Shown here: positions 1 through 64,000 of the stretch, one piece after another | How the letters are laid out: every line of letters starts with the position of its first letter | How positions within the stretch are numbered: position 1 is the stretch's first letter | Assembly: GCA_965231075.1 (NCBI GenBank) | Contig: OZ246412.1 | Coordinates: 463,282-527,281 of the forward strand | Reading direction: 5' to 3' | Origin: an uncultured Candidatus Saccharibacteria bacterium | Lineage (GTDB): Bacteria; Patescibacteriota; Minisyncoccia; RBG-13-40-8-A | DNA length: 64,000 nt | The notes under the pieces: generated by a model | What the model was told of the DNA's origin: nothing | What the model saw: only the letters and a program-made list of their open reading frames with translations | Database searches by the model: none | Program-made: the position numbers and the translations under genes

Positions 1-183
1 ACAATAACCTCGTAATTCTTTTGGAACGTCTTCTGGTTTTCGAATTTCTTCTTGAAAACCCTCTGAGAAAAGGGCCATATGTGTGCCTTCGGCAATATCA
101 TGTAAAGCAAAAACTCCCACTCCAGCATTTTTTATTGTGGATGGTTTTAAAATAAACGAAAAATGATCAGTTTTATTTTTCAT
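1..183 (-). CDS. hypothetical protein, N-terminal part only (gene runs off the window start)
   Basis: minus-strand ATG at 181-183 opens a frame (MKNKTDHFSFILKPSTIKNAGVGVFALHDIAEG...) that continues past position 1; absent from the ORF track because truncated. Confidence 0.3.
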   Translation of the reverse strand, partial: MKNKTDHFSFILKPSTIKNAGVGVFALHDIAEGTHMALFSEGFQEEIRKPEDVPKELRGYC

Positions 184-245
184 GTCTCCATTCTAACAGA
201 AAAATCGTCTTATTGAAAGACGGCTTTACTGGGGTTATTATTTTT

Positions 246-1568
246 TTATTCCGTTAGCAATGTCAGCGTTTTGTCTTTATAAACAATTCTCGATCTTAAG
301 TTTCCGAGCAACTCTCTTTTCTCTGATACCGATCCCTCTTTTAAAATATACTTTGCGTAATTTCGTATATCCATATCTTCTCTATTTTTGACCTTATCCG
401 TGCTACCCAATACCGATCTTTGAAATATATTGAATCTTGCAATTTCATCTTCTAATTTTTGTCGCATTCCAAGTTCATTGATATTTACCCTATCCAATAT
501 CTTCAATAACTCGGCAATTAATTCTTCTTCACGAATATATTTGTTCTTACAGTTGCGATCTACACCTCGACTACAACCATAATAAATATAATGAGCTAAG
601 GTGCCATTTTTGAGCGGTTTCCATTTTTCCTCGGCTGATATGCCGGACCCGCAATAACCACACGTAAATAGCTTTGTAAAAGCGAATTCTTTGTTTTCTC
701 TAACTATCTGATCTCGTTTTAATTGCACCTTGGCTTTTTCAAACAAATCTTGAGTGATAATTGGTTCATGTTTGCCGGTATACCAATTTCCGCTTTCTTT
801 GGGATGTTCAAAAACTCCATAATAGAATGGATTATCTAATATACGATAAACTCCACTGAGCGTAAGAGGTTTATTGCCTCTTGTATAAAAATTCAATTCA
901 AATTTAAGCCAGTTATATATCTTTCTACCCGAATAATGTTCAAACGCTACTTTTTCAAACATCTTTTTAATAATCGGTGCTCGCAATGGGTCAATGATGA
1001 TCTGACACTTCTTATCCATATGTTTTTGATTCAAATATCCAAGTGGTGCCATTCCTGGCCACAATCCCATTTCTACTCTTGTTCTTAATCCTCGCTTTAC
1101 ATTAATACCCCTGTTGTCATTTTCTAATTTCGCCTGAGATCCCAAAATCATCAGCAAGAATTTCTCATTTGGATTATTACCAAATCTTTGTCCAAATGTT
1201 CGTATGTCTAAGAGGGCACCCGAATCCATTAAATCTACAATTTTTCCTAAATCGCCAGCATTCCTTGAAATACGATCCGGCGCCCAAGTGAGAATACCAT
1301 TAAATTTACCCTGTTTTAATTCTTCAATAATCTCATTGAAGACTGGCCGTTGTCCAGTTTCTTTAGCTGAGTGCGATTCTCGCTTCATTGTTACTACTTC
1401 TAAATTCTCTCTTTCAGCCAATTGAAGCATCTCTTTGATTTGGCTATCGATAGAAAGGACTTGTCGTTCCTCTGATTCTGTTGATTTCCTCGCGTAAAGA
1501 CAATATTTAATTTTCGTTGGAACTATTGTTTTGCCCGTAGTCCCCATGGGCATTTGCGCTGTATTCAT
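246..1568 (-). CDS. large serine recombinase (resolvase/invertase catalytic domain + recombinase domain + zinc ribbon)
   Basis: N-terminal YARKSTESEERQ..SIDSQ serine-recombinase catalytic motif; C-terminal CGYCGSG...YYGCS zinc-ribbon; 440 aa typical of phage/ICE large serine integrases. Confidence 0.85.
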   Translation of the reverse strand: MNTAQMPMGTTGKTIVPTKIKYCLYARKSTESEERQVLSIDSQIKEMLQLAERENLEVVTMKRESHSAKETGQRPVFNEIIEELKQGKFNGILTWAPDRISRNAGDLGKIVDLMDSGALLDIRTFGQRFGNNPNEKFLLMILGSQAKLENDNRGINVKRGLRTRVEMGLWPGMAPLGYLNQKHMDKKCQIIIDPLRAPIIKKMFEKVAFEHYSGRKIYNWLKFELNFYTRGNKPLTLSGVYRILDNPFYYGVFEHPKESGNWYTGKHEPIITQDLFEKAKVQLKRDQIVRENKEFAFTKLFTCGYCGSGISAEEKWKPLKNGTLAHYIYYGCSRGVDRNCKNKYIREEELIAELLKILDRVNINELGMRQKLEDEIARFNIFQRSVLGSTDKVKNREDMDIRNYAKYILKEGSVSEKRELLGNLRSRIVYKDKTLTLLTE

Positions 1569-1662
1569 ATACTTAATGAATGACGCAACCTATTTCGAGA
1601 GTCAAGAGCGTCCCATGTAGGCAAACTGTCGATAAATTATCTTGTGGTATTGTCCATTATTA

Positions 1663-2988
1663 CTACATCATCGGATTATCGTAAGGGTCAAAACGTTCCT
1701 CTTCTTCCTCTTCTGTGTCGTAATCATAAAAACCTGAATCATTATTTATTTTGCTCTCAATTATAGAGGCGTAACGATGAACATCGGCAGCATGAGATGT
1801 CCAATTATGATACGGAACTTCTCTAAACATATTTTTCTTATCATCCCATTCTCGTTTATATTCCGAAATGGCATTAATCCACAACGCACAATTGTTTTCA
1901 TCAACCATTAACATATTAAACGCGAATTTACCCATCTGAATGCCTTCATCAACTCCAAGTCTAGAATCAATAACGCTAAAGGATATACCAAGATCTTTAG
2001 CATAATCAATTCTCGTTTTTCCTGTACTTGTTTCTCTGGTGTTGATATCATGAGGCGCAAAATGTTTTCCGTAATTATATTCTTTTTGTTTTACTGCCAA
2101 CACGGCCTGATCGATCCCATCATTCTCGGTCCCTTGCCAATAATCAATCATATGCAACATTGCTCCGACGCGTTGATAAAATCCGATTGCCATAGCTGGA
2201 CCCACGCCTATATCCCACACAGTATGCACTTTAAATTCTTTTCTCCAAGGAACCATGCCTATACGATTATCGTTTCTTAACATCGCCAGTTCTTCTGCAT
2301 AGACCGCACCCTTAGTCGAAGCATTAAATGAGCAATAAAGCTCTTGCATAAATTCCTCGTGCGACATTGTTCTTCTGGAATTTTCTATCTCTTTCTGGCT
2401 AATGGTTCCTGTATCATCTGCCGTAAGATGGCAAGTAAACCATTCGCTATCATTCTTGTGAGTCTCATATAATAGATAGAATTCATTTCTGCCCTTTGGC
2501 GTTCCAATCCAAATACCATATCCTCCGTTATCAATAAGCGTTGGCCGAATTACTTCAGTAAAGATATTACTCGGCTGCATGCCGTATTCATCGAATACGA
2601 CCCCGCTCAAACCAATTCCTCTTAATCGATCAGGGTTTTCTGCGCCATACAATGTTATTTTTGACCCGCCAGGAAATTCTACTGATAATTCTGATTCTTT
2701 ACATTTTACTCCTGGAAATCTCGTATATCTTTTCAAAATACTCCATCCGGCGCTTTTGGCCATCTTATAGGTTGGAGCAATATACGCATAGTTAGTGCCA
2801 GGATTTTTTATTGCACTAAATATAAGATAATTTAGGGCTGCAGTTGTTTTGCCCGCACGTCGATGCACAACAAGCACCATCCAACGTTTATCGGTCTCAT
2901 GAAATGGGATTGCCCAATTTCGTGGCCGATATAGACTTAAAGATTTTTTGTCCATAAGTTTAATGTTTCTGGTTATGATTAAACTCAA
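1663..2988 (-). CDS. phage terminase large subunit-like ATPase/nuclease
   Basis: Walker A HRRAGKTTAA, Walker B hhhFDEYG (VVFDEYGM), size 441 aa, immediately downstream of a small HTH gene. Confidence 0.7.
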   Translation of the reverse strand: MSLIITRNIKLMDKKSLSLYRPRNWAIPFHETDKRWMVLVVHRRAGKTTAALNYLIFSAIKNPGTNYAYIAPTYKMAKSAGWSILKRYTRFPGVKCKESELSVEFPGGSKITLYGAENPDRLRGIGLSGVVFDEYGMQPSNIFTEVIRPTLIDNGGYGIWIGTPKGRNEFYLLYETHKNDSEWFTCHLTADDTGTISQKEIENSRRTMSHEEFMQELYCSFNASTKGAVYAEELAMLRNDNRIGMVPWRKEFKVHTVWDIGVGPAMAIGFYQRVGAMLHMIDYWQGTENDGIDQAVLAVKQKEYNYGKHFAPHDINTRETSTGKTRIDYAKDLGISFSVIDSRLGVDEGIQMGKFAFNMLMVDENNCALWINAISEYKREWDDKKNMFREVPYHNWTSHAADVHRYASIIESKINNDSGFYDYDTEEEEEERFDPYDNPMM

Positions 2989-3328
2989 CGTCTAGTGGCG
3001 TACTTATTTCGACCTTTGTTTTGTTATACTTCGGATGACACTTATTAAGACGATAAAGAACCGCCGGCCAGTATTTTTCTTTTATTAACAACAACAACTG
3101 ATGTTCGCTCATGTCGTTAATAAATTCATCGCCCTCAGCCATGGCATCTTCAACGGCCTTAGCAAATTCCGGATCTTCATTCCGCCACCGATAATAAGTG
3201 GCTTTTCCGACTCCAGCTTTCTCGCACGCCAACAACTGAATTGGGTATTTTCTCAGTTGCTCAAGTAAAATTTCTTTTTCTTTTACTTGTCTTGCTTTAA
3301 TTGTTTTTCGTTTTTTAGCGTTGTTCAT
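2960..3328 (-). CDS. small basic HTH protein, possible terminase small subunit
   Basis: 122 aa, basic N-terminus, HTH-like segment KATYYRWRNEDPEFAKAV; overlaps the start of the terminase-large-like gene (translational coupling). Confidence 0.35.
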   Translation of the reverse strand: MNNAKKRKTIKARQVKEKEILLEQLRKYPIQLLACEKAGVGKATYYRWRNEDPEFAKAVEDAMAEGDEFINDMSEHQLLLLIKEKYWPAVLYRLNKCHPKYNKTKVEISTPLDVEFNHNQKH

Positions 3329-4650
3329 ACAATTTTTTTGGCTTTTTGGCCAGTTAATTTTTCCCAGCGATATTTAATTACTTCTGTATATACTGGCGAC
3401 TTCTCCATTACATAACAACGTCGTTTCATTTTTTCGGCTGCAATTAAGGTGCTTCCCGACCCACCAAACGGTTCAACGATTAAATCATCGCGTTTGGTTA
3501 AGACTTTAATATATGGAATCAAAATCTCAATTGGCTTCGTGCCAAATACAACTCCTTGTCCGGAGTGTTTAGCATCTTCGGCGCGAAACTCGACGAAATC
3601 GCTTGGACAATATTTTTTTCCACCTTGATATTTTTCCCATTGCGGTTTGCCACTCGTTGCGTAGAGTGCTGTCTCGTATTCGTTTTGTAATAACTCTTCT
3701 TCCGGTTCAATGTTAAGTTGCTTATTTTTGGAACTTCCGACTAACGCAAAATCATATTTGTTGAAGAATTTGTATTTTGCCGAGAATCCCTGAGAACGAT
3801 TAGGCAAATGCCAAATGATCATATTCCGCACACGCCATCGTTTTTCAATTTCTGTCCAAATATGCGGAGCATTCTTCCAATACTCAAACACAATAATGCT
3901 GAAATCTTCTTTTGCAACAGTTTTTATATTCGTCATCCACTGTTCGGTAAAATTATCTGGCAATTCATCTGTTTCAAGATACCGACGATCACGTTTGTAA
4001 CCGAATCCTTTTTTTGTATTACCACGTCGCTTAATGCCCTGGAGGTATGCGAGCAAATAAGGAGGATCAGTGAACGACATATCTGCCTTTTCCCTATTCA
4101 TGAGCTTCAAGATATCTTTTTTAACAGTAGAATCTCCACACATTAAGCGGTGTGGTCCGAGCTGATACACATCGCCTTTCTTTACTTTAATCTTTTTGAT
4201 ATCCAGTTTGGCAAGTTCTTTTTCTAAATCAAACTCTTCTGCTACATCTTCGACCGCAAATATGTTGTCCAATTCTTCTGACGCAAATCCGATATCTGCC
4301 AAAAACGATTCCTTAAAATTAGTTAGCATGTCCCAGTCAAATTCTCCGGTATTTTTATTTAGTCGGATATTTAATTCTTTTTCTCTTTCAATGTCGGCAA
4401 TGTTTAAATACACAACCGGGATTTCTTTAAATTTTAATTCTTTAGCCGCCCGCAATCTCATGTGACCACCAATTACAACATTTTTTCTATTTGAAGCAAT
4501 GTTTACAATTATTGGATCAACTATTTGGAACCGCTTTATGCTTTTCTTCAGCTGTTCCATTGATTCTTTACTAATTTTTCGAGGATTATATTCGGATGGC
4601 TTAAGTTCGTTTATTGGAACATAAACGATATTTAGTTTATTATTTTGCAT
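3325..4650 (-). CDS. ParB-like nuclease domain fused to beta-class N6A/N4C DNA methyltransferase
   Basis: N-terminal ParB/Srx fold motif (NPRKISKESMEQLKKSIKRFQIVDPIIV...GGHMRLRAAKEL); C-terminal methyltransferase motif IV TDPPY followed by motif I EPFGGSGST. Confidence 0.8.
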   Translation of the reverse strand: MQNNKLNIVYVPINELKPSEYNPRKISKESMEQLKKSIKRFQIVDPIIVNIASNRKNVVIGGHMRLRAAKELKFKEIPVVYLNIADIEREKELNIRLNKNTGEFDWDMLTNFKESFLADIGFASEELDNIFAVEDVAEEFDLEKELAKLDIKKIKVKKGDVYQLGPHRLMCGDSTVKKDILKLMNREKADMSFTDPPYLLAYLQGIKRRGNTKKGFGYKRDRRYLETDELPDNFTEQWMTNIKTVAKEDFSIIVFEYWKNAPHIWTEIEKRWRVRNMIIWHLPNRSQGFSAKYKFFNKYDFALVGSSKNKQLNIEPEEELLQNEYETALYATSGKPQWEKYQGGKKYCPSDFVEFRAEDAKHSGQGVVFGTKPIEILIPYIKVLTKRDDLIVEPFGGSGSTLIAAEKMKRRCYVMEKSPVYTEVIKYRWEKLTGQKAKKIV

Positions 4651-5364
4651 GTTTTTTGGCGATTATTAATTTTTATTTTTTTATGCTGATTAATATCGAC
4701 CGTGGCCTTCAGGAGCACACATTGATCAGTAGAACGCAAAACGAGGAACGCACAAATGCGTTCCTCGTATGATTAAAATGGAAAAATCCAGAAGTTAAAC
4801 CACAAAGATACGCATTGCAACGCAATGTTTTAATGATTTAACTTCCGGATTTTTACGAGCGATCTTCACTCAAGAATGTTGGGTCACTTCTGTTGTTCTG
4901 ATCTGATTTTGTGAGCACATTCACTCACAAAGCAATAAATACTGAACTATGCGACAGAAGGTTGAATAAACCTCGAAAAGTTTTTGGATCTATTTTATTT
5001 TTAATGCTCTATTTTAATGTTAGCAAATTTTATTAAAATGTCAAGTCCAACATTATGCCTAACAGCCCATAATGAGTCAACCTGTTGGTAACTCGACTTC
5101 GCAAAGCCATTAAAATGAGATAACATGGGATTGATGTAGAAATCGATTTAAGTTATAATTCAATTAACAATTAAATAGCTTATAAGCAGATCTAAACCAT
5201 TTAGAGAAATCTGATGGCATGATCCAAAAACGTTCAACACAGAAAGCTCTTAGTCAGAGCACGTGTTGAACGTCATATCAGGAAACTGATATGGGTCCCG
5301 CAAGGGATCGCTGGCTAGGAGCTTTGTGTTTCTCGCCAATAATAATTAAAATCTATACAAAAAC

Positions 5365-5844
5365 ATGGGAAAATTAACAAATAAACTTAATCTCAAAATA
5401 CCAACATTTCTAAGGTGGATATTGTTTATTCCCGTTACTTTAATAATTTATAAAATTATTACCTTCGTAGTTTATCTCGGGGTTACTTTTTTGTTTCATT
5501 TTCTGGGCACACTGCATTGGTATCTCTTAATAATAATTCTGTTTCCTGCCGTTATCCTGCTAATAATTATTGCTGGTGGTATATGGGCTTGTTTCTATCT
5601 GGGGCTATCTCTCAGTCCTAATAAATTATTGTGCTGGCTACTCTCTGCGTGGCTTATATTCTCAGCGATTTCAACTATTCATGGATACTACTCACCAATC
5701 CCGCAGCAAGGTATTGATATTTCAATGCCCTGTTGGGCATATGTGATATTGCAAGCATATATTATTATCAGCTTAATAATGGCTGCCATTGTTAGTGGAA
5801 AAAATATTTCAAATAGAGAAGATAATAAAAATCAGGTAAAATAA
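5365..5844 (+). CDS. hypothetical polytopic membrane protein
   Basis: 159 aa, 4-5 hydrophobic helices, no recognisable motif. Confidence 0.4.
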   Translation: MGKLTNKLNLKIPTFLRWILFIPVTLIIYKIITFVVYLGVTFLFHFLGTLHWYLLIIILFPAVILLIIIAGGIWACFYLGLSLSPNKLLCWLLSAWLIFSAISTIHGYYSPIPQQGIDISMPCWAYVILQAYIIISLIMAAIVSGKNISNREDNKNQVK

Positions 5845-5848
5845 ATCT

Positions 5849-6247
5849 ATGAAGCTTTATTTTGACATTGATGGAGTTCTTATCGCACAAGGACGGAAAC
5901 CGGCTAACTATGTAGCCGAGTTTCTTAAAATAGCAACAGAGAAGCATAATTGCTATTGGCTTACAACTCATTGCAAGGATAGCTCCGAAGCTTCAATTGC
6001 GATGGATCACATTAAAGACGTCTTGCCAGCAGAAGCTATTTCTTATTGTGAACGAATTAAACCCACAGAATGGTCTCTAAAAAAAACCGAAGCAATTGAT
6101 CTTGATTCTGATTTTCTTTGGTTTGACGATGTTTCGTTTGATTTTGAAAAAGAAGTTCTATCGCAACACAATAAATCCAGCAATTTTGTGCTGGTTGATT
6201 TGATAAATAACCCCGATCAATTAAAAGAGTTAATTAAGTTATTATAG
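5849..6247 (+). CDS. hypothetical protein with HAD-like motif I (FDIDGVL)
   Basis: 132 aa; N-terminal DxDGV motif typical of HAD phosphatases, too short for a full HAD fold. Confidence 0.35.
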   Translation: MKLYFDIDGVLIAQGRKPANYVAEFLKIATEKHNCYWLTTHCKDSSEASIAMDHIKDVLPAEAISYCERIKPTEWSLKKTEAIDLDSDFLWFDDVSFDFEKEVLSQHNKSSNFVLVDLINNPDQLKELIKLL

Positions 6248-6262
6248 ATTTATAAATACTTA

Positions 6263-6291
6263 TTGACAGCAGATTTTATTTAAAATAATGT
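6263..6291 (+). promoter_or_regulatory. sigma70-like promoter (TTGACA-17-TAATGT) upstream of ORF 6493
   Basis: ttgacagcagattttatttaaaataatgt read directly; followed by a GC-rich ~110 nt leader. Confidence 0.4.
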
Positions 6292-6492
6292 AGATACATA
6301 CAATTGAATACGTTAATTATCAAGAGTGTGGCGAGAGCACTGGCTCAATGACCCACCGGCAACCCTTTAAGGCGACTCCTCAAGGAAGGTGCCAATTCCA
6401 GCTCCAAAAGGAGAAAGATAAAAGGTCGATTTTTTATTACTCTTTCTTTGTGGAAAGAGTTTTTTAATTATTAAATTAGTAAAAATAAAAAT

Positions 6493-6906
6493 ATGGAAAG
6501 TTTTGAAGAACAATTGAAACAAGGAATTCTTTATGGATTTATTCCCAAAGAGTTACAAATAGAGGGGCGTCCGGAATTAAACGTTTTTCCATTTAACGTT
6601 CTTTTTATGCGATTTAAACAAGAAGACGGGAAAACAATTTCCGGAAGCGCAGTATATGATCCAGATTTAAATTCGTTACAACAAGGCGCAGATAAATGGT
6701 CTATGCGTTACAATAACGCTTATGGTGGCGATAGTTGGCTTATAGTCGAATATGATATTGTGAGCAGGGGTTATCATGGTAAAAAATTCGTGAATGGTAA
6801 GTGCGTCGGAATAACAGATGGCCTAGAATGGAAAGGATTTTTTATACATCTCACCATATTGGGCCTATCCAATGGTGAACAATGCAGATTTGAGACTGTC
6901 GATTAA
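6493..6906 (+). CDS. hypothetical protein
   Basis: 137 aa ORF with AT-rich genome-typical codon usage; no motif recognised. Confidence 0.4.
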   Translation: MESFEEQLKQGILYGFIPKELQIEGRPELNVFPFNVLFMRFKQEDGKTISGSAVYDPDLNSLQQGADKWSMRYNNAYGGDSWLIVEYDIVSRGYHGKKFVNGKCVGITDGLEWKGFFIHLTILGLSNGEQCRFETVD

Positions 6907-7657
6907 ATTTCTCCAAAATCCAATTCAGGGACTGGAAAAAAGAGAAGAAAAGAGATATGATGAAGATGTAATGAAATCTATAAAAAACAATAGATTTATA
7001 ATTAAATCCAAGCAGAGAATCAAGGACCATGGAGAAGTATTTACTCCTGATTTTATTGTGCAAGAAATGCTTGATTTGGTAAAAAATGAAACTGAAAGGA
7101 TTGAATCCCGATTTTTGGAACCAGCTTGTGGCGATGGAAATTTTTTAGCTCCGATACTTGAGAGAAAACTTGAAGTGGTAAAGAGCAAATATAAATCAAG
7201 CCAAGTTGAATTTGAACGGAATGCTCTTTTGGCAGTGAGTAGTATTTATGGCGTTGAATTGTTGCAAGACAACGTTGTAGCGTGTATTGAGCGACTTTAT
7301 AAAATTGTTGATGAAGTATATTCAAAATTATACAAAGAAAAGTGCAGTATTGATTTTAGAAAAAGCATTCGATTTGTATTAAACAGGAATATCTTGCAAG
7401 GCAACGCGCTTGATCTAAAAACTTCTGATGGCAAAGAGCATATAGTTTTCTCCGAATGGTCACCTGCAAATGGCAGTTCAATTAAGAGAAGAGATTTTAG
7501 ATTTTTGGCTCTATCTAATTTTTATAAACCAGGCACATTGCCACTTGATTCAGTAAAAGAACTTTCAGATACCGGCGAAACCGTATTTTCCCCAATGCCG
7601 ATAAAAGAATTTCCGTTGAAACACTATCTTAAACTTGATTATGAAGATGCAAAATAA
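6872..7657 (+). CDS. N6-adenine methyltransferase-like protein lacking the catalytic NPPY/DPPY motif (methyltransferase paralog / possible partner subunit)
   Basis: motif X FTP ([13 protein letters not shown]) and motif [11 protein letters not shown] present, no motif IV anywhere in 261 aa; overlaps downstream methyltransferase gene start. Confidence 0.5.
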
Positions 7658-9137
7658 TTACAATCCGGACGTATTGTCGTGTTTAGCAAATCTTAGTAGT
7701 GATGAAGTTTTCACACCACCAAAATTAGCGAACGAAATATTAGATTTGCTTCCTCAAAAAATTTGGAAAGATAAAAACGCAACTTTTTTGGATCCGGTTT
7801 GTAAGTCGGGAGTATTCCTTCGCGAAATTGCAAGAAGATTGTTAGAGGGACTTAAAGAAGAAATCCCAGATATACAAAAACGCGTTGATCATATTTATAG
7901 GAATCAGCTTTTTGGAATAGGCATTACTGGATTGACCTCACTACTTTCTAGGCGCAGCTTGTATTGTTCAAAATCCGCTAATGGAAAATACTCTGTATCT
8001 AACACTTTTAATAATGAACAAGGTAATATTTCTTTCGAAAAGACGGAGCATGATTGGAAAAACGGAAGATGCTCTTTTTGTGGAGCTAGCCAATCAGAGT
8101 ATCAGCGTGAGAAGGGGCTCGAAACTCACGCTTATCAATTTATACATAATAAAAAACCTAATATAATAAACAATATGAAATTTGATGTAATTATAGGCAA
8201 CCCGCCTTATCAACTCGCGACAGGAGGAGCACAAGCACAAGCGACTCCCTTATATGATAAATTTGTTTTGCAGGCGAAGAAATTAAACCCACGCTTTTTA
8301 ACAATGATCATACCATCAAGATGGTTTTCAGGCGGGATGGGATTAAATGAATTTAGGGCAGAGATGTTAAAAGATACCAGAATAAGAAAATTGATTGATT
8401 ACCCAATATCATCAGAATGTTTTCCTGGTGTCGAGATTAAGGGGGGTGTATGCTATTTCCTTTGGGATAGGGAGAATAAAGGATTGTGTGAAGTTACTTC
8501 TATTAGAGGTGACAGAAAAACCATTTCTCAGAGACCCTTGTTGGAAGAGGGTCAAGACATTTTTATTAGATTTAATGAGGCATTGTCAATTTTATCTAAA
8601 GTAAAAAAACTTAAGGAAAAGTCTTTCTCCGATATCGTAAGTCCACAAAAACCTTTTGGTTTCCCAACAAATTTTAGAGGAAAAACTAAGCCATTCAAAA
8701 ACGCAGTTAAAATTTATGTCACAAAAGAAATAAATTACGTAAATAGAGAAGATATTTCTACTAATCTTGATTGGATTAATCAATATAAAATATTAATTAC
8801 CAAGGGTTATGGTGCTGGCGAAGATTACCCCCATCAGATAATTAATAAACCAATTCTAGCTGAACCAGGAAGTTGTTGTTCTGAGACTTATATTGTCTTG
8901 GGAACATTTTCAAATAAAACACAAGCTCAAAATGCAATATCCTATATAGAGACAAAATTCTTCCGATTTTTGGTGATGTTACAAAAAAACACTCAGGACG
9001 CATTGAGACGTGTTTATACTCTTGTCCCAATACAAGATTTTTCTGAATCATGGACTGACGAAAAGTTATATAAAAAATACAAATTAACAAAAGAAGAAAT
9101 TGAGTTTATTGAATCTATGATTCGTCCGATGAAATAA
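7635..9137 (+). CDS. gamma-class N6-adenine DNA methyltransferase (Eco57I/TaqI-like arrangement) with C-terminal target-recognition region
   Basis: motif X VFTPP, motif [12 protein letters not shown], motif [10 protein letters not shown] in canonical gamma order; ~300 aa C-terminal extension. Confidence 0.8.
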
Positions 9138-9138
9138 T

Positions 9139-11670
9139 ATGAGTAAAGATTTCTTTCCGCAAAAACCTGAAATTAGACCCACTATTTACGCCTATGAACT
9201 TATAGGCGTTGATTCACATAAGGGCCTGTTTAAGGTTGGCTACACTGTTCGTAATGCACAAGACAGAGTCGCCGAGCAATTAAAAACTAGCCGGCTTAAA
9301 TATAAAATTGTTCTCGAAGAATTCGCTGTTAGAAACGACGGAACTGCCTTTACAGATCATGAAGTCCATCATTATTTGAAACGTCGTAGCATTAAGAAAG
9401 AAGACGGAGAATGGTTTAAATGCACCGTAAAAGATATCAAGTCGGCTATCAATGATATAAGGAATCGAAAATTTAGTGTTGAAACGCGGGGATCAAATTT
9501 TAAAATGCGTCCAGAACAGAAGGCGGCGGTAGAAAAAACAGCAGATTATTTTGCGAGTTATAAAAAAGAAAATCCCAGTAAAACACCGCATTTTTTATGG
9601 AATGCAAAAATGCGTTTTGGTAAAACTTTTGCAACCTATCAATTGGCGAAAAAGATGGAGTGGACAAAGATTTTGGTAATGACTTTTAAGCCAGCAGTAG
9701 AAAGTGCTTGGGATGACGATTTAAAGGAACATGTTGATTTTCGAAATTGGCAATTTGTTTCAGCATCAGAGGACACGCTTTGGCATAAAGATATTAATCC
9801 CAAAAAACCGTTCGTGTGCTTCGGTTCATTTCAAGATTATTTAGGAAAAAATAAAAGCACAGGCGGTGTCAAAACAAAAAATAAGTGGGTACATAAAACT
9901 AAATGGGATTGTATTGTATTTGATGAATATCATTATGGTGCGTGGCGAGAAAATGCCAAAGAACTTTTTGAAGCAGAAGATAAAAAAGAAAAAGAATTTG
10001 CCGAGGGTCAAGGACTGGAATATTTAGACGAAAAAACATTGCCCATTGAAACGGAGGCATATTTATACCTTTCGGGGACTCCGTTTAGAGCAATAGCATC
10101 TGGCGAATTTATCGAGGAACAGATTTATAACTGGACATACTCGGACGAACAAAAAGCTAAAAATTCTTGGAATGACAAAGAAGGTTCTAATCCGTATGCC
10201 CCTCTTCCGCGCATGGTAATGATGACCTATCAACTACCGGATTCAATTCGAGATATAGCAATGCAGGGCGAATTCAATGAATTTGATTTGAACTTGTTTT
10301 TCTCTGCGGAGGGCAAGGGCAGGAATGCAAAATTTGCTTATGAGGACGAAGTTCAAAAATGGCTCGATTTGATTCGGGGTTCATTTTTAGAAACAACGAT
10401 TGACAACTTAAAGCTTGGCGCAAAAAAGCCTCCAATGCCCTTTTCTCATGCGGAACTTTTGAGTGTATTAAATCACACACTTTGGTTTTTGCCATCAGTT
10501 GCTTCGTGTCAGGCAATGTATAATTTACTAAAGAAAAAACAAAATACTTTTTATCATGATTATGAAATCATTGTGGCAGCAGGTCAGAAAGCGGGTATCG
10601 GGTTAAAAGCACTTCCGCCAGTTTTGGAAGCCATGGAAGATCCGCTGGAATCAAAAACTATTACTTTAACTTGTGGAAAGCTTTTGACTGGCGTAACCGT
10701 AAGGCCGTGGACAGGTATTTTCATGCTTCGCAATTGTTCAACTCCGGAAACATATTTTCAAGCCGCTTTCCGTGTTCAGTCTCCGTGGATCGTCAAAAAC
10801 CCGGATAACAAATCTCCGAATAAAGAAGAAATTATCAAGCAAGAGTGTTATGTCTTTGATTTTGCGCCCAATAGAGCATTGAGACAAATTGCTGAATATA
10901 GCTGTCGTCTTAACGTAAACGAATCTAATCCAGAGGCAAAAGTGGCTGAGTTTATAAGTTTTCTTCCGGTGCTTGCATATGATGGGAGTGCCATGAAACA
11001 AATCGATGCAGCGGGAATTTTAGACATGGCAATGAGTGGTACTACAGCAACACTTCTTGCGCGACGATGGGAAAGCGCCCTACTTGTAAATGTCGACAAC
11101 AATACATTAAACAGATTAATGAATGACAAAGCAGCAATGGACGCGCTCATGAGCATTGAAGGGTTTAGAAATTTGAATCAAGACATTGAGACGATTATTA
11201 ACAAATCCGAGTCTGTTGAAAAGATAAAAAGGGAGACGAACGACAAAGAGTTATCCAAAAAAGAGAAGAGAGAGCTTACCGAGGAAGAAAAAGAATACAA
11301 GAGTCTCCGCAAGCGGGTGCAGGATAAGCTTATTAAGTTTGCTACTCGCATACCCGTCTTTATGTATCTTACAGATTATCGCGAAAGAACATTAAAAGAT
11401 GTGATTACAAAACTAGAGCCTGGATTATTTAAAAAAGTTACCGGATTAACTCAAAAAGATTTCGAATTACTTGTAAGTCTCGGGGTATTCAATAGTGCAC
11501 TGATGAACGATGCGGTTTATAAGTTTAAGCGATATGAAGACGCGAGTCTTGTTTATACTGGAATAAATAAACACGAAGGTGAAAAAATAGGTCTTTATGA
11601 TACTGTGATCTCACAAGGAGAACATCGAAACGAGTCCGAAAAAATACTTATAAATAATCCGGCTGAATAA
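9139..11670 (+). CDS. T5orf172/GIY-YIG-like domain fused to SF2 (ResIII/DEAH-type) helicase; Res-like subunit
   Basis: N-terminal YAYELIGVDSHKGLFKVGYT...R motif of T5orf172/GIY-YIG superfamily; Walker A AKMRFGKT, motif II VFDEYHYGA, motif III LSGTPF, motif VI QAAFRVQS; start codon 1 nt after methyltransferase stop. Confidence 0.75.
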   Translation: MSKDFFPQKPEIRPTIYAYELIGVDSHKGLFKVGYTVRNAQDRVAEQLKTSRLKYKIVLEEFAVRNDGTAFTDHEVHHYLKRRSIKKEDGEWFKCTVKDIKSAINDIRNRKFSVETRGSNFKMRPEQKAAVEKTADYFASYKKENPSKTPHFLWNAKMRFGKTFATYQLAKKMEWTKILVMTFKPAVESAWDDDLKEHVDFRNWQFVSASEDTLWHKDINPKKPFVCFGSFQDYLGKNKSTGGVKTKNKWVHKTKWDCIVFDEYHYGAWRENAKELFEAEDKKEKEFAEGQGLEYLDEKTLPIETEAYLYLSGTPFRAIASGEFIEEQIYNWTYSDEQKAKNSWNDKEGSNPYAPLPRMVMMTYQLPDSIRDIAMQGEFNEFDLNLFFSAEGKGRNAKFAYEDEVQKWLDLIRGSFLETTIDNLKLGAKKPPMPFSHAELLSVLNHTLWFLPSVASCQAMYNLLKKKQNTFYHDYEIIVAAGQKAGIGLKALPPVLEAMEDPLESKTITLTCGKLLTGVTVRPWTGIFMLRNCSTPETYFQAAFRVQSPWIVKNPDNKSPNKEEIIKQECYVFDFAPNRALRQIAEYSCRLNVNESNPEAKVAEFISFLPVLAYDGSAMKQIDAAGILDMAMSGTTATLLARRWESALLVNVDNNTLNRLMNDKAAMDALMSIEGFRNLNQDIETIINKSESVEKIKRETNDKELSKKEKRELTEEEKEYKSLRKRVQDKLIKFATRIPVFMYLTDYRERTLKDVITKLEPGLFKKVTGLTQKDFELLVSLGVFNSALMNDAVYKFKRYEDASLVYTGINKHEGEKIGLYDTVISQGEHRNESEKILINNPAE

Positions 11671-11719
11671 AATTTGGGTTATTTGTTTTCAATATATAAA
11701 ATAATCAAAAAATAATTTT

Positions 11720-12133
11720 ATGGAAAAGAAAATAACTGAAGACTTTGTTAAACATTCAATTATTAAGTGGTTATCGGCAAATAACTGGGGACATTTTCAG
11801 TTTGGCGGTTTGCACGAGCGAGGCGTTGATATTAGGGCGAAACACAATCAATATCCAATTTATTATTTTATAGAAACAAAAGGTCAAGGGAAAATTAGGC
11901 AGGCCGATGAAGTAGCATTTGTGTATTCATTAGGACAAATTATTACCAGAATGAAAACAAATAATACGAGAAATAAACATGCCTTAGGGTTGCCAGATAC
12001 AAGTGCAAAAATCGCCATCCGGCGTATTCCTTGGCAAATCGCTAAAAAGCTTTTGCTTTATGTGCTTTCCGTAGATCGCACCGGAAAAGTTAAACAATAT
12101 TCTTGGCAGGATTTAAAGAAAGTTCAGAAATAA
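11720..12133 (+). CDS. hypothetical small protein, possible PD-(D/E)xK fold
   Basis: 137 aa; GVDIRAK...YYFIETKG resembles D...ExK nuclease core; weak. Confidence 0.3.
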   Translation: MEKKITEDFVKHSIIKWLSANNWGHFQFGGLHERGVDIRAKHNQYPIYYFIETKGQGKIRQADEVAFVYSLGQIITRMKTNNTRNKHALGLPDTSAKIAIRRIPWQIAKKLLLYVLSVDRTGKVKQYSWQDLKKVQK

Positions 12134-12885
12134 AAAATTTAATCGGAAAAATTATGTTTATTTTTTTAGAGAGACAAAGAGGGAGATTGAATCAATGGTT
12201 AAAGAAAAAAACAACAATAGATTTTTCGGATTGGGGAGTTTTTATTTTATTCCTTGAAGGATTGTTTGCAATTATCTATTTAAATAAAGCCGCAAAAATC
12301 GCTGATATAATATCTGCCGTAGTCTTATGGTTTACTGCAATTGCGATATTGCAGTATACAAAGGAGACATACTGGTTGAAGCAAATACAAAACAAGCAAA
12401 TCAAAGAATTAAGAAAAAGCAGATGTTTAGAAAAAATGCCCATGATAAGAATTGTTTCTATGGACATAGAGAAGAAACCTCCAATACCCAAAGTTGATCC
12501 GTCAAGGATTCCACCAATAAAAGATAAAAATTTCTATAAAATCATTTATAAAAATATCGGAGAAGATTGGGCATTTATAAATAGCATCACAATGTGGGTA
12601 GGAAATCCGGCACCAGAAAAAGAGATCGTTTTTGAAGAACACGCATTCAAGAAAACTCTATTCAGAAACGAGGAAGATATTGTCGTTACTTACAATATAG
12701 AGAAAAAACAAAACGGCGAATTATTGCTTTTTCCCCGTAAAATAGAAATATCATTTTCTGATAGGTATGGAAATAATTTTGTTTATAAAGCCGAAAAGAT
12801 TTTACAATTGGCCGAACCAACTCCATTTTTGGGCGTTAGAGACTATATCAAAGAAGAGATACAATATCCTTCTAATTTGAGATAG
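12103..12885 (+). CDS. hypothetical membrane protein
   Basis: 260 aa, two N-terminal hydrophobic helices; true start may be internal Met near 12154. Confidence 0.35.
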   Translation: MAGFKESSEIKNLIGKIMFIFLERQRGRLNQWLKKKTTIDFSDWGVFILFLEGLFAIIYLNKAAKIADIISAVVLWFTAIAILQYTKETYWLKQIQNKQIKELRKSRCLEKMPMIRIVSMDIEKKPPIPKVDPSRIPPIKDKNFYKIIYKNIGEDWAFINSITMWVGNPAPEKEIVFEEHAFKKTLFRNEEDIVVTYNIEKKQNGELLLFPRKIEISFSDRYGNNFVYKAEKILQLAEPTPFLGVRDYIKEEIQYPSNLR

Positions 12886-12940
12886 ACGATTAACAAAAAT
12901 TTAATTTTAGAAAACAACCCCATAATAAAGTTTAAAAATC

Positions 12941-13546
12941 ATGCACAGATTTAGAAATCCATTTATAGATATCGCTACATTGGTGGCTTTAATTATCAAT
13001 ACCATTGCTTTAATTGTGGTCATTTGGCAAACCATTATTGCGAAACGATCATTGGCTGTCACCAAAAAAAGTGTTGACGACGCAAAAACGCAAAGGCAAT
13101 TAGAAGCGCTTCCAAAATTCGCATGGGTAATTGAAATACAGGTGCAGTTAGAATGTTGGAAAAAGAGTTTACAAGAAAAAAGAGATCTGCTACAAAAAGG
13201 AATAGATGAAAAAAACAATGAAATGTTTAAAAAGGCAAGCGATACCAAAATAAAGAGTTCAAAAGATTTAGCCCTCAATAGATTTCTTTATGACAATATG
13301 CCCGCTTGGTTGCGAGAATTGTGGATGTCTGGTGTTCAATATTATTATGATGCGATAGCTGCACTACCCTATGTCTATAAAGACGAAAAACCAAACCATG
13401 ATTATGCTAAAAAATGGATAAAGGAGCGGTGTGGAGATTCATTACAAGCCATTTCAAAACTATTGGAATACTTTAAAGAAATGGTGCCACCTGTGATTTT
13501 AGACACGCCAGCAAGTTTGTCCGATAAAGATTTTTTGAGAGATTAA
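12941..13546 (+). CDS. hypothetical protein with N-terminal transmembrane helix
   Basis: 201 aa, TM helix LVALIINTIALIVVIW then charged coiled-coil-like region. Confidence 0.35.
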   Translation: MHRFRNPFIDIATLVALIINTIALIVVIWQTIIAKRSLAVTKKSVDDAKTQRQLEALPKFAWVIEIQVQLECWKKSLQEKRDLLQKGIDEKNNEMFKKASDTKIKSSKDLALNRFLYDNMPAWLRELWMSGVQYYYDAIAALPYVYKDEKPNHDYAKKWIKERCGDSLQAISKLLEYFKEMVPPVILDTPASLSDKDFLRD

Positions 13547-13578
13547 AGAGTGGAAAATAATAATAAAAAAATAAATTT

Positions 13579-14109
13579 ATGGATCAACTTAGTGGATTAT
13601 TTGGAAAATTGTTATTGTATTTGGGGCCAATTTTTATTGTGGCCTTAATAATTAAATATTTATTGCCAGAATTAATTAAGGCATTCAAGATAAGGAAGAA
13701 ATTTAAAGCTGGGCAAAAATGGAGTTCAGAAAAAGATTTAATTTATTGGTTGCGAGGAATGAAACCGTGGGAGTTTGAGGAATACATTTCTGGACTATTT
13801 TCAAAATTAGGTTATAAAATAGAAAAAGTCGGTGGAGGATATGATAAAGGAGTCGATGTTATTGCAGAGAAAAATGGAATTAAACACTATATCCAATGCA
13901 AGAAATACATAACTTCTGAAGTTGGAGTTGGCGAGGTTAGAGATTTTTATGGCGCAATTGCCGATCATTTGGCCCAAGGCAAGGGTTATTTCATAACCAC
14001 GAACAAATTCACCTTAGAAGCAGAAAAATTCGCTGAAAGCAAGCCAATCGAACTAATTGATTCTTATGGACTACTAAAGTATATTAAATTGGCAGAAGAT
14101 AAAAAATAA
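13579..14109 (+). CDS. membrane-anchored Mrr-like restriction endonuclease (Mrr_cat domain)
   Basis: N-terminal TM helix then YDKGVDVIAEK...IQCKKY (PD-(D/E)xK of Mrr family), GAIADHLAQGKGYFITT typical downstream segment. Confidence 0.65.
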   Translation: MDQLSGLFGKLLLYLGPIFIVALIIKYLLPELIKAFKIRKKFKAGQKWSSEKDLIYWLRGMKPWEFEEYISGLFSKLGYKIEKVGGGYDKGVDVIAEKNGIKHYIQCKKYITSEVGVGEVRDFYGAIADHLAQGKGYFITTNKFTLEAEKFAESKPIELIDSYGLLKYIKLAEDKK

Positions 14110-14111
14110 AA

Positions 14112-14798
14112 ATGCAAAAATTAGATAGAACGAAATATATTAGTGGAAAAAATCTCGGTGAATTGGCATTACAAAAATTTTGTCCAAGGTGTTTTTGGTT
14201 AAAAAGACACATTGGAGATACGCCGGGCGGTTTTCCTGGCATATTCTCCACTATCGATAGTTTAACCAAAAGAAGCACAAAGAGATCTTTTGATTCTAAA
14301 AATATTCCTCCACTTTGGTTAAAAATAAATGGTCTCAAAAAGGTTTTATCTGTTCCCAAGATAAAAGTTGATATGAGTGAGCATGGCGGATGGATTTTAA
14401 CTGGTGCCATTGATGATGCCTTTTTGAGAGATGACGGGACAGTGCATATCGTAGACTATAAGACCGCAAAGCATACAAAGACACAAGACGAATTACGACC
14501 AGAATACGATGTTCAATTAAATGCCTATGCACTTGCTTTACAAAAAATGGGGATTGGAAAGGTATCTCGTTTGTCTTTGATCTATTGCGAACCTAGTGAA
14601 AATTTAGATTCTGATAGTGATTTTAAATTATCTTTTAGTACACATATTGAAGATGTTGAAATAAACCCCGACCTTGTTCCCAAACTTCTGATTAAGGCAA
14701 GAAATATTTTAAATGCCGATATTCCCAATTCTATTGAAAAATGTACTGGTATTTGTTCGTGGATAGAAAAATACGACGTCAAAATGAGTAATTTATAA
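14112..14798 (+). CDS. Cas4/RecB-like PD-(D/E)xK nuclease with Cys cluster
   Basis: N-terminal CPRC, core GAIDDAF...VHIVDYKTAKH, C-terminal CTGICSW; architecture of Cas4/Dna2-type Fe-S nucleases; no CRISPR array nearby. Confidence 0.6.
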   Translation: MQKLDRTKYISGKNLGELALQKFCPRCFWLKRHIGDTPGGFPGIFSTIDSLTKRSTKRSFDSKNIPPLWLKINGLKKVLSVPKIKVDMSEHGGWILTGAIDDAFLRDDGTVHIVDYKTAKHTKTQDELRPEYDVQLNAYALALQKMGIGKVSRLSLIYCEPSENLDSDSDFKLSFSTHIEDVEINPDLVPKLLIKARNILNADIPNSIEKCTGICSWIEKYDVKMSNL

Positions 14799-14799
14799 A

Positions 14800-16308
14800 A
14801 TGAACGACGATTTATTGCAAAAATTAAAAGTCTGGAGACAAAACATGGTCAACATTGAAAAAGTTGAACCATTTCGAATTTTTACAAACAAAACATTGGA
14901 AAATATTGCAGAAATAAAACCATCAAACCGAGAGGAGCTGATGGCTATAAAGGGTATCAAAGATAGAAAATTTGCAAAATATGGAGAAAAGATTCTATCT
15001 ATAATCAATAATGGTGAAGAGTATCCAGAATTATTTAATAGTTCTCCAAACAAGCAACCCGACAAACCACTGTCTGTTAGTGCGTATATAGATTTGTTGA
15101 ATCATCAACTGAGCAAGTGTAGTGCCAGAATTAAGGGGGAAATTAGTAGTGTAGACACAAGAGATCGAGTTATATATTTCTCGCTCAAAGATTCAGACGA
15201 TGAGAGTATTATTAATTGTTTAATTTGGAAACGCGATTATAATTTGAGTGGCATTGAATTTGAGGTGGGCATGGAAGTTATTCTTGAAGGAACGCCCGAC
15301 ATGTACAAACCAACTGGTCGACTGTCGTTTAAGGCCTCATCGGTTGAGTTGGTTGGAGAGGGTGCCCTTAAAAAAGCATATGATCAATTGAAAAAGAAAC
15401 TCACCGCTGAAGGATTATTGTTAAAGGAGAGAAAAAGAGAAATTCCCAACCTTCCCCAAAAAATCGGAATAATTACTTCTCGACAAGGAGCAGTTTTAGC
15501 GGATTTCTTAAGTAATATTGGCCATTATGGTTTTAAAATTAAAATGATTGATTCTAGAGTCGAAGGACAGTCAGCTGTCACAGATTTACTGTCAGCCATT
15601 AAAACCATCAAGAAAAAAAATATTGAAGTTTTAGTTATCATGAGGGGCGGCGGTTCTTTTGAATCATTGCAGCCATTTAATAATGAATTATTAATTAGAG
15701 AGATTGTAAATTTTCCCGTTCCGGTAATTGCGGCAATTGGTCACGACAAAGACATGCCATTAGTTTCTTTGGTTGCAGACCTTGAAGTTTCCACGCCAAG
15801 CATTGCCGCCATTACGCTCAGCAAATCATGGAGGGAAGCCATTATGTTTTTAGAAAAGCATGAAAGAAGTATATTTGATAATTATGGAAATAACATAAAA
15901 AATACACACGACTTAATAAGTCAATCAATCGAGATAACTCGAGAATCCAGCGAATCTATTATCAAAAAATATAAAGATATTAAAAATAATTTTAGAGTCT
16001 CGGTCCAAATTTTTAAAAACACTTTATTAAATATTAAAGATGGTTTAACAGATTTTTGTAGCAAAACATTATTCGGTTTTAGCGGATTAGTTAAGAGAGG
16101 GTATCAACAACTGGAAAAATCGAGAAGCATTATCTCCGCGCATAATCCAGAACGACAATTGAGCCTGGGATACAGCATAGCTAGCATTGACGGCAAGATA
16201 GTTAAAAGCGTAAAAGATGCCACCGCGGGAAACAACATAAATTTAATGGTTACCGACGGAACGATTATTTCACAAATTAAAAATATAAATAAGAAATTAA
16301 TAAAATAA
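14800..16308 (+). CDS. xseA: exodeoxyribonuclease VII large subunit with N-terminal HRDC domain fusion
   Basis: residues ~1-80 match the HRDC pattern (LQKLKVWRQN..EPFRIFTNKTLENIAEIKPSNREELMAIKGIKDRKFAKYGEKIL); rest matches XseA (IGIITSRQGAVLADFL, VIMRGGGSFESL, AIGHDKD). Confidence 0.85.
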   Translation: MNDDLLQKLKVWRQNMVNIEKVEPFRIFTNKTLENIAEIKPSNREELMAIKGIKDRKFAKYGEKILSIINNGEEYPELFNSSPNKQPDKPLSVSAYIDLLNHQLSKCSARIKGEISSVDTRDRVIYFSLKDSDDESIINCLIWKRDYNLSGIEFEVGMEVILEGTPDMYKPTGRLSFKASSVELVGEGALKKAYDQLKKKLTAEGLLLKERKREIPNLPQKIGIITSRQGAVLADFLSNIGHYGFKIKMIDSRVEGQSAVTDLLSAIKTIKKKNIEVLVIMRGGGSFESLQPFNNELLIREIVNFPVPVIAAIGHDKDMPLVSLVADLEVSTPSIAAITLSKSWREAIMFLEKHERSIFDNYGNNIKNTHDLISQSIEITRESSESIIKKYKDIKNNFRVSVQIFKNTLLNIKDGLTDFCSKTLFGFSGLVKRGYQQLEKSRSIISAHNPERQLSLGYSIASIDGKIVKSVKDATAGNNINLMVTDGTIISQIKNINKKLIK

Positions 16309-16313
16309 ATAAT

Positions 16314-16547
16314 ATGCCAAAAGAATATGCCAAAAATTTAAATAATGATCTTAAGCGCTTATCGGAGATTACCGATTGGTTTAATAATCAAGAAGAAGTT
16401 GACGTAGAAGAGGGACTAAAAAAAGTGAAAGAAGCGGTCGGACTCATTAAGGCCAGTAAATCCAGACTTAAAGAGATAGAGAACGAATTTGAAGAAATTA
16501 AAAAGGAAATAGAAACAGAAGAAAAAACGGATGAAGAAAATAATTAA
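16314..16547 (+). CDS. xseB: exodeoxyribonuclease VII small subunit
   Basis: 77 aa, acidic helical protein directly downstream of xseA; LSEITDWFNNQE..VDVEEGLKKVKEAVGLIKASKSRL fits XseB. Confidence 0.75.
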   Translation: MPKEYAKNLNNDLKRLSEITDWFNNQEEVDVEEGLKKVKEAVGLIKASKSRLKEIENEFEEIKKEIETEEKTDEENN

Positions 16548-16562
16548 TGATTTTAATAAAAC

Positions 16563-17255
16563 ATGATTTCTCCCAAAGCAATAAAAGAATTCCAAGAAAT
16601 ATACAAGAAAGAATATGACAAGGAATTGACCCACGAAGAAGCAGCGGAGGCCAGCCGTAATTTGGCTGGCCTTTTTGAGATTTTATATAACAGCCACATC
16701 GCCGAACTTAAATTGAAAGAAAAACTGAAAAAATCTCCTAAGGGGTTTTCGTTAATGGATGGTCAAACCTATAACTGCGGCATTTGCCATGCCCAAATAA
16801 AAGACGAAGAACTTTGGTATGATAAATGGGGCAAAAAATGTTTGGCCTGCCAAGACGCAATCAATAAAAAAATCATTCCCGGGAAGATTTGTTATAACGA
16901 TAAATATTGGTATGCCACATGGGAACTTGAATCATATCTTAAATTGAAATCGCCGACGGTTAAAAAACTTATTCGACAAGGTGTTTTAAATGTTCGCATT
17001 ATACCCAAAAGTGGTTTTGAAGTTTTTCTTTTAAAAGAGAATGCTGATGTACTACCACCTAAAAATGTTTTAGAGCATGTTTCTGTGCCAACGAAAGGTG
17101 AAGAGAATACAATTACCATAACTCCTTGGTATGAAATTTATGATCCTAAAAAGGTACTTAGAAAATATAAGATTTGGCCATATTTAACAGCATTCCAGCA
17201 GTCCCCAAAAAATCATAAGCACTGTCGCATTTTGAAGGCAATGAAGAACTATTGA
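16563..17255 (+). CDS. hypothetical protein with CxxC...CxxC zinc ribbon
   Basis: 230 aa; CGICHAQ...KKCLACQ. Confidence 0.4.
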   Translation: MISPKAIKEFQEIYKKEYDKELTHEEAAEASRNLAGLFEILYNSHIAELKLKEKLKKSPKGFSLMDGQTYNCGICHAQIKDEELWYDKWGKKCLACQDAINKKIIPGKICYNDKYWYATWELESYLKLKSPTVKKLIRQGVLNVRIIPKSGFEVFLLKENADVLPPKNVLEHVSVPTKGEENTITITPWYEIYDPKKVLRKYKIWPYLTAFQQSPKNHKHCRILKAMKNY

Positions 17256-17279
17256 AATTAATCAAACCAAACAAAAATC

Positions 17280-18017
17280 ATGATTTATATTAAACTTAAA
17301 GGTAAAAATATGGTGTGTTTTGATGAAATCGAATTAGATAATTTGTATAAACAAAAACAATTTTTAGAAATTTTAAAGGAAATGTCTAGGCAAAATGTTA
17401 CATTTAACGACATAAGAAATGATGAACAAAAAATGTTAGATATCTCAAGTGCCATATCGCAAAACGCATCTAAGAGCAAAGAAGAACATGAATTTTTTTC
17501 GGCTTTTTACATATTCTTGAGATTTTATAAAAAAGACAGTAAGGTTTGTTTTGAATTAAAACATACTTTTGACTTTAAACAAACAATAGACACATTCGAA
17601 GACCTAAAAAAGGCAACAGAAGAAGATACTCTAAATGATTTCATTATTAAATCTGGAAACGAAATAAAATTATTTCAGTTAAAAAGATTTCGAGATGAAG
17701 CAAAAACCGACCAAGCACAAAGGTTTATAAAAAAAGTATTATTACATTACGGTAATAACCTGGGAGAAACAAATTTATTAATAATGCTAGAATCTCCAAA
17801 ATGGGGATCTGCCATAGAAGAGAAATTTTTTGAGAATATAAACAAAGAAATTAATAGCTTAAAACTGAAATCAGAATCACAAATACTAATTGCATATAAC
17901 GAAAATAATATGCACAGCGTTGTTGTTCAGGTCTATCCAAGACTCGCCAAATCACAAATTCCTCTAAAAATAAACTATAGGTCTCTATTGTCAGAATATG
18001 AAAAACGTCAAAATTAA
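17280..18017 (+). CDS. hypothetical protein
   Basis: 245 aa, charged/helical, no motif recognised. Confidence 0.4.
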   Translation: MIYIKLKGKNMVCFDEIELDNLYKQKQFLEILKEMSRQNVTFNDIRNDEQKMLDISSAISQNASKSKEEHEFFSAFYIFLRFYKKDSKVCFELKHTFDFKQTIDTFEDLKKATEEDTLNDFIIKSGNEIKLFQLKRFRDEAKTDQAQRFIKKVLLHYGNNLGETNLLIMLESPKWGSAIEEKFFENINKEINSLKLKSESQILIAYNENNMHSVVVQVYPRLAKSQIPLKINYRSLLSEYEKRQN

Positions 18018-18023
18018 ACTTCA

Positions 18024-18602
18024 ATGACAATGATTTCAGAAAAACAATTTAAAGAAAATCTAATATATAATTTAAACCGCCTTAGCTTAGGATGGATTGA
18101 TGGAGATAAACAAAATCACAATAACAGAACCGCTGATATAGTAAACCATCGGGTCAAGACAGCTATAGAGATTAAAGACGACACAAAATACAAAACCGAA
18201 CTACCCACGGTCCCCGGGGTTATAATTGGACAGGGATGTGATCTAACAAAGATGAATCAACGATATAGTGATCATGTTAAGTCAGCAAACAATAAATTTA
18301 AACAATATCCTGGCTATAAAACAATTTTAATTTTCAGAACAGAATTTATAATTACCGATATTATTCGATATGCAATTGAGGGGTTGCATTCTTATCAGAA
18401 ATCAGGAGCTGGAATGACGTATATTGGTCGGAGAGGCAAATATTCACAATTCGCTAAAAACGAAATAGGATGTTTTATTATAATCAATGGAGGTGATTTT
18501 GGTTATTTCCCAAACCAACTCTCAAAAGAAGATCGTATCATGAGTAAAGATGAGATAGAAATAATATTCGGACACAAATTTAACGATATCTCTACAAGAT
18601 AA
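18024..18602 (+). CDS. hypothetical protein, possible PD-(D/E)xK nuclease fold
   Basis: 192 aa; TADIVNHRVKTAIEIKDD resembles D...ExK core. Confidence 0.35.
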   Translation: MTMISEKQFKENLIYNLNRLSLGWIDGDKQNHNNRTADIVNHRVKTAIEIKDDTKYKTELPTVPGVIIGQGCDLTKMNQRYSDHVKSANNKFKQYPGYKTILIFRTEFIITDIIRYAIEGLHSYQKSGAGMTYIGRRGKYSQFAKNEIGCFIIINGGDFGYFPNQLSKEDRIMSKDEIEIIFGHKFNDISTR

Positions 18603-18607
18603 AGCAT

Positions 18608-19579
18608 ATGGTTAAGAATAAAAACATTATAATTGTAGTTGGAACAATTTTAGCAATAATAATTATCGCGGTTTTTGTGTTTCTATATCAATTTTCCGCG
18701 CCACGAAGAAATGCTGAAGAAGAAAGCATAGTGGTTAATTCTACCACCACCACAACAGAATTAATCCCAAAATTAAAAGAACAGGGATATATAAAAAATA
18801 TATGGGCATTTAAATTTGCGTTAAAGAATGGAGAAGTTAGACCAGGCGGATATAAAATTTCAAAAGGCATGAATGCGTGGAAAATTGCCAGAATATTAAC
18901 TGGCGAGCCATATATGAAATGGGTCGTGATTCCCGAAGGATTAAGAAAAGAACAAATAGCGAAAATCCTTAGCGATGAACTTGGCTGGAACGAACAACAA
19001 GAAAGTGATTGGATTAAAAAATACACCGCCATGAAATTCGATTATATTGAGGGCGTTTATTTTCCCGATACCTACCTTATACCGAAAAATGAAAATGGAC
19101 TAGAAGTTGCCCAACGTTTTATTAATAAATTTAACGAAGAATTTGCATCGTATTCTGATAAATTTACACAAGCGAATATTAAATGGACCACCGCCTTAAA
19201 AATCGCTTCACTTATTCAGCGAGAAGCAGGAAGCAAAGACGATATGCCGCTTATTGCGGGCATAATCTGGAACCGCTTATCAAAAGATATGAAGCTCGAA
19301 ATTGACGCCACGCTGCAGTATGCCAGAGGTGATACCGGCAATGGTTGGTGGTCACCAATCAATGTATCGGACAAACAGACCGATTCGCCATATAATACTT
19401 ATCTTTATAAGGGACTTCCGCCTCATCCAATTTGTAATCCGGGAATCAACGCCATAGACGCGGTTTTAAATCCTACCCAGACCGATTGTTTATATTATTT
19501 ACATGATTCGAATAGACAAATTCATTGTGCCGTAACCTACGAGGAGCATAAAGCAAACATTGAAAAATATCTAAAATAA
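18608..19579 (+). CDS. mltG: endolytic murein transglycosylase MltG (YceG family)
   Basis: N-terminal TM helix, YFPDTYLIP and LASLIQREAGSKDDMPLIAGIIWNRL motifs. Confidence 0.85.
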   Translation: MVKNKNIIIVVGTILAIIIIAVFVFLYQFSAPRRNAEEESIVVNSTTTTTELIPKLKEQGYIKNIWAFKFALKNGEVRPGGYKISKGMNAWKIARILTGEPYMKWVVIPEGLRKEQIAKILSDELGWNEQQESDWIKKYTAMKFDYIEGVYFPDTYLIPKNENGLEVAQRFINKFNEEFASYSDKFTQANIKWTTALKIASLIQREAGSKDDMPLIAGIIWNRLSKDMKLEIDATLQYARGDTGNGWWSPINVSDKQTDSPYNTYLYKGLPPHPICNPGINAIDAVLNPTQTDCLYYLHDSNRQIHCAVTYEEHKANIEKYLK

Positions 19580-19622
19580 AACGGATGGGAAAATACTGAG
19601 ATTTATTAAAATTAATACGAAA

Positions 19623-20591
19623 ATGAGTCACAAAATATTCTCAGAAAAAATTGATCTTATTCACAAGGCTCGCGAAGCCATGCTTTCGGCTGTTCAAATT
19701 TATAATAATCCACTCATCACATTTAAGACAGAATCTTTTATAGTTCTATCATTAATTGCGTGGACTTATATGCTTCATGCACACTATCGTTCTGAGAGAA
19801 TTGATTATCGTTATTCTACTATACCAAAAAAGCGCAAAAAATTTGTTCGTAATCCAGACGGAAGTATTCGTTATTGGGATCTAACGGAATGTATTTCCCG
19901 ACAAGCCTGTCCTCTCGACAAAGACACAAAAAATAATTTAGGCTTTCTGATAGGATTGCGGAATCAAATTGAACACAAAAAAGCTACGGGACTAGATTCA
20001 TATCTATCGGCTCGTTATCAAGCATGTGCCCTAAATTTTAATTATTACCTTAAAAAAATTCATGGAGAAAAATTTGGATTAGATCAAAGCCTAGCTCTAA
20101 GTTTACAATTTGCGGAACTCGATTATTCTCAATCAAAAATTATCAAAGATAAAGAAGGATTAATACCTCAGGATATAATTTCTTATATCGCTAATTTCGA
20201 TGGCAAACTATCAAATGCCGAGATAGAGAGTGACAGATTCGCATATAGATTACTTTTTACTAAAGTGGTTGCGAAAAGAAAAGGACAAGCAGATAGAGTT
20301 ATCGAGTTTATTGATCCAAATTCGAAGCTAGCCAAGAATATCTCTCAGCAATATTGGGTTAAAGAAGAAAAAGAGAAAGCAAAGTTTTCTGCGACTCAAG
20401 TAATCCAAAAAGTGCAAGAAGCTGGATTTAAAAGTTTTAGCATGCATCAACATACTGTTTTTTGGAAAGAGCGTGATGGCAAAAATCCCGACAAGGGATT
20501 CGGGGTAATTGTGGTTAAAACATGGTGTTGGTACCAAAATTGGATTGATTGCATAATCAACGAACTTAATAATGAAAAAACGGACAAATGA
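19623..20591 (+). CDS. HEPN-domain protein (Rx4-6H motif), Abi-like
   Basis: alpha-helical protein with GLRNQIEHKK (R-x4-H HEPN signature). Confidence 0.55.
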   Translation: MSHKIFSEKIDLIHKAREAMLSAVQIYNNPLITFKTESFIVLSLIAWTYMLHAHYRSERIDYRYSTIPKKRKKFVRNPDGSIRYWDLTECISRQACPLDKDTKNNLGFLIGLRNQIEHKKATGLDSYLSARYQACALNFNYYLKKIHGEKFGLDQSLALSLQFAELDYSQSKIIKDKEGLIPQDIISYIANFDGKLSNAEIESDRFAYRLLFTKVVAKRKGQADRVIEFIDPNSKLAKNISQQYWVKEEKEKAKFSATQVIQKVQEAGFKSFSMHQHTVFWKERDGKNPDKGFGVIVVKTWCWYQNWIDCIINELNNEKTDK

Positions 20592-20637
20592 GACACGAGA
20601 CAATACCCATAAAAAGTGTCTCATTTGTCTTATTTGT
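20588..20637 (+). terminator. Rho-independent terminator after HEPN gene
   Basis: atgagacac / gtgtctcat 9-bp stem followed by ttgtcttatttg. Confidence 0.65.
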
Positions 20638-20664
20638 AAAAGCTGACCCCGACCCACGTGCTTC

Positions 20665-20693
20665 TTGAAATAGAGCCGAAAAAATGTTAAAAT
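20665..20693 (+). promoter_or_regulatory. sigma70-like promoter TTGAAA-17-TAAAAT for GGDEF gene
   Basis: ttgaaatagagccgaaaaaatgttaaaat read directly, ~40 nt upstream of ATG 20733. Confidence 0.5.
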
Positions 20694-20732
20694 ACCCTTA
20701 CGGTACGGGTTACTTAACCCGACTGTTCCGCA

Positions 20733-21302
20733 TTGTTTATGTCTAGTGAAATAAAAATCCTACAAAAAGAAAATCGAGAATTAAAAAAAGAAATCAACCA
20801 ACTAAAGGAATTGGTTACCGTTGATTATCTCACTAAAATATATAATCGTCGTGCTTTTTCTCATTTTTTAAAAAATCTTTGCCAAGAAGTAAAATGGACG
20901 GCTCAAAACATGAGTCGTCGACAGCGCAAAGAATTTTTTTCTTTATTGTTAATTGATATCGATGATTTTAAAAAAATAAATGATGCCCACGGACATCTCT
21001 ATGGTGACAAGGTTTTACAAAAAGTCGCAAGGTTTTTAGAAAACTCCGTTAGAGATTTTGATGTTGTCGCTCGGTGGGGAGGCGAAGAATTTGTAATTAT
21101 TTTACAAGAGGCAACCCTTAGACAGGCCCAAGCTAGGGCAGAAGTAATATTAAAAAATGCTCCTAAAAAACTATCGATTACCTTTAGCATTGGCGTAGTC
21201 GAATCAAGTCCTGGACTTACAGAAAAATCAATATTCCATAAAGCCGATCGTGCTGTTTATAAAGCAAAAAGGTTGGGCAAGAATCAAATTGTTTTAGCGT
21301 AA
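20733..21302 (+). CDS. GGDEF-domain diguanylate cyclase with N-terminal coiled coil
   Basis: RxxF...IDIDDFKKINDAHGH...RWGGEEF active-site motif. Confidence 0.85.
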   Translation: MFMSSEIKILQKENRELKKEINQLKELVTVDYLTKIYNRRAFSHFLKNLCQEVKWTAQNMSRRQRKEFFSLLLIDIDDFKKINDAHGHLYGDKVLQKVARFLENSVRDFDVVARWGGEEFVIILQEATLRQAQARAEVILKNAPKKLSITFSIGVVESSPGLTEKSIFHKADRAVYKAKRLGKNQIVLA

Positions 21303-21305
21303 AAT

Positions 21306-21390
21306 GGAGGAGTCGCATAGTGGCCTAGTGCGACGGTCTTGAAAACCGTTAGAGGGCAACCTCTCGTGAGTTCGAATCTCACCTCCTCCG
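21306..21390 (+). tRNA. tRNA-Ser (anticodon TGA), long variable arm
   Basis: acceptor ggaggag/ctcctcc, anticodon stem acggt/accgt with loop cttgaaa, T-arm gtgag ttcgaat ctcac; folded by hand. Confidence 0.9.
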
Positions 21391-21415
21391 AATTCAAAAT
21401 TAATGACAAGTAAAA

Positions 21416-21877
21416 ATGTTAATGACAGAAAAAATAATTAAAGTTGAAAAGAATATAAATAATATTTTATTCTGGATATGTTTTTTTGTAACTATTATCG
21501 CCATGTTTATGGCTTTTTTAGAATTTTTTGCCCGTGGTGAATTTCCCACATCTAAAATCGGATTATTCTATATCGGAGTTTTGGCAATTTATTCTTTCCA
21601 CAAAGAGGCACTAAGATTCTTGGAACATGCCCAAACAGAAAAAACCCAGAAAAAGGGAGAATTATTCGTTTACGCTTGGATCATTATTGCGGCAATTTTA
21701 CATCTTGTGAACTTTATAACGAAGAATTATTATGTTATTGGTGATAACGGTGAACATCTTTTGGGCTTAACAAATATAAGTTACACTGCACTAGAGGTTG
21801 GCGCGGTATTTGTTTTCGCAAGAATTTTAAAATTGTTAATGACAAGGTTTTACTATAAAAATAATTCACCCCGTTAA
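21416..21877 (+). CDS. hypothetical membrane protein
   Basis: 153 aa, 4 hydrophobic helices. Confidence 0.4.
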   Translation: MLMTEKIIKVEKNINNILFWICFFVTIIAMFMAFLEFFARGEFPTSKIGLFYIGVLAIYSFHKEALRFLEHAQTEKTQKKGELFVYAWIIIAAILHLVNFITKNYYVIGDNGEHLLGLTNISYTALEVGAVFVFARILKLLMTRFYYKNNSPR

Positions 21878-21920
21878 ATATCCCGCATTGCGGGATCCTG
21901 CTATGCAGGATTTAACAGGG
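21869..21920. promoter_or_regulatory. structured intergenic element copy A (11-bp inverted repeat ccccgttaaat/atttaacaggg enclosing two GC hairpins), 9 nt upstream of ATG 21930
   Basis: hairpins atcccgcattgcgggat and cctgctatgcagg read directly; same architecture at 33400-33451 and 52860-52909. Confidence 0.6.
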
Positions 21921-21929
21921 TAAAAAAAC

Positions 21930-22502
21930 ATGGATATTATTAAACCAATAAAAAAATTAATCGAACCAGAACCAGCTCCGACGCTCGTTGAAGACGAGGT
22001 CGGAGTCCCGACTTCCCCAGAGGAGAACGTCGGGAAAACCACACTACAAACTTTCGAGTGGGAAGCGCCAGAATTTGAGAAACATAACAAATCGGGTTCT
22101 TGGTTTGTGTTGCCAGCGATTATTACAATTATTGTTGGGGTGATTGCTATCGCCACAGAGAATATTTTATTTTTAATTTTAATTTTGTTGGGATTTTTTA
22201 CTTTCTATGTTTATGCCAAAAAAGAACCGGGAATAATAAAATTTAAAATTAACGAGAAAGGAATTGAAATTGACGGAAAACTATACGATTTTAGTTCGAT
22301 CAAATCTTTTTGGATTTTTTATAACCCGCCCACAGAAAAAGAAATTAGTATTCGTAGTCGAAAAACATCCTCACCGTATATTAAAATTCCTTTGGCCGAA
22401 CAAAACCCAAACGAAATTCGAAAATACTTATTAAGATTTTTACCGGAAAAAAGACACAAAGAATCTCTGGTTGATATCTGGATGAAACGAGTTGGATTTT
22501 AA
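21930..22502 (+). CDS. hypothetical membrane protein
   Basis: 190 aa, two central TM helices; preceded by element copy A. Confidence 0.4.
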   Translation: MDIIKPIKKLIEPEPAPTLVEDEVGVPTSPEENVGKTTLQTFEWEAPEFEKHNKSGSWFVLPAIITIIVGVIAIATENILFLILILLGFFTFYVYAKKEPGIIKFKINEKGIEIDGKLYDFSSIKSFWIFYNPPTEKEISIRSRKTSSPYIKIPLAEQNPNEIRKYLLRFLPEKRHKESLVDIWMKRVGF

Positions 22503-22526
22503 CTTGCCCGCTTCTGGCGGGAATAC

Positions 22527-22598
22527 GCCCTTGTCGTTCAACGGACAGGACGCGAACTTGCGGAGTTCGAAATCGAGGTTCGACTCCTCGTGAGGGCA
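22527..22598 (+). tRNA. tRNA, probably Arg (anticodon reads GCG); atypical
   Basis: acceptor gcccttg/tgagggc (two G-U pairs), D-stem gttc/ggac, anticodon stem cgaac/gttcg loop ttgcgga, T-arm cgagg ttcgact cctcg. Confidence 0.5.
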
Positions 22599-22605
22599 AA
22601 TTTCT

Positions 22606-24684
22606 ATGATTAAATTTTCACTTGATGATTCGATTTCTGAATTACCAAGAATAAACGAAAAACATTTAAAAAGATTTCAAAAGCTCGGATTAAATAAAAT
22701 CCGAGATTTGTTGTATCATTTTCCGCATCGTTACGATGATTTTTCCAATATTAAAACTATAAATAAATTACAACTCAACGAAACCGCCACGATTCAGGGA
22801 GAAATTTTGAAAATTACCAACACTCGAACATTCAAAAAACACATGTCCATAACCGAAGCATCAGTCAAAGATAAAACCGGCAATGTACGTGTGATTTGGT
22901 TTAATCAACCGTTCTTGATTAAAAATATTTCGGAGGGAAAAATGGTTAGCTTGTCGGGAAAATACGCCATGGGGCCAAAAGGACCATATTTATCTAATCC
23001 TAGTTATGAATTATTAAGTTTATACAAAACCACCACTCACACTGCCGGATTAATCCCCGTATATCCAGAAACCACCGGGATTAGTTCAAAATTTTTAAGA
23101 TATTATATTAAATTAATTTTACCGAATATTGTTTTAATTAAAGATCCCCTACTATTGGAAATATTAAAACAATACAATTTACCAAACATTCAAAAAGCAT
23201 TATTAAATATCCATTTTCCCAAGACCCTAAAATCTGCCGACGAAGCCAAAAAACGTTTTGCCTTCGAAGAATTATTTTTATTGCAATTATATGTTTTAAA
23301 ACAAAAAATAAATTTACACAAAGAAAATGCGTTTAAGATTCCCTTTAACAAGGATTTGATTCAATCATTTGTAAAACAACTTCCTTTCGAATTAACCGAA
23401 GCACAAAGAAAAACAATTTGGGAAATAATTCAAGATCTAGAAAAATCGGAACCGATGAATCGCTTATTACAAGGAGATGTTGGTTCAGGAAAAACTGTTG
23501 TAGCCGCAACTGTAGCCCTAGAGGTTGCCAGGACGGGATTTCAGGTCGCATTTATGGTGCCAACAGAAATTCTCGCACAACAACATTTTAAAGAAATACA
23601 AAAACTACTTAAAGGATTTGATATCGAAATTGGACTATTAACTGGAAACGATAAAAAAATATCCCAGAAAACAAAAATTGTTGTTGGAACACATGCCCTC
23701 ATACAGAAGTCAGTAAAATTTAACAACCTAGCTCTAGTTATCGTAGACGAACAACATCGCTTCGGTGTCGAACAACGTGCTGCTTTATTGAAGAACAGCA
23801 CCATTTCTCCGCATTTATTATCAATGACTGCTACGCCGATACCAAGAACGCTTGCTCTGACCATTTACGGTGATCTGGATATCTCTTTATTAAATGAAAT
23901 GCCGAAAAATCGACAAAAAATAATTACTAAGATTGTTCCTCCTCATCAGCGTGAACAAGCGTATGAATTTATTCGTCAGGAAGTTAAAAAAGGCAGACAA
24001 TGTTTTGTAATTTGCCCTCGGATAGAGCTATCAAAACCAAAAGAAAAGTCAGAAGAGAACAGCGGTCAAATAAAAATTGACGCCAAGAAATTATTATGGG
24101 CGGAGGTTAAGGCGGTTAAAGATGAATATGAGAAATTATCAGAAAAAATATTTCCCGATTTAACCATTGATATGATTCATGGCAAGATAAAAGCGAAAGA
24201 CAAAGAAAAAATTATGTCTGATTTCCGCAATAAAAAAACCGACGTTTTAATTTCAACATCAGTGATTGAGGTGGGCATTGATATTCCTAACGCTACTGTG
24301 ATGATGATTGAGGGCGCTGATCGATTTGGATTAGCACAATTACACCAATTCAGAGGACGCGTAGGAAGAGGAGAACACCAATCGTATTGTTTGTTATTAT
24401 CGACTTCCGGAGAAACAACAACGCGTTTGAGAGCAATGCAAAAATATGACAATGGTTTCGATCTGGCCGAACAGGACATGAAAATTAGAGGTCCGGGACA
24501 ATTTTACGGCGTTCAGCAATCCGGTTTGCCCGATCTAGCCATGGCGAATTTAAACGATTTAGAATTAATAAAATCCACTCGCCACGAAGCGTTGGAATTA
24601 TTAAAAAAAGATCCCAATTTGGAATCTCATAAATTACTTCTCGAAAAACTCAATAAGTTCAAACAAACAATTCATCTAGAATAA
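22606..24684 (+). CDS. recG: ATP-dependent DNA helicase RecG
   Basis: wedge/OB region then helicase motifs LQGDVGSGKTVVA, VIVDEQHRFG; 692 aa. Confidence 0.9.
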   Translation: MIKFSLDDSISELPRINEKHLKRFQKLGLNKIRDLLYHFPHRYDDFSNIKTINKLQLNETATIQGEILKITNTRTFKKHMSITEASVKDKTGNVRVIWFNQPFLIKNISEGKMVSLSGKYAMGPKGPYLSNPSYELLSLYKTTTHTAGLIPVYPETTGISSKFLRYYIKLILPNIVLIKDPLLLEILKQYNLPNIQKALLNIHFPKTLKSADEAKKRFAFEELFLLQLYVLKQKINLHKENAFKIPFNKDLIQSFVKQLPFELTEAQRKTIWEIIQDLEKSEPMNRLLQGDVGSGKTVVAATVALEVARTGFQVAFMVPTEILAQQHFKEIQKLLKGFDIEIGLLTGNDKKISQKTKIVVGTHALIQKSVKFNNLALVIVDEQHRFGVEQRAALLKNSTISPHLLSMTATPIPRTLALTIYGDLDISLLNEMPKNRQKIITKIVPPHQREQAYEFIRQEVKKGRQCFVICPRIELSKPKEKSEENSGQIKIDAKKLLWAEVKAVKDEYEKLSEKIFPDLTIDMIHGKIKAKDKEKIMSDFRNKKTDVLISTSVIEVGIDIPNATVMMIEGADRFGLAQLHQFRGRVGRGEHQSYCLLLSTSGETTTRLRAMQKYDNGFDLAEQDMKIRGPGQFYGVQQSGLPDLAMANLNDLELIKSTRHEALELLKKDPNLESHKLLLEKLNKFKQTIHLE

Positions 24685-24705
24685 ATATTATTAAATTCAA
24701 TAAAA

Positions 24706-24740
24706 AATAACGAAGTTGAACGTCGTTATTTTTTATTTTT
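24706..24740. terminator. bidirectional Rho-independent terminator between recG (+) and GT2 gene (-)
   Basis: aataacga agttgaacg tcgttatt flanked by A-run and T-run. Confidence 0.6.
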
Positions 24741-26255
24741 GGGCGTGACCCAGAATCCCATATATTTGCCAAACATTAAACGGGTTTGCGAAATTAATGC
24801 CGGAATAGATCCAAAAATAATTGTTGCCACCGGAACCAAAACCCACTGCAAGATCATCCAGATATATTTTTTAGAACTATATTTCGCAGGTCTTGGCGGT
24901 AAAAGTTTTAAAGTATAAAATGCCGACAAGAACAACCCCAGTGTTGCCACAGACATTAAGGTACGGGTCAACCGAGGAAGATTATACGAGAGCAAGGTAC
25001 GATTAAAGCTGTCTCCGCCTAAAAATAACGGCAACCAACCTAAAGCGAAAATCATTAAAGAATTTGTCCCCCACGACCAAAATGCCTCCCAATGATAAAA
25101 CATATGATAGATTTTCTTCCTTAATGGCATTAATTTGTTTTTGATACAGCCGAAAGTAAAATATGGCACGTTTTCTACTCCCCAACTCCATCTCGTTTGT
25201 TGTTTGAAAACATTTTTAACTGTTGTCCAAAAATTATCGGCTAAATTTGCATCCATTGAAATTGGATAATAAAGTGGAACATTGTGATAGTTTCCATTGT
25301 AAAACAATAATGCTTGCCAATAAATCCTTGAATCTTCTGAGACGTTTTTGTTCGTCCAAAAATCCATTTCTACCAGCGCCTTAAAACTCATTGAATGAGA
25401 TGAAAATGTCGACATTCTTTCTGATCTTTCTTGTTGAATCATGTGCCAAAAAGTTGCACCAGTTGCAATAACTCGGGAAATTGCTGGTGCGTCCCAAATA
25501 TTATTATTATACATTGGCACTGGCTGAAAGCTCGAATGTAACGGGTCGGGACAAGTTAGATAGTTAAAAGACAAACAAGCAAAATAATGAGGGAAAACTT
25601 GCGTATCAATATCAAACGACGAAACGATGATGTTTTCGTAGGGGATTTGTAATTGATCGATTAGTTTTTTGGCCTCTTTAGCGGCAAAAGTTTCGTTAGA
25701 GGCTTTCCCCGCTAATTCGCCAACAATGTCTTGCGGATGGACAGTGGTTAAAAATTTAAAAAAATTATTAGAGAATTCTTTTTCTATCTGCTGAGCAATT
25801 CTTAATGCTTCTTCTCCAGCTCTTTGCTCAACCGCCAACACAACAATAAATTTGTCTAGGGGATATTTAGATTTTATTAGAGCATCAAAAGTTGATCTTA
25901 ATACTTCGATTTTTTCTTTATAGAATGGGAGAATAATCAAGTGATGTATTTCTTGCCAGTTTTTAAGCGGAGATTCTTCTAGTTTTTCTAACCAATTAAT
26001 TTTCATGTTTTGCTTCATTCGACGATAAGAAAATTGTTGATGAAAGGCTAAAAAAATCGTTTTCAATAACCAATAAATATCAAAAGCGATAATAAAAAAA
26101 GCCACAAAAACCGGTGCTTTCCAGGAAAGCACAAACATCAAGATTAACGTCCCCCAACTTAAAACTCCCGGCAATATTTCTAGAAAACGAAACAGTCTTC
26201 TGTCTCCAGGGGCTTCTAAATCTCTAGCAAAGCCAATTTTAATATACTTTTTCAT
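24726..26255 (-). CDS. membrane glycosyltransferase family 2 (processive, QxxRW motif)
   Basis: QQTRWSWG motif, multiple TM helices N- and C-terminal, 509 aa. Confidence 0.7.
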   Translation of the reverse strand: MKKYIKIGFARDLEAPGDRRLFRFLEILPGVLSWGTLILMFVLSWKAPVFVAFFIIAFDIYWLLKTIFLAFHQQFSYRRMKQNMKINWLEKLEESPLKNWQEIHHLIILPFYKEKIEVLRSTFDALIKSKYPLDKFIVVLAVEQRAGEEALRIAQQIEKEFSNNFFKFLTTVHPQDIVGELAGKASNETFAAKEAKKLIDQLQIPYENIIVSSFDIDTQVFPHYFACLSFNYLTCPDPLHSSFQPVPMYNNNIWDAPAISRVIATGATFWHMIQQERSERMSTFSSHSMSFKALVEMDFWTNKNVSEDSRIYWQALLFYNGNYHNVPLYYPISMDANLADNFWTTVKNVFKQQTRWSWGVENVPYFTFGCIKNKLMPLRKKIYHMFYHWEAFWSWGTNSLMIFALGWLPLFLGGDSFNRTLLSYNLPRLTRTLMSVATLGLFLSAFYTLKLLPPRPAKYSSKKYIWMILQWVLVPVATIIFGSIPALISQTRLMFGKYMGFWVTPKNKK

Positions 26256-26614
26256 TTAAAATATTCTATCCAAAGCTTAAGATTAGATATTTTTTTTATT
26301 TGTGAATTATTATTTTCGTTTTGAATAATATCGTTGGCGTTTGTAATCATGACCACCGTTTCTCCCTCCTTGACCATGTTTAATTTTTTTCTGGCTTCGT
26401 CTTCCAAAAATTCCTGCGATTGAAAATATTCTCTATTTTCAATTAATTCTTTGTTATTTTCTTTCAGATCTTCAATATCTTGTTCTAGATTATTAATTTC
26501 TTCGCCAACTTTAAAATAGCGATAACCTTCGCGACCGAGGGCAACGATAACCAATACCAATATAATCACTAAGCAGAAAACAAAATATGGTGATTCAAAA
26601 AAATTGTTTTTCAT
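26252..26614 (-). CDS. FtsB/DivIC-like septum formation initiator (TM + coiled coil)
   Basis: TM helix VFCLVIILVLVIVAL then EEINNLEQDIEDLKENNKELIEN coiled coil; start taken at internal Met (MKNNFF). Confidence 0.5.
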   Translation of the reverse strand: MKNNFFESPYFVFCLVIILVLVIVALGREGYRYFKVGEEINNLEQDIEDLKENNKELIENREYFQSQEFLEDEARKKLNMVKEGETVVMITNANDIIQNENNNSQIKKISNLKLWIEYFK

Positions 26615-26719
26615 TATTGGAACATGGGTATGAACAAAAATGCAATCATACTCAACGTAACAATGATTACCGCAACTGCCCAAAAAAACTTTGCTAATTT
26701 TGTAAATCTTTTATTCATA

Positions 26720-28456
26720 TTATCTTTGTTTTAATACTTTTAAAAATACGTCTGCAGGTATGTTAACCTTTCCAAACTGTGCCATTTTCTTCTTTCCCTT
26801 TTTTTGCTTTTCTAATAATTTCCTTTTTCTTGAATAATCGCCACCGTATAAATACCCGGTTACATCTTTTTTCATAGCTTTTTTAGTTTCTCGAGCAAGA
26901 ATGTTGCCGTCGACAGCTGCCTGGATTGGCACTGACCACTGATAATACGGCAAAACATCTTTTAATAGTTCTACTAATCTTTTACCTTCTCGATAAGCAT
27001 CATCGCGTCTAACCATCTTGGAAAATGCTTCTATTTTTTCCCCATCAATTAAAATGTCTAACTTCACCAAGTCAGCAACCTTATAGTCTTTGATTTGATA
27101 AGACATGGAAGCATATCCCGAACTCACGGTTTTCAACTTGTCGTAGAAACTTTGCAAAATTATATCTAATGGTCCCTCAAATTTAATGATTATTTTTTCG
27201 TCGGTTAACCATACCGTGTCTTTAAATTCTCCAGGGAAATTGGTTAATAGTTTGTTTATTGGTCCCAGATATTGATTGGGCGTAATAATCTCCATATCCA
27301 TTACTGGTTCTTCAATTTTATCTTCTGCGTTTTTTCTGTAAATAACACTAGGGGAGGTTGTAATTAAATTCAGGCCGTAGTCCCTTTTTAATCTCTCGGT
27401 AACAATTTCTAAATGAAGCATGCCCAAAAAACCACAACGAAATCCCCTACCCAGCGCGCCTGATGACTCGGGATTAAAAGACAACGAAGAATCGCTCAAT
27501 TTTAATTTTCTCAGACCATCATTTAATAAATCGTAATCATCTGAATCGATGGGATAGAAGCTCGCAAACACAACCGGCTGTGGTTCTTTGTATCCCTTTA
27601 GTGGCTCAATTTCGGTTTTAAAATTATCGTTTTTTAATGTAACAGTATCACCAACGCGACATCTTTCTATTTCTTTTAGTCCAGTCGCGATATAACCAAT
27701 TTCTCCAGCCCTTAATTCTTTGCTTTCCATAAAATCTGGTTTAAAATATCCCAATTCTAATACTTCGGCGTTGGCGCCGACTTGCATCAAATAAATTCTG
27801 TCTTGTTGTTTAAAATTTCCATTGAAAACACGGACATAGGCAACAACTCCTTTGTAGGTGTCGTATTCTGAATCGAAGATAAGTGCCCGCGGTATATCAT
27901 TTTTTTCGCCAGAATTAAATTTTGGCGCTGGCACCTTTTCAATTACAACCCTTAAAAGTTTTTCAACGTTTTCTCCTGTTTTCCCAGAAACCAATATGAT
28001 GTCTTCTCTTTTAACGTCTAAAAGTTTTTCTATTTCGGCAACGGTTTTCTCAACATCGGCTGTGGCCAAATCAATCTTGTTTACGGCGGGAATAATCGTT
28101 AAATTTTCCTTCCTAGCAAATTCCAGATTGGTTAGTGTTTGCGCTTGTACGCCTTGCGTTGCGTCAACCAACAAAATTGCTCCCTCTACTGCCGCTAGAC
28201 TGCGTGAGACCTCATAAGAAAAATCAACGTGACCAGGGGTATCAATTAAATTCAAGATATATCCATCCCATTCCATCCTTACGGGTTGCATTTTAATAGT
28301 AATCCCTCTTTCGCGCTCAATCGACATTCTATCTAAAAATTGTGGCTGCATTTTCCTTGGATCAATGGTTTTGGTAATATCTAAAAATCGGTCAGCGAGA
28401 GTTGACTTGCCGTGATCGATGTGTGCCATGATGACAAAATTCCTAATGTTATTCAT
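26720..28456 (-). CDS. lepA: translation elongation factor 4 (LepA)
   Basis: MNNIRNFVIMAHIDHGKSTLADRFL G-domain N-terminus, 578 aa. Confidence 0.95.
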   Translation of the reverse strand: MNNIRNFVIMAHIDHGKSTLADRFLDITKTIDPRKMQPQFLDRMSIERERGITIKMQPVRMEWDGYILNLIDTPGHVDFSYEVSRSLAAVEGAILLVDATQGVQAQTLTNLEFARKENLTIIPAVNKIDLATADVEKTVAEIEKLLDVKREDIILVSGKTGENVEKLLRVVIEKVPAPKFNSGEKNDIPRALIFDSEYDTYKGVVAYVRVFNGNFKQQDRIYLMQVGANAEVLELGYFKPDFMESKELRAGEIGYIATGLKEIERCRVGDTVTLKNDNFKTEIEPLKGYKEPQPVVFASFYPIDSDDYDLLNDGLRKLKLSDSSLSFNPESSGALGRGFRCGFLGMLHLEIVTERLKRDYGLNLITTSPSVIYRKNAEDKIEEPVMDMEIITPNQYLGPINKLLTNFPGEFKDTVWLTDEKIIIKFEGPLDIILQSFYDKLKTVSSGYASMSYQIKDYKVADLVKLDILIDGEKIEAFSKMVRRDDAYREGKRLVELLKDVLPYYQWSVPIQAAVDGNILARETKKAMKKDVTGYLYGGDYSRKRKLLEKQKKGKKKMAQFGKVNIPADVFLKVLKQR

Positions 28457-30125
28457 CTAATTGATTTAGGGGTTGAACCTCCTCTAGTTTGTCTTCTTTG
28501 TTTTTAAATATAAACTTTCTGACAATTGTCATCGATTCCGATAATCTAAACGCCAGAGATATCAAAAAATAAATTCCAATGCCAATGATCGCCGATATCG
28601 CAACCTGCAAAAATAATCCCACAAATGTCGCCGTGTTAAAAATTGAATTCAGAACCTGTAATAGTCCATATATAATTACGGCCATCAAAACGCAAGAAAT
28701 TAAAATTTTAGAAACAGAATCGAAAATCGCTTTTGTGTCGTATCCTTTGACTTTTTTGTGAAAAAATTTCATTAAAACGACAAAATTAAAGATACTAGAC
28801 AATGAGAATGCTAACGGTAATCCCAATACAGCAAAACTTTTAATACCACTTAATTTAAATATTGACGAAAATATTTCTGAAAACACGTTAACGCGATTTA
28901 AAATCCAAACAAACCCAAAGCTCATCACAATGTTTAAGCCGATGCTGATTAAACTAATCGAGACCGGTGTTTTGGTATCTTTTAAAGAGTAAAATGCTCT
29001 CGAGACCAAGGGAATTAAGCTTTGTGCAAAAATGCTAATGGCAAAAATTCCTAGAGCGGCTGCAGTTAATCTGGTATCCACCCAATTAAATTGACCCGTG
29101 CCTAATATTAAACGAATTATTTGTGCTCGCAAAACGAAAAATATAGTCGTAATTGGCAACACTAAGTACAGAATTTGACTAAAGGCCATTGAAAAATCTT
29201 GAGAGAATTTCTCCTTATTCTCTTCTGCTGATGATTCCGCAAGTCTGGGAAATACCGCAATTGAAAAAGAAATTGCAATTATCCCGATGGGCACATATTG
29301 CAAGTTATTGGACAGATTAAAAATTGCTACACTACCAATAGTTAAACTGGAGGCGATTGCCGTAATCACCAGATAATTAATTTGCGTCCCTGCCAAACCG
29401 ATCGTTCTGGGTATGGTGAGTTGAAGCATTTTTTTTATTCCCTCGTGAAATCTAAACAAGCCATTAAATTTCATACCCGAATAAATTGCGCTTGGCAATT
29501 GTATTAATAAATGGAGGAACGCTCCCAATACCACTCCCCAGGCCAAACCAATTAATCCCATTTTGGGTACAAAAAAAATGATTCCCAATATGATTCCCAG
29601 ATTATACATTATTGGCGCTAAAGAATATATAAAAAAGCGACGAAAATATTGTAATACGCCACTCAAAATACTACTCACGCCCAATAACAACGGACTTAAA
29701 AACATCACTCTGGTCAGTGCCACTGTTGCTTCTTTTTTGGCACCAGAGAATCCAGGGGCGATAAATGCAACGACTTGTGGCGCGAATAAAATCAGAATCC
29801 CCGATAAAACGATTAAAATTAAAACAACCCAACTGAATATCCCGCTGGTTAATTTCCAGGCATCTTTCTCGTCTTTTTTAAAATATTGAGCAAAAATTGG
29901 AATGAATGCCGAAGAAATTGCACCCATAATCAAAATACTGTAAATTAAGTCCGGCAATCGAAACGCTGTAAAATAAACATCTAATTCATCACCGGCACCA
30001 AATTTTCCTGCTAGCAATCTATCTCTGATTAAACCTAAAATTCTGCTCAGTAAGGCCGTGATCGCCAAAATAAAAGCAGCAGAAAACACTGTTTTCGATG
30101 TGTGGTTAATTATCTTTTTAACCAT
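28449..30125 (-). CDS. murJ: lipid II flippase MurJ (MviN)
   Basis: LSRILGLIRDRLLAGKFGAGDELDVYFTAFRLPDL signature, 14 TM; start taken at MVKKII. Confidence 0.9.
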   Translation of the reverse strand: MVKKIINHTSKTVFSAAFILAITALLSRILGLIRDRLLAGKFGAGDELDVYFTAFRLPDLIYSILIMGAISSAFIPIFAQYFKKDEKDAWKLTSGIFSWVVLILIVLSGILILFAPQVVAFIAPGFSGAKKEATVALTRVMFLSPLLLGVSSILSGVLQYFRRFFIYSLAPIMYNLGIILGIIFFVPKMGLIGLAWGVVLGAFLHLLIQLPSAIYSGMKFNGLFRFHEGIKKMLQLTIPRTIGLAGTQINYLVITAIASSLTIGSVAIFNLSNNLQYVPIGIIAISFSIAVFPRLAESSAEENKEKFSQDFSMAFSQILYLVLPITTIFFVLRAQIIRLILGTGQFNWVDTRLTAAALGIFAISIFAQSLIPLVSRAFYSLKDTKTPVSISLISIGLNIVMSFGFVWILNRVNVFSEIFSSIFKLSGIKSFAVLGLPLAFSLSSIFNFVVLMKFFHKKVKGYDTKAIFDSVSKILISCVLMAVIIYGLLQVLNSIFNTATFVGLFLQVAISAIIGIGIYFLISLAFRLSESMTIVRKFIFKNKEDKLEEVQPLNQLDE

Positions 30126-30232
30126 ATATAATTTATTCTCATTGTAACAGAAAGAAATTTTCATTGCTAGACACGGAGTTGGCCCTAAAGCGGAAATTTG
30201 CCAAAACAACAAAAAACCCTTATGATTAAAAC

Positions 30233-31885
30233 ATGAAAAAAATTGCTCAAATTATGCTTATTCCCACAACAATCATTTTACTGATCGTTGTTTTTGTAGT
30301 CTCGCTTTACACATTAAATGCCGAAAAAATAAATTACGGAACCAAAATTGCCGGACAAACAATTGGTGGACTATCGCCAGACGAAGCAATCGATAAACTT
30401 TCTAATTATTTCCAAGAGATAACTAATCAAAATTTCAACTTGGTCTACCAAGATAAAATCTGGACAATTAATTTAAAAAACCTAGGCATTAATATTGATG
30501 TTCACGCCACCGTTAATTTGGCTTTCGAACGTGGCCATCAATCTGGAAAATTAGTCAAAAATATTTTTTGGCAGATCAAATCATTACTGGGACTAAACCA
30601 AGCGTTGGCCTACGATATCGAAGACGCAAAAATTGAAAAATTTTTCCAAGAGAATCTCGCAATTATTCATCGACCAGCAAGAAATTCTCTTTTAGTTTAC
30701 AACAAAGAAAATAATGATTTTAACATCAGCGAATCAAGGTTTGGGACCATTATCAACAAGGATAAATTTCGAAAAGATATTGAAAAAAATATTTATCATT
30801 TCGAAGCCCAATCAATTTATTTAGACCTTGAAAATGACGAGCCAACCACAACCGAAGAACAGGCTAAAAAATTAATCCCTCGAGCTAAAGAATTGATTAA
30901 TCTTGCGCCAGTTACAATTACCGTTAATGGGAAGAAGGTAAACGAAATTACTATTGAAGATATTTTAGAATTAACCGAACCAGTTCCTGAATTAAATGAG
31001 CATAAAATAGAAAATTATCTTGTCTCACTTGCTCCATCAGTAGCCCAAGAACCGATTAATGCTCAATTGACAGTGGTCGATAACAAGGCCACAGCGTTCT
31101 CTTTATCTCAGGATGGAATACAGTTAGAAATCAGAAACAATATTGAAATTTTAAAAAACGGCCTACTCAATGGCGATAAAGAAATTGTTCTGAAAACGAT
31201 TAACACCAAGCCCGAAATTTCCACAGAAAATATCAACAATCTTGGCATCACTTCTTTTCTTGCTAAAGGTGTTTCTAATTTTTCGGGATCTTCGGCCAAC
31301 AGAATCACCAATATAAAAATTGGAGCAGCTAAATTTAACGGCGTATTAATTAAACCAAACGAAGAATTTTCTTTCAATAAATTATTGGGTGATGTCGGCC
31401 CCGAACAAGGATATAAGCCAGGATTGGTGATCAAGGACAACAAAACCATTCCTGAATACGGGGGTGGATTGTGTCAGGTTTCAACCACGGCATTTAGAGC
31501 AGCGGTCTATTCTGGCATGGAGATTACCAAGCGCTTCCCTCACGCATTTCCCGTGAAATACTATAATCCTCAAGGATTTGATGCGACTATCTATCCCCCT
31601 ATGCCAGATCTTAGATTTATTAACAATACCCCTGGACACATCCTTATACAAACCAAAATTGTCGGCAACGAATTAATTTTTGAATTTTATGGGACAAACG
31701 ACAACAGAAAGATTGAAGTTATTGGACCAGAACAATATGATTTACAGCCCGATGGCGCAATGAAAGCGAAGCTCACACAAAAAGTCTACGACAACAATGG
31801 AAATGTTATCATTGATAAAACTTTTTATTCAAATTATAAATCGCCGAGTCTGTACCCCGAAGAGATAATCAACCCCCTTCAATGA
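30233..31885 (+). CDS. VanW-family protein with N-terminal TM anchor
   Basis: YGGGLCQVSTTAFRAAVYSGMEITKR VanW core motif. Confidence 0.8.
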   Translation: MKKIAQIMLIPTTIILLIVVFVVSLYTLNAEKINYGTKIAGQTIGGLSPDEAIDKLSNYFQEITNQNFNLVYQDKIWTINLKNLGINIDVHATVNLAFERGHQSGKLVKNIFWQIKSLLGLNQALAYDIEDAKIEKFFQENLAIIHRPARNSLLVYNKENNDFNISESRFGTIINKDKFRKDIEKNIYHFEAQSIYLDLENDEPTTTEEQAKKLIPRAKELINLAPVTITVNGKKVNEITIEDILELTEPVPELNEHKIENYLVSLAPSVAQEPINAQLTVVDNKATAFSLSQDGIQLEIRNNIEILKNGLLNGDKEIVLKTINTKPEISTENINNLGITSFLAKGVSNFSGSSANRITNIKIGAAKFNGVLIKPNEEFSFNKLLGDVGPEQGYKPGLVIKDNKTIPEYGGGLCQVSTTAFRAAVYSGMEITKRFPHAFPVKYYNPQGFDATIYPPMPDLRFINNTPGHILIQTKIVGNELIFEFYGTNDNRKIEVIGPEQYDLQPDGAMKAKLTQKVYDNNGNVIIDKTFYSNYKSPSLYPEEIINPLQ

Positions 31886-32853
31886 CAACCAAGATTTTAA
31901 AAATAAACCCCCAGAAACCAAACAAAGACAAAATCGATCAAGCCGCCAAAATCATAAAAAATGGCGGCTTAGTTGCTTTTCCCACTGAGACCGTTTACGG
32001 TCTAGGGGCCAACATATTTAACAAAGAGGCAATTAAAAACATCTTTAGAGTTAAAGAAAGGCCGATGGATGACCCATTAATCGTCCATATTGCCGAGATA
32101 AAAGATTTAGATAAACTCACTACAAACATTCCGACAATTGCTTTAAAATTGGCAAAAAAATTTTGGCCAGGGCCATTGACCATGGTTTTGAATAAATCTG
32201 GAATTGTTTCCGACTATGTAACCGGCGGATTAGATACAGTGGCCATACGCATGCCCAAAAATAAGATTGCTTTTGAATTAATTAAAACCGCAGAAACACC
32301 ATTGGCTGCTCCCAGTGCTAATAAATTTACCAGACCATCACCAACTATCGCTAAGCATGTTTTAATTGATTTAAGTAATAAAATTCCTTTGATTATAGAT
32401 GGTGGACAAACAGACATTGGCATCGAGTCGACGGTCTTAGATTTAACCTCAAAAATTCCTACAATTTTAAGGCCGGGGAAAATAACCGAAAAAGATTTAA
32501 AAAAAGTTTTAAGGATGGTTAAAGGGCCACAGTCCACAACAAGTCAATTGCAGATCAGAAAATCTCCTGGGACGCGCTACAAACATTATTCTCCTAATGC
32601 CCGGGTGATTCTGGTTTATGGCAAGATAACAGAAAATCTAATTAACCGATATAAAAAATCAAAACAAAAAATTGGAACCATAAAAGCCAACAAAAATATC
32701 AACTTTTTGACAAAAAATTTATTCAAAAAATTTCGAGAGTTAGATAATAAAAAAACCGACATCATTCTTGTCGAAAATGTCGAAGAAAAAGGATTGGGAA
32801 TTGCACTAATGAACCGCCTTAAAAAATCGGCAAGCGAAATTATAAAAAATTGA
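31882..32853 (+). CDS. tsaC: L-threonylcarbamoyladenylate synthase (Sua5/YrdC type, with Sua5 C-domain)
   Basis: AFPTETVYGLGAN YrdC motif; 323 aa. Confidence 0.9.
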   Translation: MTTKILKINPQKPNKDKIDQAAKIIKNGGLVAFPTETVYGLGANIFNKEAIKNIFRVKERPMDDPLIVHIAEIKDLDKLTTNIPTIALKLAKKFWPGPLTMVLNKSGIVSDYVTGGLDTVAIRMPKNKIAFELIKTAETPLAAPSANKFTRPSPTIAKHVLIDLSNKIPLIIDGGQTDIGIESTVLDLTSKIPTILRPGKITEKDLKKVLRMVKGPQSTTSQLQIRKSPGTRYKHYSPNARVILVYGKITENLINRYKKSKQKIGTIKANKNINFLTKNLFKKFRELDNKKTDIILVENVEEKGLGIALMNRLKKSASEIIKN

Positions 32854-32887
32854 TTTTTACAATAAACTAAAGTAAAATGAAATTATC

Positions 32888-32969
32888 GTCCGGGTGGCGG
32901 AATTGGCAGACGCGCTAGCCTTAGGAGCTAGTGGGGCAACCCGTGGGAGTTCGACTCTCCCCTCGGACA
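32888..32969 (+). tRNA. tRNA-Leu (anticodon TAG), type II
   Basis: acceptor gtccggg/ctcggac, anticodon stem ctagc/gctag loop cttagga, long variable arm, T-arm gggag ttcgact ctccc. Confidence 0.9.
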
Positions 32970-33027
32970 CAATTTTAAAAAGCCGATTTAAATCGGCTTT
33001 TTAAATTTAGTTTCGAAACTAATAACA

Positions 33028-33387
33028 CTATTGCAATCCACTACATTCGTTCGTAAATCTGAATAATCCAGATATTCCAACTCCACCAAGAAAACCTTCA
33101 ACCAATGAAATTAGAATCATGGCACAGAAGATTATTGCAACACCAATTAACGCGTTGATGATCATTTTCTTTGCTCCGTCAGCTTTCTCGCTATCACCCT
33201 TAGATAACATGTATTGAATACCTCCTAAAATTAAGAAGATAACAGCAATACCAAAACCAACAACCGCTAAAATCATTTTAACTTTAACAAAAATGTTGCA
33301 AAGAATGACCGTTGGCTCTAATGCTGCACTAGCAACAAATGGCAAAACTAACAACGATAACATTATAACTGGTAATATTTTTTTCAT
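33028..33387 (-). CDS. VirB2/TrbC-like small membrane protein (paralog 1 of 3)
   Basis: signal peptide + GGIQYMLSKGDSEKADGAKKMIINALIGVAIIF segment. Confidence 0.45.
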   Translation of the reverse strand: MKKILPVIMLSLLVLPFVASAALEPTVILCNIFVKVKMILAVVGFGIAVIFLILGGIQYMLSKGDSEKADGAKKMIINALIGVAIIFCAMILISLVEGFLGGVGISGLFRFTNECSGLQ

Positions 33388-33399
33388 ATTTGTTTTTTA

Positions 33400-33451
33400 C
33401 CCTGTTAAATATTCCGCCCCGCGGAATCATGCTTCGCATGATTTAACAGGG
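33400..33451. promoter_or_regulatory. structured intergenic element copy B (ccctgttaaat/atttaacaggg inverted repeat, two hairpins), 12 nt upstream of minus-strand ATG at 33387
   Basis: hairpins attccgccccgcggaat and catgcttcgcatg; compensatory substitutions relative to copy A. Confidence 0.6.
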
Positions 33452-33497
33452 TGAACTATGTTTATTTCTCGACCTTTGAAATATTTTTTAATTGACA

Positions 33498-33866
33498 TTA
33501 GTTTCCTGTAAGCCTAGTACTAATAAAGTCTTGCACCACCTGGATTAAAAAGAATGCCGCAAAAACAATTCCCACTCCAATCAAACTGTTGATAATCATT
33601 TTTCGAGCGTCTTTTGCCTGATCATCTTTCTCTCCCGCCGTAATATATTTAATCGCACCAAGAATGATAAAAATGACCGCTAAAATTATACCCGCCACAA
33701 ATAAAATATCTCCGATGTCCTCTATTAGGTAGCACACTTTTTGTGCGCTAGGATAACTTGATAAACTACCTTTCACGCATTGTGTGTACCCGAAAATATT
33801 TTGCGCGCTAACGACATACGGTAAGGCCAGAATTATTAAAATAAAAACGAATAATATTTTTTTCAT
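33498..33866 (-). CDS. VirB2/TrbC-like small membrane protein (paralog 2)
   Basis: signal peptide + GAIKYITAGEKDDQAKDARKMIINSLIGVGIVF. Confidence 0.45.
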   Translation of the reverse strand: MKKILFVFILIILALPYVVSAQNIFGYTQCVKGSLSSYPSAQKVCYLIEDIGDILFVAGIILAVIFIILGAIKYITAGEKDDQAKDARKMIINSLIGVGIVFAAFFLIQVVQDFISTRLTGN

Positions 33867-33882
33867 ATTAAAATTTTGTTAA

Positions 33883-34221
33883 TTATTTAATCTTCCCCAA
33901 AATCTCTGTTACTAACTGTACAATAAAGCTCGATGCCAAAACAATTGCTACACCAATTAGTGTATAGCGAATAGTTTTTTTAGCTTTTCCGGCTTTTTCG
34001 TCATCTCCAGCTGACGTTGTATATTGAATCCCGGCAATTATTATCATCACCACGCCAACGGACACGGCTACTGCCTGTAATATTCCGGCAATAATGTTAA
34101 TTAATTCGGTTATGTTGTTGGGCTTTATTGGATTTGGTATTTCAACGGTTTCTGCGCCACAGAAAGATGGCAATATTAATAACGTGCCCAAAACCAATCC
34201 TAGAAATAATTTTGTTTTCAT
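33883..34221 (-). CDS. VirB2/TrbC-like small membrane protein (paralog 3)
   Basis: signal peptide + AGIQYTTSAGDDEKAGKAKKTIRYTLIGVAIVL. Confidence 0.45.
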   Translation of the reverse strand: MKTKLFLGLVLGTLLILPSFCGAETVEIPNPIKPNNITELINIIAGILQAVAVSVGVVMIIIAGIQYTTSAGDDEKAGKAKKTIRYTLIGVAIVLASSFIVQLVTEILGKIK

Positions 34222-34223
34222 AA

Positions 34224-35555
34224 TTATTTTTTTAATAATAAATTTATTTGATTAGCTATGTTCTCGATCGTATCGTCTAAGGTTGATGCTCCTAATACTA
34301 TTGACTCTATGGCACTAGATAATATGTTTTCTATTTTTGCTGAATCAATCTGATACCAGCTTTTTGCGGTTAAACTTTGTTCAGCAAAAACCGCTAAATT
34401 TAAATTGTCGTTTTTCTGCCAATCAACTAGATTTCTTTGTGCGGTTGGTCTGTTGGTCTTTTTTAAATAATCTTTGTTAACTTTTTCTTGTGTTAAATAA
34501 AGCAAAAAATCCCACGCCGCTCCTGATGATTTAGATTTTTTAGAAACTGTATACGCCCAATAATTAGCATAATTAATGTCGAAAGCCCTTCCTTTGATCT
34601 GTGGCATCTTACCTATGCCATAGTTTAAATAAGAGTTTTTAGAATTAATTGTAGGAATGTGATAAGCATAGCTTAACATCATCGCTGATTTTCCATCAGC
34701 AAAGGCGTCTATAGAATATGGCATTTGACGATTCCATGTATAAGTTTTTTTGCTAGGATTAGAAAATTCTGTATAGAATCTTAATGCATCTTTTCCGGGA
34801 TAATATGTTTCATCATTCAGAAAAACTCCTTCGTCAAGCGTGGTGGTTCTTTTATCATCACTGATCATCTTCGTGCCATTTTGAAGCATGATTAATGATA
34901 AAATATCGGTTGCGCGATTTACGTTTTCGGCAGCGCCAAGAGATATGCCTGCACGATCTATACCGCCCCATTGGTTTCTCTTGGTTAATTTATCTAAATC
35001 TATAATTAATTCGTCCCATGTTTCCGGTGGGCCAGCAATACCAGCGCTATTAAAATAATTTTTATTATAATAAAGTGCTAGCGTATCAACATATAGTGGT
35101 AGCCCGTAAATTTTACCGTTGTCAACAAAATCGGCTTCGACAACATCAACAAATTTTTTTCTAAATTCAGCTAGGGTAAATTTTGTTGTTTGTTGTGGCA
35201 ATTCGGCTATTTTATCTTTGTGTTTAGGAAGCCAAGTGTTGTGTATTAACCAAATATCCGGACCCTTGTCTGATGCGAAAGCATTAATGAGCTCTTGTTC
35301 ATAGTTCTCGGCTGGCATTTTTCTGTAAGTAATCTTAACCGAGCAATCATTAGATTTTTTAAATCCTTCCATTGCTTCAGAGAATACTTCTGGTTCATCA
35401 TAAACTCCCCACACTTCCAAATTGGCTGGCCTGCACTGGTCCTTGGTGATTGTACCAATAATAAACACAATTATACCAATCACTACAACAACACTTAAGA
35501 TGATAATTATTTCCTTTTTCTCCATTTTTAATTCTTGGTTAATATTAATCCCCAA
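34224..35555 (-). CDS. extracellular solute-binding protein (ABC transporter, family 1-like) with N-terminal TM anchor
   Basis: 443 aa, TM anchor, periplasmic-binding-protein-like composition; weak. Confidence 0.45.
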   Translation of the reverse strand: MGININQELKMEKKEIIIILSVVVVIGIIVFIIGTITKDQCRPANLEVWGVYDEPEVFSEAMEGFKKSNDCSVKITYRKMPAENYEQELINAFASDKGPDIWLIHNTWLPKHKDKIAELPQQTTKFTLAEFRKKFVDVVEADFVDNGKIYGLPLYVDTLALYYNKNYFNSAGIAGPPETWDELIIDLDKLTKRNQWGGIDRAGISLGAAENVNRATDILSLIMLQNGTKMISDDKRTTTLDEGVFLNDETYYPGKDALRFYTEFSNPSKKTYTWNRQMPYSIDAFADGKSAMMLSYAYHIPTINSKNSYLNYGIGKMPQIKGRAFDINYANYWAYTVSKKSKSSGAAWDFLLYLTQEKVNKDYLKKTNRPTAQRNLVDWQKNDNLNLAVFAEQSLTAKSWYQIDSAKIENILSSAIESIVLGASTLDDTIENIANQINLLLKK

Positions 35556-36067
35556 TGATATTGATCAACAGAAATGTTGTGCTTAGATCCAAAATTGTTC
35601 TGCATTGCAATTTCCTCTATTTGATTTATTGGAACAAATAGATCTTTCGAGGGGCCCAGCGGCTGATTTTCGTTCCAATCAATAACAACTAGCCTTCCTC
35701 TTTTTTTCAAGACCCTGCTCGCCTCCTTAATTATACCAATTTTATTTTCCGATTGGAATAAAATATTGGCCAACAACACCAGATCTATAGAATCGTTTTC
35801 GATTTGTGAGCCATTAATAACTTCTAAATTACAACGTCTAGTTATGATATTAAAAAGACCCTGAATCTTAGCTCTACTTCGAACCGATTCAAGGGCCGTG
35901 TCTAAAACATCTAAGGCATAAATTTTGCCTTCATCTCCCACTATTTTAGCCATTGGTATTACAAAATATCCCGCGCCACAACCGAAGTCAGCAATTTGCA
36001 TGCCTTTATCAATATTCAATTGTTTGATAACTTGTTCGGGATTTAAAAATCCTCCAGTTCCACTCAT
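35528..36067 (-). CDS. class I SAM-dependent methyltransferase
   Basis: motif I IADFGCGAGYF. Confidence 0.65.
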   Translation of the reverse strand: MSGTGGFLNPEQVIKQLNIDKGMQIADFGCGAGYFVIPMAKIVGDEGKIYALDVLDTALESVRSRAKIQGLFNIITRRCNLEVINGSQIENDSIDLVLLANILFQSENKIGIIKEASRVLKKRGRLVVIDWNENQPLGPSKDLFVPINQIEEIAMQNNFGSKHNISVDQYHWGLILTKN

Positions 36068-36071
36068 ATAA

Positions 36072-38612
36072 TTATACGCAAGTAATTGAAGCTACCTTGT
36101 CTTTGTCGTCCAGCTTCATAATTCTTACGCCTTGTGTAACTCTACCAAGTTTAGAAATGTTCTTAATGCCCGTCCTAATTACATTACCTTTTTGTGATGT
36201 AACGATTAAATCCTCCTCTTCTAGTGAAATCATCCTCACGCCAACCAACGATCCAGTCTTCTCGGTCACATTGGCAGTTTTTACGCCCACACCACCACGA
36301 TGCTGTAATTTAAAATTATCTACTGGCGTACGTTTCCCATAACCATTAGAGCTAACAATCAATATGTCGGGGTTAATTTTTTTAACTGCCTGCGTGATTA
36401 CTTCCATGCCCACAACCGCATCAGTAAATTCTTCTTTGTCTTTGGCTTTCACAACTCTTAATCTAACGCCTCTAACTCCAATGGCATTTCTTCCCATGGG
36501 TCGTAAATCTTTTTCTGAAAATTTAATCCCTTGGCCAAGTTTGGTTACCAACATTATTTCATCATCGCCATGAGTAATTTTTACCCATTGTAAATCATCA
36601 TCTTTATCTAGGGTTATAGCGGCAATACCACCCTTTCTAATGTTCCTAAATTTTTCTACTTCTGTCTTCTTTATTATACCTTTTTTTGTGACCATTGCCA
36701 AAAATTTTGTCTGAATTCCATTTTCTCCCTTTTTTTCTCTTTCTAGAGGCACAACCGCACTGATTTTCTCGTCGGAAGATAGTCCTAGAATATTCACGAT
36801 TGCTCGTCCCCTTGAAACACGAGTTGCCTCGGGAATTTCATAGGCTTTGGTTTGATAAACCTTGCCCTTATTACTAAAAAACAATAAATCGTCGTGGGTA
36901 GAACAAACGAAGAAATGTTCAACAAAATCCTCTTCTTTGGTTTTAATTCCCACCATTCCTTTGCCGCCTCGGTTTTGTGCGCGATAAGATTTAGGATCAA
37001 CACGTTTAATGTATCCTGTATTGGTAACTGTAACAATAATTTCTTGATCGGCGATTAAATCCTCTTCAGCAAATTCTCCCACACCAGCACTGTGAACCTT
37101 GGTTTTTCTCTCATCACCAAATTTTTGTTTAAGTTCCGATAATTCTTCCTTAACAACCTTCAAAATTTTCTTAGGATTAGCTAAAATGTCTTCTATTTCT
37201 TTAATCAATTTCAATTTTTCTTCTAATTCATCAAGAATTTTCTTTCTTTCTAGTCCAGCTAGTGTTTGAAGGCGCATATCCAAGATAGCATTGACCTGGA
37301 TTTCAGTTAATTTAAATGCTTTAATTAATCCCAATTTAGCATCTTCGCGATCTTTCGACTTCTTGATAATCTCAATTACTTTGTCAATATTTTTCAATGC
37401 TTTTGCCAGTCCCTCCAAAATATGCACCCTGTCTTTTGTCTTAGCTAATTCAAACTTGTAGCGACGGGTGATTACAATTTGTCGGTGCTCAATAAAATGA
37501 GTCAAGACCTGCTTCAATGACAATGTCTGCGGTTGAATTCCTTCAGTCAAAGCTAGCATGTTTAAATGAAAAGTTTTTTGAAGTTCGGTGTACTTGAACA
37601 ATTTGTTCAAAACCTTTTGCGGAAAGGCGTCATTTTTTAATTCAATTACAACTCTAATTCCTTCTTTGTCGGATTCATCACGAATATCTCGAATGCCTTC
37701 AATCTTTTTTTCTTTTACTAGATCAGCGATTTTTTCAAGCAATACCGATTTATTGGTTTGATAAGTCAGTTCAGAAATAATAATTTTAAATTTCCCCTTT
37801 TCTTCAACAATGTCGGCTTTGGCACGATTTAAAATTGGGCCCTTACCAAAAACATAGGCCTGCATTATTTCTTTTTTATTATAAATTTCTCCGCCGGTTG
37901 GAAAATCTGGTCCTTTTATAAATTGAAACAATTCCTCAACTGTGGCTTTGGGGTTTTCAATTAAATGTTCAGTGGCATCAACAACCTCCGTAAGGTTGTG
38001 CGGTGGAATACTTGTTGCCATACCAACAGCGATGCCTAATGTTCCATTTAATAATAATTGTGGAATTTTTGATGGTAAAACCTGTGGTTCTGTGCGCGTG
38101 TTGTCATAATTAGGAATAAAATCAACCGTGTCTTTTTCTAGGTCTTTAAGCATTTCTTCGGCAATAGGAGTTAATCTCGCTTCCGTATAACGCATTGCGG
38201 CAGCGCCATCGCCATCAATTGAACCAAAGTTTCCTTGGCCATCAACTAACGGATAACGCATTGCAAAACTTTGTGCCATTCTTACCATTGAATCATAAAC
38301 TGCCATATCTCCATGTGGATGATATTTACCTAGAGTTTCTCCAACAACCGTTGCTGATTTTCTATGTTTACCACCAGACGAAAGTCCCATGTCATGCATC
38401 GCGTAAAGAATCCTACGATGTACGGGCTTCATTCCGTCTCGAACATCGGGCAATGCACGTGCAACAATAACACTCATTGCATAAGATAAGTATGATTCTT
38501 CCATTTCGGTGACAATCTCTCGATTTTGAAAATTAATCCTTTCTTCTGTGGGATTGTCTGACTTTTGTTCTGCCGGCAGGGCAGGTTTTTTGTTTTTATT
38601 CTTGTCCTTCAT
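36072..38612 (-). CDS. gyrA: DNA gyrase subunit A
   Basis: [25 protein letters not shown]-terminus, active-site Tyr region, C-terminal beta-pinwheel repeats; 846 aa. Confidence 0.95.
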
Positions 38613-38892
38613 TTAATTCTTGTAAATCTTCTAAATTAGTTTGATCTTTAATTTCTCTTAAACTTGCAGTTACATTCTGTTTAACCGCTGAAATGTCGTT
38701 TTTGATGGTTTCAAATAGGGACGGTAGTTCGGTTTTATTTATTGCGTCCTTGGCATTTTGTTTGTTTGTGTTTAAAGAAAAAGAGAAAATCCAGAAAACT
38801 ATTATAATTGTCATTATGAGTCCACTTGCCAACCACAAAATCATAATTCTGGTTTTTTTGGGTTTGTTTTGTAGTTTTTCTATGAAATTCAT
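38596..38892 (-). CDS. hypothetical small membrane protein
   Basis: 98 aa, one TM helix. Confidence 0.3.
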
Positions 38893-38893
38893 A

Positions 38894-39544
38894 TTATTCT
38901 AATTTCATTACCACAACCTTCATATCTTCACCTAAATCGGTTTTCTTTACGTTATATTCTTGTGTTGTTTCTGGTTCTACGCCAACTTCTTTCAAAAAGT
39001 CATCCACTTTGTCTAGTTTGATTTCGATTCCAGGAATCTTGTAGTGCATGGGAATTACCACGCTAGGTTCAATTTGATTGATGATTTTTACAGCACCCTC
39101 ACCATTAATCGTCCACGTTCCACCAACCGGAACCATTAAAATATCGATTTCTCCCATCTTGTCTAATTGCATATCAGCTAGTTCTTTTTGTCCCAGATCG
39201 CCCAAATGACAAATCTTTAAATCTTCGGCCTCAATTACATAAATTGTATTAATGCCGTTTTCACTACCCTTGGAATTGTCATGATAAGAATAAATGCCTT
39301 TTATGGAAACACCCTTAACGTCGTATTCTCCTGGACCATTAATTACAAACGGTTGTCCATTCACGGTTTGTAAGTTATTGTGATCATGATGATTGTGGGT
39401 AATTAAAACAATATCAGCCCCACCACGTGGAGGAGTTAATCCAGTTTCTTTATCAAATGGATCAATAAGAATCGTAATTTTGTCACCGACATTTGATTTA
39501 ACCAAAAGTTTAAAACAACTTTGGCCATGCCAAGTAATTTTCAT
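38894..39544 (-). CDS. MBL-fold metallo-hydrolase
   Basis: VLITHNHHDH motif. Confidence 0.7.
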   Translation of the reverse strand: MKITWHGQSCFKLLVKSNVGDKITILIDPFDKETGLTPPRGGADIVLITHNHHDHNNLQTVNGQPFVINGPGEYDVKGVSIKGIYSYHDNSKGSENGINTIYVIEAEDLKICHLGDLGQKELADMQLDKMGEIDILMVPVGGTWTINGEGAVKIINQIEPSVVIPMHYKIPGIEIKLDKVDDFLKEVGVEPETTQEYNVKKTDLGEDMKVVVMKLE

Positions 39545-39689
39545 ATATTAAAATTATAACATATAAAAAATATCCTTGCCAAATTATTTTAAATACCCTA
39601 TACTGAAAACACTACGTTAAACATTGATACTTCGACCAATGCGGAGCGTAATAATAATTAACTGTCGGAGTTTTTCTATTTATAAAAAT

Positions 39690-40766
39690 ATGAAAACAGA
39701 AAACAAAACATCAGAATTAATGCAAACTCTTTTAGATCAAGAGACGGTTAGTATTCCCAAAGCTGGAGATGTTGTCGAGGCAAAAGTTATTGCTCTCAAA
39801 CCATCAATCATTTATCTTGATTTTGGTAATTTTAAGAGTGGCATTATTCTAGGAAGCGAGATTAAAAAACATCCTTTTGAATTTAAAAAGGTCAAACTTA
39901 ATGACATTATCACCGTCAAAATTATTTCTATCGACAATGAAGATGGATATGTTGAAGTTTCGCTTTTAAAGGCTGGCGAAGAAAAAACTTGGCAAGCACT
40001 TCGCGAAAAAATGGAAAGAAATGAGATAATCGACACATTAATCACCAAAGCCAATAAAGGTGGATTAATGGTTGAAATCGAAGGCGCGGAGGCGTTTATG
40101 CCTGTTTCTCAGCTGTCGTCTATACATTATCCTCGCGTAGAAGGTGGTGACAAAACTAAAATTCTTTCTGAATTAAATAAATTAATCGGCCAAACAATTA
40201 AAACAAAAATTATCGATGTTAATCAGCGAGAAAAGAAATTGATTGTTTCCGAGAAAGCGACCGAAGAAAAGAAATTAAAAATCGCTTTAGAAAAATATAA
40301 GGTTGGTGATACGGTTGAAGGAATAATTACAGGTATTGTTGATTTCGGAGCGTTTATTAAATTTGACGATCTAGAAGGATTAATTCACATCTCAGAAATG
40401 GATTGGCAAATCATTAACAACCCCAACGAAATCTTCAGTGTTGGCGATCAAATTAAAGCAGAAATCATTGAGATTGACGGAGATAGAGTTTCTTTGTCAA
40501 CGCGCGCTTTAAGAGAAAATCCTTGGACAAAAGTTGAAGAAAAATACCAAGTCGGACAGACCGTAAAAGGCACTGTAGTTAAATTTAATCCTTTTGGTGC
40601 ATTTATTAAATTAGATAAGAACATCCAGGGATTAGCGCATATTTCTGAATTTGGTACTGAAAAGAAAATGGAAGAAACTATTGAGATTGGCAAGGAGTAC
40701 GAATTCAAAATCATATCAATCAAGGCCTCGGAATATAGAATGGCATTGAAGCCAATCACAGAATAA
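39690..40766 (+). CDS. rpsA: 30S ribosomal protein S1 (four S1 domains)
   Basis: repeated S1 OB-fold segments (GDVVEAKV..., GDTVEGIITGIVDFGAFIK, GQTVKGTVVKFNPFGAFIK); start taken at MKTENK. Confidence 0.85.
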   Translation: MKTENKTSELMQTLLDQETVSIPKAGDVVEAKVIALKPSIIYLDFGNFKSGIILGSEIKKHPFEFKKVKLNDIITVKIISIDNEDGYVEVSLLKAGEEKTWQALREKMERNEIIDTLITKANKGGLMVEIEGAEAFMPVSQLSSIHYPRVEGGDKTKILSELNKLIGQTIKTKIIDVNQREKKLIVSEKATEEKKLKIALEKYKVGDTVEGIITGIVDFGAFIKFDDLEGLIHISEMDWQIINNPNEIFSVGDQIKAEIIEIDGDRVSLSTRALRENPWTKVEEKYQVGQTVKGTVVKFNPFGAFIKLDKNIQGLAHISEFGTEKKMEETIEIGKEYEFKIISIKASEYRMALKPITE

Positions 40767-40820
40767 AAACCTTACCTACCAGTAGGCAGGCAAGAAACAA
40801 AACACAATAACTAGACATTC

Positions 40821-40856
40821 AAAAATCTGTCATTATCCTTGACAGATTTTTGTTTT
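40821..40856 (+). terminator. Rho-independent terminator after rpsA
   Basis: aaaaatctgtca ttatcct tgacagattttt gtttt. Confidence 0.7.
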
Positions 40857-40922
40857 AAGATTATTATATAGCAACAATGCACTTTGTACGAATTATTGTT
40901 AAAATTATTTTTGGAGGTTTGA

Positions 40923-41393
40923 ATGTTTCTTCATCGTAATGAACGTATCATTTGGAGGAACGGTAGTCGGATGATCACAATGAAGTTTTTCATTGTTGGG
41001 GAGGTTAAAAGAGTTGACGGGAAAAGCTTTTTTATATCTCAATCCGTGTTCTGGGATTCAAGTCGATATCCTGATCCGACGAAACGAATTCTGGTTGGGG
41101 TTCGTTTCACCTTTTACGGGATTGATCCCGACGAACTAACGAATTACGAGGTAAAAGTTTCTACGAATAACGGATCACCCGTGGACTATTATCAAGAATT
41201 TAAACACAACGACTGTATTGTTCTTGAATATCGAAGCTACTATCCTTTGGTAGTGAAAGTTCATGATTATCCATTAAATAAGCGTTACGAATTCGTAGCG
41301 CAATGGAATCGCAAACCTCACGAATCTCAGTTAAATGATTTTATATTTGTTCTTTATGTTAAAAGTCATTCGGAGCCTCTAGGGAAAGATTAG
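40923..41393 (+). CDS. hypothetical protein
   Basis: 156 aa; strong SD ggaggtttga before ATG. Confidence 0.4.
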   Translation: MFLHRNERIIWRNGSRMITMKFFIVGEVKRVDGKSFFISQSVFWDSSRYPDPTKRILVGVRFTFYGIDPDELTNYEVKVSTNNGSPVDYYQEFKHNDCIVLEYRSYYPLVVKVHDYPLNKRYEFVAQWNRKPHESQLNDFIFVLYVKSHSEPLGKD

Positions 41394-41504
41394 TTTTTGT
41401 TGAACAGACTCCCCAAAACAGACGAAAGAAAGGAGTCTGTTTTTTTATTTTTAAGACCGATAGCGGGATTTGAAATTTTTATCGATTGTGGTATATTAAA
41501 GACT

Positions 41505-43319
41505 ATGAAAACATTTATTAAAAATATTCTAATTGCGTTTTTTGTTTTGCTTTTTATTTCAGCAATTTTTACGGCTTATAATTCTTCATACAAGATTTCC
41601 GAAAATATTCCCCTAAATCAAGTGGTTACTCTGATTAATGAAGATAAAATTGAGAAAATAACCATTCAGGAAAACAAGCTCACCATAGATTTAAAAGACA
41701 AGACTCAAAAAACTAGTCGGAAAGAGGGAGAACTGGGACTAAGCGAAACCTTGAAAAATTTAGGCGTTAATGAAGAAAAACTAAAAACTTTAAATTTTGA
41801 AATCAAAGAACAGTCTGGGACAATGTATTGGTTGAATATTATTTTGCCGTTTGTCTTGCCATTTCTTTTGATCGGTGCATTTATTTGGTTTATGTTGAAA
41901 CAAGCACAAAAGGGACAAACCCAAGCTATGTCCTTCGGCAAAGCCAATGCTCGTTTAAACCAGCCCGAAAAAGGCAAGAAAGTAACCTTTAAAGATGTTG
42001 CTGGCATCGAACAAGCCAAGGAAGAGCTGAAAGAAATTGTTGAATTCTTAAAAACCCCACAAAAATTCATTGATATCGGCGCAAAAATTCCGCGTGGAGT
42101 TCTTTTAATGGGTCCTCCGGGATGTGGCAAAACACTACTAGCTCGCGCCGTTGCCGGAGAGAGTGATGTCCCCTTCTTCCATATTTCAGGATCAGAATTT
42201 GTGGAAATGTTTGTGGGAGTTGGTGCTTCTCGAGTTAGAGATTTATTTATGACGGCTAAAAAAATGGCTCCAGCAATTATTTTCATTGATGAAATTGACG
42301 CCGTGGGCAGGCATCGTGGTGCAGGATTGGGCGGTGGACACGATGAGCGCGAACAAACCTTAAATCAAATTTTGGTTGAAATGGATGGATTTGATAACAA
42401 TACCAATCTAATTGTCATTGCCGCAACCAATCGACCAGACATTTTAGACCCAGCACTGTTAAGACCGGGTAGATTTGATCGCCGTGTTGTTTTAGATATG
42501 CCCGATATTAATGAAAGAGAAGATATTTTGAAAATTCACGCTAAAAACAAAAAGTTTACCGAAGAAGTAAAATTAAGACAATTAGCCGAAAGAACTCCTG
42601 GATTTTCAGGAGCAGATTTGGCCAACTTGGTTAATGAGGCAGCAATTTTAGCAGCGCGCAAAAATCAAAAATCAATCACACAATTAGATTTAATTAATTC
42701 AATTGAAAAAGTTTTACTTGGCCCAGAAAGAAAAAGTCATATCTATACAAAAAAAGAAAAAGAAATTGCTGCTTATCATGAAGCCGGGCATGCTTTAGTT
42801 AATGCCAGCTTAAAACATACCAATCCTGTACACAAAGTTTCAATTATTTCTCGTGGCATGGCCGGTGGTTATACTTTGACTATGCCCGAAGAAGATAAAC
42901 ACTTACACTCTCGTTCAGAATTTATCGAAGAACTTTCAGTTTTGTTGGGTGGTTATTGTGCCGAAAAATTAATTTTTAACGAAATTACTACTGGTGCCTC
43001 TAATGACCTCAAGGTTGCTTCTGGGATAGCTAGAGATCTGGTTTCTAAATATGGAATGTCAGAAAAACTAGGACCGGTTGCGTTTAATGATCATGACGAG
43101 TTAGTGTTTCTGGGTAAAGAAATTTCTGAGGGCAAAAATTATTCAGAAAAAGTTGCTTCAGAAATTGACGAAGAAATCAAGAAATTTATTCATGACGCGC
43201 GATTAGTAACTGAAAAAATTCTTAAGACCAAAAAAACCAAATTAATTCTGATTGCCAAAGAACTGATTGAAAAAGAAACAATCGAAAAAGACGAATTTAA
43301 AGCACTGATAAGTAAATAG
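41505..43319 (+). CDS. ftsH: ATP-dependent zinc metalloprotease FtsH
   Basis: AAA+ GPPGCGKT Walker [10 protein letters not shown] Walker B, HEAGHA zinc motif; start taken at MKTFIKN. Confidence 0.95.
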
Positions 43320-43329
43320 CACAATTCAC

Positions 43330-43389
43330 GGGCGTGTAGCTCAGCTGGTTAGCCTCTGGCCCTACGGGCCATAGGCCCGGAGGGAGCAC
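43330..43389 (+). pseudogene. 5' fragment of tRNA-Ile gene (first 22 nt identical to 43667-43688) interrupted by 33-nt GC-rich insert, then gagcac
   Basis: gggcgtgtagctcagctggtta identical to the intact tRNA start 337 bp downstream. Confidence 0.6.
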
Positions 43390-43398
43390 TCATATGAC

Positions 43399-43650
43399 AT
43401 GTTTTACGTTTATCTTTTGAAAAGCTTAAAAGACAACAATTATTATATTGGTCAAACCGACAATATTAAAAGCAGATTAGATTACCATAACGGCGGGAAA
43501 GTTAAATCAACGAAGAATCGAATACCGTTTATTCTAATCGGAACAGAAGAATATCAAACGAGAAATGAATCGAGATGGCATGAATACACATTAAAGAATA
43601 ATACAAACGAAAAGCGAAAATTTATAAATAAATTTTCGCCCAAACCATAA
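43399..43650 (+). CDS. stand-alone GIY-YIG nuclease domain protein
   Basis: 83 aa; VYLLKS..YYIGQT..R..H..G GIY-YIG core. Confidence 0.7.
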   Translation: MFYVYLLKSLKDNNYYIGQTDNIKSRLDYHNGGKVKSTKNRIPFILIGTEEYQTRNESRWHEYTLKNNTNEKRKFINKFSPKP

Positions 43651-43666
43651 AATTAAGACCATTGTC

Positions 43667-43740
43667 GGGCGTGTAGCTCAGCTGGTTAGAGCACGGCTCT
43701 TATAAAGCCGGGGTCGATGGTTCGAGTCCATCCACGCCCA
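43667..43740 (+). tRNA. tRNA-Ile (anticodon TAT)
   Basis: acceptor gggcgtg/cacgccc, D gctc/gagc, anticodon stem cggct/agccg loop cttataa, T-arm gatgg ttcgagt ccatc. Confidence 0.85.
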
Positions 43741-43745
43741 TTTTT

Positions 43746-43774
43746 AAAACCCCCCGCAGTGCGGGGGGTTTTAT
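43746..43774. terminator. bidirectional GC hairpin terminator between tRNA-Ile (+) and speH-like gene (-)
   Basis: aaaacccccc gcagt gcgggggg tttt. Confidence 0.7.
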
Positions 43775-43777
43775 TAT

Positions 43778-44155
43778 TTACTCTCCAACTTTTATTGGTC
43801 TTTGAATAAAATCAACTGATTGAGGATTAACTTTTTGTTTGAAAATTTCGTATGTCTGCATTCCATCCTCTTCTCCTCTACAAGAATATAATCCAAAATA
43901 AATTGAATTATGCTCCGGATAAGTATGGATCGATACGTGCGATTCAGCTAACAATACCATCAAAGTAAATCCGTTTGGCTTAAAATTGTGGGATGCCTTT
44001 CCCAAGATCGTAAACTGATCTTCCTTTAATGCTCCTAAAAGAGCATCCTCAAGTTCGGCACTATTGTTGATAATTTCTTGATTTACGCCATGTAACACAC
44101 AAGAAATTTCGTTCCCCAACGAAGGGGACCGGTATGCGTCATCCATAAGCCACAA
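43778..44155 (-). CDS. speH: S-adenosylmethionine decarboxylase proenzyme (pyruvoyl-dependent, SpeH type)
   Basis: LAESHVSIHTYPE processing/active-site motif; 125 aa. Confidence 0.7.
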   Translation of the reverse strand: MWLMDDAYRSPSLGNEISCVLHGVNQEIINNSAELEDALLGALKEDQFTILGKASHNFKPNGFTLMVLLAESHVSIHTYPEHNSIYFGLYSCRGEEDGMQTYEIFKQKVNPQSVDFIQRPIKVGE

Positions 44156-44226
44156 AATACTATTTTAAGCTTGCCTAAATTTAAAGGTTCTGCTATTATT
44201 AATTATTATAAATTTATAATAACACA

Positions 44227-44460
44227 ATGAATTTAGAAGCACAAAATGAACGAAATTCTTCCGAAAAATTAATCCTGGGAATACAACGAGAATTGATTTC
44301 GGAAGTCTGTGGCAAAGACCGTGCCAAACAAGCGCAATGGATAGATAAGTATAGTGAAATCTTTCGACAAATTGTCGAAACTGATCCTAGATTGGTTTGG
44401 GAATATCCTCACACGAAAGATGAATTAAGGGCGCTTCTTTACAAAGAAACAACACATTAA
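44227..44460 (+). CDS. hypothetical small protein
   Basis: 77 aa ORF, no motif. Confidence 0.3.
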   Translation: MNLEAQNERNSSEKLILGIQRELISEVCGKDRAKQAQWIDKYSEIFRQIVETDPRLVWEYPHTKDELRALLYKETTH

Positions 44461-44465
44461 TTTAG

Positions 44466-44540
44466 GGGCGTGTAGTTCAGTGGTAGAACGCTACATTGAC
44501 ATTGTAGAGATCGGAGGTTCGATCCCTCCCGCGCCCACCA
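44466..44540 (+). tRNA. tRNA-Val (anticodon GAC), CCA encoded
   Basis: acceptor gggcgtg/cgcgccc, anticodon stem ctaca/tgtag loop ttgacat, T-arm ggagg ttcgatc cctcc, then acca. Confidence 0.9.
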
Positions 44541-45190
44541 TGGAAATACCAACCATTTTCGAGGACGACAATATTGTTATCATAAATAAGCCGGCGGGAT
44601 TATTAGTTCATCCGGTTACCAACGAAAAAGATACTCTAATCGATATTTTAAAAATCAAACACCCTAATGCTGAATTGGTTCACCGATTAGATCAAGACAC
44701 TTCTGGCGTAATGGTTATAGCAAAAAACAATCAGATCGCAGAATTTTTAAAACAACAATTCAAAGATAGAATTATCAAGAAAAAATACGTTGCCCTAGTT
44801 TATGGGATTTTAAAAGAAAAAAAGGGCATTATCGTTAAATCGATTTCCAAATCCAGAAAAAGGGGTGGCTCACAAACCATCGCACCAATTGGAAAAAATC
44901 GCGAAGCGGTTACAAGATACGAAGTTGTTCAAGAATTTGCTGATTATTCCTTATTAGAAGTTTCTCCCGAGACTGGCAGAACCCACCAAATTAGAGTTCA
45001 TCTCGCATCAATTGGGCATCCAATTGTCGGAGATGAAAAATATAAATTTAAAAGACAAAAAACAATCGAAGGTCTTAATCGGCAATTTTTACATGCTAAA
45101 TATTTAAAACTTTCTCTGCTTGACGGAGAAATAAAAGAGTTCTATGCTGAATTACCAGAAGAACTAAGTAATATATTAAAAAATATATGA
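44540..45190 (+). CDS. RluA-family pseudouridine synthase
   Basis: HRLDQDTSGVMVIAKN catalytic Asp motif; start placed at MEIPTIF because the upstream part of the ORF overlaps the tRNA. Confidence 0.85.
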   Translation: MEIPTIFEDDNIVIINKPAGLLVHPVTNEKDTLIDILKIKHPNAELVHRLDQDTSGVMVIAKNNQIAEFLKQQFKDRIIKKKYVALVYGILKEKKGIIVKSISKSRKRGGSQTIAPIGKNREAVTRYEVVQEFADYSLLEVSPETGRTHQIRVHLASIGHPIVGDEKYKFKRQKTIEGLNRQFLHAKYLKLSLLDGEIKEFYAELPEELSNILKNI

Positions 45191-45564
45191 CCAATAAATT
45201 AGATAAATTTAAAGAAAAATTTGTGAAGAAAGATATCCCAGAAATTAGAACTGGTGATATTGTTAAAGTTCACATCAAACTTGCCGAAAAGACAAAGGCT
45301 GGCGGAGACAAAATCCAGATTTTTGAAGGACTGGTAATTGCCAAGAAACACGGAAAGGGAATGGAGGGAACTTTTACGGTTAGAAAAATCGCTGAAGGGG
45401 TGGGAGTGGAAAAGGTATTCCCTCTTCAATGCCCAACAATTTCTAAAATTGAAATCGTTAAGCACTCAAAAGTAAGACGCGCAAAACTTTATTACATGAG
45501 AGGAAGAATTGGAAAGAAAGCAAGAATGTCCGCCCTCGCCGAACCTACTACCGAAGCGAAATAA
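45187..45564 (+). CDS. rplS: 50S ribosomal protein L19
   Basis: GDIVKVHIKLAEKTKAGGDKIQIFEGLVIAKKHGKGMEGTFTVRK. Confidence 0.95.
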   Translation: MTNKLDKFKEKFVKKDIPEIRTGDIVKVHIKLAEKTKAGGDKIQIFEGLVIAKKHGKGMEGTFTVRKIAEGVGVEKVFPLQCPTISKIEIVKHSKVRRAKLYYMRGRIGKKARMSALAEPTTEAK

Positions 45565-45570
45565 TCTTCC

Positions 45571-45654
45571 GCGCGGGTGCTGTAATTGGTAGCCAGGCTA
45601 GCCTAAGGAGCTAGTGGGAATTATCCCGTGGAGGTTCGAGTCCTCTCCCGCGCA
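45571..45654 (+). tRNA. tRNA-Leu, type II; anticodon loop ctaagga reads AAG by my fold (unusual)
   Basis: acceptor gcgcggg/cccgcgc, anticodon stem ctagc/gctag, long variable arm, T-arm ggagg ttcgagt cctct. Confidence 0.75.
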
Positions 45655-45730
45655 TCAGATTAGATCCGACACGTCCGGTAATCAATTGTTAAATAAAAAA
45701 TTACGACTTTACGGGTCGTAATTTTTTTGT

Positions 45731-45805
45731 TGGAGCGGAAGACGGGATTCGCACCCGCGACCTTCTCCTTGGCAAGGAGACGTTCTGCTGCTGAACTACT
45801 TCCGC
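45731..45805 (-). tRNA. tRNA-Gly (anticodon GCC), CCA encoded
   Basis: minus strand gcggaag...cttccgc t cca; anticodon stem tctcc/ggaga loop ttgccaa; T-loop tgcgaat noncanonical. Confidence 0.8.
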
Positions 45806-45809
45806 AAGA

Positions 45810-45881
45810 TGCCGAGGGAGAGAATCGGACTCTCGACACCACGATTTTCAGTCGTGTGCTCTACCACTGAGCTACCCCGGC
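45810..45881 (-). tRNA. tRNA-Phe (anticodon GAA)
   Basis: minus strand gccgggg ta gctc agtggta gagc; anticodon stem cacga/tcgtg loop ctgaaaa; T-loop tccgatt. Confidence 0.8.
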
Positions 45882-45914
45882 GTAATTTTATATTTATGAT
45901 ATCTTATCGTTATT

Positions 45915-46481
45915 TTATTGTAAAGGTTGAAGTACAATTTGTGACTCACCATTAATGCATTGATCAGCATCAAATCCTTGGTTTATCATTAACTGTTCTG
46001 CATAAATTGGAATCGTGTTTCCATTAGATAAGTTGCCCTGCACTCCAACATAAATTCCGGGAGGAATCGTGCATCCGTATCTAGTTGCTCCTAATGGCCA
46101 ATAATTATAATCGTACTCTCCTCCCCAAGGGGTAGTATCTGGCCAATTATTTGTATACGGTCCAGACCAATTTTGATTTATAATTGTTGTCCAGTTTGAC
46201 GGACAATGATCGCATGGGACAATATAGCTTTCGCCTGTAACATAATCATATGGCAATGAATGAGCTAGTCCAGGATCCCACCCCCTACTCACATCAGGAG
46301 GATAAAATCCCATATCGTTATAATAAAATTCTACCGCCAGTGCAAGATTTTTTGCTGTGCTCCCCGCCCCCACAACCCTTCCTTTTTCTTTAGCATTATT
46401 CATGCTCACTAAAACGATAGTTGCCAACAAACCAATAATTGCGATTACAACTAGAAGTTCTATCAATGTAAAGCTTTTCAT
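45915..46481 (-). CDS. type IV pilin / pseudopilin (prepilin N-terminal methylation motif)
   Basis: MKSFTLIELLVVIAIIGLLATIV class III signal peptide. Confidence 0.75.
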   Translation of the reverse strand: MKSFTLIELLVVIAIIGLLATIVLVSMNNAKEKGRVVGAGSTAKNLALAVEFYYNDMGFYPPDVSRGWDPGLAHSLPYDYVTGESYIVPCDHCPSNWTTIINQNWSGPYTNNWPDTTPWGGEYDYNYWPLGATRYGCTIPPGIYVGVQGNLSNGNTIPIYAEQLMINQGFDADQCINGESQIVLQPLQ

Positions 46482-46497
46482 TTTTTAAATATTTTAG

Positions 46498-46569
46498 AGG
46501 CCAGGATGGGAATCGAACCCATGTATAAGAGTTTTGCAGACTCATGCCTTACCACTTGGCGACCTGGCC
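46498..46569 (-). tRNA. tRNA-Cys (anticodon GCA)
   Basis: minus strand ggccagg...cctggcc; anticodon loop ctgcaaa; T-arm atggg ttcgatt cccat. Confidence 0.75.
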
Positions 46570-46575
46570 AATATG

Positions 46576-46647
46576 TGGGCGATGTAGGAGTCGAACCTAC
46601 CGTATTCTGCGTGTAGAGCAGACGTTTTACCGATAAACTAATCGCCC
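46576..46647 (-). tRNA. tRNA-Val (anticodon TAC)
   Basis: minus strand gggcgat ta gttt atcggta aaac; anticodon stem tctgc/gcaga loop tctacac; T-arm gtagg ttcgact cctac. Confidence 0.75.
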
Positions 46648-46706
46648 CTGCTGAGCCCCGCCTTCGCTAAAGCTACGGCGGGCAAGTAAACGCCCCAACA
46701 ACCATG

Positions 46707-46789
46707 TGCCGGGGGCGGGACTCGAACCCGCACGGTCGTGAGACCACAAGATTTTAAGTCTTGCGTGGCTGCCATTACACCACCCCGGC
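46707..46789 (-). tRNA. tRNA-Leu (anticodon TAA), type II
   Basis: minus strand gccgggg...ccccggc; anticodon stem caaga/tcttg loop cttaaaa; T-arm gcggg ttcgagt cccgc. Confidence 0.9.
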
Positions 46790-46799
46790 AAAACAATAT

Positions 46800-47132
46800 T
46801 TAATTTTTTAAACTTCTTAAAATTTCTTCTACTCTGCCTGCTTTTTCTTCGATTTTATCAATAACAAATCTGATCTTGGGAACAAATTTAATCACAATTT
46901 CTTTATTTAAAATTCTTTGTAAATTCGGCTGTTGTTTGTCTAAAACTTCTAAAACCTTTTTGGATTGATTAAACGGAATCACACTTATTTTTATTTTAGC
47001 ATATTTCAAGTCCTTAGAAACGTCAACATTTTGCACGGTAATAAAAACATCTTTCACAAAAATTTCTCTCACAAGAATTTCTGAAATTTTTTCTTGTATT
47101 AAACTATTTATTCTGCTAATTCTGTCCTTCAT
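46800..47132 (-). CDS. rbfA: ribosome-binding factor A
   Basis: 110 aa; [22 protein letters not shown]-like N-terminus; downstream of infB as in the nusA-infB-rbfA operon. Confidence 0.9.
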
Positions 47133-47180
47133 TTGATTAAATCTTTAGCGAGAATTATTTGTATAAAAGTCCGCATCGCA

Positions 47181-47229
47181 GACCGACCGCAGTCGGTCGA
47201 GATAGAGTGGGATCCCGCATTGCGGGATC
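47181..47229. repeat. pair of GC hairpins in the infB-rbfA spacer; second hairpin gatcccgcattgcgggatc is identical to hairpin 1 of element copy A
   Basis: gaccgaccgcagtcggtc and gatcccgcattgcgggatc read directly. Confidence 0.55.
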
Positions 47230-47270
47230 AACACGTGTCTTTTATATAAATAATTCGAGCCTTATAATCA

Positions 47271-48782
47271 TTATAATTCGCGTTTTTTGTGTTCTGTTCT
47301 ATAACATTCTAAAATATCTCCTTCTTGAATAATCGCATCCCCCTCAAACAATAATCCTGCCTCTCTCCCTTTCTCAACCTCCGGCATATCTTTTTTATTG
47401 TGTTGTAGCTGAACTATTTTTCCTGTGCCAATCTTTTCTTCGTTACGAATAATATCAACCTGTGTTTTGTTAACAAATTTTCCTTCAGTAACCTTTCCAC
47501 CTAAAATCATTCTGGTTTTTTCGGTTTTAAAAATTGCTAGAACTTTTAATTTCCCCAAATTTTCTTTTTCCGCTAATGGATCTAATAATTTCGCTGCATC
47601 CTTCCTAATTCCTTCGAATAATTCATAAATAATATCGTATGATCTGGTTTTAATTTTTTTTCTTTTGGCCATATCAGCAACATCGTTGGCAATTTTTACT
47701 CTGAAGGCAATAATAATTGAATTTGTTGATTCGGCTAGTTTTATATCGGTTTCTGAAACATTACCCACGTCAGCTTTTAAAATTTTTAATCCTATTTCTT
47801 CTAAATTTAACTTTGCTAAACTTTCTCCAATTGCTTCAAGCGAGCCGTGAACGTCGGTTTTTAAAATTACATTTAAAGTTTTCCCTCCACCAACACCTTC
47901 GGCATTTGGTGTGGCAGCTTGTATGTTAAAATTTACAGCCGGTTTTACTGTTACTCCCTGGATCGCGGATTGTTCGTTATCGACCACCTGGAATTTACTT
48001 CCCACTACCGGCACTTCGTTTAGTCCTATAACAATTACTGGTGTGCTTGGGATTGCTTTTTCAACTCTTTGCCCATTATAATCTTCTAGCCCCCTAACCT
48101 TACCATAAGCGTTACCACAAACAATCCACTTGCCCACCTCTAATGCGCCACTCAGCACTAAAAACGTCGCTGTAGCCCCTCTCCTTGCGTCCATATATGA
48201 CTCTACAACTACTCCCGTGGCTGGCACCAAAATATCGGCTTTTAATTCTTCCATTTCCGCAACCAATAAAATCATTTCTAATAAATCATTGACTCCCGTA
48301 CCAACCAAGGCCGAAAGTTTTATTGCGGGAATTTTGCCGCCACGTTGCTCAACAACCAATCCTTCTTTTTCTAATTCACCAACTGCTTTTTCAAAATTGG
48401 CTCGGGGATTATCCATTTTGTTCACCGCCACAATTACAGGAATTTCTTCTTTTTTGATTGATTCTATAACCTCTTTGGTTTGTGGTTTTACGCCCTCTTC
48501 TCCAGCAATAACCAATACTGCGATATCCGCAGTTTTAGCACCACGCGATCTCATTTGCGAAAATGCTTCGTGACCAGGAGTATCGATAAAAGTAATCAAT
48601 TTACCATTATATTCGGCCTGATAAGCACCAACGTGTTGCGTGATTCCACCCGATTCTTTAGCAACAACATGAGTTTTTCTAATGGTGTCTAATAATGTGG
48701 TTTTCCCATGATCGACATGACCCAAAATAACCACAATTGGTGGTCGATTCATAATATTTGAATTTTGTTTTTCTTTCATCAT
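47271..48782 (-). CDS. infB: translation initiation factor IF-2 (short form lacking long N-terminal region)
   Basis: G-domain GHVDHGKTTLLD, NKMD; 503 aa. Confidence 0.95.
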   Translation of the reverse strand: MMKEKQNSNIMNRPPIVVILGHVDHGKTTLLDTIRKTHVVAKESGGITQHVGAYQAEYNGKLITFIDTPGHEAFSQMRSRGAKTADIAVLVIAGEEGVKPQTKEVIESIKKEEIPVIVAVNKMDNPRANFEKAVGELEKEGLVVEQRGGKIPAIKLSALVGTGVNDLLEMILLVAEMEELKADILVPATGVVVESYMDARRGATATFLVLSGALEVGKWIVCGNAYGKVRGLEDYNGQRVEKAIPSTPVIVIGLNEVPVVGSKFQVVDNEQSAIQGVTVKPAVNFNIQAATPNAEGVGGGKTLNVILKTDVHGSLEAIGESLAKLNLEEIGLKILKADVGNVSETDIKLAESTNSIIIAFRVKIANDVADMAKRKKIKTRSYDIIYELFEGIRKDAAKLLDPLAEKENLGKLKVLAIFKTEKTRMILGGKVTEGKFVNKTQVDIIRNEEKIGTGKIVQLQHNKKDMPEVEKGREAGLLFEGDAIIQEGDILECYRTEHKKREL

Positions 48783-49246
48783 TTTATTGCTTTGTTAATG
48801 GCTTGCTGTTCTTCATCTGACAAATTATATCCTATCGACTTTCCAGCTTCGATTGGTTTGGTGTAAATTCTTGTTCCTTCGCGAGAATATAGTGAAGAGA
48901 TCACCAATCCATTGTTGTTGCTGTCCAGCAACGCCACTGCAAAACTTTGATCTCCGCCCGTATCCTTAAACGGATTAAATCTTACCACGCCAACCTTGGT
49001 GATTGAGATGTCAGAAATTTTTTGTAATTTTTCGTTCCAATCAGAAAGTTTTTTAATGTCATTTTTAACTTCCTTGATGAGTTTGGTTTGTTCGGTTACC
49101 ACCTCCTCGACGTCCATCACTTTCGCACCCTTCATAAAAATTTTAATTTTCTTCCGTGTCTTCAAAAATAAAAACACTAAAATAATATCAACAACTGTTA
49201 AAATTGCTAAAATTATTAAAATTAAATTGTTGGTCAAAATAGACAT
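48779..49246 (-). CDS. hypothetical protein with N-terminal TM helix
   Basis: start taken at MSILTNN; TM LILIILAILTVVDIILVFLFL then soluble domain. Confidence 0.4.
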   Translation of the reverse strand: MSILTNNLILIILAILTVVDIILVFLFLKTRKKIKIFMKGAKVMDVEEVVTEQTKLIKEVKNDIKKLSDWNEKLQKISDISITKVGVVRFNPFKDTGGDQSFAVALLDSNNNGLVISSLYSREGTRIYTKPIEAGKSIGYNLSDEEQQAINKAIK

Positions 49247-49334
49247 ATTTTTTACGTTCGGACCTGTCCATCTTTGGCGGAGAGTGGAGGATTTTCCGCC
49301 CAAGGCGGACCAGCCTCGGGCTGGGAACTACATT

Positions 49335-49421
49335 CGGAGAGGGTGAGATTCGAACTCACGATACCTTTTCAGATATACCGCTTTTCGAGAGCGGCCCATT
49401 CAACCACTCTGGCACCTCTCC
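49335..49421 (-). tRNA. tRNA-Ser (anticodon CGA), type II
   Basis: minus strand ggagagg...cctctcc g; anticodon stem ccgct/agcgg loop ctcgaaa; T-arm gtgag ttcgaat ctcac. Confidence 0.85.
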
Positions 49422-49431
49422 ATTATTGCGG

Positions 49432-49502
49432 TGGACCCAGGGGGAGTCGCACCCCCGACTCATCCATGCCATGGATGTGTTTTACTGCTGAACTATGGGC
49501 CC
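49432..49502 (-). tRNA. tRNA-Ala (anticodon GGC)
   Basis: minus strand gggccca...tgggtcc; anticodon stem catcc/ggatg loop atggcat; T-arm ggggg tgcgact ccccc. Confidence 0.7.
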
Positions 49503-49516
49503 AAAAAACTCTCGAT

Positions 49517-49588
49517 TGCCCCGACGAGGAATTGGACCCCGATCTCTCCCTTAGGACGGGATTGCTCTATCCGTTGAGCTATCAGGGC
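49517..49588 (-). tRNA. tRNA-Arg (anticodon CCT)
   Basis: minus strand gccctga ta gctc aacggata gagc; anticodon loop gtcctaa; T-loop tccaatt noncanonical. Confidence 0.7.
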
Positions 49589-49680
49589 TCAATATTTTTT
49601 AATCCTAACACACTTTTATTATAATTTAAACCCCCCAGCATCAAAATTTGATGTGGGGGTAAAAATTAATTTAAACTTGT

Positions 49681-49896
49681 TTATTCTACTGTGATAATCT
49701 GTACCGGACAAGCTGCAGCCGCTTCCTTGTTACAACCAGGATCGTCTATTTCTAACTCAAACTTATCTCCGCCCATGTCTTTGGCATCTTTTAAAGATGA
49801 TTTTCCGTCATCTCCCATGTGCCAAAAACTTGGACAAACCGCGACACAGGTCCCGCAACCAATGCATTTGTCTCGTTGTTGTGTGATTTTTGCCAT
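49681..49896 (-). CDS. 4Fe-4S ferredoxin
   Basis: CIGCGTCVAVCP and second Cys cluster; 71 aa. Confidence 0.8.
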   Translation of the reverse strand: MAKITQQRDKCIGCGTCVAVCPSFWHMGDDGKSSLKDAKDMGGDKFELEIDDPGCNKEAAAACPVQIITVE

Positions 49897-49964
49897 AAAT
49901 TAAGGATTACTTTTTAATAATTACCTGATTTTATCAATATAGCACAAATTAAAGATCAAAACAA

Positions 49965-50675
49965 CTAAAATCTTAAGTATTCGTCCCAATAATCATAGAG
50001 TTCTTTTGTGGCAACGATGTCGTGGCTATTATATTCGGCAATTTCCTTAAACTTCCCTTCTCGGAACATTCTAGTGACATCCTCGCCTTTTACTCCTTCC
50101 GATTTGGGACTCTTAATCCCAAACGCCCTAGACCACATGTGTAGGCCACCTTTTTTTCTGGTTGATCCGTAAAAAGTTAATTGATCATATAAATCAACGT
50201 GTTTGGCATTGAATTTCTGTAAATTAAGATAACGATTAGATAATAAATCTTTGCTTGGCCTGATTCCGTGAATTGCCGATCTCACCATTAAAAATGGAAC
50301 ATCGAATCCTCGACCATTAAAACTAATAAACTCATCGTATTTTATTGCTAGTTCCCAAAATTTTTCTAACATTTCTGGTTCGGTCATTTGTTTAAATTTA
50401 ATCCCATCTTTTTCAAATTCTTTGATTTCTTTTCCGGGCGCCTGGAAATAAACCGCGCCCTGCTCTTTTTCGTAATCCAAAACGCCAATTACTACAACCT
50501 CGCCAGTTAACGGCGAAAACCCAAGCCCATCTTTGAGATCGCTTAGATCTTTTTCGTATTCTTCTTTGTTATCGATTTCTTTTCTAATCCAATGCGTTAA
50601 AACTTCCTGAGTGGTTTCATCAAGCTTATCAAAATCCTCGCCAATTGTTTCAATGTCAAAAACTAGTTTGGGCAT
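49965..50675 (-). CDS. predicted 3'-5' exonuclease, RNase H-like fold (PolB-exonuclease-like)
   Basis: Exo I-like FDIETIG at N-terminus, later YNSHDIVAT; 236 aa. Confidence 0.55.
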   Translation of the reverse strand: MPKLVFDIETIGEDFDKLDETTQEVLTHWIRKEIDNKEEYEKDLSDLKDGLGFSPLTGEVVVIGVLDYEKEQGAVYFQAPGKEIKEFEKDGIKFKQMTEPEMLEKFWELAIKYDEFISFNGRGFDVPFLMVRSAIHGIRPSKDLLSNRYLNLQKFNAKHVDLYDQLTFYGSTRKKGGLHMWSRAFGIKSPKSEGVKGEDVTRMFREGKFKEIAEYNSHDIVATKELYDYWDEYLRF

Positions 50676-50786
50676 GTTTTATTTTTACTTAATTTGTTTC
50701 TTTATTAATTATAGCAGAATTGACCCAATTTTAAAATTTTGTTAAGATTAAATCCTAAAATAGCTCTTAAAATCAAGGAGGAAATT

Positions 50787-51842
50787 ATGCTTAATCACGC
50801 TTATCCGGTCAAGATTTTTGCAACCACAGGAACCGCTAAGTTGGCAGAGGAAATTTCCGAAGAATTAAGGAAAATCCTTCCGCTAGAGTATCGACCAGAA
50901 GATGGGAGAATTTTGGGCAGAGTTAACTTCGAAGAATTTTCTAATGAAAACTTCCAAGCACAACTCATTGATAATGTGAGAGGACATTTTGTAATCGTTG
51001 TCCACACGCAGGTACCACCGGTACACAATGGTCTTTTCGAATTATTCGGCATTTTGGATGCAATCAAAAACGCCCAAGCCGCCGACATTCTTCTGGTGTT
51101 CCCCTACATGCCCTACGTCAGATCCGATCGCAAAAACAAACCAAGAATTTCGGTTATGGCTCATCGATTGGCCGACATTATTAGTAACTCCTTCCGGATC
51201 AGAAGAGTGCTTCTCATGGATCCTCATGATTCTCACGTGAAACATTATTTTGAACCGGCCGCGGATGAGATCACAGCAATTAATCTTGTGGGAGATTATC
51301 TGGAAAGAAAATTCTTTTCTATACACCCCAAGCAAGATTGTGTTATGGTGTTTGCCGATGCCGGCGCTGCCAAGAAATACGGAACACTTGCTCACGATCT
51401 CCAAATTGCTTCCGCATATATCGACAAGGACCGACCCGACGATATGGAAAACCCGGAAATCAAGAAAGTTGTCGGTAGTGTCGATGGGCGCGTTTGCATT
51501 TTGATCGACGATGAAATTCTAACCGGAAAAACCTCTGTTCAAGATGCCGAAACCTTAATCAAAGAAGGCGCCCTAGAAGTTCACGCATTCGCCATACATG
51601 GAATTTTAAACAACAAGAAGACTTCCTGGGAGGCAGTGATTAAGAAGATTGATGAATCTCCAATCAGAACCGTTGTGGTGACAGACAGCATCCCTGTTCG
51701 CCACAAAATCGATTCAAATCCAAAATTCGTTGTCCTGAGCGTGGTCAAACTTTTGGCCCACGCAATCGGCAATGCGGTTCAAGGCGGTTCATTGAGTGCG
51801 CTTCACGAACGAAAAAATGTTGATCTTTATCGTGGAACCTGA
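50787..51842 (+). CDS. prs: ribose-phosphate pyrophosphokinase
   Basis: VKIFATTGTAKLAEEISEEL N-terminus, strong SD aaggagg 7 nt before ATG; PRPP-binding region VLLMDPH... and ILIDDEILTGKT. Confidence 0.9.
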   Translation: MLNHAYPVKIFATTGTAKLAEEISEELRKILPLEYRPEDGRILGRVNFEEFSNENFQAQLIDNVRGHFVIVVHTQVPPVHNGLFELFGILDAIKNAQAADILLVFPYMPYVRSDRKNKPRISVMAHRLADIISNSFRIRRVLLMDPHDSHVKHYFEPAADEITAINLVGDYLERKFFSIHPKQDCVMVFADAGAAKKYGTLAHDLQIASAYIDKDRPDDMENPEIKKVVGSVDGRVCILIDDEILTGKTSVQDAETLIKEGALEVHAFAIHGILNNKKTSWEAVIKKIDESPIRTVVVTDSIPVRHKIDSNPKFVVLSVVKLLAHAIGNAVQGGSLSALHERKNVDLYRGT

Positions 51843-51900
51843 CTTTAAAATACCTCGATTCCTAACGGAATCGAGGTATTCTTTTTTGTCTATTTTGTTT

Positions 51901-52470
51901 TTATCCTTTACCGACTCTTTCTGTATAGTCGCCAGTTTCTGTATTAATTCTAATTATGTCTCCAGATTCGATAAACAATGGAACATTCACCATCGCACCG
52001 GTTTCGATTTTTACCGCTTTCACTCCACCTTGAGCAGTGTTTCCTTTAATGCTGGGTGGCGCTTCGATTACCTTAAAATCCATTTTCACCGGTAAATTTA
52101 CGTTAATAATTTTTCCTTCAAACTCGACAATTTCAACCGGACCATTTGGCTTCAAATAGGGGCTGATGTTTCCAATTTGTTCTTCGCTCATTTCAAATCT
52201 TTTTGAGGGATCATTCATCTCGCAAAAGAAATATTTTCCACGGTTGGCATAGAGAAACTTAACGTCTCGGTAATCAATGTTGGCCTCTTCAAAGCTGTCG
52301 GTGTGTTGAAAATTACGGCTCATGGTTTTACCGTTAATCAAATTTTTAATTTTAGTTTGTGCTACCGGTTTTCTTTGTTGCATTCTAACAAAACTAAATT
52401 CCATAACTTGGTATGGTTGTCCATCTAAAACAAAAATGACTCCCGGTTTAAGATCATTATAATTTATCAT
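51901..52470 (-). CDS. efp: elongation factor P
   Basis: MINYNDLKPGVIFVLDGQPYQVMEF; 189 aa. Confidence 0.95.
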   Translation of the reverse strand: MINYNDLKPGVIFVLDGQPYQVMEFSFVRMQQRKPVAQTKIKNLINGKTMSRNFQHTDSFEEANIDYRDVKFLYANRGKYFFCEMNDPSKRFEMSEEQIGNISPYLKPNGPVEIVEFEGKIINVNLPVKMDFKVIEAPPSIKGNTAQGGVKAVKIETGAMVNVPLFIESGDIIRINTETGDYTERVGKG

Positions 52471-52590
52471 AAACTTATATTTACTTAGATATTCTTAATT
52501 TACCTTAAAATTTAATTTTCTGCAACCCCGACGCAAGGTCGGGGTAAAGTTTACTCTGTCATCAATGGGGCTCGACGCAATGCGAGATCG

Positions 52591-52627
52591 GCATAAATTA
52601 AAAATCACCCCGCAGTTGCGGGATGAT
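52591..52627 (-). terminator. Rho-independent terminator downstream of csp (minus strand)
   Basis: minus-strand hairpin atcatcccgcaactgcggggtgat followed by ttttaatttatgc. Confidence 0.6.
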
Positions 52628-52652
52628 TTTTATCAACAAATCCTAAATAAAA

Positions 52653-52850
52653 TTAAATTTTAGTTACATTTGTCGCGTTTGGTCCTTTTGGAGAATCAGC
52701 CTTGTCAAAAGACACATTGTCTCCAACTTTCAAATCCTCGAAAGTTACGCCCTTAAGTTCATTTTTGTGAAAAAATAAATCTTTAGCCTCACCTTCAACA
52801 GCGATGAATCCAAACCCTTTTTCGTTAAGGTTTTTTATTGTTCCTGTCAT
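52653..52850 (-). CDS. cspA: cold-shock protein (CspA family)
   Basis: MTGTIKNLNEKGFGFIAVEG...DLFFH RNP motifs; 65 aa. Confidence 0.95.
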   Translation of the reverse strand: MTGTIKNLNEKGFGFIAVEGEAKDLFFHKNELKGVTFEDLKVGDNVSFDKADSPKGPNATNVTKI

Positions 52851-52859
52851 GTTTGCTCG

Positions 52860-52909
52860 CCCTGTTAAATTTCGCCTACGGCGAACCCGCTTCGCGGGAT
52901 TTAACGGGG
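52860..52909. promoter_or_regulatory. structured intergenic element copy C (ccctgttaaat/atttaacgggg inverted repeat, two hairpins), 9 nt upstream of csp start codon
   Basis: hairpins ttcgcctacggcgaa and cccgcttcgcggg. Confidence 0.6.
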
Positions 52910-53030
52910 TAAATTAATGATTAACGTTTTAAGGTCTTCCCTAAAGTTTGGTTTCAAAAATAAACTCGACTAAATTTTTATTAAGCAACCCACTTGTACC
53001 GTGTAATCATAACACGTATCGAATAAATAA

Positions 53031-53612
53031 TCAATCTCTTCTTTCTCGCACAAATCCGATGCGTTTATTCTGCGCTGTTCTTTTTATAAAATGTGCTAGG
53101 GCTTTTTTGTACATACTCGCATCATATTGTTTATAATCATCAATATATGCTATGCGAATACGTTGATAGGAGGGTGGCATTTTTTGAAAATGTTTCCAAG
53201 CCTCTTTGTTTGCTTTTAACGCCTTTAAGGTTTCTGGAGAAATTTTGAGTTTTTCTTCTTTGTCTGTTTTGGGATTAAACGCATGTACAACAGCTTTAAA
53301 TCCCCATTTTGTCATTTTGTTTTCTTTAATAAGTTCGCGTATGCGTTCTTTGTTCATTTGCGAAAGTACACTATTAGGTCTGCGCGGAGAAAAACGTTGA
53401 GCAAAAGATTCTGTGTCGATTTTTTTGACAGTGCTATCTATCCATCCGTAAGCAAGAGCCTCTAAAACTGCGTCGTCATACGAAATGCGAGGCTTCTTGG
53501 TTTCTTTACGATAATATACGAGCCAAATTTCGTTCTGCTTTTTATGATTTTTCGCTAACCACTTCCGCCAGTCCTTTCTATTAGTTACATATAATTTATT
53601 TTTGATTTCCAT
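53031..53612 (-). CDS. YdeI/OmpD-associated family-like protein
   Basis: 193 aa basic protein; EIWLVYYRK...AYGWIDS pattern; weak. Confidence 0.4.
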   Translation of the reverse strand: MEIKNKLYVTNRKDWRKWLAKNHKKQNEIWLVYYRKETKKPRISYDDAVLEALAYGWIDSTVKKIDTESFAQRFSPRRPNSVLSQMNKERIRELIKENKMTKWGFKAVVHAFNPKTDKEEKLKISPETLKALKANKEAWKHFQKMPPSYQRIRIAYIDDYKQYDASMYKKALAHFIKRTAQNKRIGFVRERRD

Positions 53613-53671
53613 GTTGTTATCCTGTCAAAAAACCACCTCGATTAAAAGGTAGTTCTATTGAAATTCCTCTT

Positions 53672-53747
53672 GGGGTGCCCAACGGGAATCGAACCCGTAT
53701 AGCTGGTTCCACAAACCAGAACTCTAACCGTTGAGCTATGGGCACCA
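53672..53747 (-). tRNA. tRNA-His (anticodon GTG) with encoded G-1 and CCA
   Basis: minus strand g gtgccca ta gctc aacggtta gagt; anticodon stem ctggt/accag loop ttgtgga; T-arm acggg ttcgatt cccgt; tgggcac c cca. Confidence 0.9.
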
Positions 53748-53780
53748 TAATCTATATCATAATTTAAAACACATTTTAAG

Positions 53781-53811
53781 TCAAATAAAAGAGGGGCGTG
53801 GTTAGCGCCCC
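53781..53811 (-). terminator. Rho-independent terminator on minus strand (closes the GC-rich candidate ncRNA)
   Basis: minus-strand ggggcg ctaacca cgcccc followed by tcttttatttg. Confidence 0.65.
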
Positions 53812-54010
53812 GTTGTCTCCTGAAGCAAGAAATGTAGATGTGGTGGAAGCTGATCCGGTCTCTTGGCGCTGCTGTGGAAGCTGCTCGTCGAGGTTCTGAC
53901 CGTAATCGCTGCTGTGTGTTTGAATTGGCGGATATCGGGACTAGTACATCCCGTCGATGGATGAATGCCGTCCGCACACATCACCCCGCAACTGTGACAA
54001 TACATTTTCA
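53812..54010 (-). ncRNA. candidate structured ncRNA (GC-rich; possibly SRP RNA/ffs-like), minus strand
   Basis: ~200-250 nt block of markedly higher GC than flanks, no credible ORF, ends in a minus-strand intrinsic terminator; contains GGUCAG...AGCAGCGCCAAG...CCGGAUCAGCU segments reminiscent of SRP domain IV; identity unproven. Confidence 0.35.
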
Positions 54011-54085
54011 CTTCCTTTCAGTGTGCAAAATAAATAGGCGTTTAGCCTACATCCATAATACTATAATAGATTTTTAAAATCAAGA

Positions 54086-55204
54086 TTATTCCCCGATTAG
54101 TCCCTCCTCTGTATAGATATTTCTAGGATTCCACAAAAGCCAACCCATTCCACCAGCATCATCGGTGGCCTGTTTCTGCAATTCAATCATTTTGGCGTCA
54201 TAAATTGCGCCCATATTAAAGTCCTGCAACCATGGTCTCAATTTGGCTAACTCTAGTTCCGGATTCGACGCCGACAAACTGGCAATTCTTTCGTTTCCTT
54301 TTTGCAGTTCTTTAAAAATTACTTCGTAGGGATAACTGGCTGGGTTTTCAAAACCCATAAATCCGGGCGGATAGTGTGATGGATAAACCATCGGACAAAC
54401 ATAATCAAAATAAGGCACAGCATATTCTAACCACTGTCCAATTCCTAGGTCATTTGTACTGCTCATTGTTAAACCAAATAAATCTGCCGAAATTGGAATG
54501 TTTAATGGCTTTAACCTTTGATCAATATATTCAAAAAATTGTCTAATAATTTCTTTTTTGGGTGTTTTTTGGTCCCAAAACGGATAAATTGCGCTAGAAA
54601 CGTTGCCGTCAGAAGGAAAGCGAATATAGTCAAAATTAATTTCATCAAAACCAACTTTAATTGCCTCCTTGGCAATTTCTAAATTGTAATCCCAAACCTC
54701 TTGTGATGCCGGATCAACCCACGCCAAACCGTTATTGTCTTCCCAAATTCCACCACCGGGTTTCTTGATTGCTAAATCAGTTCTTTCTCTGGGTAGATAG
54801 TTGTCTTCGAAAACGGCAATTCTGGCAATTATATAAATATTTTCTGTGTGTAATTTTCTTATTAATCCGTTAATATCTTTGATAAAGATCTTTTCTGAAC
54901 CAATTTTTTTAATCATGTCACTTTTGGTTTCAAACGGAACCCTGCCAGTATAATCTTTTAAATCAATCACAATCGCATTTAGTTCTGTGTTCTTTATTAG
55001 GTCAATTAATTCATTTATTCGATCATTTCCGGCGGTTCTAAATGTTGCATAAACTCCCTTAGCGGCAAACGGCTCTGGCTTTTTGATTAAATCAATTAAA
55101 AAATCTCCTCGCCCCACAAATATGGTGCGAGGAATATCAGTAACAATAAACCCGATTATCACTAACACAATAATCAAAAAAATAAAGATTTTATCTTTTT
55201 CCAT
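54086..55204 (-). CDS. membrane-anchored putative glycoside hydrolase (TIM-barrel, DUF4015-like)
   Basis: N-terminal TM anchor; FDEINFDYIRFPSDGN segment; 372 aa; weak family assignment. Confidence 0.4.
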   Translation of the reverse strand: MEKDKIFIFLIIVLVIIGFIVTDIPRTIFVGRGDFLIDLIKKPEPFAAKGVYATFRTAGNDRINELIDLIKNTELNAIVIDLKDYTGRVPFETKSDMIKKIGSEKIFIKDINGLIRKLHTENIYIIARIAVFEDNYLPRERTDLAIKKPGGGIWEDNNGLAWVDPASQEVWDYNLEIAKEAIKVGFDEINFDYIRFPSDGNVSSAIYPFWDQKTPKKEIIRQFFEYIDQRLKPLNIPISADLFGLTMSSTNDLGIGQWLEYAVPYFDYVCPMVYPSHYPPGFMGFENPASYPYEVIFKELQKGNERIASLSASNPELELAKLRPWLQDFNMGAIYDAKMIELQKQATDDAGGMGWLLWNPRNIYTEEGLIGE

Positions 55205-55209
55205 TCTAA

Positions 55210-55281
55210 TACCCTCAGTAGGAATCGGACCTACATCACCTGCTTAGAAGGCAGGTGCTCTATCCATTGAGCTATGAGGGC
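55210..55281 (-). tRNA. tRNA-Arg (anticodon TCT)
   Basis: minus strand gccctca ta gctc aatggata gagc; anticodon stem cctgc/gcagg loop cttctaa; T-arm gtagg tccgatt cctac. Confidence 0.8.
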
Positions 55282-55288
55282 AAAAATC

Positions 55289-57763
55289 TTAAAATTTCCT
55301 TTTTTTCACATCTATTGGCTTCATCTTTTTGAGGATTTTTGTCTCTAGCTCCTTGCTGGATAATTGTTCTCTTTTGAATAGTCCTGAAAATAATCTATTT
55401 AAAAATCCTTTTCTATTTTTCTTCTCTTTTAACCTATAAGGTGGAGCTGCTTCTTCTCTGTTTGAATTGCCCAATATTACGCCACCATCATAAAGTGCTT
55501 GCTTTATATCTTCTTCGCTTAATTCGGCAAATTTTATTGATTCTTTCGGAGTTTCAATTTCTTGTTCTGTTTTTTTTGTCTCTACGCTGCCAGACACAAT
55601 TATATCTGTTTTAATCTTATCGGCTATCTTGCGCATCACTTCCGGATCCACTGGATTAATATTTTCTTTTTTCGCCTCTACCTTCTTTCGGTTGCCCAGT
55701 CTAAGTTCTTGTTGTCTTTGTTTTTGTAGTTCTTTTAGTTCGCCTTTAAGTCTTTCTAGTTCGGAATTTATCCCATAATAACCCAAATCCCTGACTACTG
55801 GTTTTTTCCTAAACCAGCCCAATGGTCGGTAGATTGCCATTCTTTGCTCGGCTTGTTCAATTTCTTTGTTTTTTCTTTCTATTTTTTGAAGAATGTTCTC
55901 TTCGGCTTCAGTTTTTATTTCAACTTTAATTTCTCCAGCAACGGTTGTTTCCGACACTTCTTTCTCCTTGTCTGCGCCAGATATGTATTTTTCTAACTCA
56001 CTTCCTGGTAATATCTTAGCATCAATCCTATCTAAGATATCCTTTAAATTCAACTTTTCGTTCGCATCTGTTCGCGGAACTATCCATAAATGTTCTCTGA
56101 TTCTCAAACCAACATCAAATAGACTCTTGTCCAACTCTTTGTCTGAGAATATGAAGAAACTTTTTCCTGTTGTGTCCCACTTAAAATAACTTGCCCCTAC
56201 CGATTGAGCAGCAAAAGCTCCTCCTGGCAATTCACCTTTTACGTCGATTACTGTTTTCCCAAGTTTGGTTTCAATAATAAACCCTTTTTGTTCAAATTCT
56301 TTTAGTTTGTCTTTTGAGACCTCTATAACCTTCCTCTGTTGTTCTTGTCGGTTAATTTTTCTCATTTTCCCATTTTCTTCAATCTCGCCAATCAAATTAT
56401 ATTTCTTTAATTCCTCTTCTGTTAATTCTCGGTTGTAACCACTGTCCTCTCTGAAAAATTTCAATAATTCAGGAAAGTCCATAAATCGATGCAACCCCAA
56501 AATCGTTTTATCTGACTTGTTCCAATTTTCTGGTTTACCAATTTCTTGATAACCCTGACTGTCAATTAAATCAATAAATTCGATCATTCTAGGAATTGCC
56601 TCTATGTCATTACGCTTTATTCTTTTGTTGTTTTCAAACATTCTAAGTTTGTCGAGCAGTTTAAACACCATTCCGGCTGCCGATGGAGCGCCGTCTGGAT
56701 GATGGTCAATGATCATCCCCATATTAAATAACGGATTTTTATCTTTTCTTTCGAGTTTTATCGCTTCTTTATCGTCTAGGTCTAGTACCTGTAATTCGTT
56801 TTCTACTTCTCTTAAAATACCCACCCCATTATATTGACCGACGTCCATGTGGATTTTGTTCTTGGATCTTTCGTTGGGGTTAATGTACGAGATACTACCC
56901 TTTTTTGTATCGTTCCAGCCAGCTAATCCGAGCAATCCCAAACAAACCTTCCCGTCTAGATCTGTTTCTTGATTACTCCACGCAACATTGTGAACTGCAA
57001 AATTTCTGAACGCATAGGGAATCGTTTTTTTAAATTTTTCTTTTAGGTTGTCTATGGCTTGACCATAAATGTCTTCATACGAATATCGCTCTTTTCCTTT
57101 TTCCAGCTTTTTCTCAACCTTGTCCATTTCCCGGCCAATCTTTTCTTTAATCCATAAATCAATAGCTTCTTCCCATGTCAATTTTTCCGACTTAGCTCCC
57201 GTCTCTGTTTCTGTCTTTATTATCGTTTCTGGTTCTGTTTCTTCTGTCGTCGATTGATTTTCCTTGTTTTCAACAACGGGAATATCTTCGGCAATTCTTT
57301 CCGCCATTTTTCTCAATGACTCGTCTACCGAATCAATTGGTGGATCCAATAATATTGGTCTCTTTGAAGATCGTTCTGGTTTAGTTTTTCTTTGAGGTTT
57401 TTGTTCTCGGTATAAGTTCCTGCATACTTGTTCCCATTTATCAATTTCCTCTTGCGGTCGGTTGTTCTTTCTGGCAAATTCTAACGCCTCCTGTGCTTCT
57501 TTTAGTGAACGATCAGGAATTGTTTCTTCGTGTGCAGGGAGAAACCCCTTAACATCTTCTGCGGTATTGTTAGAGGGTTTTTTTGTTTCGTCTTTTTCTT
57601 CTTGTGCTGTTTGTTCTACTTCTTCTGGCAATATTTCACCTGGCAATAAGTCTGCACGTTCCATGTCTTCGGGACTCAAAATTCTGACCTTTTTAGTTCT
57701 TTTGGGTTTAGTAGATTTTAATTTTTCAGTTTTTTCGCCAATTCTCTCTCTTGATCTAGACAT
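55289..57763 (-). CDS. large DHH-family phosphoesterase-like protein with charged low-complexity N- and C-terminal extensions
   Basis: central MIIDHHPDG (DHH motif III) and GGAFAAQS (DHHA1-like) segments; KE-rich N-terminus and coiled-coil C-terminus; 824 aa. Confidence 0.4.
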   Translation of the reverse strand: MSRSRERIGEKTEKLKSTKPKRTKKVRILSPEDMERADLLPGEILPEEVEQTAQEEKDETKKPSNNTAEDVKGFLPAHEETIPDRSLKEAQEALEFARKNNRPQEEIDKWEQVCRNLYREQKPQRKTKPERSSKRPILLDPPIDSVDESLRKMAERIAEDIPVVENKENQSTTEETEPETIIKTETETGAKSEKLTWEEAIDLWIKEKIGREMDKVEKKLEKGKERYSYEDIYGQAIDNLKEKFKKTIPYAFRNFAVHNVAWSNQETDLDGKVCLGLLGLAGWNDTKKGSISYINPNERSKNKIHMDVGQYNGVGILREVENELQVLDLDDKEAIKLERKDKNPLFNMGMIIDHHPDGAPSAAGMVFKLLDKLRMFENNKRIKRNDIEAIPRMIEFIDLIDSQGYQEIGKPENWNKSDKTILGLHRFMDFPELLKFFREDSGYNRELTEEELKKYNLIGEIEENGKMRKINRQEQQRKVIEVSKDKLKEFEQKGFIIETKLGKTVIDVKGELPGGAFAAQSVGASYFKWDTTGKSFFIFSDKELDKSLFDVGLRIREHLWIVPRTDANEKLNLKDILDRIDAKILPGSELEKYISGADKEKEVSETTVAGEIKVEIKTEAEENILQKIERKNKEIEQAEQRMAIYRPLGWFRKKPVVRDLGYYGINSELERLKGELKELQKQRQQELRLGNRKKVEAKKENINPVDPEVMRKIADKIKTDIIVSGSVETKKTEQEIETPKESIKFAELSEEDIKQALYDGGVILGNSNREEAAPPYRLKEKKNRKGFLNRLFSGLFKREQLSSKELETKILKKMKPIDVKKRKF

Positions 57764-57775
57764 ATAAATTAATTA

Positions 57776-59344
57776 TTAATGATTAGTTCCACACTTTTTA
57801 TATTTAGACCAGCCATCTAGTTGAAGATGATTATGATTTCCTTCTGGGTTGATCCAGATGTCTTCAAGGCTTCCGTCCCAAAGTTGTTCAGCGCATTCTT
57901 CAGCTGCATTTTCAAGATTTTTTTCGTTTGTACCGTTAGCAAAATCCACTGCCAAAGAACAGCTTCGACAATCAACCGACCCCACAGAGCAATTAGTGGG
58001 ACCGAAATCTGACCTTCTATAACCGCCGTAATGCAAACTACATAACGAATGACCACAACAGCTCGAATCGCACGAATCTTTGTCTGATGAACACGTACCA
58101 CTATTTGATGTGGGATTAAAACATCTTCCCAGGTTTCCATATGTGATTGGGCTATTGTCGGAAATAGAAGTTATGATTCTATCGGACGCCGACAATTTAC
58201 TGCTCATACAGCTTAAAATACTCTTAAGTTCCGAACAAGCATCCCTTTCTTGGGTAGTTAGCATCTGTTTGCAAGTGTATTTGCCATCGAAACAACTGAA
58301 AGATGCCTTTACATCGCCACAACTATTCGTTGGTGTATCGATACACTTCTGATAATCACAACCTATGCGACAATAAGTACTAGAAGTTCCACCACAATCA
58401 AACAAACTCGTATCATCTCCTGTTGTGGCCTCTTTTTTGGTTTGATAGATAACATATTTACTAGACGAATTACCACAGGTGTTCTTCGATGCCCCCGTGT
58501 AGCAAGTACACATTGCTTGGTCATTTAAATAGCATTTTTTTGCAAACGTTGTTAGGGTCGCATCGAAACATTCCTGTTGACTATTATAACAATTACTACT
58601 AACTTGACAATTAGAGGATGCTTCATTTAACGTACATGCCGAAACACTTTTTAGCCCTGTATCGCTTGCGCAATATAGTTTTGCAGCGTCCATTTTTAAT
58701 GATGAATGACAATAAGTAGACGCATTGGCACTAACGCACTTTTCAAGACATTCTTCTTTGTCTGCAAAATTAAGGTAAACCTTGGCGTTTGTTCCGATCT
58801 GTGATGCTCCAGAGTCTGCAGGATTCAAATCATAAACCGGAGTTTCGCAAACACAGAATTTACCCTCTTCTACTGGTGGCGTTTCTGGTGTTTCTGGTGC
58901 ATCGGTTACCCCTCCTCCCGTACATTCTATTTTATTCCACGGCCAAGGAAATTGGCCAGGATTGGCTAGCTTATTAAAAATTGTATCAATTGCTGTCCAC
59001 GCTAATAGCGCAATAATTAAACCAATAACAACATTCTTGATTACGCTTTTGCCCTTGCTTAACAATCCCGGATCGGCACCAGCAAATAAAATCATTCCAC
59101 CGCCAACAGCAATTAAAATGGGTCCGATAATGATGATTAGACCGATAAGTAAATCCACAATTAGTTGTGCCATCTTAAAGATATCACAGAGCGTGCAATC
59201 GGCTTGATTTATTGAACTTCTCCCGCAAATCACAAATGGACCATTAAAGTCTGGCAGCCCTGCGAAAGAGATTGTCGGCAAAACGGTGCCAATAATTATC
59301 AGCGACAGAAGTAAATATGTTTTCATATTATTTAAATGGATCAA
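57776..59344 (-). CDS. VirB2/TrbC-like N-terminal membrane domain fused to a large Cys-rich extracellular domain
   Basis: N-terminal TM + GGGMILFAGADPGLLSKGKSVIKNVVIGLIIALLAW resembling the 33028-34221 paralogs; then ~40 Cys over 350 aa. Confidence 0.45.
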   Translation of the reverse strand: MIHLNNMKTYLLLSLIIIGTVLPTISFAGLPDFNGPFVICGRSSINQADCTLCDIFKMAQLIVDLLIGLIIIIGPILIAVGGGMILFAGADPGLLSKGKSVIKNVVIGLIIALLAWTAIDTIFNKLANPGQFPWPWNKIECTGGGVTDAPETPETPPVEEGKFCVCETPVYDLNPADSGASQIGTNAKVYLNFADKEECLEKCVSANASTYCHSSLKMDAAKLYCASDTGLKSVSACTLNEASSNCQVSSNCYNSQQECFDATLTTFAKKCYLNDQAMCTCYTGASKNTCGNSSSKYVIYQTKKEATTGDDTSLFDCGGTSSTYCRIGCDYQKCIDTPTNSCGDVKASFSCFDGKYTCKQMLTTQERDACSELKSILSCMSSKLSASDRIITSISDNSPITYGNLGRCFNPTSNSGTCSSDKDSCDSSCCGHSLCSLHYGGYRRSDFGPTNCSVGSVDCRSCSLAVDFANGTNEKNLENAAEECAEQLWDGSLEDIWINPEGNHNHLQLDGWSKYKKCGTNH

Positions 59345-59600
59345 AATAATTTTTATTTAATATTTCGTTTATGTTATTTTCTTGTTGGGAAAATTTATTG
59401 ATTAAGGCATTATAGATGCTCTCTTTAATTTCTAGTCTGGGTGGCATAATTTCTTGCGGACTATAGATTGGCGTATAAATGTATTTATAGAACACAATCC
59501 CTAGGTACATAATTATAACAACAAACATCAAAATTGTCCATATTCGCCAATGGTTTTTAAAAAATATCGAAACTGATTTAATTAATTTATTCTGATTCAT
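59328..59600 (-). CDS. hypothetical small membrane protein in pilus operon
   Basis: 90 aa, one TM helix. Confidence 0.3.
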   Translation of the reverse strand: MNQNKLIKSVSIFFKNHWRIWTILMFVVIIMYLGIVFYKYIYTPIYSPQEIMPPRLEIKESIYNALINKFSQQENNINEILNKNYFDPFK

Positions 59601-60156
59601 TGCTTTGAGATGGTAATTTAATTTGCAGAATGGTTCTAATTTCGCCCAACGAAAATAGTTCTGATTCTCTGGAAAACAAATCTTTTTCTGTTAATTTTCT
59701 TGTTTGCATTGATTCAATGCTAATCAAATATGGATTGTTTTCGATCCATCCAATAAATTTCATTAAATTTTCGAAGCTTCCCGTTAAAATTAAATTAAAA
59801 ATTGGATATTCGGCAGACTTTATTTCTAAATCATTAGAGGTCCTAGCAGCATTGTTCTCCAATTCGACAATAAAATCAATGATTTGTTTTTCAGTTAGAT
59901 TAATTTTAAACATTGCTAAATCCTCTGTGATTTTTTTATATTTAAATTCTATCTGTTTTAAGTAGTCGATGTCTATCTTCTTGAGTGATAAAAGTTTTTG
60001 ATTGTCTTCGGTTGTTAAAATTGAATTTTTCTTAATTTCCCGAATCATCGGACAAATTAAAAAACCAACCATCAGAACGATTATGATCGCAAAGATTCCT
60101 GCAGTTAGATATATTTTTTGATGATTATTCATATATAAAACTAAATCTGAAATCAA
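59587..60156 (-). CDS. PilO-like type IV pilus assembly protein
   Basis: N-terminal TM then periplasmic domain; position after pilM/pilN-like genes. Confidence 0.45.
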   Translation of the reverse strand: MISDLVLYMNNHQKIYLTAGIFAIIIVLMVGFLICPMIREIKKNSILTTEDNQKLLSLKKIDIDYLKQIEFKYKKITEDLAMFKINLTEKQIIDFIVELENNAARTSNDLEIKSAEYPIFNLILTGSFENLMKFIGWIENNPYLISIESMQTRKLTEKDLFSRESELFSLGEIRTILQIKLPSQSNESE

Positions 60157-60664
60157 TATTTTTCGGATTAGTCAAATTGGAAATCGGAAAATCAATCTCT
60201 TGGTATCGAGCTGATCCTTCTAATTGTTGTTTGATTTTCAACAAACTCTCGCGAGTTGGCGAAAATCCGACAATTGTTATTCTTTTCGTGACAGAATTCA
60301 CTTCTAAATTATAGACGCTTACCTCTGATAATAATTCAGGGATAACATTTGATAGTGTTTGATAAAAATCGCTTTGATTTTTGCTAATTTTTTCTAAATC
60401 ATTTAATTTTTTGTTTAACTCTTTAACCTTCTTTTCGATTCCTTTAATGGTGTTGGTTTGTATGATTTTGGATTGTTCGATCACGATTTCTTGATTGATC
60501 GCACTGGATTTAGCATTAGAGAATATTAAAAATCCGCTCAGGAATAATATCGTAATCAATAACAAGAAAACAATAAAACAACCCGCAAAAATTATATTGT
60601 GTTCAATAAGGTGTAATCTTAATCTGTTCTTTTGTTCTGTTGGTAAAAGGTTTAATTTTATCAT
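60125..60664 (-). CDS. PilN-like type IV pilus assembly protein
   Basis: short cytoplasmic N-terminus, TM helix, coiled coil; immediately downstream of the pilM-like gene. Confidence 0.55.
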   Translation of the reverse strand: MIKLNLLPTEQKNRLRLHLIEHNIIFAGCFIVFLLLITILFLSGFLIFSNAKSSAINQEIVIEQSKIIQTNTIKGIEKKVKELNKKLNDLEKISKNQSDFYQTLSNVIPELLSEVSVYNLEVNSVTKRITIVGFSPTRESLLKIKQQLEGSARYQEIDFPISNLTNPKNIDFRFSFIYE

Positions 60665-61806
60665 TATATGTTTTTAGAATTAATGCCTCTCAATGCCAAT
60701 CCTAATACCGTAGAATAGCTTAGAGATTCTTCGTACGAAAATTCGGGAAATTTTAATTCATTCAGACAACTTGTCGGCTTTCTCTTGCTAGAACAAAGAA
60801 TGTTAACCCATGGATTTCCCAAAACAACTGGTAATTTTAACCAAAGTGAAAGATATTCAGCAATGCCAGACAAATTCGCTCCGCCACCACAAAGAATTAC
60901 TTTAGAAATCCTATCCAAACAATCTTTTTGATGTTCATCGTGTTGTTCATAAAACGATGCGCAATCTTTGATGCTCTCTACGAGTTTGGTTAGGACTGGT
61001 AATAGTATGTTAAAAATTTTCCCGTTGTCTTTATTTTTGTCTAGTCCAATTTTAAACTTTAAAACCTTGGCTTCTTCCCAGCTGATTTTCATTTGATCGG
61101 CGATTTCTTTTATCATTTGATTGTTGGATATTGGAATACTAGACGTAAATCTAATACTGTGACCAGAAAAAATATTAAAACTAGTTCGATTAAATCCAAG
61201 GTCGATAATTAATACTGGCTTGTCAGTAAATTCGTTTTTAATCAAACTTCTGATTGAGGCGATGGATTCTGTCTCAAAGACTATTGGCTCGATATCGGCT
61301 TTTCTTAGCACGCCTAAATATCTATCGATTATCTTTTTAGGAACGGCGTTAATTAGAATATCAAAATGATCGGCGTGCCCCTGTTCTTGCCTAATAATCT
61401 GCCAATCCATATAGACCTCATTTGACGGAAAAGGAATATTTGCTTCTGCTTCCCATTTAATGGCTGTTTCCAGCTCGGCCATGGTCATTTTCGGCATCCG
61501 GATAATTTTTATAAAACTATGTTGTTCCGGCAGAGAACAGACCGCATAATTAGATCTTAATTTTTTACCCTTTATTTCTTTTGTGGTTTTTCGTATTAAA
61601 TCAATTAATTCTTGATCCTTTATGATTTCACCCTCTTCAATAATCCCCGGCGGAACACTGACTCGATTATGACTTATTAACCTAGCCCCATTATTACTTT
61701 TTTTTAGTTGCGCAATCTTAATTGAAGAATCAGAAATGTCCAGGCCGAAAGCCTGAATATTTTTATATGATTTAGAAAAGATAATATTTTTGATGTTCAT
61801 GGTCAA
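60664..61806 (-). CDS. pilM: type IV pilus assembly protein PilM (actin-like ATPase fold)
   Basis: 380 aa; FGLDISDSSIKIAQL N-terminus and overall PilM/FtsA-like pattern. Confidence 0.75.
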   Translation of the reverse strand: MTMNIKNIIFSKSYKNIQAFGLDISDSSIKIAQLKKSNNGARLISHNRVSVPPGIIEEGEIIKDQELIDLIRKTTKEIKGKKLRSNYAVCSLPEQHSFIKIIRMPKMTMAELETAIKWEAEANIPFPSNEVYMDWQIIRQEQGHADHFDILINAVPKKIIDRYLGVLRKADIEPIVFETESIASIRSLIKNEFTDKPVLIIDLGFNRTSFNIFSGHSIRFTSSIPISNNQMIKEIADQMKISWEEAKVLKFKIGLDKNKDNGKIFNILLPVLTKLVESIKDCASFYEQHDEHQKDCLDRISKVILCGGGANLSGIAEYLSLWLKLPVVLGNPWVNILCSSKRKPTSCLNELKFPEFSYEESLSYSTVLGLALRGINSKNI

Positions 61807-63099
61807 TTATTCGATCTCTTCCCACTCGGTTAATTCCCCGCTTCCACCGGGGCCACTAGAAAAAATTACGCTTTCTAGTCCGCTTTCGTATTCAATTAGC
61901 GAATTATTGTTTAATTTAATTTTATATCCCGTGATCTCTTTCGCCTTCATATTATTATTTAAATAAATCATACCGTTGTTAGCATAAAAAATTGCGCCCC
62001 TAGCGTTGTTACTCACGGATATTGCTGGGGTAGACGGATTAATCGAGTTGTTTGTAGACAAGATCATAATAAAACTTGATGTGTCGCCTGATCCTCTTAA
62101 TATTGCATTATTACCACTAACTATTCTTCCGTCAGATAGAATTATCCCGCTTAATGGACCATAAACATTATTGTCTAATTCGATAATTGCATTGTTGCTA
62201 AATGTAATCGTCCCCGTAACATAGATTGTGCCGGTAATCTTTAAACGAGCATTATTAGTAACAAGTAAATTTTTGGGACTGGCCGGGGTACCGATTTGAA
62301 TTGGGCCCAGAGAATTGGATGTACCACCGTAGGTTACATTGTCATTAATAATCCCCCCCGTTAATGCTTCTTGTTTCCAATTATTAATTTGTGAATCAGG
62401 AATAGGCAGGCCAACTGGTTGAATTTCGTTCACTTGTGTTGTGGTTGATCCTTCAACGTCGCAAGTATTCGTTCCGCCACTAACATAGGTTAGATTTCCT
62501 TGAATGTTGGCATTATCACATGAATAGGTTAAGGCATCTTGATTTACAGTCACTCCTTGTATTTTATTGCCATTATGTGCGACTATTGCACTGTTATAAA
62601 TAATTCCTGATCCAGTAATGTTGCCATTGGAAAAGACATTCCCCTTAATTCCCGAATTGTTACCCATTTCAATGCCGCCCTCTCCAGCTTGAGCGCCATA
62701 GTGAAAAGAAACTCCCTCACTGTTAACAGAATAAACTGCTCTAATTTTTCTGATGCGGTTATTTTTATCTCCTTCTACGGTGATTGTTCTCGCGCCACCG
62801 ATTGGATCTGATATATTAATTGTAGCACTTACATCCTCAACTGTTAAATTATTAGACAGAACATAATTCATCCCCTTGGATAATCTTAATAGAGAATCCT
62901 CTATTCCGGATTCAGCCGCATAATAGGCCCGTAATGAGTAGATATTGTTGCGAATTGATTTTAAATTATTATAGACAATATAGCTGGCACTTAGAACAAT
63001 TATCGAACTAGCGATTAAGATTAAAATCGTAGAGAAGATAGCAGCAAAGCCTGATTTTGTTTTTAAAATATTTTTCATCTTATTATCTTGTTGTCGCAA
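61807..63099 (-). CDS. putative pilus-associated minor pilin/adhesin-like protein
   Basis: N-terminal hydrophobic pilin-like helix KSGFAAIFSTILILIASSIIVL, then 400 aa beta-rich Gly/Asn/Thr-rich region. Confidence 0.4.
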   Translation of the reverse strand: MRQQDNKMKNILKTKSGFAAIFSTILILIASSIIVLSASYIVYNNLKSIRNNIYSLRAYYAAESGIEDSLLRLSKGMNYVLSNNLTVEDVSATINISDPIGGARTITVEGDKNNRIRKIRAVYSVNSEGVSFHYGAQAGEGGIEMGNNSGIKGNVFSNGNITGSGIIYNSAIVAHNGNKIQGVTVNQDALTYSCDNANIQGNLTYVSGGTNTCDVEGSTTTQVNEIQPVGLPIPDSQINNWKQEALTGGIINDNVTYGGTSNSLGPIQIGTPASPKNLLVTNNARLKITGTIYVTGTITFSNNAIIELDNNVYGPLSGIILSDGRIVSGNNAILRGSGDTSSFIMILSTNNSINPSTPAISVSNNARGAIFYANNGMIYLNNNMKAKEITGYKIKLNNNSLIEYESGLESVIFSSGPGGSGELTEWEEIE

Positions 63100-63613
63100 C
63101 CGAACTTAAACTGTAAGAGAATTGATACTTTGGATTAGTGGTATTATTTTCGATGGTTAGATTCACCTTTATAGATTCTGAATTAGAGGCAATATATTCG
63201 AATTCCAAATTGGTTATTTTTAATCTTTCTGAAACTAAGAGTTGCGAATTTTGACCATCTCTTTTTAGATAAAAATTATTGTTGGTATCGAAATAAAAAT
63301 CAACATAGGTCGATCGTTCATTCTCGGGCAATTCAACTGTTGTTTCTAGGCTTAGTTGACCAGGATTAGTGTTAAATATACTGGTTGGATTATAAACCTT
63401 ATTTGCGGATTTTATTTCTAATAATATTAATCTCATTATTGAATAAGTGGCGGTAGATATCTCTTTCTTAATTTGATTCTTATGAACAGTTTCTAGTGAG
63501 GTGATGGCGAACACTGTAATTATAGTTATTAGGATTACAAAAATCGATAAATACATTAAAAGTTCAATTATCGTAAATCCGGATTTATTAACAGTGTTAA
63601 TTTTATTTTTCAT
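63083..63613 (-). CDS. type IV pilin-like protein
   Basis: KSGFTIIELLMYLSIFVILITII prepilin motif. Confidence 0.7.
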   Translation of the reverse strand: MKNKINTVNKSGFTIIELLMYLSIFVILITIITVFAITSLETVHKNQIKKEISTATYSIMRLILLEIKSANKVYNPTSIFNTNPGQLSLETTVELPENERSTYVDFYFDTNNNFYLKRDGQNSQLLVSERLKITNLEFEYIASNSESIKVNLTIENNTTNPKYQFSYSLSSVATTR

Positions 63614-63987
63614 CTCCAGTTGGTTAAATAGACGCTTAAACTTTCACTAACTGCACCATTGCGATCGACCCAACTAACAATTGCTGTAATTTTTCTTGTA
63701 TTAATGTCGTTATTTACAGGGTTGTAAACGGCTTCAATGTTGTCGTTGGCATCGCGCGAAACGGGACTAAAAATGATCCTACGATTAAATGCTCCGATAT
63801 TTTCACTACCAACAACCATGCTCCAAGACAATTCATTTTTTACTGGATAATAATCAGTGTTCAGCGAGTAATTGCCAATTGTTGCTGACCAAGTATAGTT
63901 GTCTCTTATGAACCGCGTTATTTCTATAGACCCTTCCGCCAAGGATAATGCCTGGAGCCTTAATCGGTTCCGTTCTGAAATGCGCAC
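63610..63987 (-). CDS. hypothetical protein, pilus-operon member
   Basis: 125 aa ORF translationally coupled to the downstream pilin gene. Confidence 0.3.
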   Translation of the reverse strand: MRISERNRLRLQALSLAEGSIEITRFIRDNYTWSATIGNYSLNTDYYPVKNELSWSMVVGSENIGAFNRRIIFSPVSRDANDNIEAVYNPVNNDINTRKITAIVSWVDRNGAVSESLSVYLTNWR

Positions 63988-64000
63988 ATCTAAAGCGAAA

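Follow-up and report, generated by a model that had tools for sequence, protein, structure and literature searches.

Exonuclease VII (ExoVII) attacks ssDNA from both ends and has a dehydroquinase-like nuclease fold, unrelated to that of the DEDD enzymes. The latter include RNase D, Rrp6, and WRN, which are 3'-5' exonucleases with an HRDC domain C-terminal to the catalytic domain. ExoVII has been understood structurally only recently. The E. coli enzyme (XseA4·XseB24; 8TXR; PMC10835039, PMC3439923) is an autoinhibited particle in which the active sites are sequestered (PMC10835039), and residues D155, R205, H238, and D241 of its XseA are essential (PMC3439923). HRDC domains have been recruited by several repair enzymes, namely RecQ, UvrD, RNase D, and GIY-YIG proteins. 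The HRDC of E. coli RecQ switches between ssDNA-bound and RecA-core-bound modes, suppressing the ATPase, and mutation of Y555 abolishes its binding to ssDNA (PMC4464074). With the locus described here XseA joins this list, the xseA product carrying a RecQ-type HRDC at its N-terminus. No description of the fusion was found in the literature on HRDC with exonuclease VII, XseA or Patescibacteria, and the key structure-function papers on ExoVII do not mention HRDC (PMC10835039, PMC3439923). The domain is also invisible in protein names, because pipelines annotate the products as plain "exodeoxyribonuclease VII large subunit."

The locus lies in the window, by which we mean the whole stretch of 64,000 nucleotides that was analysed, and its features are collected in Table 1. 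The original prediction had assigned the first ~80 residues of the xseA product to an HRDC domain and had asked for a Pfam search of the N-terminus. The search confirms the assignment. The HRDC profile (PF00570) matches residues 4-69 with E 9.3e-20 and 70.8 bits (gathering score, 23.8), over profile positions 3-68 of 68, a match far beyond chance. When a profile of the HRDC family is compared with the PDB, the nearest sequence relatives are the bacterial RecQ HRDCs of D. radiodurans (2MA1, 2RHF) and E. coli (1WUD), at E 2e-13 to 6e-12. The fold agrees with the sequence. In an AlphaFold (AF2) model, residues 1-74 form five helices (pLDDT 86), as in these RecQ domains (TM 0.91-0.94). Foldseek places the model on 1WUD with TM 0.94 and rmsd 0.7 Å, and on 2RHF also with TM 0.94. 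F25 is aligned to Y555 of E. coli RecQ, and F or Y is found there in at least 90% of the homologues. The domain is basic, as in E. coli RecQ (mean pI ~9.3 here, 9.7 in the RecQ HRDC). In 58 homologues, the mean pairwise identity of the HRDC (66%) is close to that of the OB fold (67%) and far above that of the linker between them (20%); the HRDC and the OB fold are equally constrained. A six-frame HMM scan of the window for other HRDC genes (e.g., RecQ, RNase D) found xseA alone.

Table 1. Features of the xseAB locus and of two upstream neighbours (window coordinates).
Feature	Coordinates	Strand	Details	Evidence
Mrr-like (type IV) restriction endonuclease	13579..14109	+	neighbour only	Mrr_cat E 9e-28; PADLOC mREase_IV E 6e-14
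PD-(D/E)XK nuclease, loosely Cas4-like	14112..14798	+	neighbour, outside the xseAB unit	PDDEXK_1 E 1e-10
xseA, exonuclease VII large subunit with N-terminal HRDC	14800..16308	+	502 aa, coordinates include the stop codon	Pfam, TIGR00237, Foldseek
HRDC domain	14809..15006	+	residues 4-69, RecQ-type five-helix bundle	Pfam, PDB profile matches, AF2 model
Flexible linker	15010..15066	+	residues 71-89	pLDDT, length and composition in homologues
OB-fold DNA-binding domain	15076..15351	+	residues 93-184	PF13742, AF2 model, E. coli XseA alignment
Catalytic domain	15358..15795	+	residues 187-332, RGGG...GHxxD motif	8TXR alignment, invariant residues
Long helical domain, XseB-binding	15796..16140	+	residues 333-447	AF2 model
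C-terminal beta-barrel domain	16141..16305	+	residues 448-502	AF2 strands, E. coli XseA alignment
xseB, exonuclease VII small subunit	16314..16547	+	77 aa	PF02609, conserved position

The remainder of the protein was expected to be a normal XseA followed by xseB, and this is what the profiles and the structural comparison indicate. The OB fold is detected by tRNA_anti_2 (PF13742) with 59 bits at residues 93-182, and Exonuc_VII_L (PF02601) matches residues 208-491 with E 1.2e-54 (186 bits vs 35.9). The NCBIfam model for xseA (TIGR00237) covers residues 100-493 with 299.1 bits, against a cutoff of 180. Foldseek matches the protein to 8TXR with E 3e-30, over 434 columns of 8txr_A. In the AF2 model, the OB region consists of a helix (residues 93-104) followed by beta strands (109-184), residues 333-447 form one single helix, and C-terminal strands are seen at 460-492. 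The OB fold, the catalytic domain, the long helix, and the C-terminal barrel follow one another in the same order as in E. coli XseA, and the catalytic D/R/H/D residues, the RGGG...GHxxD motif, and an adjacent xseB are also shared with E. coli ExoVII. In the 8TXR alignment, D235, R282, H315, and D318 correspond to the four essential E. coli residues (D155, R205, H238, and D241, respectively), and they are invariant across 58 homologues. The active-site residues of the nuclease are intact, and the catalytic core is canonical for XseA. The small subunit is marginal by profile (PF02609, 24.4 bits vs a gathering score of 24.0; TIGR01280, 26.8 bits, under the cutoff of 35). In tblastn searches, 77 of 86 related loci have a homologue of it directly after xseA.

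The differences from E. coli XseA are in the N-terminus, in the length of the helix, and in the sequence at large. E. coli XseA is without the HRDC and the linker (residues 1-89 here), its residue 22 corresponding to residue 99 here; its residues 393-446 align to the C-terminal barrel. Identity over the core is only ~25-27%. From the alignment offsets, the helical domain is ~25 residues shorter here, which suggests one fewer XseB site per XseA, with five instead of six predicted, if the "quantized" rule applies (PMC10835039).

RecQ differs in that its HRDC is C-terminal to the helicase, whereas here the domain is N-terminal to the nuclease, and the helicase, zinc-binding, and RQC domains of RecQ are absent from HRDC-XseA. 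The RecQ model TIGR01389 matches the HRDC region only, with 49 bits vs a cutoff of 640, and neither DEAD nor Helicase_C is matched. RNase D, Rrp6, and WRN resemble HRDC-XseA in pairing an exonuclease with an HRDC accessory domain, and the HRDC fold is shared with them at TM ~0.8-0.85. The sequence similarity of the domain to the HRDCs of RNase D and Rrp6 is weak, with no match to them in the PDB at E <= 0.01.

The fusion is widespread. Among the best 150 cluster representatives (50% identity), 99 are full-length HRDC-XseA proteins and 17 are partial ones. HRDC-XseA is encoded as one ORF at 78 of 80 loci from species-representative genomes, mostly of Parcubacteria-type Patescibacteria. The fusion predominates within Patescibacteria, a large group of ultrasmall bacteria that have not been cultivated, and is the common form of ExoVII there. 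It also occurs outside the CPR, in NPL-UPA2 among others, and horizontal transfer may account for this. The statement that HRDC-XseA is not the standard architecture is therefore correct if the enzymes of E. coli and T. maritima are taken as the reference, but it does not hold within Patescibacteria, where the fusion is present in at least 78 species-level genomes and in ~100 clusters at 50% identity. By the same survey of XseA N-termini, the view that the fusion is unusual is not supported. HRDC-XseA is a variant, common but uncharacterised, of an enzyme already known, and does not amount to a novel type of system.

The HRDC is absent from a clade of 34 closely related XseA sequences. These proteins, from related Patescibacteria (e.g., Falkowbacteria; P0014, P0056), have the same xseB partner and are up to 71% identical to the query over the core from the OB fold to the C-terminus, but they start ~8 residues ahead of the OB fold. 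Neither an HRDC remnant upstream nor a separate HRDC gene was found in this clade by tblastn and maximum-sensitivity hmmsearch (loci L085 and L086). In a rough NJ tree, rooted at the midpoint, they are the sister clade of the query's group. The NJ/parsimony analysis of gain and loss, itself rough because of the midpoint rooting and of a sample skewed by the HRDC+OB query, gives only a hint that losses of the HRDC occurred. The domain is dispensable in some lineages, since the related clade does without it and without an upstream remnant.

A RecQ-type HRDC on the DNA-binding end of XseA, in a large and diverse radiation, is a natural experiment in how ExoVII locates substrates and gives them access. 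The explanation that we favour, with moderate confidence, is a housekeeping ExoVII in which a flexibly tethered basic HRDC acts as an auxiliary module for binding ssDNA or junctions. XseA and XseB would be the ordinary exonuclease VII of the organism, in the form typical of Parcubacteria-type Patescibacteria, with the RecQ-type HRDC joined N-terminally to the XseA OB fold via a flexible linker of ~20 residues. By analogy with XseA4·XseB24 of E. coli, the catalytic domains would be sequestered in a particle head built by the N-terminal OB folds. Assuming an E. coli-like tetramer, four tethered HRDC domains would lie outside the head and serve as auxiliary nucleic-acid-binding modules. They might capture ssDNA or ss/ds junctions, and the capture might either increase the local substrate concentration or help in opening the autoinhibited particle. 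The original prediction was that the HRDC may direct the nuclease to particular DNA structures, which is plausible. The DNA-targeting idea is favoured because the HRDC is basic, is conserved like the OB fold, and retains an aromatic side chain where RecQ has Y555.

HRDC domains differ in function, that of WRN binding DNA poorly, so the sequence data agree equally well with a regulatory or protein-interaction role. The HRDC could dock on the OB/catalytic head and tune the autoinhibited, sterically gated ExoVII, or bring ExoVII to a different repair protein. Such a role would be in keeping with the alternation of the E. coli RecQ HRDC between ssDNA and the RecA core, with its suppression of the ATPase (PMC4464074), and with the autoinhibition of ExoVII through sequestered active sites (PMC10835039). 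The surface of the HRDC is also highly conserved at many positions that are not basic, e.g., N30, E34, P41, and G52. However, the linker is predicted to be disordered (pLDDT <50 for residues 73-86 of the AF2 model), and among 58 homologues it varies in length from 8 to 44 aa, with a composition rich in E/K/D/S/N. A loose tether would explain the disorder and the variable length more readily than docking in a fixed geometry. The basic net charge and the conserved aromatic residue also speak against a regulatory role, and no conserved third gene is found beside xseAB that could encode a partner. We consider this role possible but on the whole unlikely.

A more far-reaching proposal, and one that we regard as speculative and improbable, is that the HRDC fusion has re-purposed ExoVII in the genome-reduced Patescibacteria. 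The tethered RecQ-type HRDCs would direct the autoinhibited XseA/XseB particle to forks, D-loops, gaps, or protein-linked ends, where it might substitute in part for RecQ/RecJ-type functions that are possibly absent. The linker would also offer a site at which evolution could add further nuclease modules, as in the relative P0183, in which a whole DUF559 endonuclease-like domain is inserted within the linker (HRDC-DUF559-XseA).

The operon had also been placed inside a defence island, next to a Cas4-like nuclease. The corresponding explanation, that HRDC-ExoVII is an effector or accessory nuclease of the island, acting with the Cas4-like PD-(D/E)XK, Mrr-like, and type IIG restriction-modification genes, is very unlikely. 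The arrangement at first invites it. The genes are packed tightly on one strand, the stop codon of the PD-(D/E)XK gene being 1 nt ahead of the xseA ATG, and the PADLOC hits upstream of xseA include a type IIG MTase/REase, an Mrr-type REase, and a Cas4-like protein. Restriction-modification genes are present upstream of xseA in the independent related contigs L002 and L003 too. Against this, of all the neighbours in the window compared with 86 loci by tblastn, none is a conserved partner of xseA except xseB, which alone recurs beside xseA in the 85 other loci. Relatives of the Mrr gene, orf230, orf245, and orf192 are found near xseA in L001 only, and L001 is the window's own sequence, assembled from a public sequencing run. 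For the PD-(D/E)XK gene, only 5 of 85 loci have a relative within 6 kb of xseA, and none has one directly beside it. At 81 loci, the 142 upstream neighbours classified by Pfam gave 140 families, the commonest of which (thioredoxin/DsbA) was seen in 10; nearly all the neighbours belong to different families, and only a handful are defence-related. The genes downstream, such as YceG and RecG, are housekeeping. The xseAB pair is a near-universal repair operon of bacteria, and its catalytic core is canonical here. The upstream genes (Mrr-like, Cas4-like, and type IIG restriction-modification) are peculiar to this genome, and it is by chance of position, not through a shared function, that they adjoin xseAB. 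Membership in a defence island is largely refuted by the lack of synteny and of a conserved upstream partner, and a tie between the island and the fusion is not supported.

The Cas4 label itself stands only in its loose form. The neighbour is a PD-(D/E)XK nuclease that the PADLOC Cas4 model detects at E 3e-9, but its scores are under the Pfam and TIGRFAM Cas4 cutoffs (Cas_Cas4, PF01930, 14.8 bits vs 22.7; TIGR00372, 25 vs 65). A tandem-repeat scan of the window, not a dedicated CRISPR detector, found no repeat array, only two short AT-rich repeats. Promoter and terminator scans gave results no better than those from shuffled sequence.

The start of xseA at position 14800 is supported because the N-terminal motif M-x-x-x-LLQKLKxWR is the same in 84 of the 120 best xseA homologues, and because L9, W12, and R13, which precede both internal methionines (Met16 and Met48), do not vary among homologues; a true start further downstream, which would have left the HRDC outside the protein, is not borne out. 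That the fusion is an artefact, due to a wrong start or to two genes merged by an assembly or frameshift error, is hardly credible and is rejected: Met16 and Met48 are in frame and no strong Shine-Dalgarno sequence can be seen ahead of 14800, but the residues before Met16 are invariant, the fusion is one ORF in 78 of 80 independent species-level genomes as well as in an independent assembly of the same organism (L001), and the frame runs unbroken through the HRDC, the linker, and the OB fold in every homologue.

The N-terminus of the window's XseA is an HRDC domain, as the original prediction had it. The PF00570 match reaches 70.8 bits, where the gathering score is 23.8, and takes in profile positions 3-68 of 68. 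Within NCBIfam, residues 1-71 are matched only by the RecQ and RNase D models, through their C-terminal HRDC regions. The NCBIfam xseA equivalog matches residues 100-493 (299 bits, cutoff 180). The 77-aa ORF that follows is a marginal XseB (PF02609, 24.4 bits versus 24.0; TIGR01280, 26.8 bits, below the cutoff of 35), and 77 of 86 related loci have an xseB homologue directly 3' of xseA. The domain calls and the downstream homologues therefore bear out the predicted HRDC, XseA and xseB in all details. A family profile built from 30 homologous N-termini and searched against the PDB best matches bacterial RecQ HRDCs (2MA1, 2RHF and 1WUD; E 2e-13 to 6e-12), followed by BLM and WRN; RNase D and Rrp6 give no match at E <= 0.01. 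The AlphaFold model of residues 1-74 (pLDDT 86.4) has five helices and fits the E. coli RecQ HRDC (1WUD) with a TM of 0.94 and an rmsd of 0.7 Å over 72 residues. A true start further downstream, excluding the HRDC, is not borne out: the N-terminus M-x-x-x-LLQKLKxWR begins 84 of the 120 best database matches, and the invariant L9, W12 and R13 all precede Met16 and Met48, the other in-frame candidates for the start. The start at 14800 is supported by these homologues. Pairwise comparison of 58 homologues (48-91% identity) gives means of 66% in the HRDC, 67% in the OB fold and 73% in the catalytic domain, and 20% in the linker. The conserved start, regional identities and fold match together argue that the HRDC is expressed and under purifying selection.

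Features of the window, of its XseA protein and of two related loci
Feature	Position	Strand	Remark
LOOT RNA (RF03000)	5189-5309	+	84.9 bits, gathering score 46.4
Predicted membrane ORF	5365-5844		159 aa
SAM riboswitch (RF00162)	6314-6424	+	67 bits
Restriction-modification, type IIG or type I	6872-11670		window
Same	602-6968		L002
Same	1-4410		L003
Type IIG-like MTase (Eco57I/N6 DNA methyltransferase)	7635-9137		500 aa
Helicase/REase-like protein (T5orf172/ResIII)	9139-11670		843 aa; matches type IIG REase-MTase model
Mrr-type endonuclease	13579-14109
PD-(D/E)XK nuclease	14112-14798
xseA, ExoVII large subunit with HRDC	14800-16308	+	502 aa
xseB, ExoVII small subunit	16314-16547	+	77 aa; 5 nt after xseA
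DUF3644 protein	19623-20591
Stand-alone GGDEF protein	20733-21302
tRNA clusters	43667-46789, 49334-49588
HRDC (PF00570)	residues 4-69		Pfam, E 9.3e-20
OB fold (tRNA_anti_2)	residues 93-182		Pfam
Exonuc_VII_L	residues 208-491		Pfam, E 1.2e-54
HRDC helices	residues 3-70		AlphaFold model
Low-confidence segment	residues 73-86		pLDDT < 50
OB-fold strands	residues 109-184		AlphaFold model
α/β catalytic domain			AlphaFold model
Single long helix	residues 333-447		AlphaFold model
C-terminal β domain			AlphaFold model
E. coli XseA D155 equivalent	D235		alignment to 8TXR
E. coli XseA R205 equivalent	R282		alignment to 8TXR
E. coli XseA H238 equivalent	H315		alignment to 8TXR
E. coli XseA D241 equivalent	D318		alignment to 8TXR

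Four residues are essential to E. coli ExoVII activity (PMC3439923), and their equivalents, identified by alignment to the E. coli XseA structure 8TXR, are all invariant across the 58-sequence alignment, which indicates an intact ExoVII core. The full-length model (mean pLDDT 82.9) retrieves 8TXR in Foldseek (E 3e-30). By the alignment offsets, E. coli XseA has a helical domain longer by about 25 residues. Because XseA tails vary in length in steps of one XseB-binding site (PMC10835039), this suggests about five XseB per XseA here, not six.

The fusion is not rare. It had been called a non-standard architecture, which holds against the E. coli and T. maritima enzymes but not within Patescibacteria: with each GTDB species represented by one genome, a scan gave at least 80 loci, and in 78 of the 80 listed the fusion is a single ORF; record titles include Staskawicz-, Taylor-, Kaiser-, Jorgensen-, Taga-, Portnoy- and Moranbacteria/Moraniibacteriota and Paceibacterota. 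A survey of XseA N-termini likewise contradicts its being unusual, since 84 of the 120 best homologues have the PF00570 + PF13742 + PF02601 architecture (named sources are Parcubacteria group or Patescibacteria, e.g. Staskawiczbacteria). When an HRDC+OB profile HMM was run exhaustively against 1.84 billion representatives of 50%-identity clusters, 130 proteins matched at E <= 1e-30; the best 150 representatives include 99 full-length HRDC-OB-catalytic-CTD proteins and 17 fragments beginning HRDC-OB. Among records assigned outside Patescibacteria, one with the fusion is a 198-kb contig from candidate division NPL-UPA2 (Unc8); this long contig seems genuine, and horizontal transfer could account for it. 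The fusion is also found on a 3.5-kb contig assigned to an actinobacterial MAG (Ca. Oleimmundimicrobium) and a 2.8-kb contig labelled Bathyarchaeia, though mis-binning may explain these two short ones. The HRDC is missing from a clade of 34 close relatives, one Falkowbacteria sequence included, at core identities of up to 71%; these proteins start about 8 residues ahead of the OB fold, with no trace of an HRDC found upstream. Because a rough NJ tree pairs this clade with the query's group, as sisters inside an HRDC-positive background, and parsimony gives about 14 changes from an HRDC-positive root, an old fusion lost repeatedly is suggested, with sample and rooting biased.

The original prediction also placed the gene in a defence island beside a Cas4-like nuclease. 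The genes upstream of xseA are indeed defence-like, and the PD-(D/E)XK nuclease is loosely Cas4-like (PADLOC Cas4 model, E 3e-9), although it scores below the Pfam and TIGRFAM Cas4 cutoffs; a tandem-repeat scan of the window found no repeat array. A tie between the fusion and the island, however, is not supported. None of these neighbours recurs beside xseA in the other loci compared, and 140 Pfam families are represented among the 142 nearest upstream genes of 81 loci, the commonest being thioredoxin/DsbA (in 10), with few restriction-related ones. These findings speak against the fusion as a defence-island feature; it is thus a lineage property of a core repair enzyme. Downstream genes, e.g. 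YceG and RecG, are housekeeping. Of three related contigs inspected by hand, two independent ones (L002 and L003) have restriction-modification genes upstream of xseA; L001 is the window's own sequence. The region upstream of xseAB may therefore be variable, and defence genes may insert there recurrently, although no homology links the individual genes.

As to function, we lean slightly towards substrate capture. In E. coli ExoVII, the N-terminal OB folds dimerise and form a head sequestering the catalytic domains, and activity is sterically gated (PMC10835039). If the same head is built here, four tethered HRDCs would decorate its exterior and capture ssDNA or ss/ds junctions, which would raise the local substrate concentration or help the particle to open. 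RNase D, Rrp6 and WRN, likewise exonucleases with an HRDC, follow a parallel logic. The main rival, a regulatory or protein-interaction module, draws on the RecQ HRDC also touching the RecA core (PMC4464074). It is the more doubtful, since the HRDC is basic (mean pI 9.3, 9.6 in the window protein, versus 9.7 in the E. coli RecQ HRDC) and keeps an aromatic (F25 here; at least 90% of homologues have F or Y) at the position of RecQ Y555, whose change to alanine leaves the RecQ HRDC unable to bind ssDNA (PMC4464074), while the polar HRDC-OB linker is variable (8-44 aa) and predicted to be disordered.

Full-text literature searches found no paper describing the fusion, and the HRDC is not mentioned in the 2012 and 2024 ExoVII structure-function papers (PMC3439923, PMC10835039), the latter surveying about 340 species. 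Precomputed Pfam annotations do show the architecture for hundreds of public proteins, which are named plainly 'exodeoxyribonuclease VII large subunit'. Though uncharacterised, HRDC-XseA is a common form of a known enzyme; it is no new kind of system and is of modest interest to ExoVII and RecQ specialists.

In one XseA relative (P0183, a metagenomic representative of 623 aa, N-terminus seemingly truncated), a DUF559/MTES_1575 (Vsr-like endonuclease) domain is inserted where the linker lies, between HRDC and OB fold, giving HRDC-DUF559-OB-Exonuc_VII_L. HRDCs near the XseA type occur in tandem on other repair proteins among the metagenomic representatives (P0131, P0262, P0191, P0266, P0242), as GIY-YIG + zinc knuckle + 4×HRDC, stand-alone 3-4×HRDC, UvrD + 3×HRDC and RecQ + 3×HRDC. 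Such architectures make the HRDC look like a mobile accessory module of these lineages. Elsewhere in the window, the SAM riboswitch lies directly upstream of same-strand genes (6493-11670): one for an unknown protein of 137 aa, one for a protein of 261 aa that has a SAM-binding motif and a weak MmeI_Mtase match, and those for the methyltransferase and the T5orf172/ResIII protein; its position ahead of a restriction-modification-like module, not Met/SAM biosynthesis genes, would be unusual. The membrane ORF lies just downstream of the LOOT RNA, and most of the window's 16 tRNA genes are in the two clusters.

Follow-up and report, generated by a model that had tools for sequence, protein, structure and literature searches.

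Three adjacent genes, here termed ORFs A, B and C, are probably functionally independent accessory genes at the edge of a ~20-kb mobile-element-associated restriction/defence island in the small genome of a Patescibacteria (CPR) member. ORF A would be a DNA-binding protein of the element, ORF C a PD-(D/E)xK nuclease and ORF B likely a variant nuclease. The original prediction, made from the letters of the window (the whole stretch of 64,000 nucleotides that was analysed) and its open reading frames, had grouped the three as one small defence or toxin-antitoxin module. The distribution of their homologues in other genomes does not bear out such a module.

The Locus and Its Genes

ORFs A, B and C are genuine genes (Table 1). 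They had been described as three tightly spaced ORFs on the plus strand, and their coordinates and lengths proved exact, with gaps of 24 nt between A and B and 6 nt between B and C. Gaps of 15 and 5 nt separate xseB from ORF A and ORF C from yceG, respectively. The predicted location between xseB and mltG also held, with XseA and an xseB-sized ORF encoded upstream and YceG/MltG downstream; recG lies 4 kb downstream of ORFs B and C. Transcription-unit boundaries around the three ORFs were not evident in a scan for promoters and terminators. The GC content of ORF B is 0.274, the lowest of the genes checked, while that of ORF C is 0.328 and that of the window 0.361.

Table 1. Genes and other features of the window around ORFs A, B and C.
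Feature	Position in window	Strand	Evidence or remark
Large serine recombinase (Resolvase, Recombinase and Zn_ribbon_recom domains)	246-1568	-	Distal gene of the cassette
Terminase large subunit-like protein (TerL)	1663-2988	-	Terminase_6N, 1.1e-13
HTH_Tnp_1_2 protein	2960-3328	-	Resembles small terminase subunit (TerS-like)
ParB_N + N6_N4 DNA methyltransferase fusion	3325-4650	-	Cassette gene nearest A in other genomes
Eco57I/MmeI-like methyltransferase, cargo	6872-7657 and 7635-9137	+	Split over two ORFs
T5orf172 (GIY-YIG) + ResIII helicase, cargo	9139-11670	+	
Mrr-type restriction endonuclease (Mrr_cat), cargo	13579-14109	+	Profile match
PDDEXK_1/Cas4-like nuclease, cargo	14112-14798	+	Profile match
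xseA (N-terminal HRDC domain; Exonuc_VII_L) and 77-aa xseB-sized ORF	14800-16547	+	Directly 5' of ORF A
ORF A, 230 aa	16563-17255	+	Cys4 zinc ribbon and probable MerR/excisionase-type HTH
ORF B, 245 aa	17280-18017	+	Small CPR family; probable variant restriction-endonuclease-like core
ORF C, 192 aa	18024-18602	+	Predicted stand-alone PD-(D/E)xK nuclease; family without Pfam entry
yceG/mltG	18608-19579	+	PF02618, 3.6e-73; 3' of ORF C
DUF3644 (HEPN) protein	19623-20591	+	DUF3644, 4.6e-54; PADLOC candidate PDC-S19, 8e-129; RNQIEH = Rx4H
tRNA-Ser(UGA)	21305-21391	+	

Homologues of all three ORFs come exclusively from Patescibacteria (CPR) or metagenomes. They form 68 clusters for ORF A and 11 for ORF B; for ORF C there are 19 close clusters, and a profile search gives 87. 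The genes had been called uncharacterised, and none of the three has a significant match in profile scans of Pfam, PADLOC, NCBIfam and PHROGs. In PADLOC-DB v2, ORFs B and C have zero matches and ORF A only a meaningless one to GajB (E = 0.016, 12 bits). Searches of the PDB by sequence and profile, with ORF C and with alignments of A, B and C, returned only noise. The literature yielded no paper on the element that contains ORF A or on the B and C families.

The surroundings of ORFs A-C are supported as a restriction/defence island, in agreement with the defence-rich context that had been proposed. The predicted setting among nucleases is borne out by the Mrr_cat and PDDEXK_1/Cas4-like genes upstream. 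A HEPN gene had been said to follow. Such a gene is present, since DUF3644 has been placed among the HEPN families (PMC3710099), but yceG lies between it and ORF C.

Distribution of ORFs A, B and C in Other Genomes

Across other genomes the three ORFs part company. None of 82 ORF A loci has ORF B or C within 8 kb. When 80 ORF A loci with 8-kb flanks were searched by tblastn, neither B and C nor XseA, XseB and YceG were found, save a distant XseA match at one locus (L050). Even a homologue 85% identical to ORF A is located between a ParB-methyltransferase gene and aminoacyl-tRNA synthetase genes, with neither B nor C close by. ORF C has ~16 distinct neighbourhoods, with flanking genes that bear no relation to one another, and ORF B occurs in at least five, among them loci without C (L088-L093 and L116-L118). 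Apart from this window, adjacent B and C genes were found in a single close relative, L001, which has kept both of them and has no A. Linkage of xseA or xseB to A, B or C was not found in other genomes. On the other side, yceG adjoins ORF C not only in this window but also in L001 and the L002 group, three lineages in all, and is a probable border of the variable region.

These distributions do not bear out a single three-gene defence or toxin-antitoxin system. Tight spacing, shared orientation and a neighbourhood rich in defence genes would all fit such a system, but close packing in compact CPR genomes is by itself no sign of a functional module. Moreover, a toxin-antitoxin system would call for a pairing conserved across genomes, whereas A-B and A-C pairs occur nowhere else and B-C only in the window and L001. 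The three-gene system is extremely improbable given the 82 A loci without B or C, the retention of B and C without A in L001, the lack of meaningful PADLOC matches for any of the three, and the association of A with a terminase/recombinase cassette instead. The original prediction had named homologues scattered through core-genome contexts unrelated to defence as evidence against itself. The homologues are indeed scattered as far as linkage among A, B and C is concerned. Their contexts, however, do not count against the prediction, because they are mostly restriction-modification or mobile-element contexts and not core-genome ones.

ORF C, a Predicted PD-(D/E)xK Nuclease

The original prediction had pointed to a PD-(D/E)xK-like motif (TADIV...AIEIKDD) in ORF C. 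Of its key residues, D38 and E49 never vary among 62 diverse homologues, and conservation of K51 is at least 90%. Two further positions, G27 and D28, are likewise invariant. The AF2 model (pLDDT 95.2, pTM 0.90) has an alpha-beta-beta-beta-alpha-beta core composed of H6-20, E24-26, E39-41, E46-57, H74-92 and E99-107. In this model the conserved positions fall in strands 2 and 3, with D38 at the start of strand 2 and E49-x-K51 in strand 3. The model is structurally similar to established PD-(D/E)xK members and has the restriction-endonuclease fold. The nuclease motif was upheld by structure, with its confident model and canonical core, but not by sequence profiles. Neither ORF C nor any of 62 relatives has a match in Pfam, and none was found among PADLOC, NCBIfam, PHROGs or PDB profiles. 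Based on the model, ORF C is predicted to be a stand-alone Mg2+-dependent PD-(D/E)xK endonuclease that would be catalytically active on DNA. It may cut DNA as a restriction-like defence effector.

The neighbours of the ORF C homologues bear on what such an enzyme would target. In two genomes (L105 and L107), a C homologue is nested in the order HsdS-C-HsdR, where its junctions either overlap or are 2 nt long. Two further contexts, L006 (L006/L106) and L103, have it divergent from an N6_N4 methyltransferase, and these are the only two of ~16 contexts with a stand-alone methyltransferase beside ORF C. No methyltransferase adjoins ORF C in the window, where the nearest are the ParB fusion at 3325-4650 and the Eco57I-like gene at 6872-9137. 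Because in most contexts no methyltransferase adjoins ORF C, its more probable targets are foreign or modified DNA, or else it uses a methyltransferase encoded elsewhere.

The latter option would make ORF C a classical type II endonuclease, with one of these two genes as the candidate for its distant methyltransferase. Its restriction-endonuclease fold, the divergent methyltransferase genes of L006/L106 and L103 and the presence of several methyltransferases within 15 kb in the window are consistent with this. By inspection, the L103 methyltransferase also appears to have the N-terminal HTH typical of self-regulating restriction-modification methylases. Nevertheless, a type II enzyme is unlikely. 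In addition to the rarity of an adjacent methyltransferase, those of L006 and L103 are barely alike (29% over 77 aa), and close relatives of either are absent from the window. In L105 and L107 the C gene is nested in a complete type I system with its own nuclease subunit, and a type II enzyme on its own would normally kill the cell.

ORF B, a Probable Variant Nuclease

Alongside the predicted nuclease ORF C, ORF B probably contains a variant nuclease core, D120...(Q/E)133-x-K135. E71, D120 and K135 are invariant, while at position 133 ten sequences have Q and one has E. The model (pLDDT 79, pTM 0.74) comprises H72-82, E88-93, E121-125, E128-137, H143-157 and E164-170. This topology is compatible with a nuclease core in which E71 belongs to helix 1, D120 to the start of strand 2 and (Q/E)133-x-K135 to strand 3. 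Fold searches with ORF B gave weak matches only, and Foldseek against the PDB returned nothing significant. In L088-L093, ORF B is the fourth and last gene after those for an HTH_3 controller, a 246-aa HNH-like protein and a methyltransferase, separated by a 10-nt gap. ORF B is probably a second small protein, unrelated to C, that rides along with restriction-modification operons. B and C appear to be unrelated because comparison of their profiles gave a probability of only 0.9%.

Two proteins compatible with nuclease cores, encoded on the same strand with a 6-nt spacer, could nevertheless form a two-gene unit to which A is unrelated. Such a unit might be a heterodimeric PD-(D/E)xK nuclease of two subunits or a nuclease with a partner or immunity protein. 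BbvCI and BspD6I are heterodimeric restriction-type nucleases with two different subunits. The order B-C-YceG is also conserved in L001, with protein identity of ~68-70%. However, L001 is a close relative whose Mrr is 89% identical to that of the window, and so its gene order may be merely inherited synteny. Moreover, a frameshift has broken its B homologue into two parts that lie in different frames (7258-7680 and 7698-7988), whereas its C gene is intact. About 14 other C contexts have no B, at least four other B contexts have no C, and the GC contents of the two genes differ sharply (0.274 and 0.328). It is therefore quite improbable that B and C function as one unit.

Another explanation is that B, C or both are housekeeping nucleases of DNA repair or recombination, for example resolvase-like or Vsr/NucS-like enzymes, grouped with xseAB, yceG and recG. 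The proximity of xseA/xseB, of recG 4 kb downstream and of yceG, which adjoins C in three lineages, would favour this role. It is very improbable in view of the sparse distribution of both families, which number 87 C and 11 B clusters among billions of proteins although CPR genomes are abundant. In addition, the neighbourhoods differ widely between genomes, C homologues occur nested in restriction-modification operons, and the GC content of ORF B is atypical. Overall, ORFs B and C are probably separate, previously unclassified restriction-enzyme-like nucleases, with a canonical core predicted for C and a probable variant core for B.

ORF A and the Mobile Element

In ORF A, a helical region at the N-terminus is followed by a Cys4 zinc ribbon and a probable MerR/excisionase-type HTH (residues ~121-153). 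The CxxC...CxxC zinc ribbon noted in the original prediction was confirmed by its four cysteines, C72, C75, C93 and C96, which are invariant in 28 homologues. The window copy matches HTH_17 only at E = 0.1, and its score of 13.3 bits falls short of the 27-bit cutoff. Within the family, however, HTH_17 is matched by 9 of 28 members (best 4e-5) and MerR by 4 of 28 (best 3e-5). The last ~14 residues of the window copy stem from an apparent 1-nt indel, a 3' frameshift relative to the homologues. Judging from its sequence and gene neighbours, ORF A appears to be a sequence-specific DNA-binding protein and a backbone gene of a CPR-wide mobile element. It could act as a regulator of the element's divergent operon or as a recombinase helper resembling an excisionase or directionality factor.

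The element is recognized by a recurrent cassette of genes. Within 8 kb of the 82 A loci, a ParB-methyltransferase was found at 38, a TerS-like gene at 32, a serine recombinase at 26 and TerL at 20. The order ParB-methyltransferase, TerS, TerL and serine recombinase, running away from A, is present at ~34 of the 82. The window contains the same cassette (246-4650) in the same order and orientation, 11.9 kb upstream of ORF A and with defence-type cargo between. Its ParB-methyltransferase is 65% identical to one located 1.2 kb from A in another genome (L119). In other genomes, 9 of 15 intervals between cassette and A contain a LexA/CI-like repressor, and their variable cargo includes an M78 peptidase, an MBL-fold protein, E2+ThiF and DUF2779. 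The length of this slot is 0.1-6.3 kb elsewhere and 11.9 kb here. The slot does not include ORFs B and C, which lie between A and yceG.

These arrangements suggest an element in which the serine recombinase, TerL, TerS-like and ParB-methyltransferase genes would be read one way and the LexA/CI-like repressor, variable cargo and A the other. ORF A would mark the far end of the cargo slot, which here may have grown to 11.9 kb of restriction-type genes. The simple idea of a cargo slot is complicated by xseA/xseB, which are normally housekeeping genes and lie inside the supposed cargo interval. Three other genomes have a tRNA-Ser(UGA) or tRNA-Arg(GCG) 2-4 kb downstream of their A homologues, and the tRNA-Ser(UGA) of the window is possibly an island boundary or attachment region. 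A search for flanking attachment-site repeats in positions 1-24000 of the window found only AT-rich chance matches. Scans of IMG/VR detected a single distant A homologue and neither B nor C. In tblastn searches, A had zero matches among GenBank phages, and B and C had none among PLSDB plasmids.

A bolder proposal combines these observations and is offered only tentatively, with considerable doubt. It holds that ORF C is the founding member of a family, confined to the CPR, of stand-alone, methyltransferase-free, restriction-like defence nucleases, which can act alone or nested in type I restriction-modification operons. It further holds that A and the cassette define an undescribed, phylum-wide phage- or satellite-like element of the Patescibacteria with a slot that serves as a defence hotspot.

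Implications for the CPR

CRISPR-Cas is largely missing from the CPR/Patescibacteria, which are believed to depend on defences of the restriction type. Their accessory genes are mostly unannotated, and the detection of prophages and islands in their genomes is currently poor. ORF C provides a confidently modelled fold and predicted catalytic residues for a nuclease family without a Pfam entry that comprises 87 clusters at 50% identity, and the ORF B family now has a plausible assignment as a nuclease. ORF A, a widespread 'hypothetical' zinc-ribbon/HTH protein, appears to mark a recurrent element that has a terminase, a serine recombinase and a slot for variable cargo. As a marker it could guide searches of CPR genomes for mobile elements and for new defence cargo.

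Comparison with Known Systems

The probable HTH of ORF A (residues ~121-153) resembles those of MerR/excisionase-type proteins (HTH_17, MerR; Xis/AlpA-like). Like the Xis/AlpA-like regulators, ORF A is carried by a recombinase-bearing element and in many genomes lies beside its divergent promoter region. What sets it apart from excisionases is the additional helical region at the N-terminus, the Cys4 zinc ribbon, a WYE...YKIW segment conserved at the C-terminus, and a length of ~219 aa, far above that of a typical excisionase. The recombinase of its element is also of the serine and not the tyrosine type.

The P2/P4-type hotspots of temperate phages and satellites contain variable defence genes flanked by conserved genes. 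The CPR element is alike in having a conserved backbone, with the cassette on one side and A on the other, around variable and often defence-like content. However, it is found in a different host phylum, its backbone genes differ, its slot in the window includes the housekeeping-type xseAB, and it is only a candidate phage or satellite.

ORF C shares with the closest known PD-(D/E)xK nucleases the same core, the Asp at the start of strand 2 and the E-x-K in strand 3. Like them, it is small, stand-alone and found in restriction-modification contexts. In contrast, identity to these nucleases is at most 15%, only ~55-60% of ORF C can be aligned, and they lack a counterpart of its beta-rich C-terminal half (~99-192). 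ORF C also has no cyclic-nucleotide sensor as in NucC, no delivery domain as in CdiA and no helicase as in Hna, and it usually has no cognate methyltransferase.

In the HEC approach, new defence genes were found by their embedding in restriction-modification operons (bioRxiv 10.1101/2024.01.29.577857). While the window copy of ORF C differs from such genes in lying outside any restriction-modification operon, and has zero PADLOC matches, its homologues in two genomes likewise lie between hsdS and hsdR, and their junctions are coupled.

Gene Layout and Conservation

The three plus-strand ORFs lie exactly where they were first placed, and their coordinates, strand, and sizes all agree with the original prediction. 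Upstream of A are XseA (Exonuc_VII_L, with HRDC at the N-terminus) and an ORF of xseB size, and downstream of C is YceG/MltG, with spacers along xseB/A/B/C/yceG of 15, 24, 6, and 5 nt, respectively. Pfam, PADLOC, NCBIfam, and PHROGs gave no significant match for any of the three, none of them matches a known defence system model, and C has no sequence relative in the PDB. A, B, and C are all genuine conserved genes. The clusters of homologues number 68 at 90% identity for A, 11 for B (one of them 100% identical), and 19 close ones for C, for which profile searching among 1.84 billion representatives gave 87 clusters at 50% identity. The named relatives and the 80 A-bearing genome contigs nearly all carry titles of Patescibacteria/CPR lineages, with a few titled otherwise.

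Features of the window discussed in the text (SerRec, serine recombinase; ParB-MT, ParB-methyltransferase)
Feature	Position	Strand	Remarks
SerRec	246-1568	-	cassette
TerL (Terminase_6N)	1663-2988	-	cassette
TerS-like	2960-3328	-	cassette
ParB-MT	3325-4650	-	cassette
Eco57I/MmeI-like methyltransferase	6872-9137		two overlapping ORFs, 6872-7657 and 7635-9137
T5orf172(GIY-YIG)+ResIII helicase	9139-11670		directly after the split methyltransferase
Unknown protein	11720-12133		137 aa
XseA	14800-16308		N-terminal HRDC domain, 9e-20
ORF A	16563-17255	+	230 aa
ORF B	17280-18017	+	245 aa
ORF C	18024-18602	+	192 aa
DUF3644 protein	19623-20591		next gene after yceG; Rx4H motif (RNQIEH); PADLOC PDC-S19, 8e-129
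tRNA-Ser(UGA)/tRNA-Arg(GCG) region	21305-21391 and 22527-22598

Distribution of the Three Genes

The three ORFs had been proposed to form a small defence or toxin-antitoxin module. Of this proposal, the defence context and nuclease motif stand, but A, B, and C do not form a module, since their distributions are separate. The search of 80 species-level genome loci with A homologues, across 8 kb flanks, used the B, C, XseA, XseB, and YceG proteins of the window as queries. B, C, XseB, and YceG were found in none, and a distantly related XseA in one locus only. An A homologue of 85% identity (loci L119/L120) lies between a ParB-methyltransferase and genes for tRNA-Met, CysRS, and GluRS, with neither B nor C alongside. 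Among approximately 16 distinct C contexts, clustered over four genes per side, the only neighbour families in common were B (the window and locus L001), YceG (three lineages), and a few scattered others. The sole other B-C pair is that of L001, a close relative (Mrr 89% and YceG 71% identical), where B is broken by a frameshift and C is intact. B also occurs without C in the L088-L093 and L116-L118 loci, and the two proteins have no detectable relationship to one another (hhalign probability 0.9%).

ORF C, a Predicted Nuclease

In a 62-sequence alignment with identities reaching down to about 20%, G27, D28, D38, and E49 of C are invariant, and conservation is 90% or higher at K51, W24, D26, and N41. 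The AlphaFold2 model built from this alignment (pLDDT 95.2, pTM 0.90) consists of H6-20, E24-26, E39-41, E46-57, H74-92, and E99-107. Specifically, D38 is at the N-terminus of strand 2 and strand 3 holds E49-x-K51, which in the model is the canonical PD-(D/E)xK arrangement.

A clear example of C embedded in a type I restriction-modification operon is locus L105 (5748-9954), where it lies between hsdS and hsdR, overlapping hsdS by 4 nt and separated from hsdR by 2 nt. The gene order is alike in a second genome (L107), and the HsdS proteins of the two are 74% identical. C is divergent from an N6_N4 methyltransferase in two other contexts (L006/L106 and L103), and in the L002 group a methyltransferase+ResIII pair and a T5orf172 gene are found upstream. 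Further neighbours include Hypoth_Ymh, PIN, Fic, and tyrosine integrases, as well as a LexA-like repressor and GroEL, the last two named by sequence inspection or tblastn rather than by Pfam scan. Based on these contexts, C is a sparse, mobile nuclease gene that stands alone and clearly favours restriction-modification and mobile regions. In most of its contexts, it lacks a methyltransferase of its own. We commit to C as a predicted metal-dependent DNA endonuclease and restriction-like defence effector, which would either be type II-like, the methyltransferase acting in trans, or depend on modification.

ORF B, a Tentative Nuclease

The 11-member B family has invariant E71, S87, C90, F91, D120, F121, S125, F132, L134, K135, R136, and R138, with ten members having Q at position 133 and the other having E. 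Its AF2 model (pLDDT 79, pTM 0.74) comprises H72-82, E88-93, a helix insertion, E121-125, E128-137, H143-157, and E164-170. As with C, the model fits an alpha-beta-beta-beta-alpha-beta core. E71 precedes helix 1, D120 opens strand 2, and strand 3 contains (Q/E)133-x-K135. Fold searches were not decisive, and Foldseek returned no match at E <= 0.001.

In L088-L093, from another Paceibacteria lineage, B occupies the fourth place in an operon, behind an HTH_3 controller, a 246-aa HNH-like protein, and an N6_N4 methyltransferase, with a 10-nt gap before it (e.g., L092, 100-2817). The 246-aa protein has no Pfam match and is HNH-like by eye (CxxC...H...CQKCN). One possibility is that this operon is a type II system in which an HNH endonuclease has gone unrecognised and an accessory nuclease is included. 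In L093, the operon is succeeded by a homologue of the serine recombinase. The B contexts in L116-L118 consist of small unannotated genes. In the window, B has the lowest GC (0.274) and GC3 (0.228) of the 35 genes measured, compared with a window GC of 0.361, which suggests recent horizontal acquisition. Overall, B is probably a variant PD-(D/E)xK protein associated with restriction-modification, with moderate to low confidence in the fold.

ORF A and Its Linked Cassette

In an alignment of 28 homologues, C72, C75, C93, and C96 of A are invariant together with W85, D87, G90, and K92, which indicates a Cys4 zinc ribbon. Beyond the ribbon, on its downstream side, the window protein matches HTH_17 weakly (E = 0.1), while among the 28 family members HTH_17 is matched by nine (best 4e-5) and MerR by four. 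From these matches, A is predicted to combine a zinc ribbon with a MerR/excisionase-type HTH. Its C-terminus (17195-17255) is unlike that of every homologue and ends in frame with the 14-residue tail NHKHCRILKAMKNY, and the -1 frame reads ...PKKS*, as in the homologues. The shift of frame has the appearance of a 1-nt indel within a C4A6 homopolymer run, whether by genuine mutation or through an error of assembly.

A tblastn survey of neighbours at 82 loci (8 kb reach) placed a ParB_N+N6_N4 methyltransferase near A in 38, an HTH_Tnp_1_2 (TerS-like) protein in 32, a large serine recombinase in 26, a TerL-like protein in 20, HsdR in 13, and a LexA-like repressor in 12. Going outward from A, the order ParB-MT, TerS-like, TerL, SerRec is kept in about 34 of the 82 CPR loci. 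Of these, 22 have the cassette divergent from A, which is also the configuration in the window, and ten have it co-directional and directly upstream, three of them with a spacing of about 116 bp. The window ParB-MT is 65% identical to that beside A in L119 and lies 11.9 kb from A, compared with 0.1-6.3 kb in other genomes. This interval opens with a LexA/CI-like S24 repressor in 9 of 15 other genomes, and the rest is non-conserved, including ImmA/IrrE M78 peptidase, MBL-fold, Prok-E2_B+ThiF, DUF2779, and TPR proteins. In the window it holds the split methyltransferase, the T5orf172+ResIII helicase, three unknown proteins, an Mrr-type nuclease, a Cas4-like PDDEXK_1 nuclease, and xseAB.

Given the collinear cassette and the variable interval, A is best interpreted as belonging to the backbone of a CPR element that carries recombinase and terminase genes around a variable cargo slot. 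From its domains and position, it could act as a regulator of the divergent operon or as a recombination directionality factor. The element itself may be a prophage, a satellite, or a decayed island. Homologues of A were absent from GenBank phages and present in one IMG/VR contig only (L098). No description of such an element was found in the searchable literature, and its recurrence across Patescibacteria is the more interesting by-product of this analysis.

In L119 (7948-14456), the 85%-identical A and a serine-recombinase fragment (78% identity to that of the window) are set apart by genes for tRNA-Met, CysRS, GluRS, SAM synthetase, inositol-1-P synthase, and a SET-domain protein. Either the element is rearranged there, or it carries housekeeping-type genes.

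The Surrounding Island

Between about 0.2 kb and the tRNA-Ser(UGA) of the window, tightly packed mobile-element and restriction-type genes predominate, and the housekeeping-type xseAB and yceG are scattered among them. In L001, 7.5 kb separates B-C-YceG from an upstream TerS-like gene with 55% identity to that of the window, the cargo between them is different, and A is absent, which is consistent with a single variable region from cassette to yceG in the window/L001 lineage. In three further genomes (L025, L037, and L010), tRNA-Ser(UGA) or tRNA-Arg(GCG) is 2-4 kb downstream of the A homologue, a hint that this tRNA region is a conserved insertion region of the element. No flanking repeats were found.

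The 137-aa unknown protein has, by eye, a PD-(D/E)xK-like GVDI...(13 residues)...IETKG pattern, and a 36%-identical homologue lies near the A homologue of L063. Counting it with Mrr, the Cas4-like protein, B, and C, the number of small nuclease-fold genes within 7 kb may reach five. Frameshift or phase variation of a type IIG/IIL gene could account for the split Eco57I/MmeI-like ORFs. The HRDC-XseA fusion appears unusual, and xseAB is placed amid otherwise mobile or defence cargo.

DUF3644 has been classed as a HEPN family (PMC3710099), and two DUF3644 proteins are reported defence genes, the anti-phage HEC-08 (10.1101/2024.01.29.577857) and the anti-plasmid Ishtar (10.64898/2026.07.06.735840). 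The window's DUF3644 gene is probably a functional single-gene defence.

Comparison with Known Systems

C is a member of none of the described PD-(D/E)xK families and, in the window, differs from type II restriction-modification in having no adjacent methyltransferase. By its modelled fold, it belongs to the PD-(D/E)xK superfamily and would work alike. Small, new families of this superfamily turn up often in defence islands. B is assigned to it tentatively, and A belongs, loosely, to the HTH_17/MerR class of DNA-binding proteins.

Follow-up and report, generated by a model that had tools for sequence, protein, structure and literature searches.

Short palindromic repeats upstream of three genes in a Candidatus Saccharibacteria genome resemble REP and MITE elements and recur in several bacterial phyla

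Three copies of a short palindromic element are present in the window, by which we mean the whole stretch of 64,000 nucleotides analyzed here. They are insertions in intergenic spacers, and at two of the three sites close relatives have no element. They belong to a family that is scattered through intergenic DNA in either orientation, with nested copies, turnover of the interior, and no target duplication. With a confidence only a little above even, we interpret the three copies as members of a widespread group of non-autonomous palindromic DNA repeats of the REP or MITE type, and not as a dedicated translation switch. The family is noteworthy for its combination of a stem that is the same base for base across phyla, a replaceable interior, a conserved asymmetric flank, and the lack of any mobilizing enzyme in the DNA searched nearby. 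We found no prior description of it: literature searches with the exact DNA or RNA sequence gave only chance matches to primers, and searches for MITEs or palindromic repeats in Patescibacteria/CPR found nothing.

The genomes of Patescibacteria are tiny and are thought to be poor in mobile DNA. If a hairpin element is common, base for base, to these bacteria and to unrelated phyla of sediment and groundwater, it would mark gene flow between them, and would point to an enzyme that recognizes folded DNA. Genome scans may mistake such elements for riboswitch-like RNAs or terminators. The fixed stem with its replaceable top also provides a test case for telling covariation due to RNA function from symmetry at the level of DNA.

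The three copies in the window

The features identified are listed in Table 1. The original prediction placed copies of a structured element at three positions, and an outer-stem covariance model run on the window with filters off finds these three and no others (E-values from 2.8e-16 to 4.3e-11; next match E = 0.38). The 11-mer arm CCCTGTTAAAT, with at most one mismatch allowed, occurs six times on both strands of the window, every occurrence being an arm of copies 1–3. The shuffle mean is 1.82, and none of 100 shuffles reaches six. As the three copies are not near-identical to each other, the window gives no indication of a very recent burst.

Table 1. Coordinates of the elements and associated features in the window
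Feature	Position	Strand	Details
Copy 1 with 4-nt flanks	21865–21924	.	Flanks TTCA...TAAA; element proper 21869–21920
Copy 1 arms	21869–21879 and 21910–21920		CCCCGTTAAAT and ATTTAACAGGG
Copy 1 hairpins	21880–21896 and 21897–21909		
Copy 2 with canonical flanks	33396–33455	.	TTTA...TGAA on the + strand; element proper 33400–33451
Copy 2 arms	33400–33410 and 33441–33451		
Copy 2 hairpins	33411–33427 and 33428–33440		
Free-standing GC hairpin	47211–47229	.	GATCCCGCATTGCGGGATC; infB–rbfA spacer, without arms; same as hairpin 1 of copy 1
Copy 3	52856–52913	.	Element proper 52860–52909
Copy 3 arms	52860–52870 and 52899–52909		Second arm ATTTAACGGGG
Copy 3 hairpins	52871–52885 and 52886–52898		
csp 5′ leader	52910–52998	-	About 90 nt; almost invariant among relatives (long runs of invariant columns); no Rfam match
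Promoter-like site TTGATT-17-TG-TATGAT	53006–53034	-	Upstream of csp leader; hexamers conserved in alignment of relatives

In folding predictions, all three copies form an 11-bp outer stem bearing two GC hairpins with 3-nt loops. This agrees with the anatomy originally proposed, except that the outer repeat is not uniform as had been claimed, the left arm of copy 1 and the right arm of copy 3 being variants. Each of these variant arms carries a C/G difference, which gives a C.A mismatch on the mRNA-sense strand and a G.U pair on the antisense strand. The predicted folding energies are −23 to −35 kcal/mol as RNA (z −2.5 to −6.5) and −17.4 to −20.3 kcal/mol as DNA (z −5.2 to −8.1), in a window of 36% G+C. 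No T-run follows the element at any of the three sites in the window.

The copies lie 9, 12, and 9 nt before a start codon, as originally noted. Copy 1 occupies the entire spacer between the ORF at 21416–21877 and the ORF at 21930–22502, and the TAA stop of the first of these falls within its left arm. Copy 2 is found between two T4SS-pilin genes on the minus strand and precedes the ATG at 33387, while copy 3 is within the csp 5′ leader, ahead of the minus-strand ATG at 52850. The promoter-like site upstream of this leader suggests that copy 3 would be transcribed as part of the csp 5′ UTR.

Compensatory changes had been read from a comparison of the hairpins of the three copies. The sequences of these hairpins are unrelated, and a comparison among them is therefore uninformative about compensation; genuine compensatory changes appear only when orthologous or paralogous copies elsewhere are compared. 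The claim that one of the hairpins also occurs in the infB–rbfA spacer in the absence of the outer repeat does hold, and its identity to hairpin 1 of copy 1 shows that such modules turn up on their own, apart from the arms. GC skew in the window tracks gene orientation only.

Stem, flanks and interior across phyla

One genome per species was scanned with the pattern CCCTGTTAAAT-N20-45-ATTTAACRGGG, and exact arms were found at 120 loci or more. The matches listed come from many lineages of Patescibacteria and from Desulfobacterota, WOR-3/Stahlbacteria, and Omnitrophota, with single listed matches in Armatimonadota, Acidobacteriota, Calditrichaceae, Cloacimonadota, and Bacteroidota. Some are on megabase contigs, such as a 4.1-Mb contig of Desulfatiglandales, and one is on a 949-kb contig of Doudnabacteria. 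Covariance-model E-values for the copies are between 1e-11 and 1e-18. A weak and atypical match in Clostridium thermobutyricum (L069) scores 28 bits and has non-canonical flanks. Several co-assembly bins labeled as Gammaproteobacteria or Bacteroidales carry AT-rich copies resembling those of Patescibacteria.

Of 2.9 million viral contigs, only one contains the pattern. Matches in annotated plasmid and phage collections were partial, with none covering 80% of the query; they were located in its variable interior, and the best E-value was 0.03. A comparison with Rfam had been suggested as a check. Scans of Rfam 15 at gathering and permissive settings, covering the window with its three sites and eight related loci, identified no family, the best sub-threshold hits being chance matches to miRNA and snoRNA models.

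From the matches listed, 130 copies were extracted. The conserved part consists of the 11-nt arms and four flanking bases on each side (TTYA on the left and TRAA on the right), beyond which the flanks of the listed copies are random. The family termini are thus 15-nt inverted sequences, TTYA-CCCYGTTAAAT ... ATTTAACRGGG-TRAA, and elements are 35–90 bp in size. At position 2 of the flank, 87 of 133 copies have T.G or C.A and only 22 have a Watson–Crick pair; where both flanks are canonical, 38 copies have TTTA/TGAA or its reverse complement, against five that are perfectly paired (all among the matches listed). This excess of T.G and C.A is more easily explained by an asymmetric target or end sequence than by selection for a longer stem. 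On these alignments, the flank looks like a fixed asymmetric 8-mer, TTTA|TGAA, which would be either an insertion target or a sign that the left and right ends differ slightly.

The same genomes also contain sister subfamilies, in which the inner arm bases covary and the flanks are unchanged. Their arm pairs are CCCCGTTAGAA/TTCTAACGGGG, CCCCGTGAGAT/ATCTCACGGGG, CCCCGTGTAAT/ATTACACGGGG, CCCTGTGAAAT/ATTTCACAGGG, and CCCTCCTAAAT/ATTTAGGAGGG. Since these subfamilies vary in the inner bases of the arm, the most conserved part of the element is the outer TTYA-CCC-Y-GT.

The interior ranges in length from 10 to approximately 125 nt among the listed copies, with or without hairpins. In Patescibacteria and Desulfobacterota it usually consists of two GC hairpins; it is a single hairpin at L023 and L053, a non-hairpin sequence of about 40 nt in WOR-3 and at L065, and a complete nested copy at L103, L047, L033, and L213, the last of these being degenerate. 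Two loci (L110 and L118) have the same extended flanks and interiors that are reverse complements of each other. The copies of Desulfobacterota form part of a longer conserved element (about 200 nt) whose own inverted ends are 16 bp long, and the WOR-3 copies likewise lie within a larger conserved unit specific to that lineage.

Hairpin loops are mostly of 3 nt closed by C-G, the commonest being TTC (16), TTT (13), AAA (12), GAA (8), and GTA (7) among the matches listed. Triloops closed by C-G, including mini-hairpins of the d(GCGAAGC) type, are typical of compact DNA palindromes, in contrast to the tetraloops of RNA. By this comparison, the loops favor structure at the level of DNA rather than RNA. 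The polarity of the loops is unbiased with respect to the flank asymmetry, with 58 purine-rich and 67 pyrimidine-rich loops (matches listed).

All of the copies among the matches listed are intergenic, none being inside a coding region. On the basis of rough ORF calls, their contexts are 36 between two plus-strand genes (++), 32 between two minus-strand genes (--), 18 convergent, and 10 divergent. Of the 68 listed co-directional copies, only 11 have the downstream start within 25 nt; when the window is left out, the figure is 8 of 65. The majority are 30–400 nt from the next start codon, and a similar number of listed copies abut the upstream stop codon. The strand compatible with wobble pairing is the sense strand in 19 listed copies and the antisense strand in 24. 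Taken together, these counts do not tie the family as a whole either to start codons or to the strand that is transcribed. Outside the window, copies are placed at random relative to start codons, an outcome that the original prediction had named as evidence against its own interpretation.

Empty and occupied sites

The site of copy 1 was compared on contigs that carry homologues of the downstream membrane protein, from relatives at 75–79% protein identity. It is empty in three of them (L123, L125, and L127), in which the same pair of genes either overlaps or is separated by 9 or 30 nt. Excision of CCCCG...CAGGG at copy 1 would leave ...TCA|TAA AAAAAC ATG, which is an ordinary stop codon followed by an A-rich leader.

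Copy 3 sits between the conserved csp leader and AAACATG, and the relatives L209, L210, and L212 have csp leaders without it. At its position L212 has nothing, while L209 (whose Csp is 97% identical) and L210 each have another single GC hairpin. The gene downstream of the upstream neighbor of csp differs in the relatives, and the empty site was found by starting from csp. In 270,046 bases of DNA from relatives, neither a relaxed pattern nor the covariance model found any copy.

The site of copy 2 is occupied in an orthologous position at L213, where the pilin is 61% identical and the flanks are TTCA...TAAA. The arms and flanks of the two copies are identical at 30 of 30 bases, compared with approximately 77% identity in the adjoining spacer. 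One hairpin shows a compensatory change from C-G to T-A, and the other has been replaced by the degenerate nested copy mentioned above. Only a decayed right arm, ATTTAACGAGGTAAA, is present at this site in L215, and there is nothing in L216 or L217. A second pair of loci (L001 and L113) shares an occupied orthologous site with unrelated interiors. Among 14 copies from Desulfobacterota, changes on both sides of the stem were seen at 5 of 22 pairs. Further copies had been expected to show compensatory pairing, and related copies elsewhere do so.

The identity of the arms at orthologous occupied sites implies that resident copies are constrained or homogenized. Such a pattern points to a function at the level of the host or to an ongoing sequence-specific process, which would differ from simple selfish decay. 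The arms and their pairing could be maintained by selection, by continuing recognition by an enzyme, or by correction of mismatches within the folded palindrome.

There are signs of proliferation. Loci with one copy have about 11 further diverged copies per 710 kb, and genome JAHJSK01 has three copies (L031, L035, and L056) with near-identical interiors. At L065 there is a non-coding array of 1 kb with at least eight copies, three arm subfamilies, and 4-nt spacers common to the copies. We considered whether this array is CRISPR-like and rejected the idea: adjacent “spacers” are tandem duplicates that are about 70% identical, and isolated copies lack full repeats.

The original prediction had offered a miniature inverted-repeat element as its alternative interpretation. 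This is supported in outline by the empty sites, the nesting, the near-identical copies in one genome, and the patchy distribution. The associated suggestion that such an element prefers sites close to ribosome-binding sites finds no support in the 8 of 65 listed co-directional copies that are start-proximal outside the window. We therefore regard the original observation as confirmed and its interpretation as partly supported.

Searches for the means of mobility were negative. Target-site duplications of 2–9 bp were not above expectation at offsets 0–3. There was a modest excess of direct repeats at offsets 4–6, largely from WOR-3 copies in which the repeat belongs to the larger conserved unit. 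All-against-all clustering of about 900 ORFs neighboring the roughly 130 listed copies revealed no enriched transposase, integrase, HUH, or other mobility gene, the top clusters being housekeeping functions: FtsE-like ATPase, sigma factors, HU, RF2, and PilC. No arm pair around a coding interior, as expected for an autonomous version, was found in 1.2 Mb of loci; arm pairs 140–6000 nt apart were in each case two separate small copies.

Mechanism, known systems and alternative explanations

We envisage that a sequence-specific DNA enzyme acting in trans would recognize the termini, most likely in the form of a folded hairpin or cruciform, as HUH transposases act on REPs or integron integrases on attC sites. 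The element would be inserted into AT-rich intergenic DNA without target duplication, with a preference for TTTA|TGAA-like sequence, and the short inverted arms would then permit flipping or replacement of the interior. The conserved stem would be the recognition module, and the hairpin top an exchangeable cargo. Given that no target-site duplication was found, classical transposition of a DDE-type MITE is unsupported, and the proposed mechanism rests on analogy.

We note several observations that count against classing the elements with REPs and MITEs: the identity of at least 22 bases across phyla, which is unusual for such repeats, together with the lack of a mobility gene enriched nearby, the lack of target duplication, the constraint at orthologous sites, and the lack of any sign of a very recent burst in the window. 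We tentatively raise the further possibility, to which we give rather less than even weight, that the copies are substrates of an undescribed and horizontally spread system of recombination or transposition of folded DNA, which would operate in Patescibacteria, Desulfobacterota, Omnitrophota, and WOR-3, recognize the 15-nt stem, and keep its copies through enzyme activity or benefit to the host. Such a system would follow a logic similar to that of REPIN–RAYT or attC–IntI.

REPs and MITEs are normally lineage-specific. REPINs are defined by a 5′ tetranucleotide, GTAG or GTGG, with an imperfect palindrome; they consist of two inverted REPs, and the RAYT gene is single-copy and flanked by REPs (PMC3116915, PMC3337134). 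Like REPs and REPINs, which are mobilized by RAYT (HUH Y1) transposases (PMC3116915, PMC3337134), the elements described here are short extragenic palindromes with many copies per genome and no target duplication. They too form hairpins as single-stranded DNA, lie mostly in co-directional or convergent spacers, persist for a long time, and occur in clusters and tandems. They differ in having no GTAG-type tetranucleotide, the flanks being TTYA/TRAA, and in having inner hairpins that are unrelated rather than two inverted REP copies, the outer stem being the conserved part. No RAYT-like gene (Y1 HUH) is present within about 4 kb of some 130 copies. REPINs are also lineage-specific and mostly vertically inherited (PMC3116915, PMC3337134), whereas here the same 22 bases are found in several phyla.

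With bacterial MITEs (Correia, RUP, ERIC, and the Tn3-derived TIMEs), the family shares terminal inverted repeats, here of 11–15 nt, a short non-coding interior, intergenic location, patchy distribution, families within genomes, and nested insertions. However, it shows no target-site duplication, is much smaller, and has an interior that is not conserved among the copies of one genome, and a parent IS sharing its ends was not seen in 1.2 Mb of loci.

Integron attC sites resemble the element in having a conserved base of the stem, a highly variable and sometimes branched top, recognition by structure rather than sequence (as proposed for the element), and the same short core in many phyla. The motifs GTTAAAT and ATTTAAC fit the attC consensus, GTTRRRY/RYYYAAC. 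An attC site has the order 5′-RYYYAAC (R″) ... GTTRRRY (R′)-3′, with an L box, an unpaired spacer, and extrahelical bases. In the element, the 5′ arm contains GTTRRRY and the 3′ arm RYYYAAC, and flipping the strand does not give an attC site. Because this box order (GTTAAAT...ATTTAAC) is reversed, we reject attC; in addition, the stem is continuous, with no second box, spacer, or extrahelical bases, and the elements are not at the ends of cassettes and have no intI nearby.

Double-hairpin elements were reportedly described from mitochondria by Paquin and co-workers in 2000. Related cases are the GC clusters of yeast mtDNA and the repetitive hairpin-forming elements of sponges (for mitochondrial hairpin elements see PMC4478555, PMC2800124). 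As in our family, tiny GC-rich single or double hairpins have invaded the AT-rich intergenic DNA of compact genomes, are mobile with no known enzyme, and are present or absent between close relatives. They are organellar and lineage-specific and have no universal outer stem, whereas the defining part here is an AT-rich arm of 11–15 nt. The element therefore lacks at least one defining feature of each of the closest known systems, namely REP/REPIN, MITE, attC (close in logic only), and the mitochondrial hairpins.

The most serious rival to a REP- or MITE-like repeat is a site maintained by the host, because of the conservation at orthologous positions and the identity across phyla. On this explanation the arm duplex would be bound or cleaved by a conserved host protein and kept by purifying selection, and the cross-phylum identity would reflect protein specificity and not transfer. 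Candidates for the protein are a Xer-type tyrosine recombinase or a structure-specific nuclease, or there may be an RNase III-like or mRNA-stabilizing role, as for REPs. The explanation accounts well for the 30 of 30 conserved bases next to a spacer of about 77% identity, for the orthologous site of L001 and L113 with its unrelated interiors, for the identical arms in distant phyla, and for the larger number of convergent than divergent contexts (18 and 10 of the matches listed), as for REPs. We nevertheless consider it unlikely. Close relatives have no element at the same sites and none in 270 kb of their DNA; since they live without it, it is not an essential feature of the host. Nested and tandem copies also resemble insertions.

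One lead toward a Xer protein is TGTTAAAT, which matches the outer 8 nt of the XerD arm of E. coli dif (TTATGTTAAAT). A Xer/dif site has two inverted 11-bp arms around a central region of 6–8 bp. We rejected this identification: the arms of the element are 10–125 nt apart and face outward relative to a dif-type site, and no complete site is formed. There is no second, XerC-like arm or central region of 6–8 bp, and conservation of the flank ends after 4 nt. No dif-like site above chance was found in the window.

The original prediction favored a structured RNA, such as a thermosensor or attenuator, whose folding would block the ribosome-binding site. In this explanation the outer stem, placed in the 5′ leader, would hide the purine-rich arm or the start region until opened by temperature or a factor. 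It draws on the short distance from all three window copies to an ATG, the position of copy 3 in a promoter-proximal csp leader, the other small GC hairpins at the same point in L209 and L210, the very stable RNA folds, and the compensatory changes between related copies. The presence of AACAGGG in the 3′ arm, whichever the orientation, might be added to these; it follows from the fact that the element is palindromic. The purine-rich arm is, as claimed, the only SD-like sequence ahead of these genes, but this says little in a genome nearly devoid of Shine–Dalgarno sequences, most genes in the window having A-rich leaders with no SD that lie outside the element.

As an account of the family, we find such a switch improbable. 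The 11 of 68 listed co-directional copies close to a start are outnumbered by others, including those at 3′ ends and between convergent genes. The sense strand shows no bias for G.U over C.A (19 and 24), and the mRNA strands of copies 1 and 3 have C.A. Some interiors form no hairpin, triloops predominate over the tetraloops typical of RNA, and there is no Rfam family. Thermometers that sequester the SD sequence (ROSE, fourU, and the cspA 5′ UTR) do provide a parallel for a stable stem beside the start codon of three genes that include csp, but the family has no fixed distance or orientation, its host is poor in SD sequences, and known thermometers have far less stable stems than the −23 to −35 kcal/mol predicted here.

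An effect at the level of RNA on the three genes in the window is possible as a side effect, because a structure of this stability would lie inside the region occupied by the ribosome. The copies 9–12 nt upstream of start codons are predicted to form a very stable three-way structure, which may alter the expression of the three genes, including csp and the pilin whose leaders carry insertions. We infer that any such effect is not the reason why the element exists.

Finally, the idea that the copies are terminator-like palindromes with a common motif by chance, or come from mis-binned contigs, could appeal to the 28-bit match of L069 and to the co-assembly bins with Patescibacteria-like copies, but it is effectively refuted, and we give it almost no weight: the arm count in the window exceeds that of every shuffle, model E-values reach 1e-11 to 1e-18, no window copy is followed by a T-run, the copies in Desulfobacterota and WOR-3 have extended contexts of their own, and long contigs that clearly differ in composition, among them those of 4.1 Mb and 949 kb, carry copies.

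Larger repeats, arrays and operon spacers hosting the element

In Desulfobacterota, the element (the palindromic repeat of approximately 50 nt) lies off-centre within a larger repeat of about 200 nt, which has 16-bp inverted ends (CTTCGTAAAAAGTCCA...TGGACTTTTTACGAAT), is predicted to fold strongly (z -6.9), and occurs in several copies per genome. The example in L037 has homologous stretches in L026, L078, L082, L098 and others. A different arrangement is found in L065, where 1 kb of non-coding sequence is densely occupied by at least eight elements from three arm subfamilies (sister versions of the element with covarying inner arm bases). Part of these are in tandem and share their 4-nt spacers (TTCA/TGAA); none of the interiors, which measure about 40 or 79 nt, forms hairpins. 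L005 contains two copies, separated by 5.5 kb, in which one is the perfect reverse complement of the other, and the identity extends at least 15 nt into the flank on each side. The pair may reflect a fold-back assembly artefact; otherwise it is a large inverted repeat or a segment able to invert.

The ribosomal-protein operon of some Patescibacteria has several spacers with a common layout: conserved sequences of approximately 45 nt, shared between the spacers, flank a variable structured core on both sides. The core can be the element itself, an element with variant arms (CCCTCCTAAAT/ATTTAGGAGGG) or unrelated hairpins.

Gene leaders and translation initiation

The csp 5' leader is nearly invariant among relatives despite differing flanking genes. 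It has no match in Rfam, including the cspA thermoregulator, and may represent an undescribed conserved leader RNA of Patescibacteria csp genes. At the site of copy 3, the element between this leader and the csp start codon, relatives carry different single GC hairpins.

Most genes in the window lack a Shine-Dalgarno motif and have leaders rich in A and T, such as AAAAAC ATG, which implies that initiation in the source organism, a Candidatus Saccharibacteria bacterium, is independent of Shine-Dalgarno pairing.

GC hairpins and arm-like matches outside the element

Further GC-rich triloop or tetraloop hairpins, often in pairs, are conspicuous within AT-rich spacers and lack the conserved arms; they are at 47181-47229, 49295-49324 and 52525-52545. 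The sequence CCCTGTTAAGG, followed by GGTTCGAATCC, is present at approximately 1399 in L145 and 567 in L211/L212, and matches the left arm of the element at 9 of 11 bases. Its location looks like a tRNA anticodon arm, presumably of tRNA-Asn from the GTT anticodon, and the resemblance is probably a coincidence.

Possible insertions within the window

The first 20 kb or so of the window (1 to ~20000) is apparently an integrated element or defence island; its contents are listed in the table.

Coordinates of features in the window and in loci from other genomes
Feature	Locus	Position	Context
Large serine recombinase	window	246-1568	1-~20000 region
Terminase large subunit	window	1663-2988	1-~20000 region
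LOOT RNA	window	5189-5309	apparent integrated element/defence island
SAM riboswitch	window	6314-6424	apparent integrated element/defence island
DUF3644 protein	window	19623-20591	1-~20000 region
ParB-like ORF	window		1-~20000 region
Methylase-like and helicase-like ORFs	window		1-~20000 region
tRNA-Ile 5'-end copy and GC hairpins	window	43330-43398	
Small GIY-YIG nuclease gene	window	43399-43650	
Intact tRNA-Ile	window	43667-43740	
csp 5' leader (~90 nt)	window	52910-52998 (- strand)	
~200-nt repeat	L037	4395-4590	Desulfobacterota
Element array	L065	1280-2300	
Reverse-complement copies	L005	679-734, 6201-6256	
Structured-core spacers	L118	1-143, 1316-1518, 3681-3825	ribosomal-protein operon
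Structured-core spacers	L110, L113		ribosomal-protein operon

Elsewhere in the window, the 5' end of tRNA-Ile(TAT) is duplicated exactly over 24 nt (GGGCGTGTAGCTCAGCTGGTTAG); this copy and the GC hairpins that follow it are immediately 5' of a small GIY-YIG nuclease gene, with the intact tRNA-Ile downstream. The arrangement looks as if a GIY-YIG cassette had integrated at a tRNA gene and duplicated part of the target. Small GIY-YIG genes are also found in relatives, inserted at different places (L123, L211/L212).
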